From Rhodoblastus sp. (lineage in GTDB: Bacteria; Pseudomonadota; Alphaproteobacteria; Rhizobiales; Beijerinckiaceae): a DNA stretch of 64,000 nucleotides. The notes below the pieces were generated by a model. It was not told where the DNA came from. It did not search any database and worked only from the letters and a program-made list of their open reading frames with translations. Position numbers and translations under genes: made by a program. The stretch spans positions 4,488-68,487 of the forward strand of contig JBKDZW010000089.1 of NCBI GenBank assembly GCA_047971685.1, read 5' to 3'. Of the stretch, positions 1 to 64,000 are shown in pieces. Positions within the stretch are counted from its first letter, which is position 1. The number at the start of each line of letters is the position of its first letter.

Positions 1-5
1 TCTGG

Positions 6-1949
6 ATGAGCGCATTCGCGGATCTGCCCGCAGGCCTGCGCGCGATCTCGACGATTTCGAGCGATTTCGTCGCCTCCATGTTCGACAATCTCACGGGCTG
101 GCGCGCGATTTTTTTCTTCGCCCTGCTTGGTCTTGTCGGCGTCGTCAATATCGCAGCCTACCGGCTTGCCCGGCGCATCCTCTCGCGCGAGCCCACGGTG
201 GCCGAGCCCGATCGCTTTCACAAGGCTCTGGGCGCCTTGTGGACGGCGTTCGTCGTGGCCGCGCCGCCGTGCCTCACGATCGTCCTGCTGTTTCTTTTGC
301 TCGACGCTTTCGACCTGATGAACGCGCGCATCGAGCCGCTCCAGCGCATTCTGCTTCAGGCGGTCGGCATGCTTGCCGCGGTGGCGGGCATAGCGCGCGG
401 CCTGTTTGCGCCGACCCGCCCCAACTGGCGGCTGACGGCGGTGGACGACGCCGTGGCCGAACGTCTGGCCAATCTGGCCATCACGCAGGCGGCGGTCGTC
501 GCCATCGTGATGACCCTGCTGGGGCTCGTCGAAATTACGGCGGCCGCCCTTCCCGTGACCGCCTACATTCAGGGTGTCGGCGCAGTCGTTTTCGCCGGAC
601 TGACGGCGGCGACGATCTATGGCGCGATCGGGCATGACGAGGATGAGGCCTGCCTGGGCCCGCGCGTCATTCCGCCGCCGCGCTGGATCGGCGTGGCGCG
701 GCTCGTCGCCTGGGTTGCGATCGTGGTCATGGGGCTTGCGGCTTTCCTCGGCTACATCCCGCTCGCCTCCTTCTTGATGGTGCAATTCGTCTGGGTGGTC
801 GGCGTCATCGGCGCGCTTGCCATTCTCGTGCCGCTCGCCACCAACGGCATTGGCGCGACGTTTCAGCCGACCACGCCCTTCGGCCGCACCTTGATGGCGA
901 ATATCGGCTTGCGCCGCGAGGGCGTCGGGCAGATCGGCATCGTCTTGTCCGGCGTGACGCAGATTTTGCTGCTGGCCATAGGTCTGGCGGCGGTCGTTGC
1001 GCCATGGGGGCTGCAATCGGACGATTTGTTCGGCGGGCTGCGCAGCGCCTTTTTCGGTTTCACGGTGGGCGGCGTCACCATTTCGCCGTCGAGCGTCATC
1101 GTCGCGCTTTTCTTGTTCGCGCTATGCTATATCGCCACGCGCGGCGTGCAGAGCTGGCTCGAAAACAGCCTCATGCCGGCGACCAATCTCGATGCGGGCC
1201 TGCGCAATTCCATCCGCACCAGCGTCGGTTATGTCGGCATTTTTCTGGCGGCCTCCGCCGCGCTGGCGCAGGTCGGTCTCGGCTTCGACAAGATCGCCAT
1301 CGTCGCCGGCGCGCTCTCGGTCGGCATCGGTTTCGGTCTGCAATCCATCGTCAACAATTTCGTGTCGGGCATCATCGTTCTCTGGGAGCGCTCCGTGCGT
1401 GTCGGCGATCTCGTGGTGATGGGGTCCGACCAGGGCTATGTGCGAAAAATCAATGTTCGCGCGACCGAAATCGAAACCTTCGACCGCTCGACCATGATCG
1501 TGCCGAACTCCAGTCTCATCACCGGCGTGGTCAAGAACTGGGTGCGCAACGACAGGGTCGCGCGTATCAAGATTCCCGTGACCTTGAACCTTGGCGTCGA
1601 TCCGGAACAGGTGCGCGAGGTGATGACCGGCGTCGCCAAAGACAACGAGAAGGTCGCAAAAATCCCCGCGCCCACGACCCTGTTCATCGAGATGGGGCCA
1701 GGCGGGCTCAAGTTCGAGCTTGTCTGCTTCGTCGACGATGTCGAGACGTCCGGCCGCGCCAAGAGCGAATTGCATTACGCCCTTTTTGCCGCCTTCAAGC
1801 AGGAGACGATCAGCATTGGCGCGCCGGCGGCCGGGCCGACCCGCGTCTCGCTCGAAGGCCCCGTCGCCGAAGCCGTGGCTGAAAATCTGCGCGACAAGGA
1901 TGCGGCGGCGCGCGACAAGGATGCGGCGGCGCGCGACAAGGACGCATGA
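6..1949 (+). CDS. Mechanosensitive ion channel family protein (MscS-type); possibly 5'-truncated by the window edge
   Basis: 647-aa ORF. The N-terminal half is long and hydrophobic with multiple helices. It is followed by an MscS-type core (…GFGLQSIVNNFVSGIIVLWERSVRVGDLVV…TEIETFDRSTMIVPNS…). The frame is open back to base 1, so the true start may lie upstream. The C-terminal tail carries an in-frame 21-bp repeat (RDKDAAA x3). Confidence 0.85.
   Translation: MSAFADLPAGLRAISTISSDFVASMFDNLTGWRAIFFFALLGLVGVVNIAAYRLARRILSREPTVAEPDRFHKALGALWTAFVVAAPPCLTIVLLFLLLDAFDLMNARIEPLQRILLQAVGMLAAVAGIARGLFAPTRPNWRLTAVDDAVAERLANLAITQAAVVAIVMTLLGLVEITAAALPVTAYIQGVGAVVFAGLTAATIYGAIGHDEDEACLGPRVIPPPRWIGVARLVAWVAIVVMGLAAFLGYIPLASFLMVQFVWVVGVIGALAILVPLATNGIGATFQPTTPFGRTLMANIGLRREGVGQIGIVLSGVTQILLLAIGLAAVVAPWGLQSDDLFGGLRSAFFGFTVGGVTISPSSVIVALFLFALCYIATRGVQSWLENSLMPATNLDAGLRNSIRTSVGYVGIFLAASAALAQVGLGFDKIAIVAGALSVGIGFGLQSIVNNFVSGIIVLWERSVRVGDLVVMGSDQGYVRKINVRATEIETFDRSTMIVPNSSLITGVVKNWVRNDRVARIKIPVTLNLGVDPEQVREVMTGVAKDNEKVAKIPAPTTLFIEMGPGGLKFELVCFVDDVETSGRAKSELHYALFAAFKQETISIGAPAAGPTRVSLEGPVAEAVAENLRDKDAAARDKDAAARDKDA
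1890..1946. repeat. In-frame 21-bp tandem repeat (2.7 copies) encoding RDKDAAA at the extreme C-terminus of the MscS-type protein
   Basis: Direct reading: cgcgacaaggatgcggcggcg occurs twice exactly (1890-1910, 1911-1931), followed by the partial copy cgcgacaaggacgca and the stop codon. Confidence 0.9.
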
Positions 1950-2038
1950 ATGCAGGCCAAAACACAATCCGTTCACGAGCTTTTAGACGTGTATGGCTAT
2001 GGGTTGTCCAAGATTACCGCTCGCAAGACGCCCCTCAC

Positions 2039-2596
2039 ATGACATCGGTTCGCATGACATCCGCCCGCACTTCACGCCCGTCGGCGCTTCATCCAGCGCT
2101 TGCTTTCGTTCTTGCCCTGCCGCTCGCCCTTGCGGGCTGCGCCGATGCGCCTGCGCCCATGCCGCGCGCATCGCAGGAGCCGGCCATGTACCGCTCGCTC
2201 GCAGCCTCCGGCGCGGTCGTGGATGCGGAGGCCGCCCGCGCCATGATCTCGCTATACCGCGCCAACAAGGGGCTCGGCGCCCTTACGATCGATTCCGGCT
2301 TGCAGGCGGCAGCCCAGGCCCAGGCCCGCGCCATGGCCGCAGACGGCAGGATCAGCCATGATTCGCACGGTTCGCTGACACGGCGGCTGAATGCGGCGGG
2401 CTATGGCGGAAACAATGCGGTCGAGAATGTCTCGGCGGGCTATCACACGCTCGCCGAAGCCTTCTCCGGCTGGCGCGATTCCCCGCCGCACAATGCAAAT
2501 ATGCTGGCCAGGGGCATGAAGCGCATGGGGATCGCCACCGCCTATGCGCCGGGCGCGAAATACAAGGTGTTCTGGGCGCTGGTTTTGACGGATTGA
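2039..2596 (+). CDS. CAP/SCP (PR-1-like) domain lipoprotein
   Basis: ORF 1946..2596. The internal ATG at 2039 gives a signal peptide with a lipobox (…LALPLALAGC). The C-terminus has a CAP-domain motif (…AEAFSGWRDSPPHNANMLARGMKRMGIA…). The start choice is inferred. Confidence 0.75.
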   Translation: MTSVRMTSARTSRPSALHPALAFVLALPLALAGCADAPAPMPRASQEPAMYRSLAASGAVVDAEAARAMISLYRANKGLGALTIDSGLQAAAQAQARAMAADGRISHDSHGSLTRRLNAAGYGGNNAVENVSAGYHTLAEAFSGWRDSPPHNANMLARGMKRMGIATAYAPGAKYKVFWALVLTD

Positions 2597-2612
2597 GACG
2601 GCCGGCCGGCGC

Positions 2613-3401
2613 TCACGCCGGGGCCGCCGCCATTGTCGCCGGCGCGGACGCCCAGATGTCCCGCGCACGTGGCCGGGCGATGGCGTTCGCCCCGCTGATC
2701 AGCCAGTTGCGCAGGAATGCGTCGAGCCAGAGCGCGACCGTGCGGTCGTACTGGAACCAGCCGGCCAGATGTTCGTGCTGCTGCTGGGCGTTGGGCGATT
2801 GCATGCGCTCGTGGGCGCGCGTCGTCCACCGGCACATCATGGCGTAGGTGACTTCCGGGTGGAACTGGATGGCGACCGCGCTTTGCCCGAACTGGAAGGC
2901 CTGGCACGGAAAGAGGTCGCCCTCGGCGAGCAGCGTCGCGCCGCGCGGCAGGTCGAAACCCTCGCGGTGCCATTGATAGACGGTGCGCGGCATGCGCCCG
3001 CCGAAGGAGGCGTCGCCCGCTTCGGTCGGGCGGATCGGGTAATAGCCGATTTCAGCGGAGCCGCAGTCCTTGTTGAAGACGCGGCGGTGGCTCAGATGCC
3101 GCGCCAGCATCTGCCCGCCCAGGCACACGCCGAGGAAGGGTTTGTTTTCCTTCAGCGGCACGCCGATCCAGTCGGTCTCGCGCGCCAGCCATTCGTCGGT
3201 GTCGTTGGCGCTCATCGGGCCGCCGAAAATCACGGCGCCGGCATGGTCGGCCATGGTCCTGGGCAGCGGGTCGCCGAAGCGCGGGCGTCGAATGTCCAGT
3301 TCGCAACCTTGCTCGACCAATACCCGGCCGATTCTGCCGGGCGTCGAATGCTCCTGATGCAAAACGACAAGAACGCGACGCGGGTTTGATTTCGCGGTCA
3401 T
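2613..3401 (-). CDS. Class I glutamine amidotransferase (GMP-synthase-like GATase domain protein)
   Basis: Nucleophile elbow FLGVCLGGQMLA and a His-Glu motif (AIQFHPEV). Length of 262 aa is typical of stand-alone GATase1 proteins. Confidence 0.8.
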   Translation of the reverse strand: MTAKSNPRRVLVVLHQEHSTPGRIGRVLVEQGCELDIRRPRFGDPLPRTMADHAGAVIFGGPMSANDTDEWLARETDWIGVPLKENKPFLGVCLGGQMLARHLSHRRVFNKDCGSAEIGYYPIRPTEAGDASFGGRMPRTVYQWHREGFDLPRGATLLAEGDLFPCQAFQFGQSAVAIQFHPEVTYAMMCRWTTRAHERMQSPNAQQQHEHLAGWFQYDRTVALWLDAFLRNWLISGANAIARPRARDIWASAPATMAAAPA

Positions 3402-3447
3402 TGGCTCGATTTTCCATAATTAGGCGTTGTTTTGCAAGCGAATATGG

Positions 3448-4251
3448 TCATTTTTCAGGCCCGCCCATACGCCGTGCCTGCCGTTCGGCCAGTTGCGGCA
3501 GCAAGAAACGACGCGGCGTCCAGGCAAGAGCCGCCGCCAGCCCCCGGTTGACAATGCCGGGCGTCACGACGCGCCGGCCCGCCATCAACCCCGCATAGCC
3601 GGCCTCAACCGTCTCGCGCGCGCTGGCGACGCCGGACTGCTGGACGAGCGCCTTGCCGCTCATGCCCGCCCGCGCCTGGAATCCGGTGGCGACGGGGCCG
3701 GGGCAGAGAGCGCTCACCCGCACGCGCGCGCCCTTCAGCTCCTCCGCGAGCGCCTGCGAAAACGACAGGACATAAGCCTTGGTGGCGTAATAGACCGCCA
3801 TGCCCGGCCCCGGCGCGAAAGCGGCGATGGAGGCGACATTGAGCATGCCGCCATGCGTTTCGCGCAGGTCGGGCAGGAAAGCATGCGCCATCGCGGTCAG
3901 GGAGCGCACGTTGAGGTCGATCATGGCGAGCTGATCGTCGATCGGCAGGTCGGCGAAGGGGCCGTTGAGGCCGTAGCCCGCATTGTTGACGAGATATTCC
4001 ACGCGCCCGCCCGCCTGGCGCAGAGCCTCGGCAAGCCTTGCCGGCGCATCCGGCGCGCCAAGGTCGAGCGCAATGGCAAGGGGGCGCGGACGCCCGCCGG
4101 CGGCAATTTCGTCGGCGAGCGCATCCAGGCGATCGAGGCGGCGGGCGACCAGCGCCAGATTGTGGCCGCGTTCGGCGAACAGGCGGGCGAATTCCGCGCC
4201 AAGCCCCTCCGAGGCGCCGGTAATGAGCGCAGTTTTGCGCACATCGCTCAT
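3448..4251 (-). CDS. Short-chain dehydrogenase/reductase (SDR) family oxidoreductase
   Basis: Start placed at MSDVRKTALITGASEGLGAEF (TGxxxGxG Rossmann motif). A YxxxK catalytic motif is present (YYATK). The ATG at 4251 overlaps the upstream TerB stop by 4 nt (ATGA). The longer ORF in the track (to 4428) has an R/P-rich leader that looks non-coding. Confidence 0.85.
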   Translation of the reverse strand: MSDVRKTALITGASEGLGAEFARLFAERGHNLALVARRLDRLDALADEIAAGGRPRPLAIALDLGAPDAPARLAEALRQAGGRVEYLVNNAGYGLNGPFADLPIDDQLAMIDLNVRSLTAMAHAFLPDLRETHGGMLNVASIAAFAPGPGMAVYYATKAYVLSFSQALAEELKGARVRVSALCPGPVATGFQARAGMSGKALVQQSGVASARETVEAGYAGLMAGRRVVTPGIVNRGLAAALAWTPRRFLLPQLAERQARRMGGPEK

Positions 4252-4748
4252 GCGTCGCTCCCGTCCTGTCGCCAGGGATCTGCGGGCAGGGCTTCGGGGC
4301 CGGCTTTTTCGGCCTTGCGCTTGGCCAGAATGCGGTCGCGCGTGGCGACGCCCAAAAGTTCGGCTATGCGCCAGACGGTGTTTTCCTCGATTTCGTCGGC
4401 GTGGTTGTCGGCATAGGCCATGTCCCACAGCAGTTCCACAACGGCCAGCCGGCCCGGCTCGTCGAGCGCGCGCTTGAGAACGCTGGTGAATTGATAGAGG
4501 CCGACCGCCTCGCGCTCGCTTTTTTCGGCGCGTTGCAATAATTCGCGCGCATTTTCCGGGGTGAGTTCAAAGCGGTCGGCGAGGATTTTTTGCAGGCGGC
4601 GCTGTTCTTCCGGCGCGACATGGCCGTCGGCGTTGGCCATGTTGACCAGCAAGGCGGCGGCGGCGACGCGATAATCGTCGGGCGCGAAAACGCTTTTGCG
4701 CTCGCTGCCGGCCAATTTGTCGAAAAGGTTGAAGATCTTGTCGAGCAT
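4248..4748 (-). CDS. TerB-family (tellurite-resistance-like) protein
   Basis: Start at MLDKIFNLFDK…. Shows the TerB-type helical pattern (…AAAALLVNMANADGHVAPEEQRRL…VELLWDMAYADNHADEIEENTVWRIAELLG…). Confidence 0.8.
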   Translation of the reverse strand: MLDKIFNLFDKLAGSERKSVFAPDDYRVAAAALLVNMANADGHVAPEEQRRLQKILADRFELTPENARELLQRAEKSEREAVGLYQFTSVLKRALDEPGRLAVVELLWDMAYADNHADEIEENTVWRIAELLGVATRDRILAKRKAEKAGPEALPADPWRQDGSDA

Positions 4749-4847
4749 GGTCGCCCCAATTTCTCGCGTAATGGTTAATAACTGCCTGACGGCCGCGTCA
4801 AAATGAAACGGGCGACCGTCGCGTCTCAAAATCGGTTTTTCCCGGGA

Positions 4848-5324
4848 TCAGATTTTATCCCAGGGTTTCAGGTCGAGCAGCGGCGTGCCGTCGACGCAAT
4901 CGAGCCCGCGCACGACGAGCGCGCCGGGCTCCACGCCCTCCAGCCGGAGGATCGAGGAGGCGATCGGGTTCGGCCGCACGGGCGAACGCAGGGCAAAGGT
5001 TCCAAAGGTCGCCTGGCGGCCCTTCGGCGCCTGCACAAGCAGGTCGCGCCGGGCAAGATGCATGAAATAGAGCGCCTGCACGAATTGCCGGCCCGCAAGT
5101 CCCGCAAGCGCCGCGCGCCAGGGCGCGTCGACCTCGATGCGGCAGGGCGGCCCCTCGAAATCGCCCCTGTGCGGACAATCGCCGCGCTCCCGCCAGGGCG
5201 TGCGCATGCGGCCGATGAAATAAAGACCGGCGTCGAATTTGTCAGGCAGCGGGCCGGCGATTTCGCCGGGCCTGATGGATTGATCCATGATGGATTGATC
5301 CATGGGCGCATCCGTCGGAACCAA
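4848..5324 (-). CDS. trmO: tRNA (t6A37-N6)-methyltransferase TrmO/TsaA family protein
   Basis: YaeB/TsaA-type beta-barrel motifs (…FALRSPVRPNPIASSILRLEGVE…VRGLDCVDGTPLLDLKPW). The exact start is ambiguous because a 15-bp duplication creates three in-frame ATGs (5324, 5303, 5288). Confidence 0.78.
   Translation of the reverse strand: MVPTDAPMDQSIMDQSIRPGEIAGPLPDKFDAGLYFIGRMRTPWRERGDCPHRGDFEGPPCRIEVDAPWRAALAGLAGRQFVQALYFMHLARRDLLVQAPKGRQATFGTFALRSPVRPNPIASSILRLEGVEPGALVVRGLDCVDGTPLLDLKPWDKI
5274..5303. repeat. 15-bp perfect tandem duplication at the 5' end of trmO (encodes MDQSI MDQSI)
   Basis: gatggattgatccat is repeated exactly at 5274-5288 and 5289-5303. Confidence 0.9.
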
Positions 5325-5428
5325 ATCTACGTTCCGATCATAGCCGCTTTAACCGCCGAAGGCGTCTGGAGAACTCGACTGCCGAAAGCGTCCCGAGCGC
5401 GGGATGCGCAAACGACGTTTCCGGGAAA

Positions 5429-5650
5429 TCAGGCGCCGGCGAAGACGATCTGCGCGTCCGAGCCAAGATCCTGCACGGCCGCGCGCAGCGCGGTCTCGAC
5501 TTCTCGCGAATTTTCGTGCGCGGGCGTGAGCTGAATCGTCACGCAGGCTGTTTTCGAGCCATCTACCGGGGAAATCGAAGGCGTTTCGATCTTGCCTTCG
5601 ACGACGAACGGCGCAAGACGCCGGCGAATCTTGTCTTCAATAATATCCAT
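5429..5650 (-). CDS. Small hypothetical protein (73 aa)
   Basis: ORF with plausible composition (MDIIEDKIRRRLAPFVVEGKIETPSISPVDGSKTACVTIQLTP…). I could not assign a family. A faint resemblance to DUF59/MIP18 was not convincing. Confidence 0.45.
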   Translation of the reverse strand: MDIIEDKIRRRLAPFVVEGKIETPSISPVDGSKTACVTIQLTPAHENSREVETALRAAVQDLGSDAQIVFAGA

Positions 5651-5670
5651 GAGGCGCTCAATCCGTCATA

Positions 5671-5738
5671 TGGCGCGCAAGGTCAAGTGGCGCGCAAGGT
5701 CTAGTGGCGCGCAAGGTCTAGTGGCGCGCAAGGTCAAG
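5671..5738. repeat. Intergenic 17-bp tandem repeat, 4 copies (TGGCGCGCAAGGTC[A/T]AG)
   Basis: Units at 5671-5687, 5688-5704, 5705-5721 and 5722-5738. The outer copies end AAG and the inner copies end TAG. Confidence 0.95.
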
Positions 5739-5813
5739 CCGCATTTGCGCCGGTTTAGTCATGACCTGGCTGCATGACAGGCTTGTGACTGGGGTTTGGC
5801 GCATATTAAGCGG

Positions 5814-6479
5814 TCAGTCCGAAATCTGCAAAAACCGCCAGACCTGCGTTTTCTTGATCTCGCTGTCTTCGAGCGCGCGCGTGACCGGCACGCGATAGCA
5901 GGCGACGGCCTCCAGTTTTTCGCGTGCGAGATAGGAGCGGCCGGGATCGCCGATCAAGACCGCCGCCCCGCGCGAACCGAGGCGCTCCAGCCAGTCGGTG
6001 ACGCTACCCGCCATGTCGCGTTCGTAGGAGACATCGCCCGCCAGAACCACGTCCCAGCCTTCGTCCGCGCCGATCATGTCGGCGTGGCGGGCTTCGATCG
6101 AAACCGAATTTTCGGCGGCGTTGATTGCAATCGCCATCGCTGCGAAAGCGTCGATCTCGCTTGCCTCCACCCGGGCAGCGCCGGCCTTTGCCGCAGCGAT
6201 GGCGACAAGGCCGGAGCCCGAGGCGAAGTCCAGAACGTGCTTGCCCGCGACAATCTCGGGATGGTCGAGAACATAGCGCGCAAGCGCCTGCCCGCCGGCC
6301 CAGGCGAAGGCCCAGAACGGCGGCGGCAGGCCGATCTCGCCGAGTTCTTCCTCCGTCTTTTCCCAGAGCGCCGTGGCCTCGTCCGCAAGGCGCAGCGAAA
6401 TCTCCGGCGCATGCGGGACGGCAAGCAGGCGCGTGTTGGCGCGAATGAAGGCGGCGCGGTCGCCAATGGCCGAATTCAT
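5814..6479 (-). CDS. Class I SAM-dependent methyltransferase (PrmA-like small MTase)
   Basis: Start set at MNSAIGDRAAF… (ATG 6479). SAM-binding motif VLDFASGSGLVAIAAAKAGA followed by EIDAFA. The 347-aa ORF in the track has a G/R-rich leader that is unlikely to be coding. Confidence 0.75.
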   Translation of the reverse strand: MNSAIGDRAAFIRANTRLLAVPHAPEISLRLADEATALWEKTEEELGEIGLPPPFWAFAWAGGQALARYVLDHPEIVAGKHVLDFASGSGLVAIAAAKAGAARVEASEIDAFAAMAIAINAAENSVSIEARHADMIGADEGWDVVLAGDVSYERDMAGSVTDWLERLGSRGAAVLIGDPGRSYLAREKLEAVACYRVPVTRALEDSEIKKTQVWRFLQISD

Positions 6480-6625
6480 GCGGGCCGCGCTTGCAAAGGA
6501 ACCGCCTGTGTCTTCACCGGATGCGCGCGCCCTGACGGCGATGGCTTCGGTTGTATGAATGAGCGATCTTGCGCATAGTGCGCAGCCATCCGCAACCGCC
6601 CGCCCGCAACGGCGAGCATCGCCGG

Positions 6626-6670
6626 GCAAGGCTTGGCGCTCATGCAAGGCTTGGCGCTTATGCAAGGCTG
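6626..6670. repeat. 18-bp tandem repeat, ~2.5 copies, upstream of the TRAP binding-protein gene
   Basis: gcaaggcttggcgctcat / gcaaggcttggcgcttat / gcaaggctg, read directly. Confidence 0.85.
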
Positions 6671-6722
6671 CGCAAACATAAAGACAAAACAAGTCCAAAA
6701 GACAGAACAAGCCGAGGATCCC

Positions 6723-7739
6723 ATGCCCTTCGATCGCCGCACCTTTCTGACGACCTCCGCCGTCGTCGCCATTTCCGCGCCCGCCATCCTGCGCGTCACG
6801 CGCGCGGGCGCTGCCGAATATCCGCTGAAGCTCGCCAACAATCTGCCCGAAACCCATCCGCTCACCCTGCGCATGCGCGAAGCCGCCGCCGCGATCGGCA
6901 AGGACACCGGCGGCAAGGTCGAGATGCAGGTCTTCCCGAACAATCAGCTTGGCTCCGACACCGACATGCTGAGCCAGCTACGCTCCGGCGCGCTCGAATT
7001 CTTCTCGCTCTCGGGCCTCATCCTATCGACGCTGGTGCCGGCCGCCTCCATCAACGGCGTCGGTTTTGCGTGGTCGGGCTATGACAAGGTCTGGCCGGCG
7101 ATGGACGGGGAACTGGGCGCCTATGTGCGCGGACAGATCGCCAAGTCCGGCCTCTACGCCTTCGAGAAAATGTGGGACAACGGCTTCCGCCAGATCACCA
7201 CATCGACCAAGCAGATCAAGACGCCGGAAGATCTCGTCGGCCTCAAGATCCGTGTGCCGGCGAGCCCGCTGTGGACCTCGATGTTCAAGGCTTTCGATTC
7301 CGCGCCGCTGGCGATCAATTTTTCGGAAGTCTATTCGGCCCTGCAAACCAAGGTCGCCGAAGGGCAGGAAAATCCGCTGGCGATCATCTCCACGGCGAAA
7401 CTTTATGAAGTGCAGAAATATCTCGCGCGCACCAACCACATGTGGGACGGCTTCTGGCAATTGGCCAATGGCAAGGTCTGGAAGGGTCTGCCGCCCGACG
7501 TGCAGGCGGCGATCTCCAAGCGCTTTGCGGAAGCAGCCCTTGCCCAGCGCGAAGACGTGGCCAAGCTCAACGCGACGCTCGAAAAGCAATTGAAGGAAAA
7601 CGGCCTCGAATTCAACGAGGTCGATCCGGCCCTTTTCCGCGCCAAGCTGGCCAAGGCGGGCTTCTTTACGGAATGGAAGGGCAAATACGGCGACGACGCC
7701 TGGGCGGTGCTCGAAAAATACACCGGCAAGATTTCCTGA
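6723..7739 (+). CDS. TRAP transporter substrate-binding protein (DctP family)
   Basis: Start at MPFDRRTFLTTSAVVAISAP (Tat-like signal). DctP-family motifs (…NQLGSDTDMLSQLRSGALEF…, …FRQITTSTKQIKTPEDLVGLKIRVP…). Confidence 0.9.
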   Translation: MPFDRRTFLTTSAVVAISAPAILRVTRAGAAEYPLKLANNLPETHPLTLRMREAAAAIGKDTGGKVEMQVFPNNQLGSDTDMLSQLRSGALEFFSLSGLILSTLVPAASINGVGFAWSGYDKVWPAMDGELGAYVRGQIAKSGLYAFEKMWDNGFRQITTSTKQIKTPEDLVGLKIRVPASPLWTSMFKAFDSAPLAINFSEVYSALQTKVAEGQENPLAIISTAKLYEVQKYLARTNHMWDGFWQLANGKVWKGLPPDVQAAISKRFAEAALAQREDVAKLNATLEKQLKENGLEFNEVDPALFRAKLAKAGFFTEWKGKYGDDAWAVLEKYTGKIS

Positions 7740-7750
7740 AGAACCAGGGC

Positions 7751-7785
7751 GCCGCCGGTTGATCATGGATTGATTCACCGGCGGC
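7751..7785 (+). other. Intercistronic hairpin between dctP-like and dctQM-like genes
   Basis: GCCGCCGGT (7751-7759) and ACCGGCGGC (7777-7785) form a perfect 9-bp stem with a 17-nt loop. No T-tract follows, so it is not a canonical terminator. Confidence 0.4.
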
Positions 7786-7908
7786 CCGCTGCGGTTCCCG
7801 GCCCGAAATCTCTGAAGGCCAACATGCCCGCCCCTTCAAAACCGCGCAGGCCAAAGCCGGTTTTCCCGTATTTCGTGCGCAAAAAGGCCGGGTGACGCCG
7901 GATCGACC

Positions 7909-9804
7909 GTGAGCTCCAATCATCCAACGCCCGCAGCCTCGTTTCGCGAGGACAATCCCGCCCTGCCCGTCCGCCTCTGCCAGGGCGCGGAGAAGATAAT
8001 CGGCGTGACGGTCGAGACCGCCGCCGGTCTGCTTGTTCTGGTCGAGACGGGCATTCTGTTTGCCGGCGTCTATTCGCGCTATGTGCTGCACCGACCCTTC
8101 GTCTGGTCGGACGAACTCGCATCCATCCTGTTTCTCTGGCTTGCCATGCTCGGCGCCGTCATCGCCTACCGGCGCACGGAGCACATGCGCATGTCGGCGT
8201 TCGTGTCGCGCGCGGGCGCGCGCAAGCGGGCGCTGTTCGAGGCGCTGGCGCTGGTCGTCGGTCTGGTTTTCCTCGCCTTCGTCATTCATCCCGCCTTCGA
8301 CTATGCGATCGACGAGATCGTCATCACCACGCCCGCGCTCGAAATCTCGGGCGCCTGGCGCGCTGCGGCCTTGCCGACCGGCCTGACCCTCATGCTGGCG
8401 ATCGGCCTCATGCGCATCGGCAGGCTCTACAGCCTGGGCGATGTCGCAGCCGCCGCCGTTCTGGTGGCCGCCATCGGGGTTGGGCTCTGGTTCGGCAAGC
8501 CCGCGCTGATGGCGATGGGCAATTACAAGCTGCTCGTCTTTTTCGTGGCGATCGTCGGCGGCGCGGTTCTGGCCGGCGTTCCCATCGTCTTCGCCTTCGG
8601 CATCGGCTCCTTCGCCTTCATCGCGATCACCACACGCACGCCCTGGTCGGTCGTCGTCTCGCGCATGGACGAGGGCATGAGCCACATCATCCTTCTGTCG
8701 GTGCCGCTGTTCGTCTTTCTCGGGCTGTTGATCGAGGTGACGGGTCTTGCGCGCGCGATGGTGGCGTTTCTGGCGGCGCTGATCGGCCATTTGCGCGGCG
8801 GCCTGTCCTATGTGCTGCTGGGCGCCATGTATCTGGTCTCGGGCATTTCCGGCTCGAAGGCCGCCGACATGGCTGCGGTCGCGCCTGTTCTCTTTCCGGA
8901 GATGAAAGCGCGCGGCGAAAAGGGCGGCGATCTCGTCGCCCTCCTGTCTGCAACCGGCGCCATGACCGAGACCATCCCGCCCTCGCTGGTGCTCATCACC
9001 ATCGGTTCGGTGACGGGCGTGTCGATTTCGGCGCTGTTTACAGGCGGCATTCTGCCAGGCGCGGTGCTGATGCTCGTGCTGGGGCTGGTGGTGCGCTGGC
9101 AGGCGCACCGCGAACAACGCCCGACCACGCCGCGCGCGCCCGGCCACGAGATCAGGCGGCTGTTCGTTCTGGCGTTGCCGGGCCTCGCCCTGCCCTTTCT
9201 CATCCGCGCCGCCGTGGTGGAAGGCGTGGCGACGGCGACCGAGGTCTCGACCATCGGCATCGTCTACGCCGCCTTCGTCGGCCTGGTCGGCGTCGTCTTC
9301 TTCAAGCAGAGAATCGAATGGGGCAGGCTCTGGCCGATGCTGGTCGACACCGCGGCCCTGTCCGGCGCCATCCTCATCATCATCGGCGCGGCCACCGCCA
9401 TGGCCTGGGCGCTCACGCAATCCGGCTTTTCGCGCCAGCTCGCCCAATCCATGGCCGGCATGCCGGGCGGCGCCTTCGGCTTCATGGCGGTGTCGCTCGT
9501 CGCCTTCGTCGTCCTCGGCTCGATTCTGGAAGGCATCCCGGCCATCGTCCTGTTCGGTCCGTTGCTCTTTCCCATCGCCAAACAATTGGGAATTCACGAG
9601 GTTCATTACGCCATGGTCGTCATCCTGGCGATGGGCATCGGCCTGTTCGCACCGCCCTTCGGGGTAGGCTATTACGCAGCCTGCGCGATTGGCCGCGTCG
9701 ACCCGGCCGAGGGAATCAGACCGATCTGGCCTTATCTGATCGCGCTCTTTGCCGGTCTTATCCTGGTCGCCGCCATCCCCTGGATTTCGATCGGCTTCCT
9801 CTGA
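7909..9804 (+). CDS. TRAP transporter fused small/large permease (DctQ-DctM fusion)
   Basis: GTG start. The N-terminal ~170 aa are DctQ-like (…YSRYVLHRPFVWSDELASILFLWLAMLG…). These are followed by a DctM-like polytopic domain (…GVPIVFAFGIGSF…MSHIILLSVPLFVFLG…). Confidence 0.9.
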   Translation: MSSNHPTPAASFREDNPALPVRLCQGAEKIIGVTVETAAGLLVLVETGILFAGVYSRYVLHRPFVWSDELASILFLWLAMLGAVIAYRRTEHMRMSAFVSRAGARKRALFEALALVVGLVFLAFVIHPAFDYAIDEIVITTPALEISGAWRAAALPTGLTLMLAIGLMRIGRLYSLGDVAAAAVLVAAIGVGLWFGKPALMAMGNYKLLVFFVAIVGGAVLAGVPIVFAFGIGSFAFIAITTRTPWSVVVSRMDEGMSHIILLSVPLFVFLGLLIEVTGLARAMVAFLAALIGHLRGGLSYVLLGAMYLVSGISGSKAADMAAVAPVLFPEMKARGEKGGDLVALLSATGAMTETIPPSLVLITIGSVTGVSISALFTGGILPGAVLMLVLGLVVRWQAHREQRPTTPRAPGHEIRRLFVLALPGLALPFLIRAAVVEGVATATEVSTIGIVYAAFVGLVGVVFFKQRIEWGRLWPMLVDTAALSGAILIIIGAATAMAWALTQSGFSRQLAQSMAGMPGGAFGFMAVSLVAFVVLGSILEGIPAIVLFGPLLFPIAKQLGIHEVHYAMVVILAMGIGLFAPPFGVGYYAACAIGRVDPAEGIRPIWPYLIALFAGLILVAAIPWISIGFL

Positions 9805-9969
9805 GCGGTTGCCGGGAGATTGCGCAACACGTCCGAATTCGAGGCGCCTGCGGTTACGGAAAGATCAGGATGACGCGCGAGACGAATGGCGCGCCGGGCG
9901 GTTCGCGTTGCGCCTGCACGTCAAAAAAGCTAGGCAGACGCTTCATTTGAGAAGCCGGAGCGCCTGATA

Positions 9970-11271
9970 ATGCGCATTGCGATGATCGGTTCGGGTTATG
10001 TCGGCCTTGTGTCGGGCGTCTGCTTCGCCGATTTCGGCCACGAGATCGTGTGCATCGACAAGGACGCGGACAAGATCGCCCGGCTCGAGGCGGGCGTCAT
10101 GCCGATTTACGAACCCGGCCTCAAGGAAATCGTCGACAAGAACGTGCGCGAGGGGCGGCTCGCTTTCACGACCGATCTCGCGCAGGGCGTCAAAGGCGCC
10201 AAGGCGATCTTCATCGCGGTCGGCACGCCCTCGCGGCGCGGCGACGGCTATGCCGATCTCACCTATGTCTACGCCGCTGCGCGCGAAATCGCCGCGCATG
10301 CCGACGACGACGCCGTCATCGTCACCAAATCGACCGTGCCGGTCGGCACCGGAGACGAGGTCGAGCGCATCGTCGGCGAAGTGCGCGCGGGTTCGCGCAT
10401 CGCGGTCGTCTCCAATCCGGAATTCTTGCGCGAAGGCGCAGCCATCGCCGATTTCAAGCATCCCGACCGCATCGTCATCGGCACGGACGATTCTCGCGCC
10501 CGCGAGGTGATGCAGGAGGCTTATCGGCCGCTCTACATCAACAACCAGCCGCTGCTGTTCATGGCGCGCCGCACGGCGGAACTCACCAAATACGCCGCCA
10601 ACGCCTTTCTGGCGACCAAGATCACCTTCATCAACGAGATCGCCGATCTCTGCGAGGCGACCGGCGCCAATGTGCAGGATGTCGCGCGCGGCATCGGCCT
10701 CGACAATCGCATCGGCCGCAAGTTTCTGCACGCCGGCCCCGGCTATGGCGGCTCGTGTTTCCCGAAGGACACCCTGGCGCTGGTCAAGACCGGGCACGAT
10801 GCGGGCGCGCCGCTGCGGATCGTCGAAACCGTGGTCGCCATCAACGATCAGCGCAAGCGCGCCATGGCCAGAAAAGTGATCGCCGCCTGTGGCGGTTCGG
10901 TGCGCGGCAAGACGATCGCGCTGCTCGGCCTCACCTTCAAACCCAACACCGACGACATGCGCGATGCGCCCTCGCTCATGATTATCCCGGCCTTGCAGGA
11001 CAATGGCGCAAAAATCCGCGCCTACGATCCCGAAGGGATGGATCAGGCGAAAACCGTCCTCGACAATGTCGAATTTGCGCAGAGCGCCTATGCGGCTATC
11101 GAGGGGGCCGACGCGCTGGCGATCCTCACGGAATGGGATGCTTTCCGCGCGCTCGATCTCGTGAAAGTCAAGGCGTTGCTGGCGCATCCGGTCGTAATCG
11201 ACCTGCGCAACGTCTATCGTCCCGACGAAATGGAGCGTCACGGCTTCCATTATGTGAGCATCGGACGCTGA
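9970..11271 (+). CDS. ugd: UDP-glucose 6-dehydrogenase
   Basis: MRIAMIGSGYVGLVSGVCFADFGHEV-type N-terminus. Catalytic region …GPGYGGSCFPKDT…. 433 aa. Confidence 0.93.
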   Translation: MRIAMIGSGYVGLVSGVCFADFGHEIVCIDKDADKIARLEAGVMPIYEPGLKEIVDKNVREGRLAFTTDLAQGVKGAKAIFIAVGTPSRRGDGYADLTYVYAAAREIAAHADDDAVIVTKSTVPVGTGDEVERIVGEVRAGSRIAVVSNPEFLREGAAIADFKHPDRIVIGTDDSRAREVMQEAYRPLYINNQPLLFMARRTAELTKYAANAFLATKITFINEIADLCEATGANVQDVARGIGLDNRIGRKFLHAGPGYGGSCFPKDTLALVKTGHDAGAPLRIVETVVAINDQRKRAMARKVIAACGGSVRGKTIALLGLTFKPNTDDMRDAPSLMIIPALQDNGAKIRAYDPEGMDQAKTVLDNVEFAQSAYAAIEGADALAILTEWDAFRALDLVKVKALLAHPVVIDLRNVYRPDEMERHGFHYVSIGR

Positions 11272-11398
11272 ACGACCGGCCCGATTTCGATAGCCGAAAT
11301 CCTCAATCGCTTGCCGAACCGCCCTGTGAATTGCATGCTCTGTAACGAAGCGACGCGCATTCACGCCGCGCCGCCATGGAAACACCAGGGCAAGACAC

Positions 11399-12922
11399 AT
11401 GACAGCGACAGCCACACGCGAACGGCCGACCGCCAAATCTTCAGCCAGATCGCCCGCCAAAGTCGAACATTTCGACGTGCTCATCGTCGGCGCCGGCATA
11501 TCGGGCGTGGGTTCGGCCTATCATCTCATCCATCAGAACCCCGGCACGAGCTTCGTCATTCTGGAGACGCAAGGCACATTCGGCGGCACCTGGACCACCC
11601 ATAAATATCCAGGCATCCGCTCCGACAGCGATCTCCACACGTTCGGCTACAGGTTCAAGCCATGGGTCGGCAAGCCGATCGCGACTGCGGAAGAAATTCT
11701 GAAGTACATGGGCGAGGTGATCGAGGAAAACGATCTTGGCCGCCACATTCGCTATGGCCACAAGATTCATACCGCATCCTGGTCGAGCAAGGACAATCTC
11801 TGGACGCTCGAGGCCGAGCGTCTCGACACCGGAGAAAGACTGACCTTCACATGCAATTTCCTGTGGATGTGCCAGGGCTATTACCGTCATTCGGAGGGCT
11901 ATACGCCGCAATGGAGGGATATGGACGCCTATCGGGGCCGCATCGTCCATCCGCAGACCTGGCCGGAAGACCTCGACTACAAGGGCAAGAACGTGCTCGT
12001 CATCGGCTCCGGCGCGACGGCGGCCACCGTCATCCCGGCCATGGCTGCGGACGCTGCCCATGTGACCATGTTGCAGCGCTCGCCGACCTATTTCATTCCC
12101 GGCCGCAACGCCATCGAGATCGCCGAGCAATTGCGCAAATTGCAGGTGGACGAGGCCTGGATTCACGAGATCGTGCGCCGGCAGATTCTGGTCACGCAAT
12201 CCGAATTCACGCAGCGCTGCCTGGACGAACCGGAAGCGGTGAGCAAGGAATTGCTCGGCGCGGTGCGCGCCTATCTCGGACCGGACTACGACATCGCCAA
12301 GCACTTCACGCCGTCCTACCGGCCCTGGCGCCAGCGCATCGCCTTCATTCCCGACGGCGATCTCTTCAAGGGCATCGCATCGGGCAAGGCGAGCGTCGTC
12401 ACCGACGAGATCGACCGCTTTACGAAGAAGGGCGTTCTGCTCAAGTCGGGACAGGAGCTTGAGGCCGACATCATCGTGACGGCGACCGGCTTCAATCTCT
12501 GCGTGATGGGCGACGTTCAATTCGAGGTCGACGGCAAGCCGTTCGACTTCGCCGACACCATCACCTATCGCGGCCTCATGTTCACCGGCGCGCCGAATCT
12601 GGCCTGGGTGTTCGGCTATTTCCGCGCAAGCTGGACGCTGCGCACCGACATGGTCGCCGATTTCGTCTGCACGCTCCTCAAGCACATGAAGGACAAGGGC
12701 GCAAAGAAGGTGGAAGTGGCGCTGCGTCCCGAAGACAAGGGAATGCCCGTTCTGCCGTGGATCGACGAGCAGAACTTCAATCCCGGCTACATGATGCGCG
12801 GCATGGACCTCCTGCCCAAGCGCCTCGACAAGCCGGAATGGCAGCACAGCCAGGATTACTGGACGGAGAAGGACGAGATTCCGAAGACGAATTTCGACGA
12901 CGCAGCGTTCGTCTATTCGTGA
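11399..12922 (+). CDS. Flavin-dependent Baeyer-Villiger-type monooxygenase (EthA-like)
   Basis: FAD motif VLIVGAGISGVG. BVMO fingerprints GGTWTTHKYPGIRSD and Y-R-G-R-I-V-H-P-Q-T-W-P. Second Rossmann motif VLVIGSGATA. Confidence 0.85.
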   Translation: MTATATRERPTAKSSARSPAKVEHFDVLIVGAGISGVGSAYHLIHQNPGTSFVILETQGTFGGTWTTHKYPGIRSDSDLHTFGYRFKPWVGKPIATAEEILKYMGEVIEENDLGRHIRYGHKIHTASWSSKDNLWTLEAERLDTGERLTFTCNFLWMCQGYYRHSEGYTPQWRDMDAYRGRIVHPQTWPEDLDYKGKNVLVIGSGATAATVIPAMAADAAHVTMLQRSPTYFIPGRNAIEIAEQLRKLQVDEAWIHEIVRRQILVTQSEFTQRCLDEPEAVSKELLGAVRAYLGPDYDIAKHFTPSYRPWRQRIAFIPDGDLFKGIASGKASVVTDEIDRFTKKGVLLKSGQELEADIIVTATGFNLCVMGDVQFEVDGKPFDFADTITYRGLMFTGAPNLAWVFGYFRASWTLRTDMVADFVCTLLKHMKDKGAKKVEVALRPEDKGMPVLPWIDEQNFNPGYMMRGMDLLPKRLDKPEWQHSQDYWTEKDEIPKTNFDDAAFVYS

Positions 12923-12934
12923 GCGGCCAATAGA

Positions 12935-12973
12935 GCATATCCCGCAAAAATTACAGACTTTTGCGGGATATGC
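12935..12973. terminator. Perfect 15-bp-stem palindrome between convergent genes (possible bidirectional terminator or protein site)
   Basis: GCATATCCCGCAAAA (12935-12949), a 9-nt loop, then TTTTGCGGGATATGC (12959-12973). The A/T runs lie inside the stem rather than trailing it, so the terminator call is tentative. Confidence 0.45.
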
Positions 12974-13075
12974 GGTGAAAACCGCAAGATAGAGCACATC
13001 GCGCGATTTTCGTGGAAATGCGATGCGCTCTAACGGGCAGCCGATGACAGGCGGGGAAGGGGAGCTGCTTGCTCC

Positions 13076-13909
13076 TCACTTCTTCTCCCAGCCGACATTC
13101 CACGCGGGCTTGCGTTTTTCCACGAACGCCCGCGTGCCTTCCGCCCCTTCCGGGCTGCGCACGGCTGAAACGAAATCCTCCGCTGCACGGTCGAGCAGCT
13201 TGTCCATGGGCTCGCCGCCTTTGGCCACGCGATGCATCAGCGCCTTGGTGACGGCGACCGCTTCCGGCGCGCATTTCAGAACTTGTGCGATCGTCGCATC
13301 GATCAGTTTTTCGAGCGCACCCGAATCTTCGGCGACCTCATGCGCAATGCCGATGTCGCGTGCCTGATGTCCATTCAATTTGGCGCCCGACACGCCGAAA
13401 CGGCGCGCAGCGGTGAGCCCGATGCGCCGCACCACGAAGGGCGAAATTTGCGCGGGCACGATGCCGAGCATGGTCTCGCTCATCGCAAATTGCGCATCCG
13501 CCTTTGCAATGGTGATGTCGCCAAGGCAGGCCATGCCGAAACCGCCGCCCATGGCGAAACCCTCGACCACGACAATGACCGCCTGCCGCGCCTCGTCGAT
13601 CATCTGGAACAGCGCGCCGCCCTGGCGATTGGCTTCTTTCAGCGCATCGTGCTCGCCGGGCGCGAGCGGCTTCGAGGCAGCGCTGAATCCCTTGATGTCG
13701 CCGCCGGCGCAAAACGTGCCGCCGGCGCCGCGCAGCACCACGACGCGCACGTCGGGCATTGCGGCGAGAGCGTCGAACGTCTGGCGCAATTCGGCGCCCA
13801 TGCCGCCGACCAGGGCATTGCGCGTCTCCGGCCTGTTGAGCCAGACATAAAGCACAGGCCCCTTGCGCCCGATCTTGATGAATTCAGGCGTCTCCGGCAG
13901 TCCGGCCAT
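13076..13909 (-). CDS. Enoyl-CoA hydratase/isomerase (crotonase) family protein
   Basis: Crotonase signatures …VWLNRPETRNAL…VVVLRGAGGTFCAGGDIKGF… and …VEGFAMGGGFGMA…. Confidence 0.88.
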   Translation of the reverse strand: MAGLPETPEFIKIGRKGPVLYVWLNRPETRNALVGGMGAELRQTFDALAAMPDVRVVVLRGAGGTFCAGGDIKGFSAASKPLAPGEHDALKEANRQGGALFQMIDEARQAVIVVVEGFAMGGGFGMACLGDITIAKADAQFAMSETMLGIVPAQISPFVVRRIGLTAARRFGVSGAKLNGHQARDIGIAHEVAEDSGALEKLIDATIAQVLKCAPEAVAVTKALMHRVAKGGEPMDKLLDRAAEDFVSAVRSPEGAEGTRAFVEKRKPAWNVGWEKK

Positions 13910-14039
13910 TGATTTTTCTCCCGTTTCCCGACCGCGCGGGGTCGTTTCCCAGTTCAGTCTACAAAATTCTGAGGATGGTTCAATTTTTTTCGGGACAGGG
14001 TATTATGAGATCAATCTGAGAAATCGCGGAGAAAACGCT

Positions 14040-15854
14040 ATGGCTAACGAGCCCGGAAAATCGATCCGCATCGGCGGCGCGTCAGGCTATTGGGGCGACA
14101 GCAACGCCGCTCCCGCGCAACTCGTCGATCACGGCAATATCGACTATCTCGTTTTCGATTATCTCGCCGAAGTGACGATGGCGATCCTCGCCAAGCTGAA
14201 AAGCCGCAAGGAAGATCAGGGCTACGCGCACGATTTCGTTTTCGGCGTGATGAAGCCGCTGATCGCCAAGATCGCGGACAAGAAGATCAAGGTCATCGCC
14301 AACGCAGGCGGCGTCAATCTCGAGGCGTGCCGCAAGGCTCTGGAGCAGGTTGCGCGCGAGGCCGGCGTCACGCTGAAGATCGGCACGGTCGAGGGCGACG
14401 ATCTGCTCGGGCGCGAAGAGGAATTACGCAAGCTCGACATCAAGGAAATGCAAAAGGGTTTGCCGCTTCCGCCCAAACTCATGAGCGTCAACGCCTATCT
14501 CGGCGCCTTCCCGATCGCCGCCGCGCTCGAGGCCGGCGCGGACATCGTGCTGACGGGGCGCTGTGTGGATTCGGCCGTTTCGCTTGCGCCACTGATCCAC
14601 GAATTCAAATGGAAGGAAACCGATTTCGATCTGCTCGCGCAAGGTGCGCTGTGCGGCCATCTGCTGGAATGCGGCGCGCAGGTCACCGGCGGCAATTTCA
14701 CGGACTGGCGCGATGTCGAGGCCGGCTGGGAAAATGTCGGCTGGCCGGTCGCCGAATGTTTCGCCGATGGCTCCTTCATCGTGACAAAGCCCGAGAACAC
14801 CGGCGGCGCGGTCAGCCCGCTCACGGTCGCAGAGCAGATGCTTTACGAGATCGGCGATCCCGCAGCCTATATTCTGCCCGATGTCGTCTGCGATTTCACC
14901 GGCGTGACGATGGTTCAGGACGGCAAGGATCGCGTGAAGGTTGCAGGCGCGCGCGGCCGCAGCCCCACGCGCACCTACAAGGTGTCGGCCACTTATCCCG
15001 GCGGCTTCCGTCTCGTCTCGTCTTCCGTCATCGCCGGCTTCGATGCGCCGGCCAAGGCGCGCCGGGTGGCCGAGGCCGTGCTCAATCGCGTCGGCAAGAT
15101 GCTGGAGGATGCGGGGCTGCCGCCGTTCGGCGACGTGGCCGTCGATGTGATCGGCGACGAGACGCTCTATGGCGCGAGCAACGATTCCCGGCGCACGGCG
15201 CCGCGCGAAGTCGTGTTACGCGTCTGCGTGCAGCACGCGCGGCCCGAGGCCTGCGAATTGCTGGCGAAGGAAAGCGTCGGCACGGCGCTGGCGATGACGA
15301 CGGGGCGCTGCGGCATAGACGCCGGCCGCCCCTCGGCTTCGCCCATGGTGCGCCTCTATTCGTTCCTCATCGACAAGGAATTCGTCGACATCAGCGTGAA
15401 GATCGACGGCGCGAAGGTCGCGTTTGCGCCCTTCCTGCCGCCGAAAACCCATATCGACAAGCCGCTTCATCCGGATGTGAAAGATGCTGCATTGCCGCCG
15501 GGCCGCCGTATCGAGGTGCCGCTGATCGCGCTTGCCGTTGCGCGCTCCGGCGACAAGGGCGACGGCGCCAATGTCGGCGTTATCGCGCGAAAACCGGAAT
15601 ATTGGCCTGTCATCCGCGCCGGTCTCACGGCGGAAGCAGTGAAGGCCTATTTCGCGCATTACGTGAAAGGCGAGGTCGAACGCTTCGATCTGCCGGGTCT
15701 GCATGCGCTCAATTTTCTCATGCACGACGCGCTCGCCGGCGGCGGCACGTCTTCCGTGCGGCTCGATACGCAGGCCAAGACCTTCGGCCAGCTTCTTCTG
15801 TCGATAAAAGTGTCGGCGCCGGAAGCCTGGAGCAACGAACTCGCCGGGCATTGA
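14040..15854 (+). CDS. Acyclic-terpene-utilisation AtuA-like protein (DUF1446) fused to a DUF4387-like C-terminal domain
   Basis: Start at MANEPGKSIRIGGASGYWGDS (typical AtuA N-terminus). The C-terminal ~100 aa (…ARSGDKGDGANVGVIARKPEYW…LNFLMHDALAGGGTSS…) resemble the small protein that usually follows atuA-like genes as a separate ORF. Confidence 0.82.
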   Translation: MANEPGKSIRIGGASGYWGDSNAAPAQLVDHGNIDYLVFDYLAEVTMAILAKLKSRKEDQGYAHDFVFGVMKPLIAKIADKKIKVIANAGGVNLEACRKALEQVAREAGVTLKIGTVEGDDLLGREEELRKLDIKEMQKGLPLPPKLMSVNAYLGAFPIAAALEAGADIVLTGRCVDSAVSLAPLIHEFKWKETDFDLLAQGALCGHLLECGAQVTGGNFTDWRDVEAGWENVGWPVAECFADGSFIVTKPENTGGAVSPLTVAEQMLYEIGDPAAYILPDVVCDFTGVTMVQDGKDRVKVAGARGRSPTRTYKVSATYPGGFRLVSSSVIAGFDAPAKARRVAEAVLNRVGKMLEDAGLPPFGDVAVDVIGDETLYGASNDSRRTAPREVVLRVCVQHARPEACELLAKESVGTALAMTTGRCGIDAGRPSASPMVRLYSFLIDKEFVDISVKIDGAKVAFAPFLPPKTHIDKPLHPDVKDAALPPGRRIEVPLIALAVARSGDKGDGANVGVIARKPEYWPVIRAGLTAEAVKAYFAHYVKGEVERFDLPGLHALNFLMHDALAGGGTSSVRLDTQAKTFGQLLLSIKVSAPEAWSNELAGH

Positions 15855-15964
15855 TCGCGTGAACGCAATTGATCGCACAAAACGTAATTGACGCCGCGCA
15901 AGGGAACCGCCTTGTCGCGGCGTTATTTCAGGCGCCTGACGAAACCGGGAAGGCCCTGCATCCC

Positions 15965-16402
15965 ATGAGCGAAACATCTGGCGCGCCCATATTCGGCGTC
16001 ACGCGGAAAATCCGCTTCGGCCACACCGATTCTGCGGGCATCGTCTACTACCCGCATTATTTCGACATGTTCAACGGCGTGGTCGAGGACTTCTTCGACG
16101 AATGCGTCGGCGCCTCGTTTCAGACAATGCGCACGGAATTCGGCGTCGTCACGCCGCTGCGCAATATCGAGGCCGATTTCATCGCGCCCTGCCGCATCGG
16201 CGACATGCTCAATCTGCGATTGAGTCTGGTTTCCATCGGCAGAACATCGCTGCGCCTCGTCATCGACGGCGACGTGAACGGCGACAAGCGTCTGCGCGCG
16301 AAACTCGCCATCGTCTTCGTTCTTGCCGACAAGGGACTGGCGGTCGCGCCCCCGCCGCCGATTCTCGCGCGCTTGCGGGATTTGATCGTAAAGCCGGCGT
16401 AA
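15965..16402 (+). CDS. Hotdog-fold acyl-CoA thioesterase (4HBT/YbgC-like)
   Basis: Start at MSETSGAPIFGV…. Motif RFGHTDSAGIVYYPHYFDMF is typical of 4HBT-class thioesterases. Confidence 0.8.
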   Translation: MSETSGAPIFGVTRKIRFGHTDSAGIVYYPHYFDMFNGVVEDFFDECVGASFQTMRTEFGVVTPLRNIEADFIAPCRIGDMLNLRLSLVSIGRTSLRLVIDGDVNGDKRLRAKLAIVFVLADKGLAVAPPPPILARLRDLIVKPA

Positions 16403-16497
16403 CCGACCGCACGGATGCGCGTTCCCCGATATCGTTCTCACGACATCGCCGCTCGATTTCCAGTCGCGCAATGAAGCGCGCGATCTTGGCAGGCTGC

Positions 16498-16556
16498 GCG
16501 CGCTTTTGGGCGACCACGCGCGTTTTGGGCGACCATGCGCGCTTTTGGGCGATGAC
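16498..16556. repeat. ~20-bp tandem repeat, 3 copies (GCGCG(C)TTTTGGGCGACCA-)
   Basis: Units at 16498-16517, 16518-16536 and 16537-16556, read directly. Confidence 0.85.
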
Positions 16557-16764
16557 GACAACAGAAGCGCTGAAGCGCAAGCGTGCCCAGATGAGGCCTT
16601 TGCCGGGGCCCAAATCGTTCTCGATTTTATCGATGATTGCAACGAGAACATCTGGAATCAGAACTGCGGCATGCTCATCGCGCGAACTATCCGGAATTCA
16701 TACCTAACTATCTTGATTTTCAAATAAAATTTACAATATCGGTTCTATCTCGTTTCTACAAAAT

Positions 16765-16791
16765 AATAATCATTAATAGATGATGATTATT
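16765..16791. promoter_or_regulatory. Perfect 9-bp inverted repeat in the AT-rich pflB upstream region
   Basis: AATAATCAT (16765-16773), a 9-nt spacer, then ATGATTATT (16783-16791). It lies within a strikingly AT-rich stretch (~16680-16877) in otherwise GC-rich DNA. Confidence 0.5.
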
Positions 16792-16802
16792 TTACTTAGT
16801 AT

Positions 16803-16816
16803 TTGATGCGCGTCAA
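16803..16816. promoter_or_regulatory. FNR/FixK-type box TTGAT-GCGC-GTCAA upstream of pflB
   Basis: Matches TTGA-N6-TCAA perfectly and TTGAT-N4-ATCAA at 9/10 positions. It is centred ~68 nt upstream of the pflB ATG, compatible with a class II anaerobic activator site. Confidence 0.65.
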
Positions 16817-16877
16817 TGTTTCGATAATCATATTAAATATGGTTTCATAAATATATTTCGTAGTGTGGGAGGACATT

Positions 16878-19139
16878 ATGAACGCTCCGATTTTGAAACC
16901 GCCGATGCAGGCCGCGTGGCGCGATTTCAATCCTGGGGAATGGATGCGCCGCATTGATGTCCGCGATTTCATCTTGCGCAACGCGACGCCTTATGAGGGC
17001 GACGGCGGCTTTCTGGTCGGGCCGACTGCGCGCACGAAGGCTGTGTGGGACAAATTGCAGCCCTATTTCGCCGAGGAGCGCAAGAAGGGCGTACTCGACG
17101 CCGACGCCGACCGGCCTTCGACCATGCTCGCGCACGAACCCGGCTATATCGATCGCGACAATGAAGTGATCGTGGGATTGCAGACCGACAAGCCGTTCCG
17201 GCGCGCGATCTTTCCGTTCGGCGGCCTGCGCATGGTCGAAAACGGCCTGGAGGCTGCGGGCCTTAAACCAAACCCCGAAGTGCACGACGTCTTCACCAAA
17301 TATCGCAAGACGCATAATGACGGCGTGTTCGACGTCTATACGCCCGAGATCAAGAAATGCCGGGCCTCGGCGATCATCACGGGCCTGCCGGACGCCTATG
17401 GGCGCGGGCGCATCATCGGCGACTACCGGCGCGTGGCGCTTTATGGCGTGGACCGTCTGCTCGAGGAGAAAGAGGTCGAGCGCGCGCAGCTCGACGACAT
17501 GTGGCCCAGCGACGAAGTGATCCGCGAGCGCGAGGAGATGGCCGAACAGGTGCGCGCGTTGCACGACCTCGTCGCCATGGGCAAGCTTTACGGCGCCGAT
17601 CTTTCACGTCCCGCCCAGGACGCGCGCGAGGCTGTGCAATGGGTCTATCTGGCCTATCTCGGCGCGATCAAGGAGGCTAATGGCGCGGCCATGTCGATCG
17701 GCCGCATCTCCACCTTCCTCGACATCTACGTCGTGCGCGACATGGCCGCCGGAAAACTCGACGAGACCGGCGCGCAGGAATTGTTCGACCAGCTCATTCA
17801 GAAACTGCGGATCGTGCGCTTCCTGCGCACACCCGAATATGACGCGCTGTTCAGCGGCGACCCCTATTGGGCGACGGAATGCGTTGGCGGCATGGACATG
17901 AACGGGCGCCCGCTCGTCACCCGCTCGAGCTTCCGCATTCTGCACACGCTCACCAATCTGGGGCCTGCGCCCGAGCCCAATCTCACCGTGCTCTGGTCGA
18001 AGGAGCTGCCGCATTCCTTCAAGAAATTCTGCATCAAGGTCAGTCAGGACACATCCTCGCTGCAATATGAGAACGACGATCTCATGCGTCCGTTCTGGGG
18101 CGACGATTACGGCATCGCCTGCTGCGTCTCGGCCATGCGGCTCGGTAAGCAGATGCAGTTTTTCGGCGCGCGCGTGAATCTCGCCAAGGCCCTGCTCTAC
18201 GCCATCAATGGCGGGCGCGACGAGATGAGCGGCGATCAGATTGCCCCGGCGACCGCCCCGGTCGAAGGCGATTATCTCGATTACGCCGACGTCATGGACA
18301 AATACGATTCCACGCTCGAATGGCTGGCCAAGACCTATGTCCATGCAATGAACTGCATCCATTACATGCACGATAAATATTTCTACGAACGGCTTGAAAT
18401 GGCGCTGCACGACCGCGCCATCCTGCGCACCATGGCGTTCGGCATAGCCGGACTTTCGGTGGCCGCAGACAGTCTCGCCGCGATCAAGTTCGGCAAGGTG
18501 CGCGTGACGCGCGACGACACCGGCCTGATCGTCGATTACAAGAACGAGAGCGGCAAACCGGTCCCGCAGTTCGGAAACAACGAGGACGAAGTTGACCTGA
18601 TCGCGCGCGATCTCGTCACGCGCTTCATGCAGAAACTGCGCAAGCACCCGACCTATCGCGGCGCGACGCATACGCAAAGCGTGCTCACGATCACCTCAAA
18701 CGTCGTCTACGGCAAGGCGACGGGCAATACGCCGGACGGGCGACGCAAGGGCCAGCCCTTTGCGCCCGGCGCCAATCCCATGCACGGACGCGACAGCCAC
18801 GGCTGGCTCGCCTCGTGCCTGTCGATCGCCAAGATACCCTATGCGGATGCGCAGGACGGCGTGAGCTATACGCTCTCGGTGACGCCGCAAAAGGCCAATC
18901 TGACGGACGAGGAGATGGCCGAGACGGTCATCAAGGCCTTCGACACCTATTTCGGCAGCGGCGGGTTCCACGTCAATCTGAACGTCATCGATCGTTCCAT
19001 GCTCGAAGACGCGATGAAGAACCCCGACAAATATCCGCAACTGACAATCCGCGTGTCCGGCTACGCCGTCAATTTCGTCCGCCTGACCCGCGAGCAGCAA
19101 CTCGAGGTGATCAGCCGGACATTCCACGACCGCGTGTAA
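16878..19139 (+). CDS. pflB: Pyruvate formate-lyase (formate C-acetyltransferase)
   Basis: 753 aa from the ATG at 16878, preceded by GGGAGGA. Glycyl-radical motif RVSGYAVNF near the C-terminus. Active-site region …GIACCVSAM…. PFL-like along its whole length. Confidence 0.95.
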
Positions 19140-19151
19140 ACGGGGGTCGCA

Positions 19152-19979
19152 ATGGGCGACGGTTCCTTTGTGATCGCCAGCCGGCACGATCTGCGGCTTG
19201 CCGCCAGGTCGGCCGGCGAGCCTGAGCGCTCGACCGAAGATCTGGCGGAGGGCTCCTATGGCTATGTCCATTCCTACGAAGCCTCGTCCCTGTTCGACGG
19301 GCCGGGGGTGCGCGCCGTCATGTTCGTGACGGGATGTCCGCTGCGCTGCGCCTATTGCCACAATCCCGACACCTGGCATCTCAAGGACGGCTCGCGCGTG
19401 CCGGTCGAAGTCGTCCTCGACCGGCTGGGCGGGCTTGCGCCGGCCTTGCGCGCGATGGACGGCGGCCTGACGATTTCCGGCGGCGAGCCGCTGGCCCAGC
19501 CCGCCTTCACGCGCTGCGTCCTGCAAGGCGCCAAAAAACTCGGCCTGCATACGGCGATCGAAACGTCCGGCTTTCTCGGCGAACATGCGGATCAGGCCTA
19601 TCTGGACGCGCTCGATCTCGTCCTGCTCGACATCAAATCCTTCGATCCCGACATCTATCGCCATACGACCGGGCGGGAGGTCGCCCCGACGCTGCGCTTT
19701 GCCGAACGGCTCGCCGAAATCGGCAAGCCGGTCTGGGTCCGGTTCACGCTGGTGGCGGGCCTCACCGACGACCCGGCCAATGTCGATGCGCTCGCGCGTT
19801 TCGTTGCGCCGCTCAAGAACGTGCAACGGGTCGAAATCCAGCCCTTCCATCAGCTCGGCGCGTTCAAATGGAAGTCTATGGGAATTGATTATTCGCTTGT
19901 CAAAACGGAGCCGCCCACGCCCGAACTCGTGCAGCGCGTGCGCGATCAGTTTGCAAGCGCGGGCTGCAAGGTGCGTTAG
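19152..19979 (+). CDS. pflA: Pyruvate formate-lyase activating enzyme (radical SAM)
   Basis: CxxxCxxC cluster motif GCPLRCAYCHNPDTW. Located 12 nt downstream of pflB. Confidence 0.93.
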   Translation: MGDGSFVIASRHDLRLAARSAGEPERSTEDLAEGSYGYVHSYEASSLFDGPGVRAVMFVTGCPLRCAYCHNPDTWHLKDGSRVPVEVVLDRLGGLAPALRAMDGGLTISGGEPLAQPAFTRCVLQGAKKLGLHTAIETSGFLGEHADQAYLDALDLVLLDIKSFDPDIYRHTTGREVAPTLRFAERLAEIGKPVWVRFTLVAGLTDDPANVDALARFVAPLKNVQRVEIQPFHQLGAFKWKSMGIDYSLVKTEPPTPELVQRVRDQFASAGCKVR

Positions 19980-20004
19980 GCGCCAATAAAGGGGAAGAAG
20001 CGTC

Positions 20005-21603
20005 ATGATCGGTATGGCAAGCAATATACTGGGGTCTCAGCCGATCCTGTCGCTATTCCTGGCGATCGGCCTTGGCTATCTGGTCGGCCAGATCAAGTTC
20101 GGCACTTTTTCGCTCGGCGTCGGCGCCGTCCTGTTCGTGGGGTTGGCCATCGGCGCCTTCGCGCCCAAGGCGCAGATCGTCGGGCCGATCGGGCTCGTCG
20201 GCCTCATCATGTTTCTTTACGGCATCGGCATTCTGTACGGCCGCGAATTTTTCGAGGGCATGTCGGGCTCGGCCGGCCGCAAATACAATATTCTCGCCTT
20301 CATCGCCTGCGTGGCGGGTCTGTTTGTCGCGCTGGGCCTGGGCAAGATGTTCGGCGTCGAAATCGGTCAGACGCTCGGCATGTACGCGGGCTCCATGACC
20401 AGCACAGCCACCTTGCAGGCCGCTCTCGACACCATGCACAGCAAGGAACCGTCGGTCGGTTATTCGATCGCCTATCCGTTCGGCGTTATCGGCCCCATCC
20501 TGTGCATCTATTTCATGTCGCGCCGGGTGAAGCCGACGTTCCCGCCCAAGGAGCAGCCGTTCCACATCGCCGAAGTGACGCTGCGCGACGATTTTGCATC
20601 CTGCACGCTGGAAGATCTGACGCGAACCCTGCCTGACGGGGTCGGGATCAAGCTGGTGCGGCGCGACCGGCACACTCATGCGCCGACGCCGGGAATGCCG
20701 ATCGGAGCCGGCGATTGCGTGGTCATCGTGACGGAGGACGCCCACACGCTCGACGAGGCGACGCGCAGGCTCGGTCATCTGGAGACCGGGCGCATCGCCA
20801 AGGACAGATCCGATCTCGATTATGTTCGCGTATTCGTCGGCAAAGCCGATCTGGTCGGCGTGCCCCTGTCGGAACTGCCCATGCCGGCGGGCTTTCCCAC
20901 CCACCTCCTGCATGTGCGCCGCCACGATGCGGACCTCGTGCCGAAAGACGATCTGCGGCTGGAGTTCGGCGACCAATTGGGCGTCCTCTATCCGGCCGGC
21001 CATATGGAGGATGTGCGCAAGCATTTCGGCGACACGGTCAAATCGTCGGCCGAGTTCAGCTATGTCTCGCTTGGCGTGGGCATGGCGCTCGGGCTGATCC
21101 TCGGCATCATCCCGATCCCGATTCCAGGCGTTGGAACCGTCACGCTCGGCGCCGGCGGCGGCCCGCTGATCGTCGCGCTTATCCTCGGCAAGCTGCGCCA
21201 GAGCGGCTCCATGGTCTGGACCATGCCGCTGCCCGCCAATATCGTGCTGCGCAATTACGGCCTGTCCATTTTTCTGGCCGCTGTCGGCATCAACGCCGGT
21301 CAGCCGTTCCTGAAAACGGTGACGGAAAGCGGCCCGACCGTTCTTCTGATCGGCGTGGCCGTGCTTCTGACGACGGTCGGGATCGTCCTTCTGATCGGGC
21401 ATTACATCATGAAAATCCCCTTCGACGATCTCGTCGGCATCACGTCGGGGGCGACCGGAAATCCTGCGATCCTCGCCTATTCCAACCGCATGGCGCCGAC
21501 CGACCGGCCCGACATCTGCTACGCGATGATCTTTCCGTCCATGACGATCGTGAAAGTCATCGCCATCCAGATCGTCGGCCTGATCGCGACAGGAACCTTA
21601 TGA
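20005..21603 (+). CDS. YidE/YbjL/AspT-family duplicated-domain transporter with central TrkA-C-like domains
   Basis: 532 aa. Hydrophobic N- and C-terminal halves (…ILSLFLAIGLGYLVGQIKFG… and …SYVSLGVGMALGLILG…) flank a soluble region. Located 25 nt after pflA. Confidence 0.82.
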   Translation: MIGMASNILGSQPILSLFLAIGLGYLVGQIKFGTFSLGVGAVLFVGLAIGAFAPKAQIVGPIGLVGLIMFLYGIGILYGREFFEGMSGSAGRKYNILAFIACVAGLFVALGLGKMFGVEIGQTLGMYAGSMTSTATLQAALDTMHSKEPSVGYSIAYPFGVIGPILCIYFMSRRVKPTFPPKEQPFHIAEVTLRDDFASCTLEDLTRTLPDGVGIKLVRRDRHTHAPTPGMPIGAGDCVVIVTEDAHTLDEATRRLGHLETGRIAKDRSDLDYVRVFVGKADLVGVPLSELPMPAGFPTHLLHVRRHDADLVPKDDLRLEFGDQLGVLYPAGHMEDVRKHFGDTVKSSAEFSYVSLGVGMALGLILGIIPIPIPGVGTVTLGAGGGPLIVALILGKLRQSGSMVWTMPLPANIVLRNYGLSIFLAAVGINAGQPFLKTVTESGPTVLLIGVAVLLTTVGIVLLIGHYIMKIPFDDLVGITSGATGNPAILAYSNRMAPTDRPDICYAMIFPSMTIVKVIAIQIVGLIATGTL

Positions 21604-21684
21604 AGGAGAGAGCCGGATATCTCTCGCATCGATGGAGGATTTAACGATGGGCGACCATAAAAACCTCCCGAGATTTCTCTCGAT

Positions 21685-21721
21685 CCCGCCGGCAGGCCGG
21701 GTGCGGGCGGCCGCTTTTTTT
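21685..21721 (+). terminator. Candidate rho-independent terminator after the transporter gene
   Basis: A short GC stem (CCGCC…GGCGG) is followed by a T7 run (ccgcttttttt), which is rare in this GC-rich DNA. Confidence 0.45.
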
Positions 21722-21764
21722 GAGACTCTTGTCTCGAAACATTTAAATTGATACAAGGGTCTCA
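21721..21764. promoter_or_regulatory. 12-bp inverted repeat (11/12) upstream of the TetR gene; candidate operator
   Basis: TGAGACTCTTGT (21721-21732) pairs with ACAAGGGTCTCA (21753-21764). The nested palindrome is GAGAC-tctt-GTCTC. The repeat ends 23 nt upstream of the TetR ATG. Confidence 0.5.
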
Positions 21765-21786
21765 AATTATCCGGAAGCGCCGCCCG

Positions 21787-22407
21787 ATGGATATGGAGAC
21801 TCTCGAAACTGTTGACGGACGGACGCGCAGGCGGGTCGAAAACGGCGCGCGCATTTTCGACGCCGCCGTGGAATTGCTGGCCGAGCGCAGCTACGACGAA
21901 ATCTCGATCGAGGACATCTGCGCCGTCGCCAATGTCGGGCGCGCCACCTTCTTCCGCATCTTCCAGTCCAAGGCCGACCTGCTTTTGGAGTTCAACAGGC
22001 GGCTGGCCGAGCGCGTTCAGCGGCGGCTAGATGCGCGCAAACCGCGCACCGCCGCACGGGCGCTGCGCATCATGGGCGAAGAGATCGCCGACGCCTGGCT
22101 CGCCACCTCGCCCGGCGCCTCGGCCATCGCCATGGACTTCACGCAGGTGGCCGCCGGGCGCGGTCTGCACGCCGCCCATCCCGAGCTTCTGCATGTTGCG
22201 GTAGGGATCGTCGAGCGCGGCCTTGCGCGCGGCGAATTGCGATCGGCGCTGCCGGCCGGTCTGATCGGATCGCTGGCGCTCGTTCAGATCACGGCGCCGG
22301 TTTCCTACTGGTTCAGGCATCCCGGGCGCGATCTGCGTCAGCTCATCGAAGAAGCGGTCGATCACTGGCTGCATGGCGCTGCGGCGAAAAGAGGAAAGAA
22401 AAAATGA
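21787..22407 (+). CDS. TetR/AcrR family transcriptional regulator
   Basis: HTH region …ERSYDEISIEDICAVANVGRATFFRIFQSK…. The stop overlaps the next gene's ATG by 4 nt. Confidence 0.85.
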   Translation: MDMETLETVDGRTRRRVENGARIFDAAVELLAERSYDEISIEDICAVANVGRATFFRIFQSKADLLLEFNRRLAERVQRRLDARKPRTAARALRIMGEEIADAWLATSPGASAIAMDFTQVAAGRGLHAAHPELLHVAVGIVERGLARGELRSALPAGLIGSLALVQITAPVSYWFRHPGRDLRQLIEEAVDHWLHGAAAKRGKKK

Positions 22408-24140
22408 CAGACAAAAAAACAGGTGGCGCGCTCATCGCCCAGACGCTCGCCCGGCTCGGCGTGCGCGACGTGTTCGCGCTTCACGGCGGACATCTCGACG
22501 CCTTTCTCGTCGCCTGCCCGGACGAGGGAATCCGCCTGACCGATTTCCGTCACGAAGCGTCCGCCGGCCATGCGGCCGACGCCTATGCGCGCTCGGGCGA
22601 GGGGGCGCTTGGCGTATGCGTGGTGACGGCGGGGCCGGGGTTCACCAACGCCCTGACGCCGATGACCAGCGCCTATGTCGACGCGGTTCCCGTCCTGTTC
22701 ATCGTCGGCTCGCCGCCGTTGCGCGAGGTGGAGACCAATCCGCTGCAAGGCGGCATAGATCAGGTGGCGATGGCTGCGCCCGTGACCAAATGGGCGCATC
22801 GCGTGACCAATATCGAACGCCTGCCCGATCTGATCGAAAAAGCGATCCGCATCGCGACGACCGGCAGGCCCGGCCCGGTCCTCATCGACGTGCCGATCGA
22901 CGTGATGTTCATGCCCTCGCGCGGGATCATGTTCCCGGTGGACAAAAAGCCCGTGGCGCCGGACCGGCCAGCGCCGTCGCGCGGCGCCGTCGAACGGGCG
23001 CTCGACATGCTGGCGAACGCAAAGCGGCCTGTCGTCATCGCCGGCGGCGGGACGGTTTTCTCGCGCTGTTCGGATTCCCTGCGGCGCTTTTCCGAAACGG
23101 CCGGCATCCCGGTCTGCGCCAGCAATATGGCGCGCGGCATCCTGCCCGAAAACCATCCGCATTATGTCGGCGGCGTCGCTTCCGTTCGCGGCGCGGTCCA
23201 GAAAGGCGCGCCGCCCGATGTCGTGGTCATGGCGGGCGCGCGCGCCGGCCTTTATCTCGGCGGGCGGTCGGGGCTCGCCATTCCCAATGACGCCAAGATC
23301 ATCCAGATCGACGTGAACGGCGGCGAGATCGGGCGCATGAGGCCGGTCGATCAGGCGATCGTCGCCGATTGCGACGAAACCTTTCTCGCTTTCGCGGCGG
23401 CGGCGACGGGCCGCAAATGGCCGGAGCGCAAAGACTGGATCAAAACATTGCAGGCCGGGCGGCTTCCATTCGACCCGCTGTTCAAGGACGCGCCGAAGGA
23501 GACGCGGCCGGGCGTCCTGCATCCCTATCACGCCGTGAAAACGGCGATGGATGCGCTCGAAAAAGACACGATCGTCGTCATCGACGGCGGCGAGGCCGGG
23601 GGCTGGGCCACTTCCGTCGTGCGCTCGGCCGGCCCCGGCCTGTGCATGCAGAACGGCTATCTCGGCTGCCTCGGCATCGCGCAGGGCTTTGCGATCGGCG
23701 CGGCAATCGCCAATCCCGGCAAGCCGGTGGCGATCTTTGCGGGCGATGGCGCAGTCGGCTTCAACATTCAGGAATTCGACACGATGGTCCGGCACAATCT
23801 GCCGATCGTCACCATTGTCATGAACAATTCCTGCTGGGCGATCTCCCGGCGCGGCCAGGACATCGTGTTCGGCGAGAACCGGCGCAGCATCGTCTCGCTT
23901 GCAAACACGCGCTACGATCAGGTGGCGGTCGCCTTCGGCGGCGCGGGCGAAATGGTCGATTCCCACGAGCGTATCGCGAGCGCCATCCGCGAGGCGCAGG
24001 CAACCCGCCGCCCGGTCTGCGTCAATCTCATCGTCGATCCGGAAGTGGTCAATCCCGCCATCCCGCCGATGGTCGGCGACCCGAGCACGCCCAACCAGAT
24101 CATGATCCCCTATTACGAAAACATCCCGACGGATGCGTGA
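22404..24140 (+). CDS. Thiamine-diphosphate-dependent enzyme (acetolactate synthase / oxalyl-CoA decarboxylase-like)
   Basis: N-terminal Pyr domain (…GALIAQTLARLGVRDVFALHGG…TAGPGFTN…). C-terminal ThDP motif GDGAVGFNIQEFDTMVRHNLPIVTIVMNN. Confidence 0.88.
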   Translation: MTDKKTGGALIAQTLARLGVRDVFALHGGHLDAFLVACPDEGIRLTDFRHEASAGHAADAYARSGEGALGVCVVTAGPGFTNALTPMTSAYVDAVPVLFIVGSPPLREVETNPLQGGIDQVAMAAPVTKWAHRVTNIERLPDLIEKAIRIATTGRPGPVLIDVPIDVMFMPSRGIMFPVDKKPVAPDRPAPSRGAVERALDMLANAKRPVVIAGGGTVFSRCSDSLRRFSETAGIPVCASNMARGILPENHPHYVGGVASVRGAVQKGAPPDVVVMAGARAGLYLGGRSGLAIPNDAKIIQIDVNGGEIGRMRPVDQAIVADCDETFLAFAAAATGRKWPERKDWIKTLQAGRLPFDPLFKDAPKETRPGVLHPYHAVKTAMDALEKDTIVVIDGGEAGGWATSVVRSAGPGLCMQNGYLGCLGIAQGFAIGAAIANPGKPVAIFAGDGAVGFNIQEFDTMVRHNLPIVTIVMNNSCWAISRRGQDIVFGENRRSIVSLANTRYDQVAVAFGGAGEMVDSHERIASAIREAQATRRPVCVNLIVDPEVVNPAIPPMVGDPSTPNQIMIPYYENIPTDA

Positions 24141-24189
24141 ACCAAACAGGCGTGAGCCGAGAGAGCGTAAGCCTAAGGAGGCGTGAACG

Positions 24190-25248
24190 ATGAGAGCAGC
24201 CGCCCTCAGAGACGGACGCATAGAAATCCTCGACCTGCCGGATCCGGTTCCCGGCGCCGGCAAGGCGCTGCTGGCGCCGCTGTTTGCCGGCATATGCGGC
24301 AGCGACCTTCACCTGCAATCGGGACTGAAGGCCGCCGCCGAACCCTTGAGCGCGCCCGAGCGCGCCAATCTGCCGATCTTCGTTCCCGGCCATGAATTCA
24401 GCGCGCGCGTCATCGCGTTCGGGCCCGATACGGATACGGCCCTGAAACCCGGCCAGAGGGTTGTCCCGCTGCCGTTCACGCCCAATGGGCACGGGTTCCA
24501 GATCGTCGGCCTGTCGCCGGATCATTCCGGCGGCATCGCCACGCTGAGCGTGGTGGACGCATCGCGCTGCATCCTTGTTCCCGATGCGATCGGCGACGAT
24601 CTCGCCGCCCTGACCGAGCCGCTCTCGGTCGGTCTCCATGCGGCAAATCTCGCCTGCAAGCGCGCCGGCCCGAACGTCATCGTCGGCTGCGGTCCGGTCG
24701 GCCTGGCCGTTCTGCTCGCCCTGAAATCGCAGGGGCGCGGGCCTGTTCTGGCGGCCGACTTCTCAGCCGAACGGCGCGCGGCGGCAGAAAGGCTGGGCGC
24801 CGATATCGTCATCGACCCGGCCAGGGATTCGCCCTTCAGCCATTGGGACGATCTTGCTTTCGCCGAAAGCCAGATCTCTGCGCTGCTGACGCCCGACCAG
24901 ATCGGAACCGCGCTCGGTCCCAATATTTTCGACTGCGTTGGCGCGCCGGGCATATTGAACAATATTTTCAAGAACGCGCCGCGCCATACGCATCTGATCG
25001 TGGTGGGGGCCTGCCCGCACGAGGACAAGCACGTTCCGCAGGATGGAATCGTGCGCGAAATTTCCGTCGATTACAGTTTCGCCTATACGCCGGAGGAATT
25101 TTCCCGGGCGCTGCGCATGATCGGCGATCACGGCGAAACCGTATCGCAACTCGTCACCAGCCGCCTGCCGCTCGAACGAACGGCGGAAGCCTTCGACCGG
25201 CTGGCCGCCAGACCGAGCGAAATCAAGGTTCTGATCCAGCCACAATGA
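24190..25248 (+). CDS. Zinc-dependent medium-chain alcohol dehydrogenase family protein
   Basis: GICGSDLHL zinc-ligand motif, GHEFS, and Rossmann motif VIVGCGPVGL. Confidence 0.88.
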   Translation: MRAAALRDGRIEILDLPDPVPGAGKALLAPLFAGICGSDLHLQSGLKAAAEPLSAPERANLPIFVPGHEFSARVIAFGPDTDTALKPGQRVVPLPFTPNGHGFQIVGLSPDHSGGIATLSVVDASRCILVPDAIGDDLAALTEPLSVGLHAANLACKRAGPNVIVGCGPVGLAVLLALKSQGRGPVLAADFSAERRAAAERLGADIVIDPARDSPFSHWDDLAFAESQISALLTPDQIGTALGPNIFDCVGAPGILNNIFKNAPRHTHLIVVGACPHEDKHVPQDGIVREISVDYSFAYTPEEFSRALRMIGDHGETVSQLVTSRLPLERTAEAFDRLAARPSEIKVLIQPQ

Positions 25249-25327
25249 AAGGCGGCGAAGGAGCCGCGATACAGCGCGCCACGCAAAGACCGCACGACGA
25301 TCGGCCACAAACAATCATATGCAGCCG

Positions 25328-26578
25328 TCATCGGGCGACCGGGGCGGGACCGGCGGGATTGAGCGGCGGCAGCGCCGGCGGCGGGGCGTGCGCATGACCG
25401 CAACGGCGAAGCGCATCGAGATCCCCCAGCAGCCGGCGGGAATCGCTCGCAGTCCAGGCCGCCGGACCGGCGGCGAACAGAGCGGATCGCAGCGCCGTCG
25501 CCTTGCGGTTCGCCGCCTGGCGTTTTTGCGGCGGCAGATGGTTTACCCAATCGGTAAAGCTGCGATAGACCGCGCCGACCTCGGCGCCGGCGCAGGCGCG
25601 GCGCAGCACGGCGAACGCCTTGCTTTCGGGATCGGCGCGGCGCGCCTGACGCCGCCGTAACATCGGCCTTGCCAGCAAAACAAGCCCGATCAGCCCCGCA
25701 AGACCAAGCCCCGTCCAGGCAAATCCCGTCCAGAGCCGGGCGCCGCCGTCGGCGATGGGCGCCGGGCCGGCCTCGACCTCGACCGTTGCCGCCGGTCCTG
25801 TTGCGTGCTTCAGCGCGCCGCTTCCAATATCCCACCAGGCCTGCGTCGCCGCCGGAAGCTCGAAACGACCGCTGCGCTCGAATACATAAGTGACGCGATC
25901 GACGCGCCGGCCTGTGATCGCGCCGCGATCCATGCGGTCCTGCACGTCCGGCGCAGCGACATAGACGCGCACGCCGGCGGGCGCGCCCTGCGGCGGGCCG
26001 CCCAGCACGAAGCCGGGCACGTCTTCGGCCGTCTGCACGATGGTGCGCACGATGGCGTCGCCCGCCTTGAAGACGCCATCGGGCGCCGGAGACCATTGCT
26101 CGTCGAGGTTAAAGCTTCTGGTCGCGACCAAAGGCGCTGACGGGTCGACGCCGGGTGGCGCGATCACCTCCAGATTAACGGGATCGCCTTTCGCTTTTCC
26201 CGTGACGTCGCCCTTGCGGTCCAGCAATACGACGACCGGCGAGGGGATGACAAAATCGCCGCCACGCCGCGCATAGAGCGCGAATTCAAAGCGCTGGCCG
26301 ACATAAGCCACGCCGGCGATTTCATCGCTCAGAGTGGCGCCTTGCGTCTCGAAGCGGAATGTCTGAATGCCGGGCGTCCCGGGCCGCGCCACGCGCGGCG
26401 GCCTTGGCATTTCGCCGCGGAACATCACGTCGACATAATATGCGACATGCTGGCCGATCATGGCGCCTTTCGCCGGCGCGACAGCGGTGCGCACCACTAC
26501 GGGCGGCGAAGTCTCCTGCGCGGCGGCGGGGGCGGCGACATACAATACAGCGAGCAGAATGCGCGCGAGCCTCCTCAC
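25328..26578 (-). CDS. batD: BatD-like (oxygen-tolerance domain) protein
   Basis: Signal peptide, long beta-rich extracytoplasmic part, one C-terminal TM segment, and terminal position in the Bat operon. The 4-nt overlap with the upstream TPR gene supports co-translation. Confidence 0.72.
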   Translation of the reverse strand: MRRLARILLAVLYVAAPAAAQETSPPVVVRTAVAPAKGAMIGQHVAYYVDVMFRGEMPRPPRVARPGTPGIQTFRFETQGATLSDEIAGVAYVGQRFEFALYARRGGDFVIPSPVVVLLDRKGDVTGKAKGDPVNLEVIAPPGVDPSAPLVATRSFNLDEQWSPAPDGVFKAGDAIVRTIVQTAEDVPGFVLGGPPQGAPAGVRVYVAAPDVQDRMDRGAITGRRVDRVTYVFERSGRFELPAATQAWWDIGSGALKHATGPAATVEVEAGPAPIADGGARLWTGFAWTGLGLAGLIGLVLLARPMLRRRQARRADPESKAFAVLRRACAGAEVGAVYRSFTDWVNHLPPQKRQAANRKATALRSALFAAGPAAWTASDSRRLLGDLDALRRCGHAHAPPPALPPLNPAGPAPVAR

Positions 26579-27201
26579 CGCCGCCGCTCCTGCTGCGCCT
26601 GAAGCTGGTAGCTAAAACGGGCCCGCAGGAAATCCGCCGGCCGTGTCTGCACCCGCTTCAGCCAGAGCGCGCGCACCGCCTCATCGCTCATCGGCGCTCC
26701 CTCGGTCGCTGTGTCCTGGCCCTTGGAGTTTCTGGCGTCCTTGTCATAGACGATTTCGTCGGCGCCCAGGCGCTGATCGCCGGCATCGCCCCCCGGCGCC
26801 TTCATCCGTTCGGCCCGCAATTGCGCAATCCTCCGGTTCGCCGCAGCGTCGGCGTAATCGGGCCTGAGCGCCAGCGCGCGGTCGTACCGTGCGGTCGCAT
26901 CGCTATATTTGCCGAGCATCGTCAGGGCATTGCCATGGTCGTAGGCGCCTTCCGCCGTGTCTATGCCGGCGAGCGCCGTGGCCGCGTCCTTGAAATTGCC
27001 GGCGCGCATCAGCGCCACGCCGCGCCACATCGGATCGAGAAAGGCGTCCGCCGCCGCCTGGTAGCGGCCCTGCTCGAACAGACGGCGCCCATGCTGATCG
27101 GGACTGGCCCACAGCGCGCTCCAGCCGACCAGCCGCCATGCAACGCCAAGCGCAAGACAAAGCGCAACGACAAGCCCGGCCATGGCTTTGCCCGTGCTCA
27201 T
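26575..27201 (-). CDS. TPR-repeat protein (BatC-like)
   Basis: The start at ATG 27201 overlaps the BatB stop (ATGA). One TM segment, then TPR units (…YDHGNALTMLGKYSDATARYDRALALRPDYADAAANR…). Confidence 0.75.
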   Translation of the reverse strand: MSTGKAMAGLVVALCLALGVAWRLVGWSALWASPDQHGRRLFEQGRYQAAADAFLDPMWRGVALMRAGNFKDAATALAGIDTAEGAYDHGNALTMLGKYSDATARYDRALALRPDYADAAANRRIAQLRAERMKAPGGDAGDQRLGADEIVYDKDARNSKGQDTATEGAPMSDEAVRALWLKRVQTRPADFLRARFSYQLQAQQERRR

Positions 27202-28121
27202 GCCAGAACCCATCCCCTGCGGAACCAGCCGAGCGCCAGCAATACGATGAATGGCGTCAGCCAATAACCCGCCTCCTCCCATTGCGGGGCGTCTCCTGCA
27301 ACCGGAGGCGCGGCCCCGCGCCGGGCAAGCGTGCGTGCAAGCTTCCCGACATCGCTGGCGTCTGGCGTCGGCGCCACGAGATCGGCGCCGAGGGCGGAGA
27401 CCGCTGCTTTAATGCCGGGATCGGCGGCCGCTCTGTCGGCCGGCTGCATGGCGAACAGCGTCACCGGCGCACCGCGCGCGCGCGCGAGCGCGGCGATTTC
27501 CGCGGGCGAGACCGTGTCGGCAAAAACCACGATCGAGCCGCCCTCGCCCCCGTCTTTCAACACCTGCGCGGCAAGCTCTATGGCGCCGGAGAGATCGTCG
27601 CCCTCGCGCGGCATCACGTCCGGCGCAAGCGCAGCGGCCATGGTCTCGACCGCAGCCGCGTCGGGCGTTGGCGGCAGCGCCAGATGGGCGGAGCCGGCAT
27701 AGGCGACGAGGCCAGTCGGGGCGCCTTCGCGCAAGGCGAGCAGATCGCTCATCTTCTGCCGGGCGCGGTCGAGCCGGGTCGGCTGAAGGTCGTCGCCCAG
27801 CATGGATGGCGCGACCTTCAGGACGAACATCGCCGGTCTGGCGTTCTGCGCAAAGGGCGAGGGCGCCTGCCGCCAGACCGGTCCGGCGACCGCCAGCACG
27901 CAGAGGATCCAGCCGGCAAGCAGCAGGTCGCCCGGGGCGATCCGGCGACCGGACGCGCCGCCCACAATGAGATGGCCGAGCAGCACGGGATCTATCGCTG
28001 CGCGCCAGCGCGTCGTGGTGTCGGATGCGTATCGCTCCAGCCGCCACAGGGCCAGGGCCGGCAGGATCAGAAGCAACCACCAGGGCCGCAGGAAATGAAA
28101 AGCAGCGAAGGCGTCCATCAT
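27198..28121 (-). CDS. batB: VWA-domain membrane protein (BatB-like)
   Basis: The start at 28121 overlaps the BatA stop (ATGA). N-terminal FHFLRPWWLLLILP TM motif. VWA/MIDAS region. Confidence 0.83.
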   Translation of the reverse strand: MMDAFAAFHFLRPWWLLLILPALALWRLERYASDTTTRWRAAIDPVLLGHLIVGGASGRRIAPGDLLLAGWILCVLAVAGPVWRQAPSPFAQNARPAMFVLKVAPSMLGDDLQPTRLDRARQKMSDLLALREGAPTGLVAYAGSAHLALPPTPDAAAVETMAAALAPDVMPREGDDLSGAIELAAQVLKDGGEGGSIVVFADTVSPAEIAALARARGAPVTLFAMQPADRAAADPGIKAAVSALGADLVAPTPDASDVGKLARTLARRGAAPPVAGDAPQWEEAGYWLTPFIVLLALGWFRRGWVLA

Positions 28122-29113
28122 TGCGGCGCCTCCGCCATTCGCGGGCGCGGCCATCGCACGAGCCGCAACGCCTGCGCCAGCATGGAGAGCGCAATGAGCG
28201 CCGCAAGCGGCAGCCAGTACAATTCGACCCTGGACTGGAACGCGACGGTCTCGACCATGCGCGTCTCGATGGCGTCGAGGCGGCGATAGGCGCCGGCCAG
28301 TTGCTCGCGGTCGAGCGCGCGATAATAGCCGCCTCCGGTGACGGTCGCGACCTCGCGCAGGGCATTCTCATCCAGCTTGTCTTCGCCTGCCGCAGCCGGA
28401 TCGCCCACGGCGACGGTGTGAATGACAATGCCCCTGTCCCTGGCGACACGCGCCGCCTCCGCCGGCGGGACGCTGCTTGCGGTATCGTTGCCATCGGTCA
28501 GCGCGATCATGGTTTTGGCGGGCGCATCCGATTTTGCAAAGAGATTGACGCCGAGGCCGATGGCGTCGCCGAACACGGTGCGCGGGCCGGCCATGCCGAC
28601 CTGCATCTCGCCCAGCAACTGGCGGACGAGCTTGAGGTCGGTGGTGAAGGGCGCCAGCATGAAAGGCGCATTGCCGAACACGACGACGCCAACGCGATCG
28701 CCCTCGCGCCGGGCGAGAAAGTCGTCCAGCACCTGCTTCACGGCCGTCAGTCTGTTGACTTTAGCGCCTGTGGCGTCGGTGAAGTCTCTGGTGTCCATCG
28801 AACCCGAAAGATCGACCAGCAACAGCAGATCGCGGGCCGGCAGGTCGCGATGGATCGGCGGCAAAGTCCATTGCGGGCGCATCAACGCGCCAAGCGCCAG
28901 GCACCAGCAGACGATCAGCATGAGCATGCGCCAGGGCCCGCGCCGGCTCACCCCCGCGCCGTCCTGCGTCCGGCCGCCGGAAAGCCTGACGATTTCGGCG
29001 AAGAACGGCGCCCGCACCGCTGCGCGGACCGTCGTATAGGGCGGCGGCAGCCAATAGGCGAGCGCCGGCAAGGGGGCCAGCAGCGCAATCCAGGGATAGG
29101 CGAAACCGAGCAT
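28118..29113 (-). CDS. batA: VWA-domain membrane protein (BatA-like)
   Basis: MLGFAYPWIALLAPLP… N-terminus. MIDAS motif LLLVDLSGSMD. C-terminal TM segment. Confidence 0.87.
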   Translation of the reverse strand: MLGFAYPWIALLAPLPALAYWLPPPYTTVRAAVRAPFFAEIVRLSGGRTQDGAGVSRRGPWRMLMLIVCWCLALGALMRPQWTLPPIHRDLPARDLLLLVDLSGSMDTRDFTDATGAKVNRLTAVKQVLDDFLARREGDRVGVVVFGNAPFMLAPFTTDLKLVRQLLGEMQVGMAGPRTVFGDAIGLGVNLFAKSDAPAKTMIALTDGNDTASSVPPAEAARVARDRGIVIHTVAVGDPAAAGEDKLDENALREVATVTGGGYYRALDREQLAGAYRRLDAIETRMVETVAFQSRVELYWLPLAALIALSMLAQALRLVRWPRPRMAEAPQ

Positions 29114-29117
29114 TGCG

Positions 29118-29585
29118 CTATCCCGCCGCCCGGTGGCGCTTCACCCAGCGGCGCGCCGCCGTCAGGATCGCCGCGAAGTCGCCGGAGCCGGCGCCATAGG
29201 CCGCGCTCTCGAGCGAGGCGCCCGGTCTGCGGGTGAAACTGTCGGCGCCCGCCGTGCGATCGAGGAAGGCAAGCCATCCGGAGCCGGTGAGGCTCGCGGT
29301 TTCGGCTCTCGGATAGGCAACCAGCGCAGCGCGCTTGAGAATGGCGGAGACGGCCCGGATACGCGCTGCGGGATCGTCTGTCGCCGCGAGAGCGGCCAGT
29401 TCGACGAGCGCGGCGCGACGATAGGCGTTGCGGCGATAGCGCCGGACCGCAGCAACGATGAAGATCGCCAGCGCGCCAAGCGCCGATGCGGCGAGAATCC
29501 ACCAGCCGGGCGCGGGCGGCCACCACGGAACTGGCGGCGGCGCAAAAATGTCGCGCAGATTGGAGAGGCTGGCGGGATCGCTCAC
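29118..29585 (-). CDS. DUF4381-domain protein
   Basis: Characteristic …PPPVPWWPPAPGWWILA… TM start followed by …YRRAALVELAAL…. Confidence 0.75.
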   Translation of the reverse strand: MSDPASLSNLRDIFAPPPVPWWPPAPGWWILAASALGALAIFIVAAVRRYRRNAYRRAALVELAALAATDDPAARIRAVSAILKRAALVAYPRAETASLTGSGWLAFLDRTAGADSFTRRPGASLESAAYGAGSGDFAAILTAARRWVKRHRAAG

Positions 29586-30583
29586 TGCGCCGGCTCCCCC
29601 GGTTGCGGCGCCGCCTTTCGGGCGAGGCGGCGGCCAAGGAGTTCGCGCAACTGGTCGGCGGTGTCGCGCGCGGTCGTCAATTGCAGAACGGGAATGGCGC
29701 GCCGGCGCGAGAAACCATGGATGGCGTTGCGCCGCTCGACGAAGCGCGTGGCGAATTCATCGCGAAGGCCGCGTATGCCGGTGTCGATCTCGACCTGCCG
29801 GGCGCCTTCGGCCAGAGCAGCCCGGCCGATATCGGGCAGTTCGCTTTCGAGCGGATCGGACACGAAGATCGCCAGCACGTCGTTATGCGCGCTGATCTGC
29901 GTCACGAGCCGCACGGTTTGCGCATCGGCGCCGCCGGCGTCCGTGATCAGGCTCAAAAGCCCGTCATGGGGCAGAAGCTGGCGCGCCTTGGCAAGCGCGG
30001 CGTTCAGCAAGCCGGGGTCGCTGGGGCGCGTATCGTCGGCCCTGAGGGCGCGATTGTGCCGGACGATCGCTTCAAACAGCGGCCCAATGGCGGCGCGGCG
30101 CGCGCGCGGCCGGATCTCGTCGATGCCGTTCTCGGAAAAAACAACGCCGCCAACGCGGTCGCCAAGCGATACGACGCGCCACGCCGACAGCGCCGCCGCC
30201 TCCGCCGCGATGACCGACTTCATCGCATGGCGACTGCCAAAAAACATGCCGAGCCGCTGATCGACCAGCAGCAGAACGGGGCGGTCGCGCTCCTCGGTGT
30301 AAACGCGCATTTGCGGCGCGCCGAGCCGCGCAGTGGCGCGCCAATCGATGGCGCGCACATCGTCGCCCTCGTAATAATGACGCAATTCCTCGAATTCGAG
30401 GCCGCGCCCGCGCAGCCGCGAGGCGTGACGGCCGGCCAGCAGCGAATGAACCGGCTGTTTCGGCAGAAAGCCGAAACCTCTGGCCTGATGGTTCAGACGC
30501 AACAGATCGTCGAGAGTTATATAAGCGCGGGCCTTTCCCGGATCGCTCCTTGCCGCTGCGCTATCTCGCCACCGCCACATCAC
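29582..30583 (-). CDS. DUF58-domain protein
   Basis: Motif …RGRGLEFEELRHYYEGDDVRAIDWRATAR…. 4-nt overlap with the downstream DUF4381 gene. Confidence 0.87.
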   Translation of the reverse strand: MMWRWRDSAAARSDPGKARAYITLDDLLRLNHQARGFGFLPKQPVHSLLAGRHASRLRGRGLEFEELRHYYEGDDVRAIDWRATARLGAPQMRVYTEERDRPVLLLVDQRLGMFFGSRHAMKSVIAAEAAALSAWRVVSLGDRVGGVVFSENGIDEIRPRARRAAIGPLFEAIVRHNRALRADDTRPSDPGLLNAALAKARQLLPHDGLLSLITDAGGADAQTVRLVTQISAHNDVLAIFVSDPLESELPDIGRAALAEGARQVEIDTGIRGLRDEFATRFVERRNAIHGFSRRRAIPVLQLTTARDTADQLRELLGRRLARKAAPQPGEPAQ

Positions 30584-30598
30584 ACCGCTACCGCTACA

Positions 30599-31567
30599 TT
30601 ATACGGCTACCGCTACTTGGCGGATCAATTCGCAGACCACATCGTCGGCGTTCCGGCCGTCCGCACTCGCCTCGTAGGTGAGCGAAATGCGATGGCGCAG
30701 GCAGTCCGCAGCGACATTCTGAACATCCTCGGGCGTCACGTAATCGCGTCCCTGCAACCACGCAAAAGCGCGCGAAGTCCGGTCGAGCGCCAACGTGCCG
30801 CGCGGACTGGCGCCTATGCTGATCCAGTCCTTCAACCGGTCGCCGAACTGCGCGGGGCGGCGCGTGGCGGCGACCAGCGTCACGATGTAGCTCTCGACCG
30901 CCTCGACCATTTTCACGGCGTCGATTTCCCTGCGGGCGTCGAAAATCACGCTCTGGGGCAATTTCGGCGCCGGCGGCGGCGCTACAGCCTGTTCCGCGCG
31001 CACGAGGCGCATCACGTTTATCTCGTCCGAATCGCTGGGATAGCCGATAGAGACATGCATGAGGAAGCGGTCCATCTGCGCCTCCGGCAGAGGATACGTG
31101 CCTTCCTGCTCGATCGGATTTTGCGTCGCCAGCACCATGAACAGGTCGGGCAACGGATAACGCACGCCGGAGACGGTGACCTGCCTTTCTTCCATCGCCT
31201 CGAGAAGCGCCGATTGCACCTTTGCCGGCGCACGGTTGATTTCGTCGGCAAGCACGAGATTGCCGAAAATCGGGCCCTTGCGAAACTCGAACGAGCCGCC
31301 GCCATCGCCCTGTGTCCGGTAGATCTCGCCGCCGGTGACGTCGGAGGGCAAAAGATCCGGCGTGAACTGGATGCGGCTGAACTCGCTTTCCAGCGCCTGC
31401 GACAGGCTCTTGATGGCTCGCGTCTTGGCGAGGCCGGGCAATCCTTCGAGAATGACATTGCCATTGGACAGGAGCGCGATCACGAGGCGCTCGACCACAC
31501 GCTCCTGACCAATGATGGATGCGTTCATCCTGGATTGAATTTCACGAATGGAATCGAGCGCCGTCAT
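30599..31567 (-). CDS. moxR: MoxR-family AAA+ ATPase
   Basis: Start at MTALDSIREIQ…. Walker A GLPGLAKT. Walker B LVLADEINRA. Also …ATQNPIEQEGTYPLPEAQMDRF…. Confidence 0.92.
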   Translation of the reverse strand: MTALDSIREIQSRMNASIIGQERVVERLVIALLSNGNVILEGLPGLAKTRAIKSLSQALESEFSRIQFTPDLLPSDVTGGEIYRTQGDGGGSFEFRKGPIFGNLVLADEINRAPAKVQSALLEAMEERQVTVSGVRYPLPDLFMVLATQNPIEQEGTYPLPEAQMDRFLMHVSIGYPSDSDEINVMRLVRAEQAVAPPPAPKLPQSVIFDARREIDAVKMVEAVESYIVTLVAATRRPAQFGDRLKDWISIGASPRGTLALDRTSRAFAWLQGRDYVTPEDVQNVAADCLRHRISLTYEASADGRNADDVVCELIRQVAVAV

Positions 31568-31684
31568 TATTTCCCGCCTCGAAGGCCATCCCTGAATTTC
31601 CCGCTCCGAACGCCATCCTGAGGCCAGGCCGGAAGCAAACCTTGCAGCCACGGGCTGCAAGGTTCAAGAACTCATCCGGTTCCG

Positions 31685-33268
31685 TTACTGGCCGCTCCTC
31701 ATTTTATCGAACTGCTGTCGAACGCCCTCCTGAATCTGGTCGATCGAGAAGCTCGGCGGGCGTTGCGCAGGCGGGTATTCCTTGAACGTACCAAAGAATT
31801 TCGCCACGATCGCCTGTGCGGGAACCGCCAGATAGCTGTGGTCGATCAGCCAGTCGTAATAGGTGTTCGAGGTGATGTCGGCGCGTTCATAGGGGTCTGC
31901 GCGCAGATCGAACATCTTCGGTATGCGCAGCTTGACGAAGGGCTCGGCCCAGACAGCGAACGTGCCTTTCATGCGCTGCTCCTCGAAGACGAGCTTCCAG
32001 TTTTCGTAACGAACCCCCACGAGATCGCCGTCATCGTTGAAGTAGAAGAATTCCTTGCGGGCGCTCTCGGGGCTCTTGCCCGTCAGATAGTCGAGCTGGT
32101 TGTAGCCGTCGAGATGGTTCTTGTACCGCTTGCCGTCGATCGTCGCGCCCTTGAGCAGGCGATCCTTGATGGTCGTGTCGCCAGCCGCCGCCAGCAAAGT
32201 CGGAAACCAGTCGAGACCGGAAAAGATGCCGTTGGCGACGGAGCCCGGTTTGATGTGCCCCGGCCAGCGGATCAGCGCCGGCACGCGGTAGGCGCCTTCC
32301 CAATTGGTGTTTTTCTCGCTGCGGAAGGGTGTGGTGGCCGCGTCCGGCCAGGCGTTCTGATGCGGACCGTTATCCGTCGTATAAATGACGATCGTGTTGT
32401 CGGCGAGTTTGAGCTGATCGAGCTTGTCGAGAATCGTGCCGATGACCTTGTCGGTTTCGATCATGCCATCGGCATATTCCGTGAGCGCGGCCAGGCCGGG
32501 TTTGCTGCGGTGCTCGGGGCGCACATGGGTGCGGAAGTGCATCCGCGTGGTGTTCATCCAGACGAAGAACTGCTTGCCGGCCTTCGCCTGACGTTCGATG
32601 AAGTCGATGGCGGCGCCGGACGTTTCGTCATCGATCGTCTCCATGCGCTTGCGCGTCAGCGGACCTGTGTCCTCGATCTTGCCGTCGGCGGACGATTTCA
32701 GCACGCCGCGCGGGCCAAATTTCTTGCGGAATTCAGGATCGCGCGGATAGTTGAAATTCTCCGGCTCCTCCTCTGCATTCAGATGGTAGAGATTGCCGAA
32801 AAATTCATCGAACCCGTGCGCAGTCGGCAGATATTCGTCCAGATCGCCCAGATGATTTTTGCCGAATTGCGCGGTCGCATAGCCAAGGTCTTTGAGCGCC
32901 GAAGCCATGGTCACGTCAATTGCCTGAAGCCCGAGCTTGGCGCCCGGCACGCCGACCTTGGACAGGCCCGTTCGCAACGTCGACTGGCCGGTAATGAACG
33001 TCGAGCGTCCCGCCGTGCAGCTCTGCTCGGCGTAATAATCGGTGAATTTCAGCCCTTCATTCGCAATACGGTCAATGTTGGGCGTGCGATAACCCATCAA
33101 CCCGAAACTATAGGTCGACAGGTTCGTCTGGCCGATATCATCGCCGAATATCACAAGAATGTTCGGCTTGGCGGGCGCCTGCTGCGGCTGTGCCTGGACC
33201 GACCACCCGACCGTCAGCACCGTCGTGGCGGACAATAGGACTGTCGCCAGCATTCGTCGCAGTTTCAT
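31685..33268 (-). CDS. Arylsulfatase (Cys-type, formylglycine-dependent), secreted
   Basis: Signal peptide. Sulfatase signature SCTAGRSTFITGQ (C-x-A-x-R). Also …NILVIFGDDIG… and …GKNHLGD…. Confidence 0.92.
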   Translation of the reverse strand: MKLRRMLATVLLSATTVLTVGWSVQAQPQQAPAKPNILVIFGDDIGQTNLSTYSFGLMGYRTPNIDRIANEGLKFTDYYAEQSCTAGRSTFITGQSTLRTGLSKVGVPGAKLGLQAIDVTMASALKDLGYATAQFGKNHLGDLDEYLPTAHGFDEFFGNLYHLNAEEEPENFNYPRDPEFRKKFGPRGVLKSSADGKIEDTGPLTRKRMETIDDETSGAAIDFIERQAKAGKQFFVWMNTTRMHFRTHVRPEHRSKPGLAALTEYADGMIETDKVIGTILDKLDQLKLADNTIVIYTTDNGPHQNAWPDAATTPFRSEKNTNWEGAYRVPALIRWPGHIKPGSVANGIFSGLDWFPTLLAAAGDTTIKDRLLKGATIDGKRYKNHLDGYNQLDYLTGKSPESARKEFFYFNDDGDLVGVRYENWKLVFEEQRMKGTFAVWAEPFVKLRIPKMFDLRADPYERADITSNTYYDWLIDHSYLAVPAQAIVAKFFGTFKEYPPAQRPPSFSIDQIQEGVRQQFDKMRSGQ

Positions 33269-33280
33269 CGCGGGTTCCTT

Positions 33281-33375
33281 TTATTGTCCAAGTGGCGGTT
33301 TATTGTCCAAGTGACGGCTTATTGTCCAAGTAGCGGCTTATTGTCCAAGTGGCGGCTTATTGTCCAAATGACATT
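33281..33375. repeat. 19-bp tandem repeat, 5 copies, immediately upstream of the arylsulfatase start
   Basis: TTATTGTCCAAGTGGCGG(T/C) units at 33281, 33300, 33319, 33338 and 33357, with 1-4 substitutions each. The first unit begins 13 nt from the ATG at 33268. Confidence 0.95.
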
Positions 33376-33614
33376 GATGCCGCCGGAGACAACATGCCCT
33401 CAATTCGGAGAAAGAGTAAAGGGCCTGGAGCGCAGACTCAAATATTGAATTTTGAACCCTATTTCAATCTATTAAACCCTGAGCTTTGGCAATAGGCTGG
33501 GGGTGGTGGCGGCTGTACAATATCGTCGCCGTCAAACCGCAGCTTAGGAAAGTATGGGCGTAACTTCATTGCGGATTACAGCCGGGGGAAACGTAACGCC
33601 GCTTCCGGCGTCAA

Positions 33615-33640
33615 AGATCGACATATAGAGATCGACATAT
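33615..33640. repeat. 14-bp direct repeat x2 (AGATCGACATAT-AG)
   Basis: agatcgacatat at 33615-33626 and again at 33629-33640. Confidence 0.8.
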
Positions 33641-33646
33641 GGCCTC

Positions 33647-33691
33647 TTTCACTGGATTGATTTTCACTGGATTGATTTTCACTGGATTGAC
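33647..33691. repeat. 15-bp tandem repeat, 3 copies (TTTCACTGGATTGAT), 34 nt upstream of the cytochrome gene
   Basis: Units at 33647-33661, 33662-33676 and 33677-33691. Only the last base of unit 3 differs. Confidence 0.95.
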
Positions 33692-33724
33692 GGTCCGGCG
33701 CCGTCGTGCATCAGGGCGCTCGTG

Positions 33725-35746
33725 ATGCGCCTGGCGAAATTCGCCGCGGCGATTGTTTTCGTTCTCATCGCCTGCCCTGCCGCATTCGGGCAGGCGGCGC
33801 CCGAGGCGCGACAGGACTATGTTGGCAGCCAGGCCTGCGCGCAATGCCACGAAAAACCCTATTCCGCCTGGCGAAGATCGCATCACGCCAACGCCTGGAA
33901 TGCGCCGGATGAAAAAACAGTGCTCGGCGATTTTTCCGGCGCGATCTTCACGCATAATGGCGTTGAAACGCGCTTCACCAGAAAGGGGGGCGATTTTTTC
34001 ATCGCTACGCAAGGAGCCGACGGCAAGACGCACGAATACAAGGTCAGGTATACGGCAGGCGTCACGCCTCTCCAGCAATATCTCATCGAGACCGATCCCG
34101 GGCGCCTCCAGGCGTTCGACGTCGCCTGGGACACGATCGACAAGCGCTGGTACCCCCTCTTTCCCGAGCAGAAAATCTCCGCCGCCGACGGCCTTCACTG
34201 GACCGGACCGTACAAGAACTGGAATGGCCGCTGCGCCGAATGCCACGCAACCGATTACAGGAAGAATTACGATCCCCGGACACGCCGGTATCACAGCGTC
34301 CAGTCGGAGACCGGCGTCGGCTGCGAGGCCTGTCACGGCGCCGGCGCAAGGCATGTCGACTGGGCGCGCTCGCGCGGCGCCGGCAAGAAGCTGGACGACA
34401 AGGGGCAAGACGACAAGGGGCAAGACGACAAAGGGCAAGACGACAAAGGGCAAGACGACAGGGGGCAAGGCGACAAGGGGCTCGACATCGCTTTCGCGGG
34501 CCGTCCGGCTGCGGTCGAAACGCAGCAATGCGCCGGATGCCATTCCCGGCGCGAGACGCTTACCGATTCAACGCCCCCGGCGGGAACGAAATTTGCCGAC
34601 GCCTACAGCATCGCCTTGTTGCGGCCTGGTCTCTATTACCCCGACGGCGCGATCAAGGACGAAGTCTATGTCTACGGTTCGTTCCTGCAATCGAAGATGA
34701 GCCGGAAGGGCGTTCGCTGCTCGAACTGCCACGAGCCGCATTCAGGGCAGCTTCGCGCCGAAGGAAACGCGCTTTGCACGCAATGTCACTCACCCGCCGG
34801 CAATCCGAATTTTTCCTCACTTGCAAAGAAGAACTACGATACGCCGGAACATCATTTTCACGCGACAGGCTCGAAGGGCGCCGAATGCAAAAGCTGCCAT
34901 ATGATGGCGCGCGTCTACATGGGCGTCGACAAACGGCGCGACCATAGTTTCAGGGTTCCCCGGCCGGATCTGTCGGCAGCCATCGGCGTTCCCGACACCT
35001 GCAACGACTGCCATAAGGACAAGACCGCCGCCTGGGCGCAGGACGAGTTGAAAAAGCGCTTTCCGCACTCGCTTCATCGGGGCGGCCATTTTGCGACTGT
35101 TTTTGCGCAAGCCAACGTAAATCCGCTGCACCAGGCGGACGCCCTGCTGGCCATCGCCGCGGATGCGGGGCAAGCCGGCATCGTGCGCGCAACCGCGCTC
35201 GACCTGTTGCGCCCGGCAGCCGATCCAAAGATCGCTGCGCGTGCGCAGCCTCTGCTCCGGGATGGCGATCCGATCGTGCGCGCCGCAGCCGCAATGCTCC
35301 AGCGCGGCATTCCAGCGCCGGAGCGCGTCCTCGTTCTGGCGCCGGTTTTATCCGATACGGTCAAATCCGTGCGAATTGCCGCCGCCAAGGAATTGATCGG
35401 CGCCGTCGGCCCCGGCGTAGAGGCCGGCGTCGTCGCTGAATACCGCAAGGCGAACGCCGAATTCATGGCCGCGTTCCAGGCCCGGTCGGATTTCCCGGAA
35501 ACCCATATGGCGCTGGGCGGGATCGCGCTTGGGGTGAGAAACATGCGTGCCGCATATGCCGCGTTCAGCGAAGCGGTCGAGGAAGATCCCCAACTCGTGC
35601 AAGGCTGGACGATGCTCGTGCAGATCAATCTGGCTCGTGGCCAGAAGAGCGCGGCGCAGCGCGTCCTGCAACAGGCCCAAGCCGCCAACCCCGACGACCA
35701 GACCCTGAAGGAGATGGAGACGGTCGTGAAAGACCTCCCGCAATGA
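33725..35746 (+). CDS. Secreted octaheme c-type cytochrome fused to HEAT/TPR-like repeats
   Basis: Signal peptide. Eight CxxCH motifs (CAQCH, CAECH, CEACH, CAGCH, CSNCH, CTQCH, CKSCH, CNDCH). The C-terminal ~230 aa are helical repeats (…LLRDGDPIVRAAAA…, …AYAAFSEAVEEDPQLVQGW…). Confidence 0.85.
   Translation: MRLAKFAAAIVFVLIACPAAFGQAAPEARQDYVGSQACAQCHEKPYSAWRRSHHANAWNAPDEKTVLGDFSGAIFTHNGVETRFTRKGGDFFIATQGADGKTHEYKVRYTAGVTPLQQYLIETDPGRLQAFDVAWDTIDKRWYPLFPEQKISAADGLHWTGPYKNWNGRCAECHATDYRKNYDPRTRRYHSVQSETGVGCEACHGAGARHVDWARSRGAGKKLDDKGQDDKGQDDKGQDDKGQDDRGQGDKGLDIAFAGRPAAVETQQCAGCHSRRETLTDSTPPAGTKFADAYSIALLRPGLYYPDGAIKDEVYVYGSFLQSKMSRKGVRCSNCHEPHSGQLRAEGNALCTQCHSPAGNPNFSSLAKKNYDTPEHHFHATGSKGAECKSCHMMARVYMGVDKRRDHSFRVPRPDLSAAIGVPDTCNDCHKDKTAAWAQDELKKRFPHSLHRGGHFATVFAQANVNPLHQADALLAIAADAGQAGIVRATALDLLRPAADPKIAARAQPLLRDGDPIVRAAAAMLQRGIPAPERVLVLAPVLSDTVKSVRIAAAKELIGAVGPGVEAGVVAEYRKANAEFMAAFQARSDFPETHMALGGIALGVRNMRAAYAAFSEAVEEDPQLVQGWTMLVQINLARGQKSAAQRVLQQAQAANPDDQTLKEMETVVKDLPQ
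34394..34483. repeat. In-frame 15-bp tandem repeat, 6 copies, encoding (DDKGQ)n inside the cytochrome gene
   Basis: gacgacaaggggcaa-type units from 34394 to 34483. Translation is DDKGQ DDKGQ DDKGQ DDKGQ DDRGQ GDKGL, located between heme motifs 3 and 4. Confidence 0.95.
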
Positions 35747-35776
35747 TCGAAGGCGCCCTGGCCGGAGATACCGCCA

Positions 35777-36814
35777 ATGGTTGAACGAAACGATGCACGA
35801 CGAATGAAGGCCGGAACCACGAAAGACTTCAGAGCGGCATGCGCCGCCGTCCTCGCTATCATATCCTCAGGCGCCTGGGCGCAGGATCGCCTGCCTTCAT
35901 GGAACGACGGCGCGCCCAAAAAGGCGATCCTGTCTTTCGTCGCCGCCATCACGAAAAGCGGGACAGCCGATTACGTCGCGCCCGCCGACCGTATCGCGGT
36001 GTTCGACAATGACGGAACCCTATGGTCGGAACAGCCCTATTACAATCAGCTCGCCTTCGCGCTCGACAGGGTCAAGGCGCTCGCCCCCGCGCATCCAGAA
36101 TGGAAGACCAGGGAGCCCTTCGCCTCAATCCTGCGCAACGATTTGAAGACGCTTCTGTCAGGCGACGAGAAGGAAATCACCGGCAAATTGCTACAAGTCG
36201 TCAATGCGACCCATACCGGCATGACGGAAACCGCATTCAGACAAATCGTCAACGACTGGATCGAGAAGGCGCGTCATCCGGAGACGGGAAGGCTCTATAC
36301 GAAGATGGTCTATCAGCCGATGATGGAACTACTCGCCTATCTGCGCAAGAACGAGTTCAAAATTTATATCGTCTCGGGCGGCGGGGTGGATTTCATGCGC
36401 GCATGGACGGAAAGAATCTATGGCGTCCCGCCCCAGCAGGTTATCGGCTCCAGAACCAAGCTGAAGTTCGAGATGCGCGATGGAGACCCGACGATTGTCC
36501 GGCTGCCGGAGATCGATTTCATCGATGACAAGGCAGGCAAGCCTGTCGGCATCATGCAGCGCGTCGGGCGCCGGCCGATCGCGGCGTTCGGCAATTCCGA
36601 CGGCGATCTGGAAATGATGCAGTGGACCTGTCTGGGCCGGATACAGCCGACGCTGTGCATGTATGTCCATCATACCGATGAAGTGCGCGAATGGGCTTAC
36701 GACCGGCGCTCGGCGGTTGGAAAGCTCGACCAAGGGCTCGACCAGGCTGCGGCGAACGGCTGGCCGGTGATTGACATGAAAACCCAGTGGAACCAGATTT
36801 TCCCGCCGCAATGA
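35777..36814 (+). CDS. Secreted HAD-superfamily hydrolase (HAD-IB-like)
   Basis: Signal peptide (…AIISSGAWAQD). HAD motif I VFDNDGTLW. Motif IV-like FGNSDGDLEM. Located 30 nt downstream of the cytochrome gene. Confidence 0.8.
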   Translation: MVERNDARRMKAGTTKDFRAACAAVLAIISSGAWAQDRLPSWNDGAPKKAILSFVAAITKSGTADYVAPADRIAVFDNDGTLWSEQPYYNQLAFALDRVKALAPAHPEWKTREPFASILRNDLKTLLSGDEKEITGKLLQVVNATHTGMTETAFRQIVNDWIEKARHPETGRLYTKMVYQPMMELLAYLRKNEFKIYIVSGGGVDFMRAWTERIYGVPPQQVIGSRTKLKFEMRDGDPTIVRLPEIDFIDDKAGKPVGIMQRVGRRPIAAFGNSDGDLEMMQWTCLGRIQPTLCMYVHHTDEVREWAYDRRSAVGKLDQGLDQAAANGWPVIDMKTQWNQIFPPQ

Positions 36815-36899
36815 CCCTCTGGGCCGTGTCGCTTGTGTCGATTTCGGCGCCAGACGGATACTCCGCAACCGTCCCTGGCGCGTTGCCGAAAACAGAGAG

Positions 36900-37039
36900 T
36901 TAGAGGGAAGAACTCCACGGCGGGACGAACCGCCGATTCCAGAATGTCGCGCATTTCGGCCTCGGCGCCGCCGCCATGTTGGGTCGCGCCTTGAGGGCGC
37001 GCAGCACGCCGCTCTCGGCGCCTGGCGGATCGACAAATT
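36900..37039 (-). pseudogene. Frameshifted remnant of a ribbon-helix-helix (FitA/VapB/Arc-type) antitoxin gene
   Basis: Minus-strand translation across three frames gives NLSIRQ… / …VLRALKAR… / …QHGGGAEAEMRDILESAVRPA…. Together these recapitulate the common antitoxin pattern NLSIR-L-…-RALK-RAA-HGRS-EAE-R-IL…. At least two frameshifts are needed, and no toxin gene follows. Confidence 0.4.
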
Positions 37040-37051
37040 GCGCGATCGAAA

Positions 37052-37061
37052 TTATCTATAA
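37052..37061. promoter_or_regulatory. BioR box (TTATCTATAA) directly upstream of the GntR gene
   Basis: Exact match to the alphaproteobacterial BioR signal TTATMKATAA. It ends 3 nt before the ATG at 37065. Confidence 0.7.
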
Positions 37062-37064
37062 AAC

Positions 37065-37733
37065 ATGGTCGCAAAATCCGAAGAGACACTCGCCGCCCGC
37101 ATCAGCCGCACGCTTGCCGACCGCATCATCGCCGGCGAGATCGAGCCCGGCTCCCGGTTGCGGCAGGATCATATCGCCGAGGAATTCGGCGCGAGCCACG
37201 TTCCCGTCCGCGAAGCCTTCCGCCGGCTCGAGGCGCAGGGGCTTGCCGTAAGCGAACCGCGCCGGGGCGTGCGTGTCGCCGCCTTCGACTTGTCGGAGGT
37301 CAGGGAAGTGGCCGAAATGCGCGCCGCGCTCGAAGTGCTGGCGCTGCGCCACGCCGTCCCGCATCTGACCGCCGCGATCCTCGATGCAGCCGAAGACGCC
37401 ACCAAGGCCGGCGACAATTCCCGCGACGTCCGCTCCTGGGAAGAGGCGAACCGCCGTTTTCACCGGCTGATTATCGCGCCGTGCAGGATGCCCCGCCTGC
37501 TCGCCGCGATCGACGATCTGCATGCCGCAAGCGCCCGCTTCCTCTTTTCGGCCTGGCGGTCGGACTGGGAGATCCGAACCGACCACGATCATCGCGCCAT
37601 ACTGGCCGGCTTGCGGAAAGGCGACGTGGAGACGGTCTGCTCGACCCTTGCGCGCCATGTGCAATGGATCGGACATCGCCCGGTTCCGGCGGCGGGCGGG
37701 CGGAAGCGGGATGCTTTCGTGATAGTCGGATAA
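37065..37733 (+). CDS. bioR: GntR/FadR-family transcriptional regulator, predicted biotin regulator BioR
   Basis: wHTH …RLRQDHIAEEFGASHVPVREAFRRLEAQGL… plus an FCD-type C-terminal domain. It is flanked by BioR boxes and followed by bioY-bioB. Confidence 0.75.
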   Translation: MVAKSEETLAARISRTLADRIIAGEIEPGSRLRQDHIAEEFGASHVPVREAFRRLEAQGLAVSEPRRGVRVAAFDLSEVREVAEMRAALEVLALRHAVPHLTAAILDAAEDATKAGDNSRDVRSWEEANRRFHRLIIAPCRMPRLLAAIDDLHAASARFLFSAWRSDWEIRTDHDHRAILAGLRKGDVETVCSTLARHVQWIGHRPVPAAGGRKRDAFVIVG

Positions 37734-37735
37734 AA

Positions 37736-37748
37736 TTATCTATTATAA
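37736..37748. promoter_or_regulatory. Degenerate BioR-like box (TTATCTATTATAA)
   Basis: 9/10 match to TTATMKATAA, directly after the bioR stop. Confidence 0.4.
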
Positions 37749-37798
37749 GGGTTGCGAGTCAGTCTCGAATATGGATTCTATATAGATAGTTCCAAATA

Positions 37799-37808
37799 TT
37801 ATCTATAA
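37799..37808. promoter_or_regulatory. BioR box (TTATCTATAA) upstream of bioY
   Basis: Exact TTATMKATAA match 14 nt upstream of the bioY ATG, inside an AT-rich stretch. A partial inverted copy (TATAGATAG) lies at ~37781-37789. Confidence 0.7.
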
Positions 37809-37821
37809 TTCAGGATCCAGC

Positions 37822-38388
37822 ATGACCCAGGCAGCAACCATCGCCAGACCGGAACACCGGACAGCCGCGAGGACGATCGCAACCATCATTCTCGGCGCAG
37901 CCCTTATCACCCTGTGCGCAAAACTGAGGACGCCTTCCTGGCCGGTTCCGATGACCTTGCACACACTGGCGGTCATGGCCATCGCCGTCACGGTCGGCCC
38001 CCGGCTCGCCACCGCGACGTTTTTTGCCTATCTCGCCGCAGGCGCCGCTGGCCTGCCGGTGTTTTCGGGAACGCCCGAGCGCGGAATCGGCCTTGCCTAC
38101 ATGGCGGGCCCGACCGGCGGCTACCTGCTCGGCTTTCTGGCTGCAAGCTGGGTGACGGGTTCGCTCGCCCAAAACCGCGGCCCGGTCGGCAAGGCCCTGG
38201 CGATGATCGCCGGCCTCGGCGTGATCTATGCCGTCGGGCTGCCGTGGCTCGGCCTCTACGTCCCCGCAGGCCAGATCATTCCGCTCGGTTTCATGCCCTT
38301 CATCCTCGGCGATCTCATCAATATCGCGCTGGTGGCCTTTGGCGCCGCCCTGATCCCGGCCCGCCTTCTCCGGAAAGCCGGCCAATGA
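37822..38388 (+). CDS. bioY: Biotin transporter BioY
   Basis: BioY pattern …[11 protein letters not shown]…GLPVFSG…[16 protein letters not shown]…. 188 aa. Confidence 0.92.
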
Positions 38389-39398
38389 GCGCGACGGCGC
38401 ATTTCTCCGGCCTGCCCGCGCAGCAGGCCGGAACGCCCCGCCCCGAATTGCGTCACGACTGGACCGAGGCCGAAGCGCGGTCGCTCTATGACCTGCCTTT
38501 CCCCGAGCTGCTGTTTCGCGCTCAGGAGGTTCATCGCCGATATTTCGATCCCGCCGAGATCGAGACGGCGACGCTGCTGTCGATCAAGACCGGCGGCTGC
38601 CCCGAGGATTGCGGTTATTGCTCGCAAAGCGCCCAATGGGAGACCGGCGTGCAGGCAAGCAAGCTCATGCAGGTCGAGCGCGTGCTGGCCGAGGCGCGGC
38701 GCGCCAAGGCGGGCGGCGCCTCGCGGTTCTGCATGGGCGCGGCATGGCGCAGCCCGAAGGACCGCGACATGGACGCCGTCTGCGCCATGATCGAGGGGGT
38801 CAAGGCGATGGGGCTGGAAACCTGCGTAACCCTCGGGATGCTGACGCCGGCGCAGGTCGACCGGCTCGCGGACGCCGGTCTCGACTATTACAACCACAAC
38901 ATCGACACCTCGCGGGCCTTCTATCCCGAGATCGTCACGACCCGGACGATGGACGACCGCCTGGACACGCTTGCCCATGTCAGGGCGGGCGGCGTCAAGG
39001 TCTGCTGCGGCGGCATCGTCGGCATGGGCGAAACCGTCGACGATCGCATCTCGATGCTGGTCACGCTGGCCACGCTGGAGCGCCATCCCGAGAGCGTTCC
39101 GCTCAACATGTGGCAGAAGATCGAAGGGACGCCGGTGCTGGACAAGGCGGAACCCGCAGGCCCGCTCGCCTTCGTCCGGCTGACGGCGCTCGCCCGGATC
39201 CTGATGCCGCAAAGCGTGGTGCGGCTTTCGGCGGGACGCAACGCCATGAGCGACGAAGCCCAGGCTCTTTGCTTCCTGGCCGGCGCCAATTCCATGTTCA
39301 CCGGCGATGTCTTGCTGACCACCGGCAACCCCGGCCGCGACAAGGATGCAACGCTCCTGAAAGAACTCGGGATGCGAACCGCAAAACCGTCGTCGTAG
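38385..39398 (+). CDS. bioB: Biotin synthase
   Basis: The start ATG at 38385 overlaps the bioY stop (ATGA). Radical-SAM motif [13 protein letters not shown]. Also …YNHNIDTS… and …[10 protein letters not shown]…. Confidence 0.95.
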
Positions 39399-39491
39399 GC
39401 CAATGCTCACGACCCGACGGCGGGGCGGGCGTTTGACCGAAGCGGGCGGCGTATCGAAACGTTGCGCGGGCCCGCCGGTCCCGCCGCCCGA

Positions 39492-40322
39492 TTACCCGGC
39501 TATGGGCGCAGCCAGCAGCGGCAGGCCGGCTTCGCGCAGAACGCGCTCCGTCGTCGAGCCGCGCAGGGCGTCGAACAGGCCATGACGGCCCGCAGTCGGC
39601 ATGGCGACGATGCGCGCGCCGCATTCGCGTGCGGCCGCAACGATGGTCTCCACGACATCGCCCTGGCGCAACACGACAGGAAGTTCGAATGACGCGCCGG
39701 TTTCGTCGGTCAGCCGCGGCGCCTGGGCGCCGACATGCAGGAACGTCAGGCGCGCGCGCGGCGCGATCACGCGGAATGTCGCCTCGATCCGGCGCAGCGC
39801 AAATGTCGAATTGAATTCGTCGCCGACAGGAACGAGCGCCGAATCAATGTCCATGCGGCCGCTCGCCATGTCGACGAAGCCGGGCGCATCGCCGGGCAGG
39901 AACAATGTCTGGGCGCGGGACTTGCGGGCGACATCCTCGGCCATGCTTGCGCCGAGCCAGCCGCGCAGCCCGTGGCGATCGTGCGTCCAGAGAACGAGCA
40001 GGTCGCACTCGTGCTTGACCGCAAAATCGACGATCGCCGTGCGGGCGTCGGCGGCGCGAAAACTGACTTTGGCGACATGCAGCCCCAGCTCGGTTTCGAT
40101 GGCGGAAGGCGGCTTTTTCGGATCGAGCAGCCCCCATCTGCCGAGCATTTCGCGCACATGCGGAAATTGCGCCCAATGGGCGCCTTCGTCCGGCCCGCCG
40201 ACATGCAGAAGGTATAGTTTCGCCCTGGCGTCGAGTGCGATGCGCAGGGCGTGCGCGAAAGCCGGCGCGCTCTGGGGGCCGAAATCGGTCGCATGCAAAA
40301 CTCGTTTCAAAATTGGTTTCAT
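39492..40322 (-). CDS. Tandem-domain universal stress protein (UspA family)
   Basis: Start at MKPILKRVLHATDF…. Two Usp-like halves, each ending in a …G-x-H/R-G…-G-S-(T/M) type motif (WTHDRHGLRGWLGASMAEDV; MPTAGRHGLFDALRGSTTERV). Confidence 0.83.
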   Translation of the reverse strand: MKPILKRVLHATDFGPQSAPAFAHALRIALDARAKLYLLHVGGPDEGAHWAQFPHVREMLGRWGLLDPKKPPSAIETELGLHVAKVSFRAADARTAIVDFAVKHECDLLVLWTHDRHGLRGWLGASMAEDVARKSRAQTLFLPGDAPGFVDMASGRMDIDSALVPVGDEFNSTFALRRIEATFRVIAPRARLTFLHVGAQAPRLTDETGASFELPVVLRQGDVVETIVAAARECGARIVAMPTAGRHGLFDALRGSTTERVLREAGLPLLAAPIAG

Positions 40323-40485
40323 GTCGGTCTCGCGATTGATAAGCCCGAACGCCCCGTTTACTGCGGCGCGCAGGTTCTCGTCCATGTTCGATAGCAAGTC
40401 CGCCACAGGCGTCAACCGCGCCTCGCGTTGACGCGATTGCTGCAAGTTTCTACTTTCCGCAGCCTCGAAATCGCCAGGAAACATT

Positions 40486-42231
40486 ATGCCCGCCGCCCCC
40501 GCCATTGCGCCCCAGACCCTCCTCGAAGCCGCCCGCGTCTCACAGGCATGGCCGTTCGAGGAGGCGCGCAAACTGGTCGCGCGGCTGGAAAAGAAGCCGA
40601 AGGACGAGGTTTTGTTCGAGACGGGCTATGGCCCCTCGGGCCTTCCGCATATCGGCACGTTCGGCGAAGTGGCGCGCACGACCATGGTGCGCCGGGCCTT
40701 CGAGGTTCTGACCGGGGGCCGGGTGAAGACGCGCCTCCTCGCCTTTTCCGACGATATGGACGGCCTGCGCAAAGTGCCCGACAACGTGCCCAACAAGGAC
40801 ATGCTGGCGCAGGATCTGCACAAGCCGCTGACGCAGGTGCGCGACCCCTTCGGCACGCACGAGAGTTTTGGCGCGCACAACAATGCGCGGCTGCGCGCCT
40901 TTCTCGACGCCTTCGGCTTTGAATACGAATTCGCGTCATCGACGGAATATTACAAAAGTGGTCGGTTCGACGCCGCGCTGCTGCACATGCTGGCGCGCTA
41001 CGACGCGGTCATGAAGATCATGCTGCCTACATTCCGGCAGGAGCGCGCGGGCACCTATTCGCCCTTCCTGCCGATCCATCCCGTGACGGGGCATGTCATG
41101 CAGACGCCGCTCGAAGGGCATGACGCCGCCAAAGGCACGATTTCGTGGAAGGATCCTGCGACCGGCGACCTCTACGAGACGCCCGTGACGGGCGGCCATT
41201 GCAAGCTGCAATGGAAGCCGGACTGGGCGATGCGCTGGTATGCGCTCAATGTCGATTACGAAATGGCCGGCAAGGATCTGATCGATTCCGTGAAGCTGTC
41301 GGGCGCCATCGTGCGTGCGCTCGGCGGAACGCCGCCCGAAGGCTTCAACTACGAGCTCGTCCTCGACGAGAAGGGCCAGAAGATATCCAAATCAAAGGGC
41401 AATGGCCTGACCATCGAGGAATGGCTGACTTACGCCAGTCCCGAAAGCCTCGCGCAATTCATGTTCCAGAAGCCTGGCGCCGCCAAGCGTCTCTACTTCG
41501 ACGTCATCCCGCGCACGGTCGACGAATATCTGGGTTTTCTGGACCGCTATCCGAACCAGGCGTGGAAGGAACGGCTCGGCAATCCCGTCTGGCACATCCA
41601 CAATGGCGAACCGCCGCCAGCCGAGGTTCTGCGCCATCAAGGCAAGGACGATGCGCATGGAACGAGCGTTTCCTTCGGCATGCTGCTGAACCTTGCGGCC
41701 GTGGCCAACAGCGAGGACGCTTCCGTGCTCTGGGGATTCCTGCGCCGCTATGCGCCGGGCGCCTTGCCGGAGAACCATCCAAAGCTCGACAGGCTCGTCG
41801 GCTACGCGGTCGCCTATTTCCGCGACTTCGTGCGGCTGGAAAAAAAGTACCGTCTGCCCGACGATGTCGAGCGCGACGCTTTGACGCAAATCGAAGCGAT
41901 GCTGGGCGATGCGAAAACGGCCGCATATCCGCCCGATGGCGATCTTGCGGCAAACATCCAGACCAGGCTCTACGACATCGCGCGAAAAATACCGCGTTAT
42001 CAGGACTTCAAGGCCAAGACCGCGACGCCCGAACGGCCCGGCGTATCCAACGATTTTTTCAACATGCTCTATCAGGTGCTGCTCGGCGAAGACCGCGGCC
42101 CGCGTTTCGGCTCCTTCGTCGCGCTCTACGGCGTACCGGAAACGAGGAAGCTGATCGCCGACGCGCTCGCCGGAAACCTCAAGGCGCGCCATGACGCCTT
42201 TCTGAAGGAGCGCGCGGGCAAGCCCGCGTAA
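40486..42231 (+). CDS. lysK: Lysine--tRNA ligase, class I
   Basis: Class I motifs: HIGH-like [12 protein letters not shown] and KMSKS-like KISKSKGNG. The N-terminal [10 protein letters not shown] pattern is typical of class I LysRS. 581 aa. Confidence 0.93.
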
Positions 42232-42287
42232 ACGGGCGCAACCGGCGCCGATTGACTTGCCTGCGCGGTTGATCTGAATTTCGCCAC

Positions 42288-43934
42288 ATGCGTTACGATC
42301 TGATCGCAGGGCTTTCGGTCGCCGGTCTTCTGCTGCCGGAATCCGTCGCCTACGCCTCCATTGCGGGATTGTCGCCGCAGCATGGCGTCGTCGCTGCGAT
42401 CATCGGCCTCATCGCCTATGCGGCGATCGGGCGTTCGCGCTACGCCATGGTTACGCCGACCTCGTCGTCGGCCGCCATTATCGCGGCTGCAATAGCAACA
42501 TTCGCCCAGCGCGCGCCGGCTATCGACCGCGAGGCGATCGCCGCCGGCGCCGTATGCCTTGCCGGCCTGTTCTTTCTCGTCGCCGGCGTGTTGCAACTGG
42601 GGCGCCTGTCCAGCTTCATCTCGCGGCCGGTGCTGCGCGGCTTTGCCTTCGGCCTTTCGGTGACGATCGTGGCGCGACAATTTGCGACCATGCTCGCGCT
42701 CGAAGGCGTCTCGGGCAATCCGTTTCACGTCGCCGCCGAACTCGCGCGCAACTGGCGCTCATGGAACATGGCGAGCCTTGCAATCGGCCTTGCAGCGCTT
42801 GCCGGATTGATCGCATTGCGGCGTTACCGCGCGCTGCCAGGCCCCTTCATCGTGCTGGTTGCGGGCATTGCGCTCTCTCATGCGCTCGACCTTTCCGCGT
42901 ATGGCGTGCGACTTGCCGGCGTCATCGAACTCTTTCCGGTTCAGGCCGGCGTTCCCAACCTTTCCTGGCGCGAATGGACGCAGCTTGCGGAGGTCGCAGC
43001 GCCTCTCTTTCTCATCATATTCGCGGAATCCTGGGGCTCCATGCGCAGCCTTGCCCTGCGCCACGGCGACGACATCGGCTCCAACCGCGAACTGCTGGCG
43101 CTGGGCGTGGCGAACCTGCTTGCGGGCCTTGCCCGCGGCATGCCCGTAGGCGCGGGCTTTTCGGCAAGCGTTGCGGCGGAGGCCGCCGGCGCGCGCACGC
43201 GCCTGAGCGGGCCTGTCGCGGGCTTGGCGGTGCTGGCGCTGGTCGTTGCGGCCGCGCCCCTGATCGCCCGCCTGCCGCAGCCGGTGCTGGCGGCAATCGT
43301 CGTGGCGGCGCTGCTCGACGCGCTCAATCCCGCGCCGCTCCTGCATCTGTGGCGGATCAACCGCGATCAATATGTCGCGTTGATCGCGGCGCTCGGCGTC
43401 ATGCTGTCCGGCGTGGTGGACGGCATTCTGCTGGCGGTCGCGCTGTCCATCGTCGCCATATTGCAGCGTATGGCGAACCCGAGGATCGTCGAACTCGGCC
43501 GCCTCAAGGATGGGCACGATTTCATCGAGGCAAGCCAGCCCGACGCCTGCGTCGATCCGCGGATCGTGGTGCTGCGGCCGACGGAGCCGCTGTTCTTCGC
43601 CAATGCGGAATTCGTCTTCACGGAGCTTGCTGCGCGCCTGAAGGCCGATGGCGCCGCGCGCGCGGTCATTCTCAGCCTTGAAGAAACCTCGGACATCGAT
43701 TCGACCGCGCTCGAAGGATTGATCGAATGCGACAGGCAGATCGCCGCATCCGGCCGTCGTCTCTATCTCGCGCGCGTAAAACAATCCGTGGCCGATGTTC
43801 TGATGGCCGCAGACGCGCAGGATCTCGCGCAACGCGCGGCGCTGCATTTCAGCGTCGCGGACGCTTGGGCGACTGCCGACGCTTGGATTGCGGAAGAAGC
43901 CGCGCACGATCGGAAAACCGGACGTGAAGAATAA
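42288..43934 (+). CDS. SulP-family anion transporter with C-terminal STAS domain
   Basis: …DLIAGLSVAGLLLPESVAYASIAGL…. Polytopic core. The C-terminal STAS-like region is …VVLRPTEPLFFANAEFV…DSTALEGL…. Confidence 0.9.
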   Translation: MRYDLIAGLSVAGLLLPESVAYASIAGLSPQHGVVAAIIGLIAYAAIGRSRYAMVTPTSSSAAIIAAAIATFAQRAPAIDREAIAAGAVCLAGLFFLVAGVLQLGRLSSFISRPVLRGFAFGLSVTIVARQFATMLALEGVSGNPFHVAAELARNWRSWNMASLAIGLAALAGLIALRRYRALPGPFIVLVAGIALSHALDLSAYGVRLAGVIELFPVQAGVPNLSWREWTQLAEVAAPLFLIIFAESWGSMRSLALRHGDDIGSNRELLALGVANLLAGLARGMPVGAGFSASVAAEAAGARTRLSGPVAGLAVLALVVAAAPLIARLPQPVLAAIVVAALLDALNPAPLLHLWRINRDQYVALIAALGVMLSGVVDGILLAVALSIVAILQRMANPRIVELGRLKDGHDFIEASQPDACVDPRIVVLRPTEPLFFANAEFVFTELAARLKADGAARAVILSLEETSDIDSTALEGLIECDRQIAASGRRLYLARVKQSVADVLMAADAQDLAQRAALHFSVADAWATADAWIAEEAAHDRKTGREE

Positions 43935-43996
43935 TCGACGCCAGCAGCCTCAACGTCAGCAGCGCTTAACGCCAAAAAGCTCACCGCCAAAAATGC

Positions 43997-44641
43997 TCAC
44001 CGCCAAGCGAAAACCGGCTGTTCGAGATTGGCGACGCGCGTCACCCTGCCGGCCACGAGTTCGCGGAACTGGTAGAGGAAGGCGGCTGTCGGCGCATGTA
44101 TCGTGCTGTCCCAGATTCGCAGGCGAATGACGGGACGGTCGCTTTCGGGAATCGACAGGAATTCCACGCGGGAATCATCGGATAATTGCGTCATCGGAAT
44201 ACGATGCACGGATTGCACTTCGTCGGGGTTGGGCGAAAATTCCTTGATGCGCCCGCCCCAGACGACGACCGGCGTCACGACATAGCCGGAGCGCGTGGGA
44301 TAATCGTCGAGCACTGCGAGCGTGTCGGAAGGCGCGATCCGCAAGCCGACTTCCTCGTCGAGTTCGCGCAGGGCGGCCTCGACGATCGTTTCGCCCTTGT
44401 CGCAGCGCCCGCCCGGCAGCGCCCATTGCGCGGCGTGCTTGCGCAGCCTGGCGGAACGGCGCGTCAACAGCAGGCTGGGATCGTTCTTGTTGACGCCATC
44501 GACCACCACCAGCGCGACCGCGGCGTGTTTGAGCCCCTGCGCCTCGGCAGGCGGGGGCAGGCGCGTGAAGGCGGCGCACAGCTCCGTCAGCCGGGCGCGG
44601 CCGGCCTCGTCAATGGAAAAGCTCATGTCCTTTGGTCGCAT
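43997..44641 (-). CDS. NUDIX hydrolase (CoA-pyrophosphatase-like)
   Basis: Nudix box GGRCDKGETIVEAALRELDEEVGL. The preceding …LLLTRRSARLRKHAAQWALPGG… is typical of the CoA pyrophosphatase subgroup. Confidence 0.83.
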   Translation of the reverse strand: MRPKDMSFSIDEAGRARLTELCAAFTRLPPPAEAQGLKHAAVALVVVDGVNKNDPSLLLTRRSARLRKHAAQWALPGGRCDKGETIVEAALRELDEEVGLRIAPSDTLAVLDDYPTRSGYVVTPVVVWGGRIKEFSPNPDEVQSVHRIPMTQLSDDSRVEFLSIPESDRPVIRLRIWDSTIHAPTAAFLYQFRELVAGRVTRVANLEQPVFAWR

Positions 44642-44673
44642 AACGCGCCGCCGCCGACAAATGCGCGACGCGC

Positions 44674-45909
44674 CTATCTGATGACCGATCCGGCTATGGC
44701 GGCCAGCCGGCCGCTATAGGCGGCCTCGCTGAAATGCGCGTCATAGGCGGCGCGCGAGTCGCTTTTTTCACGCTCGGCCGGCGCCGGCGCGGGCCTTGCC
44801 GCCGCCTTGCGCAAGGCCGCCGCAAACCCCTCGGCCTCATCGGCGACGACGACATTGGAAAGCGCTGCGGGATCGAGATTCATGCCGCGGAAAGCGTGTG
44901 TCGTGGCGATCAGCGGCAGGCCGCTGGCCATGGCCTCCACGCTCTTGATCGACAGGCCGGTGCCGCTGGTCGTCGGCAGCAACGCCAGCCGCGCGCCGGC
45001 GTAGATGTCGCCGATATGGTCGACGCGGCCGGCGAACCAGTCCCTGTATTTCTCATACAGCGCGGCGTCCGCCGATTTCACGCCATCGGCCACGGATCCG
45101 TAGATGCGCACGAAAACGCCCGGCGCGCGCGGCGCGACCTCGCGCAGGAACCACAGCGCGCTTTCGACATTGGCGCGGTTCCAGCTCGACACCAGCACGA
45201 TCTCGCCGCCGCCCGGCCCCGTGGGCGCAGGCGGCACGGCAGGATAGATCAATTCGTGTCGCTTTTCGGGAAGCAGCTTGCGGAAGACCTCGTCCTCCTC
45301 GGCATTGAGATGCAGGAGCGCATCGGCCTTGCGCATGGCGTCGAGTTCGCGGGCAAGCATCTGCTCGTAGCTTGCCAGCGGGCGCAGCCAGGGCAGACCC
45401 TCGTTCATCAGGACGAACTGGCGCGCCTGCACATCGTGCGTGTCCATCAAGACCGGCGCGCGCGAACCGGATGCGCCGTTGCGCGCCAGCCGCAACGCCA
45501 CGGGCATGCAGAAGAAATGGTTGCAATGAACGATGTCGAATTTATTGCCCAACAGATCGGTTGGCAGCTTTGCGCGCGAAATCATGCCGGTGCGGATGAC
45601 GGCCTGATCGCCGTGGATATAAGGCCAGAGCACGTCATGCAGGAATTTCGGCGCAAACACCGACGCCAGCGGCGCACCGACGCAATGGCGCTCCTGCGCA
45701 TCGAGTTCGGGCGTGGCTTTGGCAAATTTCTTCCAGATCCAGCCGCGATCCGGCACGAAACCCGGCTGATCGGAACAGGCGACGGCGACGACGCGCGCGC
45801 CAAGCTGCGTCCAGGCCTCGATCTGGCCGAGCACCACCTGATAGGTGCCGCAGGAATGCCAGGCCGGATGAACGATGGCGACGCTGCGCCCCGCAAACGG
45901 CGCTCTCAC
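44674..45909 (-). CDS. GT-B-fold glycosyltransferase, paralog B of a tandem pair
   Basis: A GTG start at 45909 overlaps the upstream gene's stop (GTGA). The protein begins VRAPFAGRSVAIVHPAWHSCGTYQV…. The C-terminal …TSGTGLSIKSVEAMASGLPLIAT… is a GT1/GT4-like E-x7-E-type region. It is collinear with paralog A over its whole length. The 841-aa ORF in the track is a read-through artefact. Confidence 0.8.
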   Translation of the reverse strand: MRAPFAGRSVAIVHPAWHSCGTYQVVLGQIEAWTQLGARVVAVACSDQPGFVPDRGWIWKKFAKATPELDAQERHCVGAPLASVFAPKFLHDVLWPYIHGDQAVIRTGMISRAKLPTDLLGNKFDIVHCNHFFCMPVALRLARNGASGSRAPVLMDTHDVQARQFVLMNEGLPWLRPLASYEQMLARELDAMRKADALLHLNAEEDEVFRKLLPEKRHELIYPAVPPAPTGPGGGEIVLVSSWNRANVESALWFLREVAPRAPGVFVRIYGSVADGVKSADAALYEKYRDWFAGRVDHIGDIYAGARLALLPTTSGTGLSIKSVEAMASGLPLIATTHAFRGMNLDPAALSNVVVADEAEGFAAALRKAAARPAPAPAEREKSDSRAAYDAHFSEAAYSGRLAAIAGSVIR

Positions 45910-47177
45910 AGGCGCACCAGCGGCAGAACGATGTCGCGGATTTTTCGCGCATAGGCGTCGTTGGAGAAATTCTCCTCGTAGAATTTCCGCGTGTCGCTGT
46001 TTTCGCGTGCTTTGCCCGATGCGGCGGGGTTGTTTTGCGGGCCGGCAAGCGCTGCTGCTTCGAGCGCGGCCGCAAACTCCGCCGCGCTTTCGCAGACCGA
46101 GACATTGGCGAGGCTGGCGGGGTCGACATTCATGCCGCGAAAGGCCTGCGGCGTGGCGATCAGCGGCGCGCCCGAAGACAGCGCCTCGACCGCCTTGATC
46201 GAAAGCCCGTGCCCTTCCGTGGTCGGCAGCAGGACAAGGCCGGCATTGGCGTAGACGGCGCCAATGTTGTCGACGCGGCCGAGAAAGGCATGGCGCCATT
46301 TCTCGTAAAGCGCGGGATTGCGCGCTTTCAGGGCGCCGTCGACATTGCCGGCGATCTCGACTTTCGCGCTGCGCGCGCACGGCGCGACATGTTCGAGAAA
46401 CCATTCGACGCTGAGCGTATTGGGATAATTTCCGCTCGCCACGATGGCGATATTGGCCCCGCCCGGCCCGGTCGGCGCTTCCTCGACTGCGGGGTAGACG
46501 AGTTCGTTGCGCATATCCGGCAGGAGTTGCGCGAATGTCGCCCATTCCTGCGCATTGAGGTGGACCAGCATGTCGGCCTTGCGCAAAAACTCCAGTTCGC
46601 GCGCCAGCAATTGATCGTAGGTCGCGCGCGGCGGCACGACGAAATGACCCTCGTTGCGCAGGTCGTATTGCAGGGCCTGCACGTCCTGCGTCTCGATCAC
46701 GAGCGGCGCCGTGGCCGAGAGATTGCGCGCGGCGGGAATGCAGAAAAAATGATTGCAATGGATGAGATCGATGGGGCGCAGCGCCAGTTCGTCCGGCAGG
46801 CGGGCAAATTGCGTCATCGCCGCCGTGGCGCGGGCGTGATCGCCGTGGATCAGCGGCCAGTAGAGCTGCGTCCAGAAGGCGGGTCTGGCGAAAACCGATC
46901 CCGGCATATTGGCGAAATAGCGCTCGTCGGCCGGCATGTCCCGGGTATTTTCGACATAATCGCGCCAGCGCGGGCTTTCCAGACTCGACTGGCCGGGCGG
47001 CCATTCGCGCACGGCCAGCGAGACGACATGGGCGCCGAGCCGCTTGTAGACAGCGGCCTGACTGACGTTGACCTGATAGGAGCCGCAGGAATGCCAGGCC
47101 GCATGCACGATCGCGACCGTCTTGCCTGCGAGTGGAAGCTCCTGATCTTCTTCCGTTTTTGGAATAGGCAGCGTCAA
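45906..47177 (-). CDS. GT-B-fold glycosyltransferase, paralog A of a tandem pair
   Basis: TTG start. Motifs …KTVAIVHAAWHSCGSYQV…IHCNHFFC…TEGHGLSIKAVEALSSGAPLIAT…. Confidence 0.8.
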   Translation of the reverse strand: MTLPIPKTEEDQELPLAGKTVAIVHAAWHSCGSYQVNVSQAAVYKRLGAHVVSLAVREWPPGQSSLESPRWRDYVENTRDMPADERYFANMPGSVFARPAFWTQLYWPLIHGDHARATAAMTQFARLPDELALRPIDLIHCNHFFCIPAARNLSATAPLVIETQDVQALQYDLRNEGHFVVPPRATYDQLLARELEFLRKADMLVHLNAQEWATFAQLLPDMRNELVYPAVEEAPTGPGGANIAIVASGNYPNTLSVEWFLEHVAPCARSAKVEIAGNVDGALKARNPALYEKWRHAFLGRVDNIGAVYANAGLVLLPTTEGHGLSIKAVEALSSGAPLIATPQAFRGMNVDPASLANVSVCESAAEFAAALEAAALAGPQNNPAASGKARENSDTRKFYEENFSNDAYARKIRDIVLPLVRL

Positions 47178-47275
47178 ATGGTCGTTCCTGCCGGGGCATC
47201 CCGCCTATTGTCCGGGCAGCTATTGTCTTGGCGGCCCCGGATATGGGACAAGGCGCGCGCGGACCCGGGAAGCCA

Positions 47276-48160
47276 ATGGGATCGGCGGGTCTTCATAAGG
47301 ATTATTTCGTGTCGAATCCAGAGCAAACGGCCAACGCCCCCAAACGCGGCATGGCCATTGTCGCAAACGACAGGATCGCGGAATGGCTCCTGCCCTTTCT
47401 GGAGAGCTGGAAGCGCGCCAATGCGCATATTCCGCTCTATCTCATCCCCTATGACGACAATCTGACCGTCACCCGCCGCGCCGCAAAGACCTATGGCGTG
47501 ACCATGGTGGAAGAGGTCGACAAGCGCATCGACCGGCTGGCGGCCGATCTCTATCCGCTTTTTCCCGGCCATCGCCGCCGCCTGCGCAAGCTGCAATCGC
47601 TGGCGCTGCCGCTCGACGAGGTGATCTATATCGACGTCGATATCGTGCTGTTCCGCGATTTCGCGCCGATGTTCGGCCTTCTGAAGAAGGACGAGACGGA
47701 ATTCATCGTGGCCTCGCCGTCCTTTGAATATGTCTACAACAAGAAGAAGGACGATTATCCAGACCTCAAGGACGCGCTGTTGTTCAACGACGGCTATTTC
47801 GTCACGTCCAGCAAGTTTCTCAATCTCGACATGTTCGTCGAGACCATGGCGCGCGATGCGAAACTGTTCCACAAGGTGCGCAAGCGCGGCATGCTGTTTG
47901 CCCAGCCCGTGGTGAATTTCACCTGCCACCGCAACGCCGTGAACATCCGCCTGATGTCCGACCTCATCGAAAACGCCTCGCACGAGACCTTCTACAAGGC
48001 GCAAGGCGTCACGTTCAAAGATGGCGCGCCGCTGGATTTCCAGGGCAAGGAAATCTACTTCTGTCACTGGGCGGGCCTGCAAAGCACACCCGGCAAACTC
48101 GCCTTCGACGACGCCTGGCGGGAGTTTTCGGATGCAGCCTGGGCGAAGGTCGGGCGGTAG
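47276..48160 (+). CDS. Hypothetical protein, possibly a GT-A/GT8-like nucleotide-sugar transferase
   Basis: ORF 47228..48160. I prefer the ATG at 47276, which is preceded by GGGAAG. DxD-like motif VIYIDVDIVLF, then …LFNDGYFV…. The family assignment is weak. Confidence 0.5.
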   Translation: MGSAGLHKDYFVSNPEQTANAPKRGMAIVANDRIAEWLLPFLESWKRANAHIPLYLIPYDDNLTVTRRAAKTYGVTMVEEVDKRIDRLAADLYPLFPGHRRRLRKLQSLALPLDEVIYIDVDIVLFRDFAPMFGLLKKDETEFIVASPSFEYVYNKKKDDYPDLKDALLFNDGYFVTSSKFLNLDMFVETMARDAKLFHKVRKRGMLFAQPVVNFTCHRNAVNIRLMSDLIENASHETFYKAQGVTFKDGAPLDFQGKEIYFCHWAGLQSTPGKLAFDDAWREFSDAAWAKVGR

Positions 48161-48172
48161 CAAACGGCGGAC

Positions 48173-49324
48173 ATGAACCAGACGCCGAAAATCCTTTCGA
48201 TCTATCTCGGCAAGCGCGTGCTGCTGGCAACGCTCGTCGTGCAGGTCGCGCTGACCATTCCGGTCGTGCTGTCGGCTCTGTTCCATCAATTGCCGCCGGC
48301 GGCGCTGCGTGGCGGCCTACTCGGCCCCGCGCTCGTCGGCACCTTGCCGACCGTCACCTATATCGCGCTGCCGATTTCGGTCGGCGTCGCCGCAGCGCTT
48401 GAATTTTCGCGCATGTCGTCCGAAGGCATGGTGGCGGTGCTCTATTCGCTGCGCCTGTCGGCCTGGTCGATTGCGCGTCCCGCCATCGTCTGCGCGCTCG
48501 GGGCGACCGCCGTCGGCTATCTGTGCTCTTGCTGGCTGGCGCCGCGCTATGTCGGCTCCATGCACGACGTGCTGAACGTCATCCGCCACTCGCTCAACCA
48601 TCGCATGCTCGAGGCCGGCCAGTTCTATTCCTTCGACGAGGGCCGGCGCATCGTCTTTTTCGAGCGCTGGGAGACCCCCGACATAGCCGCCAAGGTGTTC
48701 ATCCGGCAGCGCTCGCCGGAAAAGAAGGTCGAGGAGACGATCACGGCCGATCGCGCGGAATTCCGCCGCAACGATTTCAATGTCGTGATGATCCTGACCC
48801 ACGGGCAGATCCAGAGCCGCCCCGACGACGGGCGGCGCGTACGCGTGTCCGATTTCGACGAATACGCGATTTCGCTGCCCATGCAGGGCGCCAAGGCGCT
48901 GCCCTCGCGCTCCTGGAAGGGCGTGTTCGAGCTGAGCATGCCGGATTTCTTCGCCTATATGAAATACGCCATGGTCGACCGCCGCAATTTTGCGGAATGG
49001 GCGTCGGAGGCCGTCAAAAGGCTGGTGATTCCGGCGCTGGCGCTCGCCCATACGCTGCTGGGCGTCGGGCTGGTGCTCAATGTCGCCAGCGCAACCGGGC
49101 GGCGCTCGGCCGCCGGCGGGGCAGCGGTCGCCGCGCTGCCGGTCGTCCATATCGCCATTCTGGTGGCCGCCGAAACGCTGATCCGCGCCAATCCGGCGCT
49201 GGCGATCCTCGTCATCGGCCTGGCGCTTGCCGAAATCGCTTGCGGCATATGGCTCATCCAGCGCCAGCAGGTCGGCGATGCGCGCCGGGCGCCGCAAATT
49301 GCGCCGGTGCTTGCGGGGGCGTGA
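48173..49324 (+). CDS. LptF/LptG (YjgP/YjgQ) family permease, orphan copy
   Basis: N-terminal pattern …ILSIYLGKRVLLATLVVQVAL…. Also …EGMVAVLYSLRLSAWSIARPAIVCAL…. A periplasmic-sized middle region is followed by three C-terminal TM segments. It begins 12 nt after the preceding gene. Confidence 0.72.
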   Translation: MNQTPKILSIYLGKRVLLATLVVQVALTIPVVLSALFHQLPPAALRGGLLGPALVGTLPTVTYIALPISVGVAAALEFSRMSSEGMVAVLYSLRLSAWSIARPAIVCALGATAVGYLCSCWLAPRYVGSMHDVLNVIRHSLNHRMLEAGQFYSFDEGRRIVFFERWETPDIAAKVFIRQRSPEKKVEETITADRAEFRRNDFNVVMILTHGQIQSRPDDGRRVRVSDFDEYAISLPMQGAKALPSRSWKGVFELSMPDFFAYMKYAMVDRRNFAEWASEAVKRLVIPALALAHTLLGVGLVLNVASATGRRSAAGGAAVAALPVVHIAILVAAETLIRANPALAILVIGLALAEIACGIWLIQRQQVGDARRAPQIAPVLAGA

Positions 49325-49399
49325 ACCTGACCCCGGACCTTCAGGCTTTGCGGCCCGTTCGCGCGGCCTGTTCCGCCCAGGCCAGCGGCTTTTGCGGGA

Positions 49400-50200
49400 T
49401 CAGGCCGCCTGCCCGCCACCGACGACGCCAGCGGCCTCGTCTTCCTCGTCCTTGCGGACTGCGGCCTTGTAGGCGGGGATGATGTCGTCGGGATGGCCCA
49501 CTTCGCGCACCACGCCGGCGTCGATCCAGATCACGCGGTCGCAAAGCGTGCGCAGATAGTCGAGCCCGTGCGAAACGACCAGAATCGTGCCGCGCTTGGA
49601 AAATTCGGCGATGAAATTCTCGCATTTCTGCGCGAAAGCCTCGTCGCCGACCGAAAGCGCCTCGTCGACGATCAGAATGTCGGCGTCGACATGGGCGCAG
49701 ATGGCGAAGGCAAGCCGCGCGATCATGCCGCTCGAATAGAGCTTCATCGGCTGATCGAAAAACATGCCGATCTCGGCGAAATCGGCGATCTGATCGAGCT
49801 TGGCGACGATCTCGCGACGCGAGAGCCCCAGGACCGCGCCGCCGATGATCGCATTTTCGCGGCCGGACAATGTGGCGTCGAAGCCCGAGCCAAGCGCCAG
49901 GATAGGCGCAATGCGGCCGCGGATTTCGACCGTGCCGGTGGTCGGGCGCGTGATGCCGCACAGGATCTGGAGAAGCGTCGTCTTGCCCGCGCCGTTGCGG
50001 CCGATGATGCCGACGCATTCGCCCTTCCTGATATCGAAGGTGATATCGCGCAGCACCCAATGCTTTCTGTAATAGGTCTTGGCCCAGCCAAACAGCGCCT
50101 GCATCAACTGGTCGTTGCGGCGCAGGTAGAGCTGGAAGGCCTTGCCTGCGTTGCGGCAGGAAATCGCCAGTTCGGAAGACATCGGGCGATCAGAGGACAT
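49400..50200 (-). CDS. ABC transporter ATP-binding protein (Wzt/KpsT/TagH-like polysaccharide/lipid export type)
   Basis: Walker A GRNGAGKTT. Signature YSSGMIARL. Walker B ILIVDEAL. The N-terminus …LFGWAKTYYRKHWVLRDITFDI… is typical of ABC-2 exporters. An alternative start lies at 50182. Confidence 0.9.
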   Translation of the reverse strand: MSSDRPMSSELAISCRNAGKAFQLYLRRNDQLMQALFGWAKTYYRKHWVLRDITFDIRKGECVGIIGRNGAGKTTLLQILCGITRPTTGTVEIRGRIAPILALGSGFDATLSGRENAIIGGAVLGLSRREIVAKLDQIADFAEIGMFFDQPMKLYSSGMIARLAFAICAHVDADILIVDEALSVGDEAFAQKCENFIAEFSKRGTILVVSHGLDYLRTLCDRVIWIDAGVVREVGHPDDIIPAYKAAVRKDEEDEAAGVVGGGQAA

Positions 50201-51023
50201 CGACGATCACCGATTTGTATTCCTTGAAGAAACCGTAGCCGAACAGAAAGACAGCGTAAGAGGCCACGAAGCACGCCAGATACATCCACGGATCGGGAAA
50301 GCGCTCGTAGATCACAAGATCGCGCAGCATGGCGATGTAATCGCCTACCAGGTTGAGCTTGATCCAGGGTTGCAGATTGGCCGGCAATTGTTCGATCTGG
50401 AAGAAAACCGGCGTGGCGAACATCATCAGCGGCACGATCGAAACCATGAGATGGGCGACGTCGCGGGTAAAAGCGCCCAGCGCCATCAGGAACCAGACGG
50501 TGCCGAGCATCAAAAGCATGAACGGCAGGATGATGAGGGGTACGAAAATCACCTTCCACGAAATGAAGTGGACGGTGGCCAGCCGCACGGCGAGCAGCGT
50601 GGCGAAGCTGATCGCGCCATAGACGAGCGCGCGGATGGTGGAGGTCCAGGCGATCGTCTCGGACGGAAAGATCGACTTCTTGATGAAATGGACGTGCTCG
50701 TGCAGCAGCGTGGGCGAGCGCGCCGCCAGTTCCGCGAACACGTTGAACAGGATGAGGCCGCAAAAACTTGCCGCTGCATAATCGTAGATCGGCACGCCGG
50801 CTGCGACCGTCGGCGTCGCAATGGTGAAGATCGCAGTATAGACCAGCAGCATGGCGAGCGGCGCGAAGATCGCCCAGATCCAGCCCAGGAAGGAATCGCG
50901 GAACCGCGAGGTCAGTTCGCGCCGCACGACCGCGCGGATCAGCTCCCGGTGGTGCCAGGCCCGCTCGAACGGCTCAGTCAGGAATATCGGCAAGTCCTGG
51001 ATTTTCAACGCTGTGATTTCCAA
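50190..51023 (-). CDS. ABC-2-type transporter permease (Wzm/KpsM-like)
   Basis: TTG start. …HRELIRAVVRRELTSRFRDSFLGWIWAIFAPL… matches the ABC-2 N-terminal signature. Six predicted TM segments. Confidence 0.87.
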   Translation of the reverse strand: MEITALKIQDLPIFLTEPFERAWHHRELIRAVVRRELTSRFRDSFLGWIWAIFAPLAMLLVYTAIFTIATPTVAAGVPIYDYAAASFCGLILFNVFAELAARSPTLLHEHVHFIKKSIFPSETIAWTSTIRALVYGAISFATLLAVRLATVHFISWKVIFVPLIILPFMLLMLGTVWFLMALGAFTRDVAHLMVSIVPLMMFATPVFFQIEQLPANLQPWIKLNLVGDYIAMLRDLVIYERFPDPWMYLACFVASYAVFLFGYGFFKEYKSVIVDVL

Positions 51024-51080
51024 ATATCAGAAAGCTCGGATCGTGCGGCCGGGAACGCGGGGATTTGCAGAAACGTCCGC

Positions 51081-51143
51081 AGACGCCGTCCTTGCGGCAT
51101 GGAGCGCCGTCCTTGCGGCAAGAAGCGCCGTCCTTGCGGCATC
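51081..51143. repeat. 21-bp tandem repeat, 3 copies, in the divergent promoter region between the ABC-2 exporter and the ACP operon
   Basis: (a/g)(g/a)(a/g)CGCCGTCCTTGCGGCA-- units at 51081-51101, 51102-51122 and 51123-51143. Confidence 0.9.
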
Positions 51144-51504
51144 GCCTTGACGGCGCGGTCTTTTCGGATCGACCAAAATATCCGCCTCAGGCCCGAATTC
51201 ACCTTTTCCCCGGCGTCCGTCGCACATGCGCGACAACGCCGCGGCCCCCGACCCCGCGCTGTAGACCAGTTCCGGCGGGCTTCGTCAACGTCCGGCGGGC
51301 CGGGCTGCGGGCCGGACTGCCGGCGTTGAGAGGCGAGTTTGCCGTCAGGGGCTTTATTTCCGGGCGCGACTGCCTTAACGAAGGCCAGCGCGAACCGCCC
51401 GGTTGCGGTCGCCGAGCGTTCGGGCGGGCCCGGCCGCTGATATTCACGTCCGACCCGGCGCCAGGCGGCCGGGCGGTCCGAAACCCGAGAAATGGGGACG
51501 CCCC

Positions 51505-51774
51505 GTGGACTCTGTTGCGCAAGGCGATGAATTCTACGCCCAGATCATTGAAGTGATTTCGAAAGAGGGCATGGTCGAGGCCGACAAGGTCAAGCCCGAA
51601 GCCACAATCGAAAGTCTCGATCTCAAGTCTATCGACATCGTCATGATTCTGACGGCGATCGAGGAAAAATTCGACGTCTACATTCCCATGGACGGGGCCT
51701 TTCAGGAGGCCAAGACCGTTCAGGATCTGATCGACGCGCTGGCGACCCATATCAACAAAGAGAAGAAAAACTGA
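51505..51774 (+). CDS. Acyl carrier protein (dedicated, non-housekeeping type)
   Basis: PP-binding pattern …IESLDLKSIDIVMILTAIEEKFDVYIP…, with Ser in the LKS position of the usual D-S-L motif. GTG start chosen at 51505 because there is no in-frame ATG. The stop is directly followed by the KAS ATG (TGAATG). Confidence 0.72.
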   Translation: MDSVAQGDEFYAQIIEVISKEGMVEADKVKPEATIESLDLKSIDIVMILTAIEEKFDVYIPMDGAFQEAKTVQDLIDALATHINKEKKN

Positions 51775-52992
51775 ATGACGCAGGGCCGTCGGGTCGTCAT
51801 CACCGGCATGGGCGCCGTCTCCGGCGCCGGCGTCGGATGGAAGCCGCTGTGGAACGCCGCCCGCGAGGGCGCGAGCGTGGTCCGCGCGCTTGAATTTGCG
51901 CGCGATTATCCCGGCCGCATTCGCATCGGCGCGCAGGTTCCCGATTTCGATGCGGCCAAGCTGATCGAGCGCTCCACGCTGATGTATTGCGATCCCTTCA
52001 CGCAATACGCGATTGTGGCCGCCGATCAGGCGGTGGCCGAAGCCGGTTTCGACAACAAAAATGTCGGCGGCGCCGATTGCGCGGTCATTCTGGGGTCGGG
52101 CATTGGCGGCATCCGCACCGTCGACGACGGTCTCTTCGCGCTCTACGCAAAGGGCGTGAAGCCGGAACCGCTGAGCATTCCCAAGCTGATCGCCAGCGCC
52201 GGCCCCTCGATGCTGTCCATCCGCTACGACGCGCACGGGCCGGTGTTTGCGGTGGCCAGCGCGTGTTCCTCCGCAAATCAGGCGATCGGCATGGGCATGC
52301 ACATGGTGCGCTCCGGCATGGCCGAGCGCGCCATTGTCGGCGGCGCCGAGGCGAGCCTTTCGGTCGGCACCCAGATGACCTGGGAAATGCTGCGTGTGCT
52401 GACGCCGGACAAATGCCGCCCCTTCTCCAAGGGCCGCAACGGCATGAGCATCGGCGACGGCGCGGCCATGTTCGTTCTGGAAACCGAGGAGGCGGCGATG
52501 GCGCGCGGCGCGCCGATCCTGTGCCGCCTCGTGGGCTACGGCACTTCGGCGGACGCGCGCGACCCGATCCGCCCCGACGCGGACGGCGCCTCGCTCGCCA
52601 TGCGCCGCGCCATCGCGGACGCCGATATTCCCGCCGACACGATCCAGTACGTCAATGCGCACGGCACGGCGACCGCGCTCAACGATCCCACGGAAGCCGA
52701 GGCCATGGGCCGCATTTTCGGCGACAGGCTGGCCGAGGTCGCGGTCTCCTCGACCAAGCCGGTGCACGGCCATGCGCTGGGAGCTGCCGGCGCGCTGGAG
52801 CTGGTCTGCACCATCATGGCGATGCGCGAAAACATTGCGCCGCCGACGATCAATTTCCTCGAACCCGACCCCAAATGCCCTGTGGATTGCGTGCCCAACC
52901 AGGCGCGCGCCATGACGATCCGCACGGCCATGACCAATTCCTTCGCCTTTGGCGGCGTGAACGCCTCGCTCGTCCTCCAGGCGGCGGACTGA
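51775..52992 (+). CDS. Beta-ketoacyl-ACP synthase (KAS I/II, FabF-like)
   Basis: …RRVVITGMGAVSG…. Active-site Cys context AVASACSSANQAIG. His motifs NAHGTAT and …KPVHGHALGAAG…. 405 aa. Confidence 0.92.
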   Translation: MTQGRRVVITGMGAVSGAGVGWKPLWNAAREGASVVRALEFARDYPGRIRIGAQVPDFDAAKLIERSTLMYCDPFTQYAIVAADQAVAEAGFDNKNVGGADCAVILGSGIGGIRTVDDGLFALYAKGVKPEPLSIPKLIASAGPSMLSIRYDAHGPVFAVASACSSANQAIGMGMHMVRSGMAERAIVGGAEASLSVGTQMTWEMLRVLTPDKCRPFSKGRNGMSIGDGAAMFVLETEEAAMARGAPILCRLVGYGTSADARDPIRPDADGASLAMRRAIADADIPADTIQYVNAHGTATALNDPTEAEAMGRIFGDRLAEVAVSSTKPVHGHALGAAGALELVCTIMAMRENIAPPTINFLEPDPKCPVDCVPNQARAMTIRTAMTNSFAFGGVNASLVLQAAD

Positions 52993-52999
52993 GGGCGTC

Positions 53000-53422
53000 A
53001 TGGGCGTGGAGAGGCCGCTCGGGCCGCAGGAAACGGCCCTCGGTCCGTTCGAGGCTCTGGCCGATCCCGCCGCCATCGCCGCATTCAAGGCGGCGCTTGA
53101 CGCCCCGGGCGCGGTTCTTGACGCATCCGGCGCCGAAATTCCGGCGACTTTCCCGATTGTCTGGCTCTCTCTCCCCGCGCTCAAGACGGCGCTGCGCGAA
53201 GCCGCCGGCGCCGGCCACCTGCCGGTCCACGAATCCCAGTCCTTCGATTATGCGCAGCCGCTCGTTTCCGGCGCCGCCTATCGTATGAGCGTTGCGGCGC
53301 AACGCGAGAACGCCCCCCCGCGCCTCGTGGTCGAGGCTAAGGTCGCAGACGCCTCCGGCGCGAAAATCGTGACCATGCGCGCTGCGCTGCGGCTCGTTCC
53401 GCTGGCGGAGGGCGGCGCATGA
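53000..53422 (+). CDS. Hotdog-fold protein, MaoC_dehydrat_N / HadA-like (non-catalytic dehydratase subunit candidate)
   Basis: 140 aa, with pattern …PATFPIVW…ESQSFDYAQPLVSGAAY…RLVVEAKVADASG…. 4-nt overlap with the following MaoC gene. The assignment is by fold-like pattern and context. Confidence 0.6.
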   Translation: MGVERPLGPQETALGPFEALADPAAIAAFKAALDAPGAVLDASGAEIPATFPIVWLSLPALKTALREAAGAGHLPVHESQSFDYAQPLVSGAAYRMSVAAQRENAPPRLVVEAKVADASGAKIVTMRAALRLVPLAEGGA

Positions 53423-53823
53423 AACTTCCGGTTTCGCGCGGCGACACGATGCCGGAAACCATTGTCGGCCCGTTCGACGCGGCTGCGGTCGCAGCCTATG
53501 CGGCCGCCTCCGGCGACGACAATCCCTTGCATCTCGACGCTGCGCTTGCCGCCCGCGCAGGATTTGCCGCTCCGCCAGTCCATGGCATGCGGCTGATGGC
53601 CGAAATCGCGCCTGCGCTTGCCGCCTGGCGGCCGGACATGGCGCTCAAGCGCCTGTCGGCCACTTTCGTCGAGCCGTTGCTGGTCGGCGAGGAGGCGCGT
53701 CTTACGGCCCGCGTTCTTCGCGCGGAAGGCGACGTTCTGATGCGCATCGCCATCCAGGGGCCGCGTCGCGGTCCAAGCGTTCTGGCGGAAGCCGTTCTGG
53801 TTGCAAGGGCGGGCGCGTCATGA
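53419..53823 (+). CDS. MaoC-like (R)-specific hydratase/dehydratase (HadB-like catalytic subunit candidate)
   Basis: Hydratase-2 type motif …ASGDDNPLHLDAALAARAGFAAPPVHGM…. 134 aa. ATGA overlaps on both sides. Confidence 0.8.
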   Translation: MKLPVSRGDTMPETIVGPFDAAAVAAYAAASGDDNPLHLDAALAARAGFAAPPVHGMRLMAEIAPALAAWRPDMALKRLSATFVEPLLVGEEARLTARVLRAEGDVLMRIAIQGPRRGPSVLAEAVLVARAGAS

Positions 53824-54617
53824 GTCCTGCGCCGCGCTCCATCCTGATTACCGGCGCCTCCAGCGGCATTGGCCGGGCGCTTGCCCGCGAATATGCCGCG
53901 CCCGGCGTACGGCTGACGCTGGTTGGCCGCGACGGCGCGCGGCTTTCGGCCGCCGCCTCGGAATGCCGCGTCAAGGGCGCGGAAGTCGAAATCGGCCAGG
54001 TGGATGTGCGCGACCGGCAGGGCATGCACGATTTCTTGCGCGCTGCGGATGCAAAAGCGCCGCTCGATCTGGTGGTCGCCAACGCCGGCGTCAACACCGG
54101 CCTGCCGGCAGGCGCGCTCGCCGAAGATCCGGAAGCTGTGCGCGGCATTTTCGCGATCAACCTCCTCGGCGTTTTCAACACGGTGGAACCCATGATCGAG
54201 CCGATGGCCGCGCGTGGAAAAGGCGTGATCGCGATGACCGGCTCGATCGCCGCCGTGCGCGGCCTGCCCTATTCGCCGTCCTATTGCGCGACCAAGGCGG
54301 CGGTCCATCTTTACGCGGAATCCTTGCGCGGAACGCTCGCCCGCAAGGGCGTGACGGTCAGCCTGATCGTGCCGGGCTTCGTCCATACCGCGCTCAACGA
54401 GAAGCTGACCTCGCCGAAGCCGCTCGCCATGACCGACGAGCGCGCCGCGCGCATCGTCCGGCGCGGGCTCGACCGGCGCAAGGCCAACATCGTCTTCCCG
54501 CGCCTGCTGTATTGGGGGGCGCGGCTGCTGACGGTCCTGCCGGCGCGGCTCGTCGATTTCTTCATGGTGCGCCAGTATGTCGACGTGCCGGTCACGCGCG
54601 AGAGGATGACGCCTTGA
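53820..54617 (+). CDS. Classical SDR oxidoreductase (ketoacyl-ACP reductase or 3-ketosphinganine/oxo-ceramide reductase candidate)
   Basis: TGASSGIGRALA Rossmann motif, NAG motif, and catalytic S…YCATK. Confidence 0.88.
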   Translation: MSPAPRSILITGASSGIGRALAREYAAPGVRLTLVGRDGARLSAAASECRVKGAEVEIGQVDVRDRQGMHDFLRAADAKAPLDLVVANAGVNTGLPAGALAEDPEAVRGIFAINLLGVFNTVEPMIEPMAARGKGVIAMTGSIAAVRGLPYSPSYCATKAAVHLYAESLRGTLARKGVTVSLIVPGFVHTALNEKLTSPKPLAMTDERAARIVRRGLDRRKANIVFPRLLYWGARLLTVLPARLVDFFMVRQYVDVPVTRERMTP

Positions 54618-55786
54618 ACGTCGCTCTCGACATCCTGCGTTGGGCCACGCTCGTTTTCTGCGCGATCTCGCTCGCCGGCCTCGTGCTGACCGTAGCGCTC
54701 GGACTGATCTCGCCGCTGATCCATGCGCGCCGCGCGCGCAGGTCCGATCTGCCGCCGATCAGCTTTATCCTGCCTATCAAGGACTGGGCGACAAGCTTCG
54801 GTCCTTCGCAATCCTCGGTCTTTGCGCTCGACTATCCCGAATATGACGTGACCGCGACGGCGGCGGAGGCCGAATCGCAGGCCGTAACGGCGATGCGCGA
54901 CATTATTGCCGCCCATCCCGACCGCCCGGCCAAACTGGTGCAATCGACGGCCAGCTTTGCCGTCAGCCCCAAGGTCAACAATATTTACAGCGCGATCGAG
55001 GAGGCCAGATACGATCTCATCGCCACCAAGGATTGCAACATCGTGTTGCCGCCGCGCACCGCGCGCATGGCGGTCGCCGCCATGACCGAGAACGTGGGGC
55101 TTGTGACCGCCATAACCGAGGCGCGCGGCGCGACCTCGCTGGCGGCGCGGATCGAGGCCTCGATCATGAACCAGTCGCATGCGCGCTATCTTCACGCAGC
55201 GGCCGCGCTGGGGCTCGGTTTCGGGCTCGGCAAGCTGATGATCTTCAAGCGCTCGGATCTGCACCGGGCCGGCGGTTTTGAAGCCATCGCCCATACCGTG
55301 GGCGAGGATTCGGCGACCGCCCATGCGCTTGCAGGCATCGGCCTGCGCACGGTCATCATCGGCGCGCCGATCTATCAGGTGCTGGGCGCGCGCAAATTCG
55401 GCGATATGCACAACCGTCAGATGCGCTGGGCCGTCATAAGGCGCCAGAACGAACTGGCCGGTTTTCTGGCCGAACCTTTCGGCCTGTCGGTCTTTGTGGC
55501 GCTGGCGGCGGCTTTTGCGGCGCCGCTTCTTGGCTGGAGCGCGCCGGGCGCCTTTCTGGCGACGCTCGTCTTCTGGTTTGCCTGCGAAACCGCGCTTGCC
55601 TTGGCGCGGGGCTGGGATGTATCGGTGAGCGCGCCCTTCGTCATGGTCGCCCGCGATGCGATGATGGCTTCGGTCTGGCTGCGCGCCTGGTTCACCAGGC
55701 GGGTCGTCTGGGCGGCCGAAGTTTACGAGGCGCAGCAGGAGCGTGGCTCGATGCCTGCCCCCGCCCAGAAAAGGAATGATGCGTGA
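54614..55786 (+). CDS. GT21-family glycosyltransferase (ceramide glucosyltransferase / UGCG-like)
   Basis: A TTG start overlaps the SDR stop (TTGA). Regions align by eye to human UGCG: LPPISFILPIK…FALDYPEYDV, SPKVNNIYSAIEEARYDLIATKDCNIVLPP, MTENVGLVTAI, GEDSATAHAL, and Q-x-RW (NRQMRWAVIRR). The 661-aa ORF in the track includes an out-of-frame leader. Confidence 0.8.
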   Translation: MNVALDILRWATLVFCAISLAGLVLTVALGLISPLIHARRARRSDLPPISFILPIKDWATSFGPSQSSVFALDYPEYDVTATAAEAESQAVTAMRDIIAAHPDRPAKLVQSTASFAVSPKVNNIYSAIEEARYDLIATKDCNIVLPPRTARMAVAAMTENVGLVTAITEARGATSLAARIEASIMNQSHARYLHAAAALGLGFGLGKLMIFKRSDLHRAGGFEAIAHTVGEDSATAHALAGIGLRTVIIGAPIYQVLGARKFGDMHNRQMRWAVIRRQNELAGFLAEPFGLSVFVALAAAFAAPLLGWSAPGAFLATLVFWFACETALALARGWDVSVSAPFVMVARDAMMASVWLRAWFTRRVVWAAEVYEAQQERGSMPAPAQKRNDA

Positions 55787-57060
55787 CGGCGCAAGGATTG
55801 CTCGTCGGATTGATCGACATTGCGCTCACGCTATGCGTTCTCGGCATGGCGGCGATTGGCGCGAGCCTGCTCGTTCTGGTGGTTCGCTTTCTCTACGACC
55901 AGGCGCGCGGCGCAGGCGACGGTTCACGCGACGTCGCGCCGCTGGCGGAAGCCGACCTGCCGCATGTCGTCCTGCAAATTCCCGTTTTCAACGAGCCGCG
56001 CGTGGTGATCGGCGCCCTGCGCGCCGCCGCCGCGCTCGATTGGCCGCGCGAAAAACTGCACCTTCAATTGCTCGACGATTCCACCGACGAGACCACCGAG
56101 CGCGCCGCCGAACTGATCGCGGAATTGCGCGCCGAGGGCCACGACGTGCGCCATGTGCGCCGCGAGGACCGCACGGGCTTCAAGGCCGGCGCGTGCGCCG
56201 CCGGTCTGGCGCTCGACGATTCGCCGTTCGTGGCGATGCTCGATGTCGATTTCCGCCCGCCGGCCGACTGGCTGCGCAAGGCCATTCCCGTCATCGTCGG
56301 CGATCCCAAGGCCGGCTTCGTGCAGGCGCGCTGCGAATTCGCCAATTACCGCAAAAACTGGCTGACGCGCGTACAGGGCCTGATCCTCGACGGCCATTTC
56401 ATGATCGAGCAGCGCACCCGCGCCAATCTCGGCTGGCTGTTCCAGTTCAACGGCACGGGCGGCATATGGCGGCGCGCAGCCATCGATTCGGTCGGCGGCT
56501 GGCAGGATTATTCGCTGACCGAAGACCTCGACCTCACCATCCGCACCGCGCTTGCCGGCTGGCACGGCCGGTTCATTTCCGAGCCCGCCAGTCCCGGCCA
56601 GATGCCCGAGGGCATGCGCGACTGGCGCCGCCAGCAGCGCCGCTGGTCCAACGGCTTCATTCAGGTCGCCCAGCGGACGCTCGGACCGATCTGGACCGCG
56701 CCATGGAGCCTGGCCGAACGCCTGTCCTCGATCATGCTCGTGCTGCATCAGGTGTTCTTTCCGTTGTGCGCGGGCGCAATCATCCTCATCATTCTCGGCA
56801 TTCTGGCGCGAGGAATCTCGATTGCAGCCTATCTGCCGCTGTTCGGCCTGATCTTCCTGATGGTCTGCGCGGTCGTGATCGGCATGACCCTGCCGCCCTC
56901 TCTCGCGCTCAAGCGTGGGTCGTTCTGGCGCTATCTCGCCACCATGGCCATGCTGCCGCCGCTGTTCATCTATCTGGCCGTCGCCAATGCGCCGAAAATC
57001 ATCCAGACCGCGCGCGGGCGGCAGGAGCATTTCAAGCGCACGCCCAAGAAAGAGCATTAA
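55783..57060 (+). CDS. Family 2 glycosyltransferase, processive type (CslA / MGlcDG-synthase-like), membrane-embedded
   Basis: A GTG start overlaps the GT21 stop (GTGA). Motifs: …VVLQIPVFNE…, LLDDSTD, MLDVDF, TEDLDL and QQRRW (QxxRW). N-terminal and multiple C-terminal TM segments. Confidence 0.87.
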   Translation: MTAQGLLVGLIDIALTLCVLGMAAIGASLLVLVVRFLYDQARGAGDGSRDVAPLAEADLPHVVLQIPVFNEPRVVIGALRAAAALDWPREKLHLQLLDDSTDETTERAAELIAELRAEGHDVRHVRREDRTGFKAGACAAGLALDDSPFVAMLDVDFRPPADWLRKAIPVIVGDPKAGFVQARCEFANYRKNWLTRVQGLILDGHFMIEQRTRANLGWLFQFNGTGGIWRRAAIDSVGGWQDYSLTEDLDLTIRTALAGWHGRFISEPASPGQMPEGMRDWRRQQRRWSNGFIQVAQRTLGPIWTAPWSLAERLSSIMLVLHQVFFPLCAGAIILIILGILARGISIAAYLPLFGLIFLMVCAVVIGMTLPPSLALKRGSFWRYLATMAMLPPLFIYLAVANAPKIIQTARGRQEHFKRTPKKEH

Positions 57061-57259
57061 CGCAACCTGCCCACGGCAATTTCACGGGGCGCGGTCGGAG
57101 ACGGCCGAAGACGGGCAGGCGCAGCCCTTGCCGCTTCGGCATCGTTTGCAGCAGACCTGCCTCGCGCCGTTTGCGGACCGTCTGCGCTTGGCGCGGCAGG
57201 AAGGCGCTTGCTAGTCTTGCCTCGATAATCTGCCTGGAACCAGAACCTTCATGTCGCAG

Positions 57260-57334
57260 GAACGCCTGAAAGGCGCCTTTTAAAGAACGCCTGAAGGGCG
57301 CGTTTTAAAGAACGCCTGAAAGGCGCGTCGCGAA
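57260..57334. repeat. 25-bp tandem repeat, 3 copies, each unit containing a small hairpin plus T-run
   Basis: GAACGCCTGAAAGGCGCCTTTTAAA-type units at 57260-57284, 57285-57309 and 57310-57334. Each has the stem CGCCT-GAA-AGGCG. Confidence 0.92.
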
Positions 57335-57455
57335 GGATGGCCAAAGGCCCGGAAACCCGGCTTGTGTTTCGGGACGGGCGCCTTGCGGCCCTCCGGCATG
57401 AAGGGCCGGGGCGGCCGGAGTTTCCCTCCAGGCTCCGATAAACGGGAGGATCGGC

Positions 57456-58907
57456 ATGGACGACAAACTTGCATTCGCCTCGGCGGCCACGCTCGCAAAA
57501 CTGGTGCGCGAAAAAAAGGTCGGGGCGGTCGAACTTCTGGAATTCTTTCTTGCGCGCGTCGAACGCCACAATCCCACTCTCAACGCCATCATCGTCCAGC
57601 GCGCGGACGCCGCCAGAAAAGAGGCTGCGGCCTGCGACGCCATGACCGCGAAAGGCCAGTCGATGGGGGCGCTGCACGGCGTGCCCATGACGGTCAAGGA
57701 ATCCTTCGATGTCGCGGGCACGCCGTCCACCTGGGGATTGACGGCGTTCCGCGACAATATCGCGGCCAGGGACGCGCTTTCCGTCGAGCGGTTGAAGGGC
57801 GCTGGCGCGGTCGTTTTCGGCAAGACCAATGTGCCGGCCTGGCTTGCCGACTGGCAATCGTTCAACCCGATCTACGGCACGACCAACAATCCCTGGAATG
57901 TCGGGCGCACGCCGGGCGGTTCTTCAGGCGGCAGCGCGGCGGCGCTGGCGGCGGGACTCACGGGGCTGGAGATAGGCAGCGACATCGGCGCCTCCATCCG
58001 CGATCCCGCCCATTATTGCGGGGTTTACGGCCACAAGCCGACCTTCGACATCTGCCCGCGCGACGGCCATCTCCTGCCCGGCGCCTATGCCCACGGCGAT
58101 ATTTCCGTGATCGGCCCGCTGGCGCGCTCGGCCTACGATCTGGAGACCGCGCTCGACATTATCGCAGGGCCCAATGCGCTCGAGGCCACGGGGCTGCGCC
58201 TGGAATTGCCGCGCTCGAAAAAGACGAAACTGTCGGAGTTTCGCGTCGCCGTCATGCCTTCGGCCGACACCGCGCCGGTCGATGGCGCCGTGCGTGAAAA
58301 AATCGAGGAGCTTGCCGGTTTTCTGGAAGGCCAGGGCGCCCATGTCGATCGCGCCGCGCGCCCCGTCGATCCAGCCGCCGCGCACGAGACCTACATCATG
58401 CTCCTGCGCTCGGCGACCAGCGGCGCGCTCGATGACGCGGTTTACGAAAAATTGCTGGCTGCGCGAAAAGAGGTTGCAGGGCGCAACGATTATTTCGCCT
58501 GGCATGCGCGCGCAAACACGATGGGCCATCGCGAATGGCTGCGCTGGAACAATGCCCGCGCGAAAATGCGGCTCGACTGGCAGGCGTTTTTTACCCGCTT
58601 CGATCTCCTGCTCTGCCCGACCGCCACGACAACCGCGTTTCCGCACATGCAGACCGGCGAGCGCTGGGAACGCATGATTTCGGTCGACGGCAAGGACCAG
58701 CCGACGACGACGCAGCTTTTCTGGGCGGGCTATTCCGGCATGGTCGATCTGCCATCGACCATCGCGCCGCTCGGGCTGGCGAAAGACGGCCTGCCGGTCG
58801 GCGTGCAGATCGTGGCGCCGGCCTATCGGGATCACAGCGCCATCCGCTTCGCGCAATTGCTGGAAGACCGGTATCGCGCGTTCGAGCCGCCGCCGGGGTT
58901 TGCATAA
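57456..58907 (+). CDS. Amidase-signature (AS) family amidase
   Basis: AS motif GGSSGGSAAALAAG, catalytic Lys context VPMTVKESF, and …GSDIGASIRDPA…. RBS GGGAGGA. Confidence 0.9.
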   Translation: MDDKLAFASAATLAKLVREKKVGAVELLEFFLARVERHNPTLNAIIVQRADAARKEAAACDAMTAKGQSMGALHGVPMTVKESFDVAGTPSTWGLTAFRDNIAARDALSVERLKGAGAVVFGKTNVPAWLADWQSFNPIYGTTNNPWNVGRTPGGSSGGSAAALAAGLTGLEIGSDIGASIRDPAHYCGVYGHKPTFDICPRDGHLLPGAYAHGDISVIGPLARSAYDLETALDIIAGPNALEATGLRLELPRSKKTKLSEFRVAVMPSADTAPVDGAVREKIEELAGFLEGQGAHVDRAARPVDPAAAHETYIMLLRSATSGALDDAVYEKLLAARKEVAGRNDYFAWHARANTMGHREWLRWNNARAKMRLDWQAFFTRFDLLLCPTATTTAFPHMQTGERWERMISVDGKDQPTTTQLFWAGYSGMVDLPSTIAPLGLAKDGLPVGVQIVAPAYRDHSAIRFAQLLEDRYRAFEPPPGFA

Positions 58908-58939
58908 GACCGGCCAGTCGGCCAGCCATGGCGGCGGGA

Positions 58940-59626
58940 TCAGAGCGGCTTGTCGCCGGGCTTGTCGTCCTTGGCATAGCCGGTGCCGAACACATCGTCC
59001 CAATAAGGGCAGCTCACGCCATAGCCGCGGTCGGGATCGCGGAAATGATGCAGGAGGTGCGCACGGCGCAGGATCTGCTCGACCCTGGTGTGCGGCGGGC
59101 GGTGATGAATGTGGTAGTGGATCTCGTCGTAGAGCACGTAGCCGACGAGGAAGCCGGCCGTGATCGAATAGGACAGAGGCTCCGGAAACAGCAGGGTGAT
59201 CACGACATAAGCGAGCGCCATCAGCGGCACGCTCATCAGCAGGGGCATGACGAGGCGCAGGGGATCGCTCGGATGCACGTGATGCACGCCGTGCAGCAGG
59301 AAGTGGATGCGCTCGCCGATCCTGCCGGGAAATTCCGTGTGAAAGACCCAGCGATGGAAGACATATTCGCAGAGCGTCCAGGCGATATAGCCGAAGATCA
59401 GGCAGGCGATGGTGATGAACGCCGGTTGCCCCCTGGCGCCGAGCCAGCCGAGCCAGGCGGCGAAGGGAAGATAGAACAGCGGCGCCCACCAGGGTACGCG
59501 CGAAAGCAGGTCCAGCACACGATTGTCGAAAATGCGCGGCGAGGCCGCCAGAAGCTCGGCCTTGCTCATGCCCTGCGTCGACATATGCGCGTATGGGTCG
59601 CGCGCGGTTTGCGTCGTGTCGCTCAT
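58940..59626 (-). CDS. Fatty acid 2-hydroxylase (FA2H/Scs7-like, fatty-acid hydroxylase superfamily) lacking a cytochrome b5 domain
   Basis: His boxes and flanks align by eye with human FA2H: WTLCEYVFHRWVFH, HFLLHGVHHVHPSDPLRLVMP, GYVLYDEIHYHIHH and LRRAHLLHHF…GYGVS…WDDVFGT. Confidence 0.85.
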   Translation of the reverse strand: MSDTTQTARDPYAHMSTQGMSKAELLAASPRIFDNRVLDLLSRVPWWAPLFYLPFAAWLGWLGARGQPAFITIACLIFGYIAWTLCEYVFHRWVFHTEFPGRIGERIHFLLHGVHHVHPSDPLRLVMPLLMSVPLMALAYVVITLLFPEPLSYSITAGFLVGYVLYDEIHYHIHHRPPHTRVEQILRRAHLLHHFRDPDRGYGVSCPYWDDVFGTGYAKDDKPGDKPL

Positions 59627-59636
59627 GCCAGTCTCC

Positions 59637-60647
59637 TCACGCCGCCGCAGTCGGCGCGCTTGTCGCCGGCGCCGGCGTACTTGCCGCCGGCGCCGCGCCG
59701 AGATTCTCGGTGCGCGACATCAGCGAATATCGCGGGTTGAAGATGAAATCGAAGAACAGTTTCACCCAGGATTTGTGGGCGTGCAGGTTATTGTAGAATT
59801 CCGGCGCCGTGGCCTTCAACCTGGGCAGCAGGGCCCAGGGGATTTCCTGAAAATCGTGATGTTCGTTGTGATAGCCGATGTTGAGCGCGAAGAAGTTCAG
59901 GGGGCCGTAGTAATCGAACGTGCCCTGCCCCGGCCAGGCCGCGTAATGCTCCTGAATCCAGCGCGCGCCCAGCGGATGCAGGCCGACCGAGAACCAGAAG
60001 GAAGCAAACAGGTAAAACAGCGCATTGCCGCCGAGGAAATACCAGACCGCGATGTCGAAGACCGCGATGACGGCGAAATTGACGTAGGTCCACAGGCCCC
60101 AGATCGGCACCGTGCCCTTGAGGCGGTAGATGCGGGTGAGCTGCATCACGGGGAAGAAGAACAGCCACAGGGCTTTGCGCCACCAGACATTGCCGACGAG
60201 TTTTGCCTCCCAGCCGGAGGGCACGTCGGCGTCGTAATCGTAGCTGGACAGATGCGAATGGTGCTTCACATGGTAGCAGCGAAAGCCCATGGCGGTCGGA
60301 AAGGCGTTGGGCAGATCGGCCAGAATCGCATTCCATTTGTTGAGCGTGGGGCTCTGGAACACGGCGTTGTGGATGGAATCGTGAATGATCACGAACATGG
60401 CGTGATTGGCGAATGCGCCGATTCCATAGGCGAGCAGCAGGGTCGCCCACCAATAGGACATGCCGAGATAGCCCATCCAGGCGGCGATCGCGACTTGCAG
60501 GACGAATACGCCGGCGGTGATCCAGAAGGTTCTGATGTCGCGCACCATGAGCTGGGCCACTTCCGGATGGGCGGCCAGGATCGCCTTGCGGCGATCGACA
60601 TGGCTTCGGTCGACGCCGAGAGCGGTAACGGGAACGCTCATGTTCAT
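59637..60647 (-). CDS. Sphingolipid Delta4-desaturase (DEGS1/Des1-like; Lipid_DES N-terminal region plus FA desaturase domain)
   Basis: Collinear by eye with human DEGS1: HVDRRKAILAAHPEVAQLM, NHAMFVIIHDSIHNAVF, FRCYHVKHHSHL, GLHPLGARWIQEHY, YYGPLNFFALNIGYHNEHHDFQEIP and SWVKLFFDFIFNPRYSLMSR. It carries an extra Ala/Pro/Thr-rich C-terminal tail. Confidence 0.9.
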   Translation of the reverse strand: MNMSVPVTALGVDRSHVDRRKAILAAHPEVAQLMVRDIRTFWITAGVFVLQVAIAAWMGYLGMSYWWATLLLAYGIGAFANHAMFVIIHDSIHNAVFQSPTLNKWNAILADLPNAFPTAMGFRCYHVKHHSHLSSYDYDADVPSGWEAKLVGNVWWRKALWLFFFPVMQLTRIYRLKGTVPIWGLWTYVNFAVIAVFDIAVWYFLGGNALFYLFASFWFSVGLHPLGARWIQEHYAAWPGQGTFDYYGPLNFFALNIGYHNEHHDFQEIPWALLPRLKATAPEFYNNLHAHKSWVKLFFDFIFNPRYSLMSRTENLGAAPAASTPAPATSAPTAAA

Positions 60648-60663
60648 GTCTGTCTTTCCCGCC

Positions 60664-61863
60664 TCACCCGGCCTGCGCCGCGCCCGTCAGGGCTGCTTGC
60701 GGCGCGCCGTCGAGGCGCTTCTCGTAGATACGATGGATTTTGTCGATTTTAGCGCCACTCATCTCAATGGGTCTGCGCATGCCGGCGTTATCTTCCAGAA
60801 CCCAGCCGAATTCCACTTGATCTAACGCAACTTTGCGGCTCCGCAGGCGTAATTCTTCTATCATGGTCATGATGACGATGCCGCCGCGTGCGCTCTTATG
60901 TAGCGCCTTCGTCATGCCGAACAGGGCGAGGCGGCCGGATTTATAGTCGCGTTTGCGAATGCGGGCGACCACCTTCGGCAGGCCGAACGGAAAAAGCCTG
61001 CCGTCGAGATCGGCCACGATCTCGTGCAGATTGGGCACGACAATTCCGAAGGCGACGGGCTCGCCGTCGATTTCGGTCACAAAGCCCCAATCCTCGGTCA
61101 TCAGGAATTTCAGGCTGTCGGCCATCGACTTGAATTCTTCGCGCGTGATCGGGACAAAGCCCCAGTTTCCGGCCCAGGCGTCGTTGAAAAGGCGCGTCAT
61201 CAGATCGACCTCGCTGTCGAGGTCGTTCATGCGCAGGGCCCGGAATTTCAGGCGTTCGCGCCATTCCGGGCGGTTGAGCAGCAAAGGCTCGGCGTTGCGG
61301 TCCGTCGCGGAGACATCGTAGCGGTAGGAAATGAGGTCGCGCGCCTTGGCGTAGCCCAGCGCCTCGACATGGGCGCTCAGATAGGGCGGATGCCAGGGAA
61401 TGAAGACCATGGGCGTGGCCTCGAAACCCTGGACCAGAAGGCCGCATTCGGCGTTGACCGAGGGCGAGAACGGCCCGTGGACAACCTCTGCGCCCTCGCG
61501 CTTCAGCCAGGCTTCCGCAGCCGCCAGCAGCGCCGCCACGACCTCGCGGTCGTCGACCGCATCGAGCGAGCCGAACTGATAGCGGGAAGCTAGATTGGGG
61601 CGGACCTCGTTATAGACCTGCGCCTCGATGCGGCCAACGGTCGCGCCGTCTCGTTTGGCCAGAAAGGCCTGCGAGCGCACGAGCCTGTAATGCGGATTGA
61701 GCTTGTGGGCGTACATGGCCCAGCGCTCGGCGTCGAGCGAGGGCGAAAAGCCCGGCCAGCCGCGATAGAGCCGGCGCGGCGCGCGGCAAAACTCCATGAA
61801 GGCGCGAAGGCCCGAGACGGGCGATATCTCGACGGCGTTCCGATGAACTGATGCTGCGGACAT
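60664..61863 (-). CDS. Large GNAT-like N-acyltransferase (bacterial ceramide synthase bCerS-like candidate)
   Basis: ~400 aa, with …AWLKREGAEVVHGPFSPSVNAECGLLVQGFE…PPYLSAHVEALGYAKARDL… and a C-terminal GNAT-like half. The start at ATG 61863 is inferred (alternatives at 61875 and 61899). The functional call rests on family resemblance recalled from the literature plus adjacency to the Spt-like gene. Confidence 0.68.
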   Translation of the reverse strand: MSAASVHRNAVEISPVSGLRAFMEFCRAPRRLYRGWPGFSPSLDAERWAMYAHKLNPHYRLVRSQAFLAKRDGATVGRIEAQVYNEVRPNLASRYQFGSLDAVDDREVVAALLAAAEAWLKREGAEVVHGPFSPSVNAECGLLVQGFEATPMVFIPWHPPYLSAHVEALGYAKARDLISYRYDVSATDRNAEPLLLNRPEWRERLKFRALRMNDLDSEVDLMTRLFNDAWAGNWGFVPITREEFKSMADSLKFLMTEDWGFVTEIDGEPVAFGIVVPNLHEIVADLDGRLFPFGLPKVVARIRKRDYKSGRLALFGMTKALHKSARGGIVIMTMIEELRLRSRKVALDQVEFGWVLEDNAGMRRPIEMSGAKIDKIHRIYEKRLDGAPQAALTGAAQAG

Positions 61864-61935
61864 GGCGCCGCCCATAGCACGGACGCAGGCCGGAACCAAC
61901 GCCGGCCTGCGCGAATTGGAGCGGTTCCAGACGGG

Positions 61936-63273
61936 TTAGAAAGCCGCCGCCGGCTGATCGCCCGGCAGGACGAGACCGCGCGGCGGCTCGACGACCGGCC
62001 GGTCGACGATCAATTGCACGACCTGGCGGATATCGTCCTCGGTGTGGCTGGCCGAGATGAAGAAGCGCAGGCGCGGCTTGTCCTTGGGCACGCCTACCTG
62101 CACGACGGGCGGCACATAGACGCCGTGCGCCAGCAGGTGCTGGGAGACGGCCATGGTCTCCCACACCGAATTGAACAGGATCGGCACGACGGCGCGCCCG
62201 ATCGCGGGGCCGGTGTCGAGGCCGGCGGCCTGCGCCGTGTTGCGCAGGAATTCGGCGTTATGCGCGAGTTTGGCGATGCGCCAGGATTCCGACTGCATCA
62301 GGTCCAGCGCCTTGGAGGCGGCAGCCGTGATGACCGGCGACAGGCCGACCGAATAGACGAAGCCCGGCAGGGTGAATTTCATCCAGTCGATGAGCAATTG
62401 CTTGCCGGCGACGAAACCGCCGCAGGAGGCGAAACTCTTCGACAAGGTGCCGACGATGAGATCGACGCGGGCGGGGTCGACGCCGCAATATTCGCACAGG
62501 CCCGCGCCGCGCTTGCCGAGAACGCCGATGGAATGGGCCTCGTCGACCAGAAGCCACACGCCGTGCTTTTCCTTGATGTCGCAGATGCGCGCCAGATCGA
62601 CCGTGTCGCCGTCCATCGAATAGAGGCTTTCGACGACGATCAGGCAATTGCGGTATTTCTCGCGGTGCTCGGTGAGCAATTGGTCGAGATGGTCGAAATC
62701 GTTGTGGCGGAATACGATCTGGGCCGCATCCGCATTGCGCGCGCCGGTCGCCACGCTGTTGTGCGACAATTCGTCGAGGAAGATCGCGTCGCGCTTGGCC
62801 ATCAGATGGGTGATGACGGTCAGATTGGTCAGATAGCCCGAGACCAGCGACAGCGTCGCTTCGGTTCCCAGAAACTTCGCGAGATTTTCCTCGAATTTCT
62901 GGTGGGTCGAACGCTCGCCGCCGACAAGGCGGGACGCGAGCGCGCCCACGCCCAGCGTGTCGATGGCCCGGTGGGCGGCCGCCTTCACTTCCGGATGCTC
63001 GGCAAGCCCCAGATAATCGTAATTGGCGAAAGAGACGTAATGCCCGCCGTTCCGGCCCTCGATCTCCGCCTTGAGCGTGTCGGTCGGCGCGAAGAACGGA
63101 TTGCCGTGCTCGTCGAGGATGGCTTTGCCGGCGAGCCTGTAGCGCCGGAACGCATAATCGGAGAGGCTTTGGTGTTTTTTCGCCACGCAGAAAGGTTCCG
63201 GTTGCGGGACGGTCCGCCCCTGATTGCGTCGCGCAGCGCGCTGGGCCGCCTGCCGACGCTGCCCCTTTACCAT
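61936..63273 (-). CDS. PLP-dependent alpha-oxoamine synthase, serine palmitoyltransferase (Spt)-like
   Basis: AOS family motifs …FANYDYLGL…, …SHNS…, …VDEAHSIG… and PLP-lysine GTLSKSF. BioF/KBL/ALAS alternatives are considered. The operon context with DEGS-, FA2H- and bCerS-like genes favours Spt. Confidence 0.8.
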   Translation of the reverse strand: MVKGQRRQAAQRAARRNQGRTVPQPEPFCVAKKHQSLSDYAFRRYRLAGKAILDEHGNPFFAPTDTLKAEIEGRNGGHYVSFANYDYLGLAEHPEVKAAAHRAIDTLGVGALASRLVGGERSTHQKFEENLAKFLGTEATLSLVSGYLTNLTVITHLMAKRDAIFLDELSHNSVATGARNADAAQIVFRHNDFDHLDQLLTEHREKYRNCLIVVESLYSMDGDTVDLARICDIKEKHGVWLLVDEAHSIGVLGKRGAGLCEYCGVDPARVDLIVGTLSKSFASCGGFVAGKQLLIDWMKFTLPGFVYSVGLSPVITAAASKALDLMQSESWRIAKLAHNAEFLRNTAQAAGLDTGPAIGRAVVPILFNSVWETMAVSQHLLAHGVYVPPVVQVGVPKDKPRLRFFISASHTEDDIRQVVQLIVDRPVVEPPRGLVLPGDQPAAAF

Positions 63274-63393
63274 TAACCCGCAGGTCTGCGCCAGTAGCAG
63301 GCAGACCGCCGAAGCTCCGCCAGCTAAACCATTGTCGCCGAAACAGTCAATTCAGGGCCGGGGCGGGGGCCCCGCCAGGGCTTGAACGGGCGT

Positions 63394-63461
63394 CCCCTCC
63401 CCCCATATTGTCATTGTGTGGCGCGCCGCAACGGGCGCTGCAAGACGAGGCGCCTGAGGGG
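63394..63461 (+). promoter_or_regulatory. Candidate 5'-UTR RNA thermometer (anti-SD CCCCUCCCC … SD GAGGGG) upstream of hsp20
   Basis: A C-rich run at 63394-63404 can pair with the putative SD GAGGGG (63456-63461). GC-rich self-complementary sequence lies between them. This is analogous in logic to ROSE elements, but I could not match the ROSE consensus. Confidence 0.3.
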
Positions 63462-63468
63462 CTTCCAC

Positions 63469-63897
63469 ATGTCGCGTACGCCTACCCTGAATTCTCCGTT
63501 CCTGCTGGGATTCGAGACCATCGAGCGTGCGCTTGATCGCGTGACGCGGGCCGCAAGCGACGGCTATCCGCCCTATAATATCGAGCGCCTGTCGCGTACC
63601 GAGAACGAGCCGGAGCGCCTGCGCATCACGCTGGCGGTCGCCGGTTTCAACCGCGAACAACTCGATATTACCGTGGAGGAGAACCAATTGGTCATTCGCG
63701 GACGCCAGCAGGAGGAGCGGGAGCGCAATTTTTTGCACCGCGGCATAGCCGCGCGGCAGTTCCAGCGCGCTTTTCTGCTTGCCGAGGGCATGCAGGTCCA
63801 AAGCGCCGATCTGTCCAACGGACTTCTTTCGGTCGACCTCGTCCGGCCCGAGCCGGAGCGGGTCATCCGCAAGATAGATATTTCCTCGCGCGACTGA
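63469..63897 (+). CDS. Small heat-shock protein (Hsp20/alpha-crystallin, IbpA-like)
   Basis: Start at MSRTPTLNSPFLLGF…. Alpha-crystallin domain …YPPYNIERLSENE…ITLAVAGF…LDITVEENQLVIRG…F…L…V…A.L.NGLL.V.L. Confidence 0.9.
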   Translation: MSRTPTLNSPFLLGFETIERALDRVTRAASDGYPPYNIERLSRTENEPERLRITLAVAGFNREQLDITVEENQLVIRGRQQEERERNFLHRGIAARQFQRAFLLAEGMQVQSADLSNGLLSVDLVRPEPERVIRKIDISSRD

Positions 63898-63969
63898 CGG
63901 GCCGGCGCGCCGGGCGAACCAGACGGCGAGGAAACGAGCGGGCCTATGAAAGGCCGCAAGGAGAGTAAA

Positions 63970-64000
63970 ATGACGCATAGCCCCTTTACCCCCGAACAAT
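63970..64000 (+). CDS. 5' end of an unidentified CDS truncated by the window edge
   Basis: The ATG at 63970 is preceded by AAGGAGAG at optimal spacing (MTHSPFTPEQ…). Only 10 codons are visible. Confidence 0.3.
   Translation, partial: MTHSPFTPEQ

Follow-up and report, generated by a model that had tools for sequence, protein, structure and literature searches.

A probable glycolipid island and its seven-gene operon

The Rhodoblastus DNA analysed here (64,000 nt, hereafter the window) carries a predicted 18.6-kb glycolipid island at about 44.7-63.3 kb (Table 1). Within it lies a seven-gene operon encoding, in order, an acyl carrier protein (ACP), a FabF-like ketosynthase (KS), a HadAB-like hotdog pair (HD1, HD2), an SDR and the glycosyltransferases GT21 and GT2, which are the last two cistrons. 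Genes are tightly packed, with all junctions being 0-7 nt or a 4-nt overlap: the ACP stop abuts the KS ATG, and the ATG of the SDR gene overlaps the HD2 stop. Upstream of the operon are an LptF-like permease, an ABC-2 exporter and three further glycosyltransferase-like genes. A sphingolipid-type set, comprising Scs7-like, DES1-like, tandem-GNAT and Spt-like alpha-oxoamine synthase (AOS) genes, occupies the opposite strand 2-6 kb downstream of GT21/GT2. Three tandem 25-bp units, beginning 200 nt past the GT2 stop, probably form the terminator region of the operon. Gene calls of the GT4-type pair also rest on GC3 frame analysis. We found no published description of this island or system.

Table 1. 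Coordinates of genes and features of the island (window positions).
Feature	Position	Strand	Size	Evidence and remarks
Two tandem GT4-type (GT-B) glycosyltransferase genes	44674..47177	-		~44674-45900 and 45906-47177; Glyco_trans_1_4 in both
Nucleotide-diphospho-sugar-transferase-like protein	47228..48160	+	310 aa	Npun_R2821 family
LptF/LptG-family permease paralogue	48173..49324	+	383 aa	Pfam LptF_LptG 1.6e-33
ABC-2 exporter	49400..51023	-		Wzt/TagH-like ATPase 49400-50200, Wzm-like permease 50190-51023; divergent from operon
Dedicated ACP	51505..51774	+	89 aa	likely GTG start 51505; Pfam PP-binding 1.1e-7
FabF-like beta-ketoacyl-ACP synthase II (KS)	51775..52992	+	405 aa	Pfam ketoacyl-synt N and C domains
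Hotdog-partner candidate (HD1)	53000..53422	+	140 aa	hhalign against HD2 family: probability 70%, E 4e-5, 116 columns
MaoC/HadB-like hotdog dehydratase subunit (HD2)	53419..53823	+	134 aa	Pfam MaoC_dehydratas 9.6e-14
Classical SDR	53820..54617	+	265 aa	Pfam adh_short 3.7e-43
GT21 glycosyltransferase, UGCG-like	54614..55786	+	390 aa	Pfam Glyco_transf_21 E 2.6e-42
Membrane GT2 glycosyltransferase	55783..57060	+	425 aa	Pfam Glyco_trans_2_3 E 5.4e-27
Three tandem 25-bp units	57260..57328	+		each a short GC hairpin plus TTTTAAA; score 124, 93% matches
Scs7/FA2H-like fatty-acid hydroxylase (FAH)	58940..59626	-	228 aa	Pfam FA_hydroxylase 1.7e-17
DES1-like sphingolipid delta-4 desaturase homologue (DES)	59637..60647	-	336 aa	Pfam FA_desaturase 5.3e-23, Lipid_DES N-terminal domain 1.8e-7
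Tandem-GNAT N-acyltransferase	60664..61899	-	399-411 aa	annotated 'hypothetical'; AF2 model pLDDT 76.9
AOS	61936..63273	-	445 aa	Pfam Aminotran_1_2 1.9e-53

Start codons of GT21 and GT2

The initial annotation held that both glycosyltransferase genes start on non-ATG codons embedded in the preceding stop, and this was confirmed, as were the coordinates of both reading frames. The GT21 start, TTG (54614-54616), shares TGA (54615-54617) with the SDR stop as TTGA, and the GT2 start, GTG (55783-55785), shares TGA (55784-55786) with the GT21 stop as GTGA. Purine-rich Shine-Dalgarno (SD)-like sequences lie 7 nt upstream of both (GAGAGGA, 54600-54606; AAAGGAA, 55770-55776). No alternative in-frame GT21 start exists within 40 nt of the N-terminus, and NCBI annotates the same 390-aa product. 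Across ~30 orthologous loci, an NTGA overlap occupies the same position at the SDR-GT21 junction in most; GTG predominates as the start codon, L009, L023 and L029 having ATG and the window and L018 TTG. At six loci (L003, L012-L014, L021, L022) the junction reads TGATG, an ATG 2 nt past the stop being present or also possible. The GT21-GT2 junction is GTGA throughout the Rhodoblastus-related clade; in Methylocystis and Methylosinus a TTG (GTG in L019) follows 6-17 nt past the stop. Since orthologous loci keep the junctions, SD-like sites are present, no alternative start is available and the NCBI product is identical, the start positions are conserved and real, but they are not unusual. In GC-rich bacteria no operon junction is more common than an NTGA overlap, every junction of this operon is tight, and overlaps also occur between other genes of the window (for example 22404/22407). 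The 'strict stoichiometric coupling' drawn from these overlaps was therefore an over-reading of ordinary operon packing, in which the start codon varies between ATG, GTG and TTG among orthologues. Overlapping starts would permit translational coupling and imply nothing specific about stoichiometry.

GT21 and GT2 enzymes

The GT21 protein matched Pfam Glyco_transf_21 with 144.7 bits (cutoff 21.7) and consists of an N-terminal TM helix, a GT-A domain and C-terminal helices. A PDB sequence search identified human 'Ceramide glucosyltransferase' (26qs/26qf) as its closest solved relatives (E 6e-30, residues 42-339). GT21 residues D140, E231-D232, R268-Q-M-R-W272 and H189 align with UGCG D144, D236, R272-W276 and H193. 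The UGCG-like diagnostic regions recognised initially are thus present, except that the D1 aspartate of UGCG (D92) is replaced by S88. An AF2 model of GT21 (pLDDT 91.2) matched the fold of membrane GT2 enzymes.

The top NCBIfam match of GT21 was HpnI (144 bits), with which it shares length and topology class. GT21 could accordingly be a hopanoid glycosyltransferase acting on bacteriohopanetetrol, its FA_hydroxylase neighbour being a sterol/hopanoid-type oxidase; annotated HpnI proteins do occur among second-tier GT21 homologues, and hopanoids are made by these families of bacteria. However, 144 bits is less than half of the curated cutoff of 310, and no hpn gene or other hopanoid context was seen among Pfam-annotated neighbours, most of the 80 loci compared (see below) having been screened only with window proteins. 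Moreover, the hydroxylase specifically matches the ceramide 2-hydroxylase Scs7 and is operonic with AOS, GNAT and DES. We regard an HpnI-type function as very improbable.

GT2 possesses DD98, DVD154, TED246 and QQRRW284, and hydrophobic segments at residues 1-39, 314-377 and 385-403. It is a membrane glycosyltransferase, and its motifs are the catalytic hallmark of inverting beta-glycosyltransferases. The D,D,D,QxxRW signature stands as first described; the label 'processive' is an over-reading, since UGCG and other lipid glycosyltransferases that do not polymerise carry QxxRW and TED as well. Among solved structures BcsA is closest (E 2e-17), and weak matches to CelA and PgaC models, together with TED, QxxRW and the nearby polysaccharide-type ABC-2 exporter, could suggest a synthase secreting a free beta-glycan (cellulose-, mannan- or curdlan-like) unrelated to the GT21 product. 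Such a role is quite unlikely: the 425-aa protein has only about five predicted TM segments with neither PilZ nor accessory synthase subunits, and curated synthase scores fall far under cutoff (CelA, 95 versus 699). Furthermore, GT2 adjoins GT21 in 36 of the 80 loci, overlapping it or within a few nt, including in Rhizomicrobium loci devoid of the fatty-acid module.

Lipid genes upstream and downstream

What the initial annotation called 'lipid-synthesis genes' is a dedicated ACP/KS/dehydratase/SDR module that it had missed. The unit ACP-KS-HD1-HD2-SDR-GT21-GT2 is kept, tightly packed, in 32 loci. KS scored 389 bits against NCBIfam fabF, under the equivalog cutoff of 494, and all NCBIfam ACP models were below cutoff. 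HD2 gave weak NCBIfam matches to HadB and fused HadA/HadB. HD1 had no family match in Pfam or NCBIfam; its position is kept in module loci, and it is probably a non-catalytic, HadA-like hotdog partner. The SDR matched NCBIfam PRK07024 under cutoff (198 versus 266 bits) and generic SDR/FabG/17beta-HSD structures in the PDB. It is a candidate ketoreductase of the module, or a 3-keto-sphingoid/oxo-ceramide reductase, and its assignment to either reductase step is a guess.

The sphingolipid-type set downstream, and its linkage to the GT21 clade in other genera, had also escaped notice. The hydroxylase retains its His boxes and matches yeast 'Ceramide very long chain fatty acid hydroxylase SCS7' (PDB 4zr1, E 5.5e-30). 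The desaturase has His boxes HDSIH89, HVKHH126 and HNEHH260, and its FA_desaturase and Lipid_DES domains were recorded in the Methylocystis and Methylosinus operons as well. The tandem-GNAT protein found no sequence match in Pfam, NCBIfam or PDB; its AF2 model matched tandem GNATs, MshD and N-myristoyltransferase, and its gene always lies between AOS and DES in the loci compared. It is a candidate ceramide synthase. AOS had Sphingobacterium SPT as its top PDB match (3a2b, 209.6 bits), closely followed by KBL (206.7), and fell under all NCBIfam cutoffs (bioF 350/426, SPT-BetaP 294/500, SPT-AlphaP 206/670). It is a candidate serine palmitoyltransferase that matches BioF/KBL models equally well.

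Linkage of GT21 to lipid genes in other genomes

We compared 80 related GT21 loci, 63 of which link GT21 to the fatty-acid module, FAH or AOS. Linkage of this clade to sphingolipid-type genes occurs in several independent arrangements. Rhodoblastus-related genomes have the module, the GT pair and FAH-DES-GNAT-AOS all adjacent. FAH lies within 10 kb of GT21 at 42 of the 80 loci, mostly ~1.1 kb downstream and convergent; most Methylocella/Methylocapsa/Methylovirgula-type loci have this convergent pair ~1.1 kb apart amid unrelated flanks. L034 is a compact five-gene block, AOS-GNAT-DES-GT21 plus FAH, with unrelated genes on either side. A separate AOS-GNAT-DES-FAH operon was found in Methylocystis parvus, Methylosinus sp. 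Sm6 and Methylocystis sp. KS32, and in the last of these it shares a contig with the seven-gene module (L023). A subclade of 11 loci showed no lipid context, with a superoxide dismutase gene adjacent in the three examined.

The acceptor of GT21

That the characterised bacterial GT21 enzymes (Pgt) use diacylglycerol (DAG), as the initial annotation stated, agrees with the literature; these enzymes are able to accept both DAG and ceramide. Genomic context tilts the question of ceramide or DAG towards ceramide. Given the linkage of the GT21 clade to sphingolipid-type genes and the distance of the presumably Pgt-like homologues, ceramide is the favoured acceptor, with somewhat better than even confidence.

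If GT21 were instead a Pgt-like DAG glycosyltransferase, it would make mono- or oligo-hexosyl-DAG as phosphorus-free lipids, with GT2 as a second DAG-glycolipid or MGlcDG-type synthase and the sphingolipid-type neighbours coincidental. The preference of the only characterised bacterial GT21 enzymes for DAG would fit, as would the separation of the GT pair from the AOS operon in Methylocystaceae. Methylosinus trichosporium OB3b, moreover, makes MGDG by a glycosyltransferase not yet named; the lipidomics paper on this strain names no MGDG synthase and never mentions ceramides. But the window GT21 shares only 27-31% identity with its rhizobial and Rhodobacterales homologues, which are presumably Pgt-like and about as distant from it as human UGCG. 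The one Gemmobacter homologue examined directly follows an LpxH-family 'UDP-2,3-diacylglucosamine diphosphatase' gene, and DAG-producing PlcP is a member of the LpxH family, which points to DAG supply there; neither a PlcP-like gene nor a Pho-box-like site was found at our operon. The repeated, rearranged linkage to FAH, DES, GNAT and AOS across genera is also hard to put down to chance. We consider the DAG reading unlikely.

Points against ceramide include the AOS scores, the lack of a CerR homologue in the island, the 11 loci showing no lipid context and the ability of Pgt to use DAG as well as ceramide. A further one is that the Methylocystaceae GT pair goes with the fatty-acid module and not with the AOS operon; therefore the direct acceptor could be a module product, such as a hydroxy- or enoyl-fatty acyl, fatty-alcohol or diol-type lipid made by a self-contained, AOS-independent operon. 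In Methylosinus and Methylocystis the seven-gene unit indeed stands alone between unrelated flanks, and its tight packing in all 32 loci is consistent with such autonomy. Yet the module contains no thioesterase, reductase-to-alcohol or acyltransferase that would release an acceptor, and the nearest GT21 relatives outside the module clade have ceramide-type genes and no module. In those genomes where a check was possible, the module is accompanied by the AOS-GNAT-DES-FAH operon. Since AOS comes without the AcpR/acyl-ACP-synthetase pair, the module ACP is a natural partner for it. A module product as acceptor thus seems improbable.

Taking ceramide as the acceptor, AOS would condense serine with an acyl thioester, GNAT would N-acylate the long-chain base and the 3-keto group would be reduced, possibly by the operon's SDR. 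The DES1-like enzyme would add the delta-4 double bond and the Scs7-like enzyme a 2-hydroxyl on the N-acyl chain. Working on the cytoplasmic side of the inner membrane, GT21 would glycosylate the C1 hydroxyl of this ceramide with a hexose drawn from a UDP-sugar, after which GT2 would attach one or more beta-linked sugars. Additional extension of the head group in Rhodoblastus may come from the GT4 pair and the NDP-sugar-transferase-like protein. The most likely role of the ACP/KS/HadAB-like/SDR genes is to make, or pass on, an acyl-ACP reserved for the pathway; they would take the place that the AcpR/acyl-ACP-synthetase pair has in Caulobacter-type loci.

Outward transport of the product would fall to the LptF-like permease and the ABC-2 exporter. 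The permease scored 116 bits against NCBIfam LptF, under its cutoff of 230; it co-occurs with the module across the Rhodoblastus-related clade and is a candidate glycosphingolipid transporter. The ABC-2 exporter is kept with the module in L001-L011, L018, L035 and L068, and members of the Rhodoblastus-related clade also keep the GT4-type pair upstream of the module. The NDP-sugar-transferase-like gene is found directly upstream of GT21 in Rhizomicrobium loci too. No published account of ceramides in Beijerinckiaceae or Methylocystaceae came to light, which also counts against this reading. Because the GT pair sits among genes resembling the eukaryotic glucosylceramide pathway, glycosylated ceramides are nevertheless probable products of Rhodoblastus and its methanotroph relatives, through a route without a described bacterial precedent.

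Comparison with known systems

With BcsA, hyaluronan synthase, NodC and CslA-type enzymes, GT2 shares DD, DxD, TED, QxxRW and flanking TM helices, and the GT21 model superposes on the same fold class. GT2 is, however, much shorter than BcsA, has no regulatory domains or partner subunits and is always paired with a lipid glycosyltransferase.

Pgt of Agrobacterium tumefaciens and Mesorhizobium loti is likewise an alphaproteobacterial GT21 glycosylating membrane lipids, and accepts ceramide under heterologous expression. However, Pgt prefers DAG, is Pho-box-associated and works alone and processively, whereas the window GT21 lacks a PlcP/Pho-box context and has a separate GT2 as its partner. The identities given above refer to rhizobial GT21 homologues, not to the Pgt sequences themselves.

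The Caulobacter crescentus glycosphingolipid system comprises Spt, AcpR/AasR, bCerS, CerR, Sgt1/Sgt2 and LptF2/G2/C2, the last encoded in the sphingolipid loci, and has two sequential ceramide glycosyltransferases with side-by-side genes. The island resembles it in having an AOS, an N-acyltransferase, two adjacent glycosyltransferase genes and Lpt-like transport paralogues. It differs in that its AOS falls well short of the alphaproteobacterial SPT model and in having the KS/dehydratase/SDR module where neither an acyl-ACP synthetase nor a homologue of CerR was seen. In the accounts consulted, none of the sphingolipid genes named for Caulobacter corresponds to its DES1-like and Scs7-like enzymes. 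The first glycosyltransferase of the island is a GT21; the same accounts give no CAZy family for Sgt1 and Sgt2.

Relative to UGCG, the window GT21 is ~29% identical (judged by eye from the alignment), its gene is bacterial and operonic, and the candidate ceramide synthase of the island is a soluble tandem GNAT rather than a Lag1/CerS protein. Nevertheless, the match spans ~300 residues of a shared architecture in which D2, D3, (Q/R)xxRW and the His193 equivalent are kept, and the neighbours of GT21, a delta-4 desaturase, an Scs7/FA2H homologue and an SPT-like enzyme, mirror the eukaryotic GlcCer pathway.

A UGCG-like GT21 enzyme and its membrane GT2 partner

The GT21 gene encodes a protein of 390 residues, identical to a protein (P0001) that is annotated plainly 'glycosyltransferase' in the source genome, a metagenome-assembled Rhodoblastus sp. 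Profile search matched it to Pfam PF13506 (Glyco_transf_21; E 2.6e-42, 144.7 bits against a cutoff of 21.7) over positions 1-173 of the 174 in the profile, and its top solved relatives in a PDB sequence search were human ceramide glucosyltransferase structures (26qs/26qf, E 6e-30, residues 42-339). Alignment with human UGCG placed D140 on D144 (D2), E231-D232 on D236 (D3), R268QMRW272 on R272-W276 and H189 on H193; at the D1 position UGCG D92 is replaced by S88, with E85 and E87 just before it, and three of the four catalytic elements are strictly kept. Hydropathy analysis located hydrophobic segments at residues 3-38 and 281-331. An AlphaFold2 model built from 15 homologues (pLDDT 91.2) contained a helix at 2-38 and helices at 262-358, and Foldseek, run against a PDB library that predates the UGCG entries, assigned it the membrane-integrated GT2 fold of PcManGT, BcsA and hyaluronan synthase. 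By profile, catalytic signature and membrane-anchored GT-A architecture, the protein belongs to CAZy family GT21. A metagenomic protein of 535 aa (P0040) was considered as an SDR-GT21 fusion and rejected: an N-terminally truncated SDR reads through the normally overlapping stop/start into GT21, probably as the result of an indel or a gene-call artefact.

The next gene encodes a Glyco_trans_2_3 protein (Pfam, E 5.4e-27) with motifs DD98, DVD154, TED246 and QQRRW284 and transmembrane segments at 1-39, 314-377 and 385-403. These analyses bear out the initial annotation, which had read the pair as a UGCG-like GT21 followed by a membrane GT2 with D,D,D,QQRRW motifs. The top solved match of GT2 was BcsA (E 2e-17), and its scores against curated synthase models (CelA, PgaC, NodC) were all far under cutoff. 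We infer that GT2 adds the next beta-linked sugar or sugars after GT21. A role as a free beta-glycan synthase is possible, given the resemblance to BcsA, but disfavoured by the small size of the protein and its constant pairing with GT21.

Both non-ATG starts are conserved in position within a tightly packed operon

The TTG at 54614 and the GTG at 55783 each share four bases with the preceding gene in a TGA overlap, and a purine-rich Shine-Dalgarno-like sequence lies 7 nt upstream of each. At the SDR-GT21 junction, an NTGA overlap occurs at the same position in most of the ~30 orthologous loci compared; the overlap codon is mostly GTG, with ATG in three loci and TTG in the window and one other locus (L018), and six loci have, or also permit, an ATG 2 nt past the stop. 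The GT21-GT2 junction is GTGA across the Rhodoblastus-related clade; in Methylocystis and Methylosinus GT2 starts at a TTG (GTG in L019) a few nt past the stop. The N-termini of 15 aligned GT21 homologues coincide. This agreement of junctions and N-termini among orthologues indicates that both starts are genuine and conserved in position.

The overlapping starts had also been taken to imply strict stoichiometric coupling, which reads too much into them, as genes throughout the operon are packed just as closely. The KS ATG comes straight after the ACP stop, a 7-nt gap separates KS from HD1, and from there on every gene overlaps the one before it by 4 nt. Gene overlaps were also found elsewhere in the window. 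The overlaps at GT21 and GT2 are ordinary operon packing of a GC-rich genome and are no evidence of a special stoichiometric constraint.

Scans of the operon found no promoter-like site of the sigma-70 type, and terminator-like sites only at chance level. At 57260-57328, 200 nt past the GT2 stop, a 25-bp unit (GAACGCCTGAAAGGCGCGTTTTAAA) is repeated in tandem 2.8 times. In each unit a short GC hairpin is followed by a T-run, and the repeat probably closes the operon, as a multiple intrinsic terminator or a REP-like element. Between ACP and the ABC-2 permease, in their divergent promoter region, GCCGTCCTTGCGGCA occurs in three exact copies with 21-bp spacing (51084-51142), against a chance expectation of 0.55 matches in the window. 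Since none of the 85 related loci contains this 21-bp repeat, it could be either a regulator site peculiar to the strain or the outcome of a repeat expansion.

Sphingolipid-type and transport genes flank the operon

The features of the island, which we place at ~44.7-63.3 kb because the flanking annotated genes are unrelated, are listed in the table.

Features of the glycolipid island (positions within the window)
Feature	Position	Strand	Remark
GT4-type gene, first of two tandem paralogues	~44674-45900	-
GT4-type gene, second of two tandem paralogues	45906-47177	-
Npun_R2821-family NDP-sugar-transferase-like gene	47228-48160
LptF/LptG-family permease paralogue	48173-49324		beside divergent exporter
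ABC-2 exporter, Wzm/Wzt-like	49400-51023		divergent from operon
ACP	51505-51774	+	start probably GTG
FabF-like ketosynthase (KS)	51775-52992	+
HD1	53000-53422	+	140 aa; no family match
HD2, MaoC/HadB-like hotdog protein	53419-53823	+
SDR, classical	53820-54617	+
GT21	54614-55786	+
GT2	55783-57060	+
Amidase-signature enzyme	57456-58907		483 aa; between GT2 and sphingolipid-type genes; NCBIfam PRK06170, 612 bits, above cutoff
FAH, DES, GNAT, AOS four-gene set	58940-63273	-	downstream of amidase

The other annotated genes of the window (~15.9-44 kb and 63.4-63.9 kb) are housekeeping or metabolic genes unrelated to the island; among them, at 16863-19979, are a pyruvate-formate-lyase-like glycyl-radical enzyme and a radical-SAM activase, near an AtuA-family protein and a thioesterase.

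The four-gene set looks like a eukaryote-like bacterial ceramide pathway that has not been described. A PDB sequence search with FAH, a fatty-acid hydroxylase, found a single solved relative, the yeast enzyme Scs7 (E 5.5e-30), which 2-hydroxylates the very-long-chain fatty acid of ceramide. DES, a DES1-like desaturase that gave no match in the same search, carries the Lipid_DES domain (N-terminal domain of sphingolipid delta-4-desaturases) and the His boxes HDSIH, HVKHH and HNEHH. GNAT, annotated 'hypothetical', matched nothing in Pfam, NCBIfam or the PDB sequence search; its structural model (pLDDT 76.9) has a tandem GNAT N-acyltransferase fold, and a gene of this fold always follows AOS at the loci compared. 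For AOS, an alpha-oxoamine synthase, the top PDB match was bacterial serine palmitoyltransferase (SPT) at 209.6 bits, with KBL close at 206.7, and all NCBIfam scores were below cutoff (294/500, 286/640 and 206/670 for the SPT models, 350/426 for bioF). AOS is thus a candidate SPT that sequence alone cannot assign.

The LptF-like permease and the ABC-2 exporter stay with the glycolipid operon throughout the Rhodoblastus-related clade. An 841-aa ORF listed in the GT4 region proved to be a run-on of both GT4 genes. Together with GT21 and GT2, the GT4 pair and the NDP-sugar-transferase-like gene bring the glycosyltransferase-like genes of the island to five, a number suggestive of an oligosaccharide head group. 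The position of the amidase is conserved in Rhodoblastus genomes only, and the enzyme could be involved in tailoring, in the manner of a ceramidase, or could be an insertion with no relation to its neighbours.

A ketosynthase-based module may supply acyl-ACP

HD1 is distantly akin to its neighbour HD2 over its whole length (hhalign probability 70%, E 4e-5). The order ACP-KS-HD1-HD2-SDR-GT21-GT2 is kept in 32 of the best 80 genome loci; its carriers are Rhodoblastus, Methylocystis, Methylosinus and uncultured Beijerinckiaceae. In Caulobacter-type loci, according to PMC9386255, an acyl-ACP synthetase and a special ACP always accompany Spt. Here AOS has no accompanying acyl-ACP synthetase, and the sole dedicated ACP is that of the seven-gene operon, so the ACP, KS, HadAB-like and SDR genes may well make the acyl-ACP for the pathway. 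Alternatively, SDR could provide the missing 3-keto reduction, because a CerR-type ceramide reductase (NAD-dependent epimerase family) was not found among the Pfam-annotated genes of the window (~15.9-26 kb and 28-63.9 kb), and this classical SDR is the sole reductase candidate in the island.

GT21 loci fall into three context types

To place the island among its relatives, we compared GT21-bearing loci of other genomes. In Rhodoblastus-related genomes the whole arrangement is kept. In Methylocystis parvus, Methylosinus sp. Sm6 and Methylocystis sp. KS32, the AOS-GNAT-DES-FAH operon lies elsewhere in the genome; in KS32 it is ~190 kb from the seven-gene operon on one contig (L023). The AOS operon and the module were directly seen to share a genome only in KS32 and where the two are adjacent. 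Loci of the Methylocella/Methylocapsa/Methylovirgula type are devoid of the module, and most have FAH ~1.1 kb from GT21 in convergent orientation; in Methylocapsa polymorpha this pair is flanked by unrelated genes (nickel transporter, ergothioneine genes). One locus (L034) is a compact AOS-GNAT-DES-GT21 array followed by convergent FAH, flanked by citrate transporter and rhodanese/YkuD genes. The Rhizomicrobium loci combine GT21 and GT2 with an NDP-sugar-transferase-like gene, more GT2 genes and a DES-like desaturase. On a neighbour-joining tree, the GT21 loci of the three context types split into three clades.

GT21 was tied to the module, FAH or AOS in 63 of the 80 loci. The link was missing on short contigs, in three loci of Rhizomicrobium and in a subclade of 11; the three of these 11 that were examined adjoin a superoxide dismutase gene and have no lipid context. 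As a separate observation, GT21 evolves faster than its operon neighbours (L001-L035 against the window): its identity is 77-81% within Rhodoblastus and 43-48% against Methylocystis/Methylosinus, compared with 86-90% and 59-63% for GT2 and 84-91% and 55-63% for KS. The 140-aa HD1 is the sole operon protein less conserved than GT21.

Ceramide is the favoured acceptor of GT21

The initial annotation had left open whether GT21 uses ceramide or diacylglycerol (DAG). Genomic context bears on this through the linkage to Scs7-like, DES1-like, GNAT and AOS genes, by which GT21 may be a glucosylceramide synthase (EC 2.4.1.80; UDP-Glc to the ceramide C1 hydroxyl). The gene set of the island parallels the steps of the eukaryotic glucosylceramide route: AOS would act in the SPT role and the tandem GNAT as N-acyltransferase, followed by delta-4 desaturation, Scs7/FA2H-type 2-hydroxylation and glycosylation by the UGCG-type GT21. 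It also follows the logic of Caulobacter, where Sgt1 and Sgt2, encoded side by side, glycosylate ceramide in sequence, as GT21 and GT2 might here, and where transport falls to the LptF2/G2/C2 paralogues of the sphingolipid locus; the permease/exporter pair of the island, with its LptF-like permease, resembles these recently reported transporters. Given these parallels, the acceptor is most likely ceramide itself or an N-acyl long-chain base much like it, a view that we hold with moderate confidence.

That GT21 is instead a Pgt-like DAG glycosyltransferase seems improbable. Promiscuity does occur among GT21 enzymes, and no gene has been assigned to the MGDG synthase of Methylosinus trichosporium OB3b. 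However, the GT21 homologues of Sinorhizobium, Shinella, Gemmobacter and Pannonibacter, presumed to be of the Pgt type, are only 27-31% identical to the GT21 of the window (tblastn against PLSDB plasmid/chromid replicons), and no rhizobial or Rhodobacterales homologue was among the best 80 genome loci. The island contains no PlcP-like gene, and a scan, a weak test, found no Pho-box-like match near the operon. On Gemmobacter fulvus plasmid p2 (L085, NZ_CP076363.1 274230-277407), an LpxH-family 'UDP-2,3-diacylglucosamine diphosphatase' is immediately followed by a distant GT21 homologue that carries the annotation 'ceramide glucosyltransferase', and then by a VTT-domain protein and another glycosyltransferase. 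The LpxH family includes the DAG-releasing phospholipase PlcP; this locus looks like a DAG-glycolipid remodelling operon, and its 'ceramide' annotation is probably wrong.

In Methylocystaceae the glycosyltransferase pair travels with the fatty-acid module, which would fit a self-contained pathway in which the product of the module is itself the acceptor; we give this reading a small chance. An HpnI-type hopanoid role is unlikely: the HpnI model (NCBIfam TIGR03472) scored GT21 at 144 bits, under half of its equivalog cutoff of 310, and no hpn genes were found among the annotated neighbours of GT21.

Discussion

We tentatively propose, as a reading that may well need revision, that Beijerinckiaceae/Methylocystaceae (type II methanotrophs and Rhodoblastus) and Rhizomicrobium natively make a glycosphingolipid of eukaryotic style, a 2-hydroxyacyl, delta-4-unsaturated hexosylceramide. 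It would be produced by a UGCG-like GT21, DES1-like and Scs7-like enzymes and a non-canonical Spt with a tandem-GNAT ceramide synthase, the module standing in some lineages for the AcpR/acyl-ACP-synthetase pair; GT2, with three more glycosyltransferases in Rhodoblastus, would extend the head group, and the LptF-like and ABC-2 proteins would export the lipid to the outer membrane. Our literature search found no report of ceramides in Methylocystis, Methylosinus, Methylocella, Rhodoblastus or Rhizomicrobium, and no published description of GT21 in bacterial sphingolipid loci or of an AOS-GNAT-DES-Scs7 operon.

If this proposal is true, the island would supply the first glucosylceramide synthase of family GT21 native to a bacterium, and the pathway would be a bacterial counterpart to most of the eukaryotic GlcCer pathway, with a bearing on the origin of the latter. 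Should this GT21 clade glycosylate ceramide, sphingolipid biology would reach environmentally important methanotrophs and phototrophs, the drug target UGCG would gain its first native bacterial homologue sharing its substrate, Spt would have an alternative feed through a KS-based module, and a compact set of five genes (L034-type loci) would be available for bacterial production of GlcCer-like lipids. A rule of thumb for the acceptor of bacterial GT21 enzymes would also follow, a PlcP neighbour indicating DAG and an Scs7-like, DES1-like or AOS neighbour indicating ceramide. Because the gene sets are compact, the combination is directly testable.

In the literature surveyed, bacterial glycosphingolipids come from few lineages (Sphingomonas, Caulobacter, Bacteroides). 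The ceramide glycosyltransferase of Bacteroides, its alpha-GalCer synthase, is a GT4 enzyme. The enzyme families involved are known, as are bacterial glycosphingolipids as a kind of system; what appears new is that a first glycosyltransferase resembling UGCG is combined with eukaryote-like tailoring enzymes, and that the acyl-ACP synthetase gives way to a KS-based acyl-ACP module.

Follow-up and report, generated by a model that had tools for sequence, protein, structure and literature searches.

A 64 kb stretch of Rhodoblastus DNA, referred to here in its full length as the window, contains four adjacent genes that probably form one transcription unit for building and finishing ceramide in the cytoplasmic membrane, a reading to which we assign a probability of about 0.75. 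They encode an alpha-oxoamine synthase (AOS), a bacterial ceramide synthase (bCerS) family protein, a DEGS-like desaturase (DES) and an FA2H/Scs7p-like hydroxylase (FAH), and judged from their sequences they would specify a variant form of the ceramide pathway known from bacteria. A preliminary description of this DNA had proposed ceramide synthesis followed by tailoring; that proposal is supported overall, and its calls for genes 2, 3 and 4 survive direct tests. The cluster predicts animal-like sphingolipids in these soil bacteria and their methane-oxidising relatives, and both tailoring enzymes have otherwise been characterised mainly in eukaryotes. Among the top-ranked literature matches for sphingolipid terms combined with these taxa, none reported ceramides from Rhodoblastus, Methylocystis or Methylocella.

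The locus and the proposed pathway

The four genes and their upstream flank are arranged as follows.

61936–63273, reverse strand: alpha-oxoamine synthase (AOS, gene 1), 445 aa from ATG
60664–61863, reverse strand: bCerS-family gene 2, 399 aa
59637–60647, reverse strand: DES-like gene 3, 336 aa
58940–59626, reverse strand: FA_hydroxylase gene 4 (FAH), 228 aa
63274–63381, no strand assigned: intergenic region between AOS and the divergent hsp20, presumed from its position to be the operon promoter region
63382–63897, forward strand: hsp20, divergent from AOS

All four open reading frames show the third-position excess expected in a genome of 64% GC (GC3 0.78–0.84 vs GC2 0.42–0.45), and neither Rfam families nor meaningful repeats were found in the four-gene region.

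In the pathway that we infer, AOS would form a 3-keto sphingoid base by condensing a long-chain acyl thioester with an amino acid (most probably L-serine), and the tandem-GNAT bCerS would N-acylate this base, as in Caulobacter. The 3-keto group would then be reduced by an enzyme encoded outside the operon, possibly a cytoplasmic classical short-chain dehydrogenase (SDR) and not CerR. Position C4 of the long-chain base would next be modified by a DEGS-type di-iron enzyme, through Delta4 desaturation or C4 hydroxylation, and a Scs7p/FAH-type di-iron hydroxylase would place a 2-hydroxyl on the N-acyl chain. As an extension of this scheme, neighbouring ACP/KAS, glycosyltransferase and LptF-like/ABC genes may provide for acyl-chain supply, glycosylation and lipid export.

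Gene 2 and the canonical ceramide clusters

Gene 2 shares 38% identity (370 aa, E 5e-84) with YghO of E. coli BL21, a protein that belongs with the E. coli BL21 aasR-epi-acpR-spt cluster and that a published ortholog table pairs with Caulobacter CC_1154 (PMC9386255). No Pfam or NCBIfam model matches it; its AF2 model (pLDDT 88.5) has tandem GNATs as its best PDB folds. Homologs with 36–38% identity adjoin AMP-ligase/epimerase/ACP/Spt clusters in Enhydrobacter, Salinisphaera and Hydrocarboniphaga, whose Spt genes pass the NCBIfam equivalog cut-off (606–674 bits vs 500). By both homology and predicted fold, gene 2 is a member of the bCerS/YghO/CC_1154 family of tandem-GNAT N-acyltransferases, and the YghO match and the model bear out the earlier call.

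The clusters of Caulobacter crescentus and E. coli B comprise spt, acpR, cerR and aasR together with bCerS (CC_1162-1165 and CC_1154; ECD_02850-02854). As in Rhodoblastus, an alpha-oxoamine synthase is paired with a YghO/CC_1154-family N-acyltransferase, and LptF-like paralogs and glycosyltransferases lie nearby (PMC11324152). The Rhodoblastus locus differs in that its AOS comes from another clade, AOS and bCerS are directly adjacent, and the window lacks both an acyl-ACP synthetase and an epimerase-type CerR. It also adds DES and FAH, whereas the canonical clusters showed neither within 10 kb, except for FAH in two Nevskiales loci.

The reductase and the convergent operon

The statement that the operon contains no reductase is correct: no CerR-type or AasR-type homolog was found anywhere in the 64 kb window, and the four genes have no linked reductase, AasR or AcpR. 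The candidate named earlier is a classical SDR in what was taken to be a divergent operon. That operon, of FAS-like and glycosyltransferase genes, instead converges on the four-gene operon, the two lying tail to tail on either side of an amidase gene.

51505–53823, forward strand: dedicated ACP, FabF-like ketosynthase and two HadA/HadB-like dehydratase subunits
53820–54617, forward strand: classical SDR with TGxxxGIG and YxxxK motifs and no signal peptide (adh_short 3.7e-43)
54614–57060, forward strand: GT21 (ceramide-glucosyltransferase family) and GT2 glycosyltransferases (PF13506 2.5e-42; PF13632 5.4e-27)

The SDR keeps its place as a candidate, in a qualified way only, since it sits in a KAS/dehydratase module. 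Tentatively, it is either a cytoplasmic 3-keto reductase or the ketoreductase of the adjacent FAS-like module. The former, a KDSR-like step replacing the periplasmic CerR, is possible but somewhat doubtful. It would fit the lack of a CerR homolog in the window, and PRK07024-like SDRs lie directly beside bCerS or Spt in four other loci (L018, L029, L047 and L078). PRK07024 is the best NCBIfam match of all these enzymes and gives 198 bits for the window SDR, far above the FabG models (about 100–110 bits) but under its own cut-off of 266, as are all the PRK07024 scores; the 36–39% identity to the four SDRs (E 6e-37 to 2e-43) is common among unrelated SDRs. Precedent comes from BT_0972 of Bacteroides thetaiotaomicron, a classical-SDR 3-ketosphinganine reductase unlinked to spt (PMC9278070); the likeness, made by description only, is that a classical SDR performs the reduction and CerR is not used, and a possible difference is that BT_0972 acts on the free base. 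Moreover, Caulobacter CerR is periplasmic (PMC11087976), a poor fit with cytoplasmic di-iron tailoring enzymes, and reduction by a cytoplasmic SDR, which the missing signal peptide favours, would mean that the substrate reaching DES and FAH at the cytoplasmic face is already reduced. Against this, a beta-ketoacyl-ACP reductase is expected inside an ACP-KAS-dehydratase block, and in Methylocystis parvus no SDR lies within 10 kb of the four-gene operon. Nor need the SDR replace CerR, because Salinisphaera carries both in one operon.

The ACP/KAS/dehydratase block is conserved beside AOS-bCerS-DES in seven Beijerinckiaceae loci and is joined to a bCerS-like gene in Labrys (L062). It may supply acyl-ACP for ceramide synthesis, a tentative role; the ACP encoded in the window shares just 28% of its residues with E. 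coli AcpR in a 57-aa alignment. Equally tentatively, GT21 and GT2 may add the head group; the HpnI model reaches no more than 144 bits there (cut-off 310). LptF-like/ABC genes also neighbour the four-gene operon.

The tailoring enzymes

DES carries two Pfam domains above cut-off, PF08557 Lipid_DES (30.9 bits, cut-off 23) and PF00487 FA_desaturase (82.5 bits), and the three His boxes HDSIH, HVKHH and HNEHH. Against human DEGS1, represented by a possibly approximate sequence, it shows 35% identity across 306 of its 336 residues (E 5e-61). FA_desaturase is present in 120 of the 120 listed DES homologs and Lipid_DES in all but two, and many of these homologs are named 'sphingolipid delta-4 desaturase' by JGI. 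The domains and the DEGS1 identity bear out the call of a DEGS-like gene: DES is a DEGS/Des1-family membrane di-iron protein, a predicted Delta4-desaturase or C4-hydroxylase. It shares with eukaryotic DEGS1/Des1 the two-domain architecture and the three His boxes, HNEHH being identical; unlike them, it has a bacterial host, is encoded in an operon beside bCerS, has neither cytochrome b5 nor b5 reductase encoded near the ceramide genes of the window, and has an activity predicted from sequence.

FAH matches PF04116 (1.7e-17) and aligns with the catalytic domain of yeast Scs7p (4zr1; E 5.5e-30, residues 32–223, about 42% identity), keeping 12 of its 13 histidines. In JGI annotation, FAH homologs go by 'dihydroceramide fatty acyl 2-hydroxylase', a name of the plant type. 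These observations agree with the earlier FA2H-like call and make FAH a homolog of the ceramide N-acyl 2-hydroxylases of the Scs7p, FA2H and plant FAH type, with whose catalytic four-helix di-iron domain (Scs7p/FA2H/FAH1-FAH2) it aligns end to end. Scs7p and FA2H have an N-terminal cytochrome b5 domain, which is absent from FAH. Plant FAH enzymes likewise have no such domain. With no fused cytochrome b5, the electron donor of FAH would be unlinked. We found no electron-transfer partner near the four-gene operon. Ring et al. (2009) reportedly linked FA2H-like hydroxylases to the 2-hydroxy acids of myxobacterial sphingolipids. The view of both tailoring steps as classically eukaryotic needs qualifying for 2-hydroxylation, since Caulobacter also hydroxylates the N-acyl chain, using CC_0202, an unrelated protein of the DesA family (PMC11324152).

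A ceramide operon with other tailoring, in which DES is a C4-hydroxylase or a desaturase of another position and FAH may act on the long-chain base, seems unlikely. The DEGS family does include bifunctional desaturase/C4-monooxygenase members, and JGI names some DES homologs 'sphingolipid 4-desaturase/C4-monooxygenase'; sphingoid C4-hydroxylases and sterol enzymes fall under PF04116 as well, and NCBI calls the window FAH a 'sterol desaturase family protein'. Against this reading, the match of FAH spans the whole Scs7p catalytic domain with the histidine clusters kept.

A non-canonical alpha-oxoamine synthase

Gene 1 had been described as spt-like. Its membership of the alpha-oxoamine synthase family stands: it matches Aminotran_1_2 (1.9e-53) and has the catalytic motifs SHNS and DEAHS and the Schiff-base lysine in TLSKSF. 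The NCBI model MFV0280708.1 starts AOS at GTG 63186 (416 aa), probably the true start, and the 29 residues upstream of it show no conservation in AOS homologs. Identity as Spt does not follow from sequence and rests on context, because AOS fails all three NCBIfam Spt models (294, 286 and 206 bits; cut-offs 500, 640 and 670) and, in a neighbour-joining tree, falls in a separate clade, apart from canonical Spt. Its best NCBIfam match is bioF (350 bits, cut-off 426); its identity to Spt, to BioF and to Kbl is in each case about 30% (33% for E. coli B Spt), with seven signature positions common with Spt and seven with BioF/Kbl. We regard it as a PLP-dependent, active-looking alpha-oxoamine synthase of a non-canonical, Spt-like clade, and propose it as the serine:acyl-thioester condensing enzyme. 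Methylocystaceae have been scored as having SPT (PMC10411912).

These same scores and the tree placement could instead mean that AOS is an enzyme of new specificity, making an N-acylated amino-ketone or amino-alcohol lipid from something other than serine, which we judge improbable. With alanine or glycine as substrate, for example, the product would be a 1-deoxy-sphingoid base; a different amino acid is another possibility. In its favour are 21 clade-specific substitutions, including H-A-S to H-N-S beside the PLP-stacking histidine, and the presence of cysteate acyltransferase and KAPA-synthase-like enzymes as equally distant PDB relatives. Against it, characterised members of the downstream enzyme families act on dihydroceramide or ceramide, the neighbouring conserved block contains a GT21 gene, whose product would require a hydroxyl at C1, and no bio, tdh or hem genes lie near AOS.

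The AOS clade occurs only beside bCerS homologs in the 18 loci examined. The closest relative of the window AOS outside the family (51% identity) comes from the Acetobacteraceae MAG locus L018, known from its genes alone, which reads FA_hydroxylase-DUF2141-AOS-SDR, divergent from bCerS. This AOS is of the same type and is compactly grouped with the bCerS homolog, the SDR (PRK07024-like) and the FA_hydroxylase; the locus differs from the Rhodoblastus one in its gene order and in having no DES gene.

Conservation and co-transcription

The order AOS, bCerS, DES on one strand is preserved in 11 of the 12 Beijerinckiaceae/Methylocystaceae loci that are not truncated, and is common to Rhodoblastus, Methylocapsa, Methylocella, Methylovirgula and Methylocystis. 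In the window the genes are separated by exactly 72, 16 and 10 nt, as described earlier, and none of the three gaps holds a terminator-like site: the scan returned four such sites, all inside coding sequence, against 3.8 ± 1.9 expected in shuffles. Co-transcription would be consistent with this arrangement; no sigma-70-like site was found in the presumed promoter region. Gaps of about 240–430 nt in M. parvus and some other related loci make internal promoters possible there, and FAH is absent from most Beijerinckiaceae loci, yet it is very improbable that the four genes are functionally unrelated neighbours or separately transcribed, given the conserved order and strand, the short gaps and the fit of the four products to consecutive steps of one pathway. 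The grouping is real and not due to chance: in cultured M. parvus (CP044331.1) all four genes occur together, standing alone among housekeeping genes.

Organization of the putative operon

Four consecutive open reading frames, each with a strong third-position GC bias, make up the unit:

63273..61936, minus strand: alpha-oxoamine synthase (AOS)
61863..60664, minus strand: gene 2, 399 aa, bacterial ceramide synthase (bCerS)-like
60647..59637, minus strand: gene 3, 336 aa, desaturase-like (DES)
59626..58940, minus strand: gene 4, 228 aa, hydroxylase-like (FAH)

The gaps between these genes measure 72, 16 and 10 nt, as the preliminary description had it, and its observation that no terminators separate them also holds, terminator-like sites being confined to the interiors of genes (4, as compared with 3.8 ± 1.9 in shuffled sequence) with 0 in the gaps. 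The genes share one strand, short gaps and a conserved order with no intrinsic terminator, and are predicted to form a single transcription unit. A search of Rfam with 45-64 kb of the window returned no match, a repeat scan of the operon found chance-level repeats only, and a promoter scan gave a single match, which is intragenic and at chance level. The window comes from a metagenome-assembled genome (MAG) of Rhodoblastus sp. (Beijerinckiaceae), gene 2 has an identical NCBI entry, MFV0280707.1, and the public annotation of the window's genes is generic.

The start of AOS is ambiguous, an ATG at 63273 giving 445 aa and a GTG at 63186 giving 416 aa. The GTG is most likely the true start, because the NCBI model uses it and homologs align only from there; the 29 extra residues of the longer form are not conserved. 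A small heat-shock gene (Hsp20, 63382-63897, plus strand) is divergent from the operon and has an upstream region of ~110-200 nt in common with it, which could conceivably place the ceramide genes under stress-linked control.

Gene 2 belongs to the bacterial ceramide synthase family

Gene 2, earlier termed bCerS-like, shares 38% identity with YghO of E. coli BL21(DE3) over 370 of 399 aa (E 5e-84), and YghO (ECD_02850) and Caulobacter CC_1154 are listed together as the sphingolipid cluster's acyl-transferase (PMC9386255). The BL21(DE3) locus contains yghO, a fatty acyl-AMP ligase, an epimerase, an acyl carrier protein (ACP), a serine palmitoyltransferase gene (spt) and lptG/lptF paralogs. Since gene 2 finds no match in Pfam, NCBIfam or the PDB sequences, the family link is drawn from synteny and YghO. 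The AlphaFold (AF2) model of gene 2 (pLDDT 88.5, pTM 0.88) has as its top Foldseek matches in the PDB tandem GNATs throughout (5kf1, 2wpw, 7q3a and MshD, E ~1e-12 to 1e-10), and the protein shows the GNAT-type acyltransferase fold of a bCerS, soluble and free of transmembrane segments.

The family is large, its ~380-residue proteins numbering 4,800 representatives at 50% identity, and a homolog scan with one genome per species yielded 80 loci. Gene 2 and AOS are neighbors in the window as well as at 17 related loci. Homologs 36-38% identical to gene 2 occur in Enhydrobacter aerosaccus, Salinisphaera and Hydrocarboniphaga, where the adjoining genes encode an AMP-ligase, an epimerase, an ACP and Spt. 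The Spt genes beside those homologs (loci L051, L078 and L042), used as controls, score 606-674 bits against an NCBIfam Spt equivalog cut-off of 500. Sequence, fold and context therefore establish gene 2 as a member of the bCerS (YghO/CC_1154) family, and its predicted activity is N-acylation of 3-ketosphinganine or sphinganine.

Homologs of eukaryotic tailoring enzymes

By sequence, genes 3 and 4 are homologous to enzymes that tailor sphingolipids and have been characterized in eukaryotes, and the labels DEGS-like and FA2H-like that they had been given are well founded. Gene 3 carries both the sphingolipid Delta4-desaturase N-terminal domain (PF08557 Lipid_DES, 30.9 bits, cut-off 23) and the FA_desaturase domain (PF00487, 82.5 bits, cut-off 29.7), with three His boxes, HDSIH, HVKHH and HNEHH. 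It aligns with human DEGS1 at 35% identity over 306 aa (E 5e-61), and a match of this strength shows that gene 3 is a real homolog. Bacterial desaturase models give negligible scores on gene 3, and no solved structure matches it among PDB sequences. Its predicted reaction on dihydroceramide is formation of a 4,5-trans double bond or addition of a 4-OH.

Gene 4 matches PF04116 (FA_hydroxylase) with 64.5 bits and yeast Scs7p with ~42% identity across the whole catalytic domain (E 5.5e-30), with the His clusters conserved (12 of 13 His residues). The yeast and animal ceramide fatty-acyl 2-hydroxylases have a fused N-terminal cytochrome b5, whereas no such domain is found in the 228 residues of gene 4, whose alignment is confined to Scs7p residues 185-377. 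JGI automated names for the homologs are 'sphingolipid delta-4 desaturase' (gene 3) and 'dihydroceramide fatty acyl 2-hydroxylase' (gene 4); NCBI labels the DES homologs 'fatty acid desaturase' and, in the window, gene 4 'sterol desaturase family protein'.

A separate lineage of condensing enzyme

The preliminary description called AOS spt-like, a term that stands as far as the alpha-oxoamine synthase fold, the PLP lysine and the Asp/His motifs are concerned: the protein matches Pfam Aminotran_1_2 (1.9e-53), and alignment with E. coli B Spt brings its SHNS, DEAHS and TLSKSF motifs into register, the PLP motifs being intact. The term does not extend to membership of the canonical Spt group. AOS falls short of the cut-offs of all three NCBIfam Spt models (294, 286 and 206 bits, cut-offs 500, 640 and 670), and its identity to each of E. 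coli B Spt, BioF and Kbl is ~30%. A crude neighbor-joining tree of 48 AOS sequences, with just two outgroup enzymes, sets the window clade of 18 apart from 26 canonical Spt sequences; the clade consists of Beijerinckiaceae/Methylocystaceae loci and one Acetobacteraceae MAG. Signature positions divide evenly, 7 in common with Spt and 7 with BioF/Kbl. The clade also has 21 substitutions of its own at positions otherwise conserved across canonical Spt, BioF and Kbl, among them H-A-S to H-N-S beside the PLP-stacking His and N-N-Y-L-G to N-Y-D-Y-L-G, and these could amount to a signature of specificity. Also absent is the linkage seen in alpha-, beta- and gamma-Proteobacteria to acpR, aasR and cerR, which encode the cluster ACP, the acyl-ACP synthetase and the epimerase-type ceramide reductase, tblastn with AasR and CerR from L051 and L078 and the ACP from L051 giving no match in the window. 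The window's ACP (51505) is part of another operon and shares just 28% identity with E. coli AcpR over 57 aa.

With scores under every Spt cut-off, a clade of its own and tied signature positions, the assignment of AOS as an Spt therefore comes from its context, not its sequence. In the 18 loci examined, the clade never occurs away from a bCerS homolog, and DES, FAH and a GT21 glycosyltransferase lie close by, a context that favors condensation of L-serine with a long-chain acyl thioester, and we consider serine the probable substrate. Methylocystaceae have independently been scored as having SPT (PMC10411912). The top NCBIfam model for AOS is bioF (350 bits, under its cut-off of 426), yet a BioF function is unsupported by context because no bio genes lie nearby.

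Conservation across relatives

AOS, bCerS and DES follow one another on one strand in 11 of 12 untruncated loci, which belong to Methylocapsa acidiphila B2 and to MAGs placed in Methylocella, Beijerinckiaceae or unclassified Alphaproteobacteria. The window has FAH after DES, as do two MAGs (L012 and L015), Methylocystis parvus and a betaproteobacterial MAG. In cultured M. parvus (CP044331.1) the four genes stand isolated amid housekeeping genes and thus constitute a self-contained module; the gaps there are larger, ~240-430 nt, so that internal promoters are possible.

At the betaproteobacterial locus (L087, 39-3994) DES shares a 4-nt overlap with FAH, and an MFS transporter gene comes next. 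A reductase with NAD_binding_1 and 2Fe-2S (Fer2) domains, encoded convergently, could be the electron donor there; the idea of a dedicated partner of this kind for DES and FAH was rejected, a homolog being absent from the window and the other loci. An Acetobacteraceae MAG (L018, 6282-11134) carries FA_hydroxylase, DUF2141, a window-type AOS (51% identity) and a classical SDR, with a divergent bCerS homolog, and this set could be a minimal cluster of condensing enzyme, reductase and acyltransferase without CerR.

A candidate 3-keto reductase

The operon lacks a reductase, as noted previously, and the window as a whole encodes no CerR- or AasR-type protein; tblastn with CerR of L051 and L078 found nothing in the 64 kb at E <= 1e-3. 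The nearby candidate put forward at that stage was a classical SDR (53820-54617) in an operon taken to be divergent. The orientation has to be corrected, since the SDR operon is on the plus strand and converges on the ceramide operon, with an amidase gene between the two. The neighboring genes are:

45906-51023: GT1 glycosyltransferase, NDP-sugar-transferase-like protein, LptF-like paralog, ABC ATPase and ABC-2 permease
51505-57060, plus strand: dedicated ACP, FabF-like ketosynthase (KAS), two HadA/HadB-like dehydratase subunits, PRK07024-like SDR (53820-54617), GT21 and GT2
57456-58907, plus strand: amidase

That this SDR is the 3-keto reductase of the pathway is a tentative proposal, and on our estimate somewhat doubtful. 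In its favor, the top NCBIfam model of the SDR is PRK07024, not FabG, and SDRs with the same top match lie directly beside bCerS or Spt in four other loci, those of the Acetobacteraceae MAG, Gluconacetobacter sacchari, Komagataeibacter europaeus and Salinisphaera. Bacteroides moreover provides a known 3-ketosphinganine reductase of the classical SDR type (PMC9278070). Its position is less favorable, for the SDR sits within the ACP-KAS-dehydratase module, which suggests that it is the ketoreductase of that module, and no SDR is found near the M. parvus operon. In Salinisphaera sp. T5B8 (L078, 4421-9476) the canonical aasR-cerR-acp-spt operon runs on into a PRK07024-like classical SDR, and this SDR subgroup therefore accompanies ceramide genes even with CerR present; the presence of CerR as well as the SDR there speaks against the proposal. 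Caulobacter CerR is periplasmic (PMC11087976), whereas the window's SDR has no signal peptide, and a cytoplasmic reductase acting ahead of membrane di-iron enzymes would be mechanistically sensible.

In G. sacchari (L029, 7990-12254) and K. europaeus (L047, 6909-11251) the arrangement is conserved, a glucokinase-SDR pair being divergent from a bCerS homolog and an AIR-synthase-like gene; the SDR/bCerS pair lies amid housekeeping genes.

A predicted alternative route to ceramides

The gene cluster is real and its first interpretation largely right, the ceramide pathway itself being a prediction from sequence. The bacterial sphingolipid papers cited here describe ceramide synthesis as the work of Spt, bCerS and CerR, to which AcpR and AasR are usually added; they make no mention of a sphingoid-base desaturase, and a 2023 review of bacterial sphingolipids mentions neither desaturase nor hydroxylase (PMC10626005). 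The operon is best read as a variant of that pathway, departing from it in its other lineage of condensing enzyme, its lack of AasR and CerR, and its operon-encoded DEGS-type and FAH-type tailoring. A further-reaching possibility, with a probability of about 0.4, is that Beijerinckiaceae and Methylocystaceae, cultured methanotrophs and the phototroph Rhodoblastus included, make true sphingosine-type (Delta4-unsaturated or 4-hydroxylated), 2-hydroxy-acyl ceramides independently of the Caulobacter paradigm. In this scheme a separate AOS lineage would stand in for canonical Spt, AasR and CerR would be absent, a cytoplasmic classical SDR would carry out the reduction, and prokaryotic DEGS and FAH orthologs would tailor the product. 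Among the top-ranked papers of a literature search by sphingolipid terms and taxa, we found no report of sphingolipids or ceramides in these taxa; the top-ranked papers of searches aimed at a bacterial DES likewise contained none.

The proposal, if true, would provide the first functional bacterial dihydroceramide desaturase and would bear on whether eukaryotic DEGS and FAH originated in Alphaproteobacteria or the bacterial genes were acquired from eukaryotes. In a conserved bacterial module, bCerS is firmly coupled to enzymes of the DEGS and FAH types, with a different condensing-enzyme lineage and without the usual reductase and acyl-ACP synthetase. Homology screens that depend on canonical Spt or CerR will overlook producers of this kind. 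Eukaryote-like ceramides are predicted in ecologically important methanotrophs and in acidophilic soil and peat Alphaproteobacteria, and environmental 'eukaryotic' sphingosine-type ceramides might therefore have bacterial sources. Cultured M. parvus and M. acidiphila B2 open the function of bacterial DES, the alternative reductase and the substrate of the new AOS clade to study.

Neighboring lipid, sugar and export genes

The ACP-KAS-SDR-GT block, whose copy in the window (51505-57060) has no enoyl reductase, adjoins AOS-bCerS-DES at seven loci of Beijerinckiaceae. In a Labrys MAG (L062) a bCerS-like gene heads the block, and AOS is absent within 10 kb. An identity of GT21 as an ortholog of the hopanoid enzyme HpnI was rejected (144 bits, cut-off 310). 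The LptF-like paralog scores 116 bits, under the LptF cut-off of 230, and recalls LptF2/LptG2 of the Caulobacter and E. coli B clusters, which are linked to sphingolipid export (PMC11324152). That the lipid, sugar and transport genes form a ~17-kb region of glycosphingolipid synthesis and export is a plausible but unproven prediction.

The amidase that separates the two lipid operons scores 612 bits on the PRK06170 equivalog, above its cut-off of 503. A role in the pathway, for example as a ceramidase, was rejected, as the equivalog is that of a generic amidase and the gene is absent from the 80+ related loci; because every related locus lacks it, the amidase is probably an unrelated insertion. 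Positions 6-33268 of the window are given over to unrelated metabolism and transport, with genes for an MscS channel, a TRAP transporter, UDP-glucose dehydrogenase (9970-11271), an FMO-like oxidoreductase, AtuA, pyruvate formate-lyase (16863-19139), a TPP enzyme and a sulfatase.

What the first reader, a model, noticed from the sequence alone, without database searches (positions are those of the whole stretch)
58940..59626. FA2H/Scs7-like fatty-acid 2-hydroxylase without the cytochrome b5 domain, last gene of the spt operon
All four His-rich motifs and their flanks match the catalytic domain of eukaryotic FA2H (HRWVFH, HGVHH, HYHIHH, HLLHH). The N-terminal cytochrome b5 fusion found in eukaryotes is missing, which implies a separate electron donor. 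Its placement 10 nt downstream of the DEGS-like gene suggests 2-hydroxy-acyl ceramides.
Basis: partly seen in the sequence, partly recalled or inferred. Interest (0 to 1): 0.65.

Follow-up and report, generated by a model that had tools for sequence, protein, structure and literature searches.

The report
Bacterial ceramide fatty-acid 2-hydroxylase gene
This is a real, conserved gene for a membrane di-iron hydroxylase of the same subfamily as yeast Scs7 and human FA2H, but without their built-in cytochrome b5; it ends a four-gene sphingolipid-type operon in a Rhodoblastus-like soil or water bacterium, and is a new member of a known enzyme kind rather than a new kind.

Summary
ORF 58940-59626 (-) encodes 228 aa with all four His boxes. 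It starts 10 nt after the stop of a DEGS-like desaturase gene, behind an AGGAG ribosome-binding site.

- **Family evidence:** It passes Pfam PF04116. Its only solved relative is yeast Scs7 (E 5.5e-30; about 39-43% identity). All 12 conserved Scs7 histidines, plus Tyr322 and Asp323, align to identical residues. An AlphaFold model superposes on Scs7 at TM 0.80. Of the 118 nearest full-length relatives among 1.8 billion representative proteins, 34 carry an N-terminal cytochrome b5 domain, which is the FA2H architecture.
- **Conservation:** The gene is under purifying selection (dN/dS 0.17-0.40). It is the last gene of the order AOS(spt-like), tandem-GNAT acyltransferase, DEGS-like, FA2H-like in 12 related genomes. 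This operon faces an ACP-KAS-dehydratase-SDR-GT21-GT2 operon.
- **Not settled:** No ferredoxin, rubredoxin or cytochrome b5 lies in the 64 kb window. The substrate (ceramide N-acyl C-2) and the product (2-hydroxyacyl glycosyl-ceramide) are inferred, not shown. More distant homologues sit beside GT21 genes without an spt gene, and one related cluster lacks the gene, so it is an accessory tailoring step.

b5-less FA2H enzymes are already known in plants and myxobacteria. Verdict: new member of a known kind, moderate interest.

The parts
58940..59626 (-). FA2H/Scs7-type fatty-acyl 2-hydroxylase CDS, 228 aa, no cytochrome b5 domain; predicted 4 TM helices (res 48-66, 69-94, 129-146, 151-175) plus a cytoplasmic His-rich cap
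59339..59356 (-). His box 1, HRWVFH (H91, H96 = Scs7 H244, H249)
59279..59305 (-). His box 2, HFLLHGVHH (H108, H112, H115, H116 = Scs7 H264, H268, H271, H272), followed by the subfamily motif PSDPLRLVMP
59102..59119 (-). His box 3, HYHIHH (H170, H174, H175 = Scs7 H326, H330, H331); preceded by Y166-D167 = Scs7 Y322-D323
59045..59059 (-). His box 4, HLLHH (H190, H193, H194 = Scs7 H345, H348, H349)
59627..59637 (-). 10-nt intergenic spacer with AGGAG ribosome-binding site (59637-59633) overlapping the upstream stop codon
59637..60647 (-). DEGS-like sphingolipid delta4-desaturase-type gene, 336 aa (PF00487 plus PF08557 Lipid_DES)
   Evidence: synteny
60664..61899 (-). Tandem-GNAT N-acyltransferase (candidate bacterial ceramide synthase); likely true start at 61863 (399 aa); no Pfam or NCBIfam hit
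61936..63273 (-). Alpha-oxoamine synthase, spt-like, first gene of the operon
51403..57060 (+). Partner operon, convergent with the first: ACP (PP-binding), KAS, two MaoC-type dehydratase-like genes, SDR, GT21 (ceramide glucosyltransferase family; about 54614-55786), GT2 (55783-57060)
   Evidence: synteny
58908..58939 (.). 32-nt gap between the convergent amidase and FA2H-like genes. An 8-bp GC-rich hairpin follows the FA2H-like stop codon; its 3' arm runs on to about 58910. Weak terminator candidate.
   Evidence: z = -1.9 only; one search found no consensus terminator

Best explanation
The gene encodes an integral inner-membrane di-iron oxygenase of the FA2H/Scs7 subfamily. It has four transmembrane helices. 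The four His boxes are gathered in a cytoplasmic cap that binds two metal ions.

Using O2 and two electrons from a separate soluble carrier, it most likely hydroxylates C-2 of the amide-linked fatty acyl chain of a (dihydro)ceramide. The carrier is inferred to be a housekeeping ferredoxin or flavodoxin with its reductase, since no cytochrome b5 is fused or nearby.

That ceramide would be made by the three upstream genes: the alpha-oxoamine synthase makes the long-chain base, the tandem-GNAT enzyme N-acylates it, and the DEGS-like enzyme desaturates it. The GT21 and GT2 glycosyltransferases of the facing operon would then glycosylate the 2-hydroxyacyl ceramide.

What is shown by computation: gene reality, subfamily membership, fold, conservation of all metal ligands, and conserved operon position. 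What is inferred: regiochemistry, substrate, electron donor, co-transcription and the final lipid.
For: - **Domain:** PF04116 at 64.5 bits.
- **Solved relatives:** phmmer against the PDB finds only Scs7, at E 5.5e-30 over query 32-223.
- **Catalytic residues:** Identity to the Scs7 catalytic domain is about 39-43% by BLASTP and local alignment. All 12 conserved Scs7 His, and Y322/D323, align to identical residues.
- **Fold:** The AF2 model has pLDDT 85.3. Foldseek gives 4ZR0/4ZR1 at TM 0.80 and rmsd 2.2 A, with no other hit below E 1.
- **Sequence neighbourhood:** The exhaustive search gives 3390 relatives. All 118 nearest full-length ones are PF04116 and 34 carry Cyt-b5. In an NJ tree, Scs7 and the b5 fusions group together and the query sits in a b5-less Beijerinckiaceae clade.
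- **Relative closeness:** The query is closer to yeast Scs7 (111 bits) than to the PF04116 proteins of Novosphingobium (106 bits) or Rhizobium (73 bits).
- **Independent label:** JGI's own annotation is 'dihydroceramide fatty acyl 2-hydroxylase'.
- **Context:** 12 loci show the AOS-GNAT-DEGS-FA2H order. The desaturase gene overlaps or abuts the FA2H start, and the ACP-KAS-DH-SDR-GT21-GT2 operon is also conserved.
- **Neighbouring genes:** The DEGS-like gene has the sphingolipid-specific Lipid_DES domain. GT21 scores 144.7 bits. The 411-aa neighbour has a tandem-GNAT fold.
- **Selection:** dN/dS is 0.17-0.40.
- **Precedent:** Functional b5-less FA2H homologues are known in myxobacteria and plants (PMC10002949).
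Against: - No lipid, transcript or enzyme data exist for this organism, and no sequencing run was found.
- The AOS is below all NCBIfam SPT cutoffs and nearly ties with KBL among solved structures (209.6 against 206.7 bits).
- No CerR-type (NDUFA9-like) reductase was seen in the window.
- Homologues at 47-54% identity in Beijerinckia mobilis, Methylocapsa polymorpha and one MAG lie beside GT21 genes, with no AOS within 10 kb.
- An Ignavibacteria homologue has no lipid context.
- A related cluster (L018) has no FA2H gene.
- No electron donor lies in the 64 kb window.
- Regiospecificity cannot be read from sequence.
- No named reference sequences of other PF04116 subfamilies (SUR2, ERG3, ERG25, CrtZ, OlsE) were available for a proper phylogeny.
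Confidence: 0.68

Rival explanations
1. Same enzyme family and same pathway, but a different reaction. It could hydroxylate free fatty acid or acyl-ACP before N-acylation. Or it could act on the long-chain base (C-4 hydroxylation, Sur2-like outcome) or at another acyl position.
For: The only established in vitro FA2H assay uses free fatty acids, and the in vivo substrate is debated even for the eukaryotic enzymes (PMC10002949). The cluster has its own ACP and KAS, so an acyl-ACP pool is at hand. Regiochemistry is not readable from sequence.
Against: The protein is 39-43% identical to Scs7 and conserves Y322/D323. From my own recollection of Zhu et al. 2015, which I could not read here, these residues are determinants of the Scs7 hydroxylase reaction. 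No relation to Sur2-type proteins could be detected or tested.
Confidence: 0.15
2. It modifies a non-sphingolipid membrane lipid. Examples are an ornithine lipid (OlsE-like head-group hydroxylation) or the acyl chains of a glycosyl-diacylglycerol made by a GT21 enzyme. On this reading its position after the DEGS-like gene is incidental.
For: [quoted passage not shown] Homologues at 47-54% identity pair with GT21 genes without a nearby AOS. In L018, olsB/olsA-like genes flank the cluster and the FA2H gene is absent.
Against: The position is fixed in 12 loci, with a 10-nt gap or overlapping coupling to the DEGS-like gene. The query is much closer to Scs7 (111 bits) than to the Rhizobium tropici-group PF04116 protein (73 bits). 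That Rhizobium protein lacks the HGxHH...PxDxxRLVMP signature. GT21 is the ceramide glucosyltransferase family, so FA2H-GT21 pairing is also what a sphingolipid role predicts.
Confidence: 0.12
3. It is a sterol desaturase or carotenoid hydroxylase, as the NCBI product name on homologues suggests.
For: NCBI names homologues 'sterol desaturase family protein'. PF04116 also contains sterol and carotene enzymes.
Against: The name is the generic family label. The query has no NCBIfam hit at all. The only solved relative is Scs7, and its nearest relatives include 34 b5-fused FA2H-type proteins. tblastn against 72,556 plasmids at E<=1 gave no carotene-hydroxylase-labelled hit. No sterol or carotenoid genes lie nearby.
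Confidence: 0.03

Closest known systems
Saccharomyces cerevisiae Scs7p / human FA2H (ceramide very-long-chain fatty acid 2-hydroxylase; PDB 4ZR0, 4ZR1)
   Same: PF04116 catalytic domain. About 39-43% identity over about 190 residues. All 12 conserved His, plus Y322/D323, are identical. Four-TM plus cap fold (TM 0.80). Sphingolipid genomic context.
   Different: No N-terminal cytochrome b5 domain, so the protein is 228 aa against 384 aa. Bacterial inner membrane instead of ER. Electron donor unknown. Activity untested.
Arabidopsis FAH1/FAH2 (dihydroceramide fatty acyl 2-hydroxylase, EC 1.14.18.7)
   Same: FA2H-type enzymes that naturally lack the b5 domain and use a separate carrier (PMC10002949). 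JGI annotates homologues of the query with this enzyme name.
   Different: The plant enzymes dock to free ER cytochrome b5. No cytochrome b5 gene was found in this window. In the NJ tree, the one b5-less sequence with a known plant-lineage source (Chara braunii) groups with the eukaryotic b5 fusions, not with the query clade (no support values).
Myxobacterial fatty acid alpha-hydroxylases (Ring, Schwaer & Bode 2009, as cited in PMC10002949)
   Same: Bacterial, FA2H-like with conserved His motifs, functionally tied to sphingolipid formation.
   Different: A different phylum. The operon with AOS, tandem GNAT and DEGS-like genes described here is not reported in the papers I could read.
Sphingomonas paucimobilis P450 SPalpha (CYP152B1) fatty acid alpha-hydroxylase
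   Same: Supplies 2-hydroxy fatty acids in a sphingolipid-producing alphaproteobacterium (PMC10002949).
   Different: An unrelated fold and chemistry: a soluble H2O2-dependent P450 acting on free fatty acids.
OlsE ornithine-lipid hydroxylase (Rhizobium tropici, Agrobacterium)
   Same: [quoted passage not shown]
   Different: It hydroxylates C-4 of the ornithine head group. The only Rhizobium tropici-group PF04116 protein I could fetch is 30% identical (73 bits) and lacks the FA2H second-box signature. Its identity as OlsE is unverified.

Membership tests
FA2H/Scs7 subfamily of the fatty acid hydroxylase superfamily | PF04116 FA_hydroxylase catalytic domain above the gathering score | tested here: met
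   64.5 bits against a cutoff of 31, residues 77-215 cover profile positions 2-132 of 132
FA2H/Scs7 subfamily of the fatty acid hydroxylase superfamily | Four His boxes supplying the di-metal ligands, in register with Scs7 | tested here: met
   Query H91, 96, 108, 112, 115, 116, 170, 174, 175, 190, 193, 194 align to Scs7 H244, 249, 264, 268, 271, 272, 326, 330, 331, 345, 348, 349. They are invariant or nearly so in 74 homologues. Eight of them stay invariant and H112 nearly invariant in the 119-sequence alignment.
FA2H/Scs7 subfamily of the fatty acid hydroxylase superfamily | Four-TM helix bundle with a cytosolic cap, as in the Scs7 crystal structure | tested here: met
   AF2 pLDDT 85.3, pTM 0.83. 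Foldseek against 4ZR0_A gives TM 0.80, rmsd 2.2 A over 204 columns, and no other PDB fold below E 1. This is a prediction, not an experiment.
FA2H/Scs7 subfamily of the fatty acid hydroxylase superfamily | Closer to bona fide FA2H enzymes than to other PF04116 subfamilies (SUR2, ERG3, ERG25, CrtZ, OlsE) | tested here: inconclusive
   Scs7 is the only PDB relative. 34 of the 118 nearest representatives have the FA2H-specific b5 fusion. The query-Scs7 score exceeds its score with the other bacterial PF04116 proteins fetched. No named SUR2, ERG3, CrtZ or OlsE sequences were available for a direct tree.
FA2H/Scs7 subfamily of the fatty acid hydroxylase superfamily | Tyr322/Asp323 equivalents before His box 3 (role recalled from Zhu et al. 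2015, not readable here) | tested here: met
   Y166/D167 align to them. They are invariant in A1 and at least 90% conserved in A2.
FA2H/Scs7 subfamily of the fatty acid hydroxylase superfamily | N-terminal cytochrome b5 domain (animals, fungi, protists only; absent in plant and myxobacterial members) | tested here: not met
   PF04116 is the only Pfam hit. Only a 31-residue, low-confidence N-terminus precedes the region that aligns with Scs7. The ORF cannot be extended upstream. This feature is not required for membership (PMC10002949).
FA2H/Scs7 subfamily of the fatty acid hydroxylase superfamily | O2-dependent hydroxylation at C-2 of a ceramide-bound or free fatty acid | not testable with these tools
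   Needs lipid analysis or an enzyme assay.
Bacterial ceramide pathway (Spt, bCerS, CerR) | Spt: alpha-oxoamine synthase of the serine palmitoyltransferase clade | tested here: inconclusive
   PF00155 at 182 bits. NCBIfam SPT models score 206-294 bits, all below their cutoffs of 500-670, and BioF scores higher at 350 bits. The best PDB hit is SPT 3A2B at 209.6 bits against KBL at 206.7.
Bacterial ceramide pathway (Spt, bCerS, CerR) | bCerS: soluble or peripheral N-acyltransferase homologous to Caulobacter bCerS | tested here: inconclusive
   Tandem-GNAT fold by AF2 plus Foldseek, and 2427 'hypothetical' homologues. No Caulobacter reference sequence was available for direct comparison.
Bacterial ceramide pathway (Spt, bCerS, CerR) | CerR: NDUFA9-like reductase near spt | tested here: not met
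   No such gene was found among the window genes scanned with Pfam (two predicted genes, 29582-31660, were not scanned). Only a classical SDR (53820-54617) is present, with a weak Epimerase hit at E 3e-4.
Sterol desaturase / carotene hydroxylase clades of PF04116 | Best matches to ERG3/SC5D/CrtZ-type proteins | tested here: not met
   No NCBIfam hit. No carotene-hydroxylase-labelled hit in plasmids at E<=1. The nearest relatives are FA2H-type. The 'sterol desaturase family protein' labels are generic.

The most novel reading that the evidence does not exclude
Taken with its neighbours, the gene completes a eukaryote-style ceramide tailoring set in a Hyphomicrobiales bacterium: a delta4-desaturase, an acyl 2-hydroxylase and a GT21 glucosylceramide-synthase-type transferase. 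This set is grafted onto a bacterial core of soluble AOS, tandem-GNAT acyltransferase and a dedicated ACP/KAS module. If so, these bacteria make delta4-unsaturated, 2-hydroxyacyl hexosylceramides of the fungal or plant type. The b5-less bacterial FA2H clades could then be the ancestral form of the eukaryotic enzyme, or an ancient transfer from eukaryotes. In the taxonomic survey I read, sphingolipids are treated as restricted to Sphingomonadales within Alphaproteobacteria (PMC7179689), and I found no lipid report for Beijerinckiaceae.
Probability: 0.3. Interest if true: 0.6.

Novelty: new member of a known kind. Interest (0 to 1): 0.38.

Why it matters
It predicts that Rhodoblastus-like and other Beijerinckiaceae bacteria make hydroxylated, desaturated glycosphingolipids. 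These bacteria are common in soils, peat and wastewater metagenomes. Such lipids are usually read as eukaryotic or Sphingomonadales markers in environmental lipidomics.

It also gives a compact, b5-less FA2H orthologue with 39-43% identity to the yeast enzyme. That protein could serve as a tractable bacterial model for a human disease enzyme (FA2H, SPG35). It could also help settle whether FA2H enzymes act on ceramide or on free fatty acid.

The electron-donor question for bacterial membrane di-iron lipid oxygenases remains open here.

Tried and rejected
- **Sequencing runs:** A search for public RNA or DNA runs holding 58000-63300, to test co-transcription, listed none.
- **Electron donor:** Motif scans for cytochrome b5, rubredoxin, 2Fe-2S, 4Fe-4S and Rieske signatures over all six-frame ORFs gave only two matches, both in non-coding frames. 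Pfam scans of about 47 of 49 predicted window genes gave no soluble ferredoxin, flavodoxin or b5.
- **Promoter and terminator scan:** The counts were no better than shuffles. The hairpin after the stop codon is only marginal.
- **Fusion as a functional link:** The FA_hydroxylase plus FA_desaturase fusion P0193 was tested as a Rosetta-stone link to the DEGS-like neighbour. Its desaturase half is not a DEGS relative (E 0.058), so I rejected it as evidence.
- **Naming distant relatives:** The cluster look-up of ten representatives returned mostly unnamed metagenomic proteins.
- **Key papers not held:** I could not read Stankeviciute et al. 2022 (bCerS definition) or Zhu et al. 2015 (Scs7 structure). 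What I say about them rests on citing papers or on my own recollection, and is marked as such.
- **Literature on this cluster:** Searches for a described bacterial DEGS/FA2H cluster, or for Beijerinckiaceae sphingolipids, found nothing relevant.
- **Sterol desaturase / CrtZ reading:** Considered and rejected; see the rival explanations.
Full report
**1. The observation**

The minus-strand ORF 58940-59626 exists. It starts with ATG and encodes 228 residues.

The upstream DEGS-like ORF ends with TGA at 59639-59637. The next 10 nt are GGAGACTGGC, followed by the ATG. An AGGAG Shine-Dalgarno sequence overlaps the stop codon and lies 6 nt before the start.

In this 64% GC window many long spurious ORFs occur, but this one has coding-type composition: GC3 0.83 and GC2 0.43. 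It is under purifying selection, with dN/dS of 0.17-0.40 against seven orthologues. The next gene downstream is a convergent amidase (57456-58907, + strand) 32 nt away, so the ORF is the last of a four-gene minus-strand run.

**2. What the protein is**

- **Family scans.** Pfam gives a single hit, PF04116 FA_hydroxylase, at 64.5 bits against a cutoff of 31. NCBIfam gives nothing.
- **Solved structures.** Against all PDB sequences the only relative is yeast Scs7, the ceramide very-long-chain fatty acid 2-hydroxylase, at E 5.5e-30 over query residues 32-223.
- **Catalytic residues.** A local alignment gives 42.7% identity over 185 residues, and BLASTP gives 39% over 197. All twelve conserved Scs7 histidines (H244, 249, 264, 268, 271, 272, 326, 330, 331, 345, 348, 349) align to histidines in the query. 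Scs7 Y322/D323 align to Y166/D167. The role of Y322/D323 in the hydroxylase reaction is my recollection of Zhu et al. 2015, which I could not open.
- **Conservation.** The twelve histidines, Y166/D167 and the stretch HHxxPxDxxRLVMP after box 2 are invariant or nearly so among 74 close homologues. Among the nearest 118 representatives, eight histidines stay invariant and H112 stays nearly invariant; Y166/D167 and P119, D121, R124 and P128 of the box-2 stretch are also at least 90% conserved.
- **Fold.** An AlphaFold2 model (pLDDT 85.3, pTM 0.83) has four long membrane helices and a helical cap. Foldseek matches it to 4ZR0/4ZR1 at TM 0.80 and rmsd 2.2 A, and to nothing else below E 1.

**3. Which subfamily**

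An exhaustive HMMER search of 1.84 billion representative proteins found 3390 relatives, 102 of them below 1e-30.

All 118 nearest full-length relatives are PF04116 proteins. Of these, 34 carry an N-terminal cytochrome b5 domain, which is the hallmark FA2H/Scs7 architecture. In a neighbour-joining tree, Scs7 and the b5 fusions group together. The query sits in a b5-less Beijerinckiaceae clade among other short bacterial clades. That tree is rough and has no support values.

The query scores higher with yeast Scs7 (111 bits) than with PF04116 proteins from Novosphingobium (106 bits) or a Rhizobium tropici-group chromid (73 bits). The Rhizobium protein lacks the FA2H box-2 signature.

JGI annotates homologues as 'dihydroceramide fatty acyl 2-hydroxylase'. 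NCBI's 'sterol desaturase family protein' is the generic family label. I could not obtain named Sur2, Erg3, CrtZ or OlsE sequences, so a formal subfamily phylogeny remains to be done. Everything available points to FA2H.

**4. No cytochrome b5 and no donor in sight**

The ORF cannot be extended upstream, and close orthologues have the same length. Motif scans of all six-frame ORFs found no b5, rubredoxin, ferredoxin or Rieske candidate in a coding-like frame. Pfam scans of about 47 of 49 predicted genes in the window found no soluble electron carrier.

A separate donor is therefore required, but it is not encoded locally. By analogy with other bacterial membrane di-iron enzymes, I infer a general ferredoxin or flavodoxin system. 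Lack of b5 is not new in itself: plant FAH1/FAH2 and the functional myxobacterial homologues also lack it (PMC10002949).

**5. Context**

The minus-strand run has four genes:
- An alpha-oxoamine synthase at 61936-63273. Its best solved relative is Sphingobacterium SPT at 209.6 bits, barely ahead of KBL at 206.7 bits. It falls below all NCBIfam SPT cutoffs.
- A 411-aa (probably 399-aa) protein with no family hit. Its AF2 model is a tandem-GNAT acyltransferase resembling MshD, FemX and N-myristoyltransferase. That is what a bacterial ceramide synthase would look like, but I could not compare it with Caulobacter bCerS.
- A desaturase with PF00487 plus the sphingolipid-specific Lipid_DES N-terminal domain.
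- The FA2H-like gene itself.

Facing it is a plus-strand operon: ACP, KAS, two MaoC-type dehydratase-like genes, SDR, GT21 (the ceramide glucosyltransferase family, 144.7 bits) and GT2.

tblastn of these proteins against 16 related loci shows the same order in Rhodoblastus-like and other Hyphomicrobiales MAGs. Twelve loci contain the AOS-GNAT-DEGS-FA2H run. In four of them the desaturase 3' end overlaps the FA2H start. The amidase between the operons is present in some loci and absent in others.

The gene is an accessory, not a core, component. A complete Beijerinckiaceae genome has AOS, GNAT and DEGS followed by a transposase, then the GT and ACP operon, with no FA2H. The 47-54% identical homologues of Beijerinckia mobilis, Methylocapsa polymorpha and one MAG lie next to GT21 genes, with no AOS within 10 kb. 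An Ignavibacteria homologue has no informative context.

**6. Mechanism proposed**

The AOS condenses an acyl thioester, probably from the dedicated ACP, with serine. The tandem-GNAT enzyme N-acylates the base, and a reductase (unidentified, perhaps the SDR) reduces the 3-keto group.

The DEGS-like enzyme then introduces the delta4 double bond. The FA2H-like enzyme, with its di-iron site on the cytoplasmic face of the inner membrane, inserts a hydroxyl at C-2 of the N-acyl chain, using O2 and two electrons from a soluble carrier. GT21 and GT2 add sugars.

Only the gene models, family and fold assignments and the synteny are shown. Substrate, position, donor and product are inferred. I put 0.68 on '2-hydroxylation of the sphingolipid N-acyl chain'. 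Family membership itself I put at about 0.9.

The rivals are:
- Another substrate form or position within the same pathway (0.15).
- A non-sphingolipid target such as ornithine lipid or glycoglycerolipid (0.12). This is kept alive by the OlsE precedent (PMC12971839) and by the FA2H-GT21 pairs that lack a nearby AOS.
- A sterol or carotenoid enzyme (0.03).

**7. Novelty**

Bacterial FA2H homologues tied to sphingolipids were shown in myxobacteria in 2009 (cited in PMC10002949). b5-less FA2H enzymes are textbook in plants, and an annotation pipeline already names this family correctly. The gene is therefore a new member of a known kind.

The wider cluster is the more interesting object, and it is not in the literature I could search. 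It combines a eukaryote-like tailoring trio (delta4-desaturase, 2-hydroxylase, GT21) with a bacterial AOS, a tandem GNAT and an ACP/KAS module. It occurs in a family where no sphingolipids are reported: the taxonomic survey I read treats them as restricted to Sphingomonadales among Alphaproteobacteria (PMC7179689), although spt genes have been noted in 'a few Rhizobiales' (PMC10411912).

Noticed in passing
window 51403-57060 (+): ACP, KAS, two MaoC-type dehydratase-like genes, SDR, GT21 and GT2 form an operon. It is syntenic with the AOS-GNAT-DEGS-FA2H operon in ten related MAG loci (an eleventh, L003, holds it up to its contig end) and, with a single GT gene, in one complete genome. It looks like a dedicated acyl-chain-building module plus two lipid glycosyltransferases.
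   Followed up: partly
window 60664-61899 (-), likely start 61863: This 399/411-aa protein is annotated 'hypothetical' in every source and has no Pfam or NCBIfam hit. It has 2427 homologues and a confident tandem-GNAT fold. It is a candidate bacterial ceramide synthase, but was not compared with Caulobacter bCerS.
   Followed up: partly
window 57456-58907 (+): An amidase (NCBIfam PRK06170, 612 bits) sits between the two lipid operons. It is present in L001-L005, L007, L008 and L011, and absent at that position in L009, L010 and L013, so it is probably not part of the pathway.
   Followed up: partly
L015 10001-12030; L016 7543-10612; L017 10001-11831: FA2H-like genes 47-54% identical to the query lie next to GT21 genes, with no alpha-oxoamine synthase within 10 kb. 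The genomes are Beijerinckia mobilis, Methylocapsa polymorpha and one MAG. This is a recurrent hydroxylase-GT21 pairing.
   Followed up: partly
L018 (Beijerinckiaceae bacterium CP024846) 6313-18378: This related cluster has a DDE transposase where the FA2H-like gene would be. It also has olsB/olsA-like acyltransferase genes just upstream of the AOS.
   Followed up: no
proteins P0193 (539 aa) and P0202 (429 aa): These are natural fusions of an FA2H-like domain, one with a fatty acid desaturase domain and one with a PAP2_C domain. As I recall, PAP2_C is the C-terminal domain of sphingomyelin synthase-type enzymes. The desaturase half of P0193 is not DEGS-like.
   Followed up: partly
window 45906-51023: GT1 and GT8-like glycosyltransferases, an LptF/LptG-family permease and an ABC-2 permease/ATPase pair lie directly beside the lipid cluster. 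The ABC-2 pair is syntenic in related loci. This may be an export route for the glycolipid.
   Followed up: no
window 61936-63273 (-): The AOS ORF has a basic N-terminal extension of about 45 aa (MVKGQRRQAAQRAARRNQ...). tblastn matches in related loci are shorter than the full ORF, so the true start may be internal.
   Followed up: no
window 58908-58939: A GC-rich 8-bp hairpin (GGCUGGCC-GACU-GGCCGGUC) lies in the 32-nt convergent gap (its last bases reach about 58910), followed by UUAU. It is only marginally more stable than shuffles (z = -1.9).
   Followed up: yes
window 16863-19979 and 33722-35746: A pyruvate formate-lyase with its activating enzyme, and a multihaem cytochrome c/TPR protein. 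These are anaerobic-metabolism genes in a genome that also carries two O2-dependent lipid oxygenases.
   Followed up: no
L022 (Novosphingobium sp. P6W plasmid pP6W2) 8076-8600: A plasmid-borne FA2H-like 'sterol desaturase family protein' (35% identity to the query) in a sphingolipid-producing genus. It sits among capsule and LPS-type genes. It may be an alternative to the P450 alpha-hydroxylase in sphingomonads.
   Followed up: no
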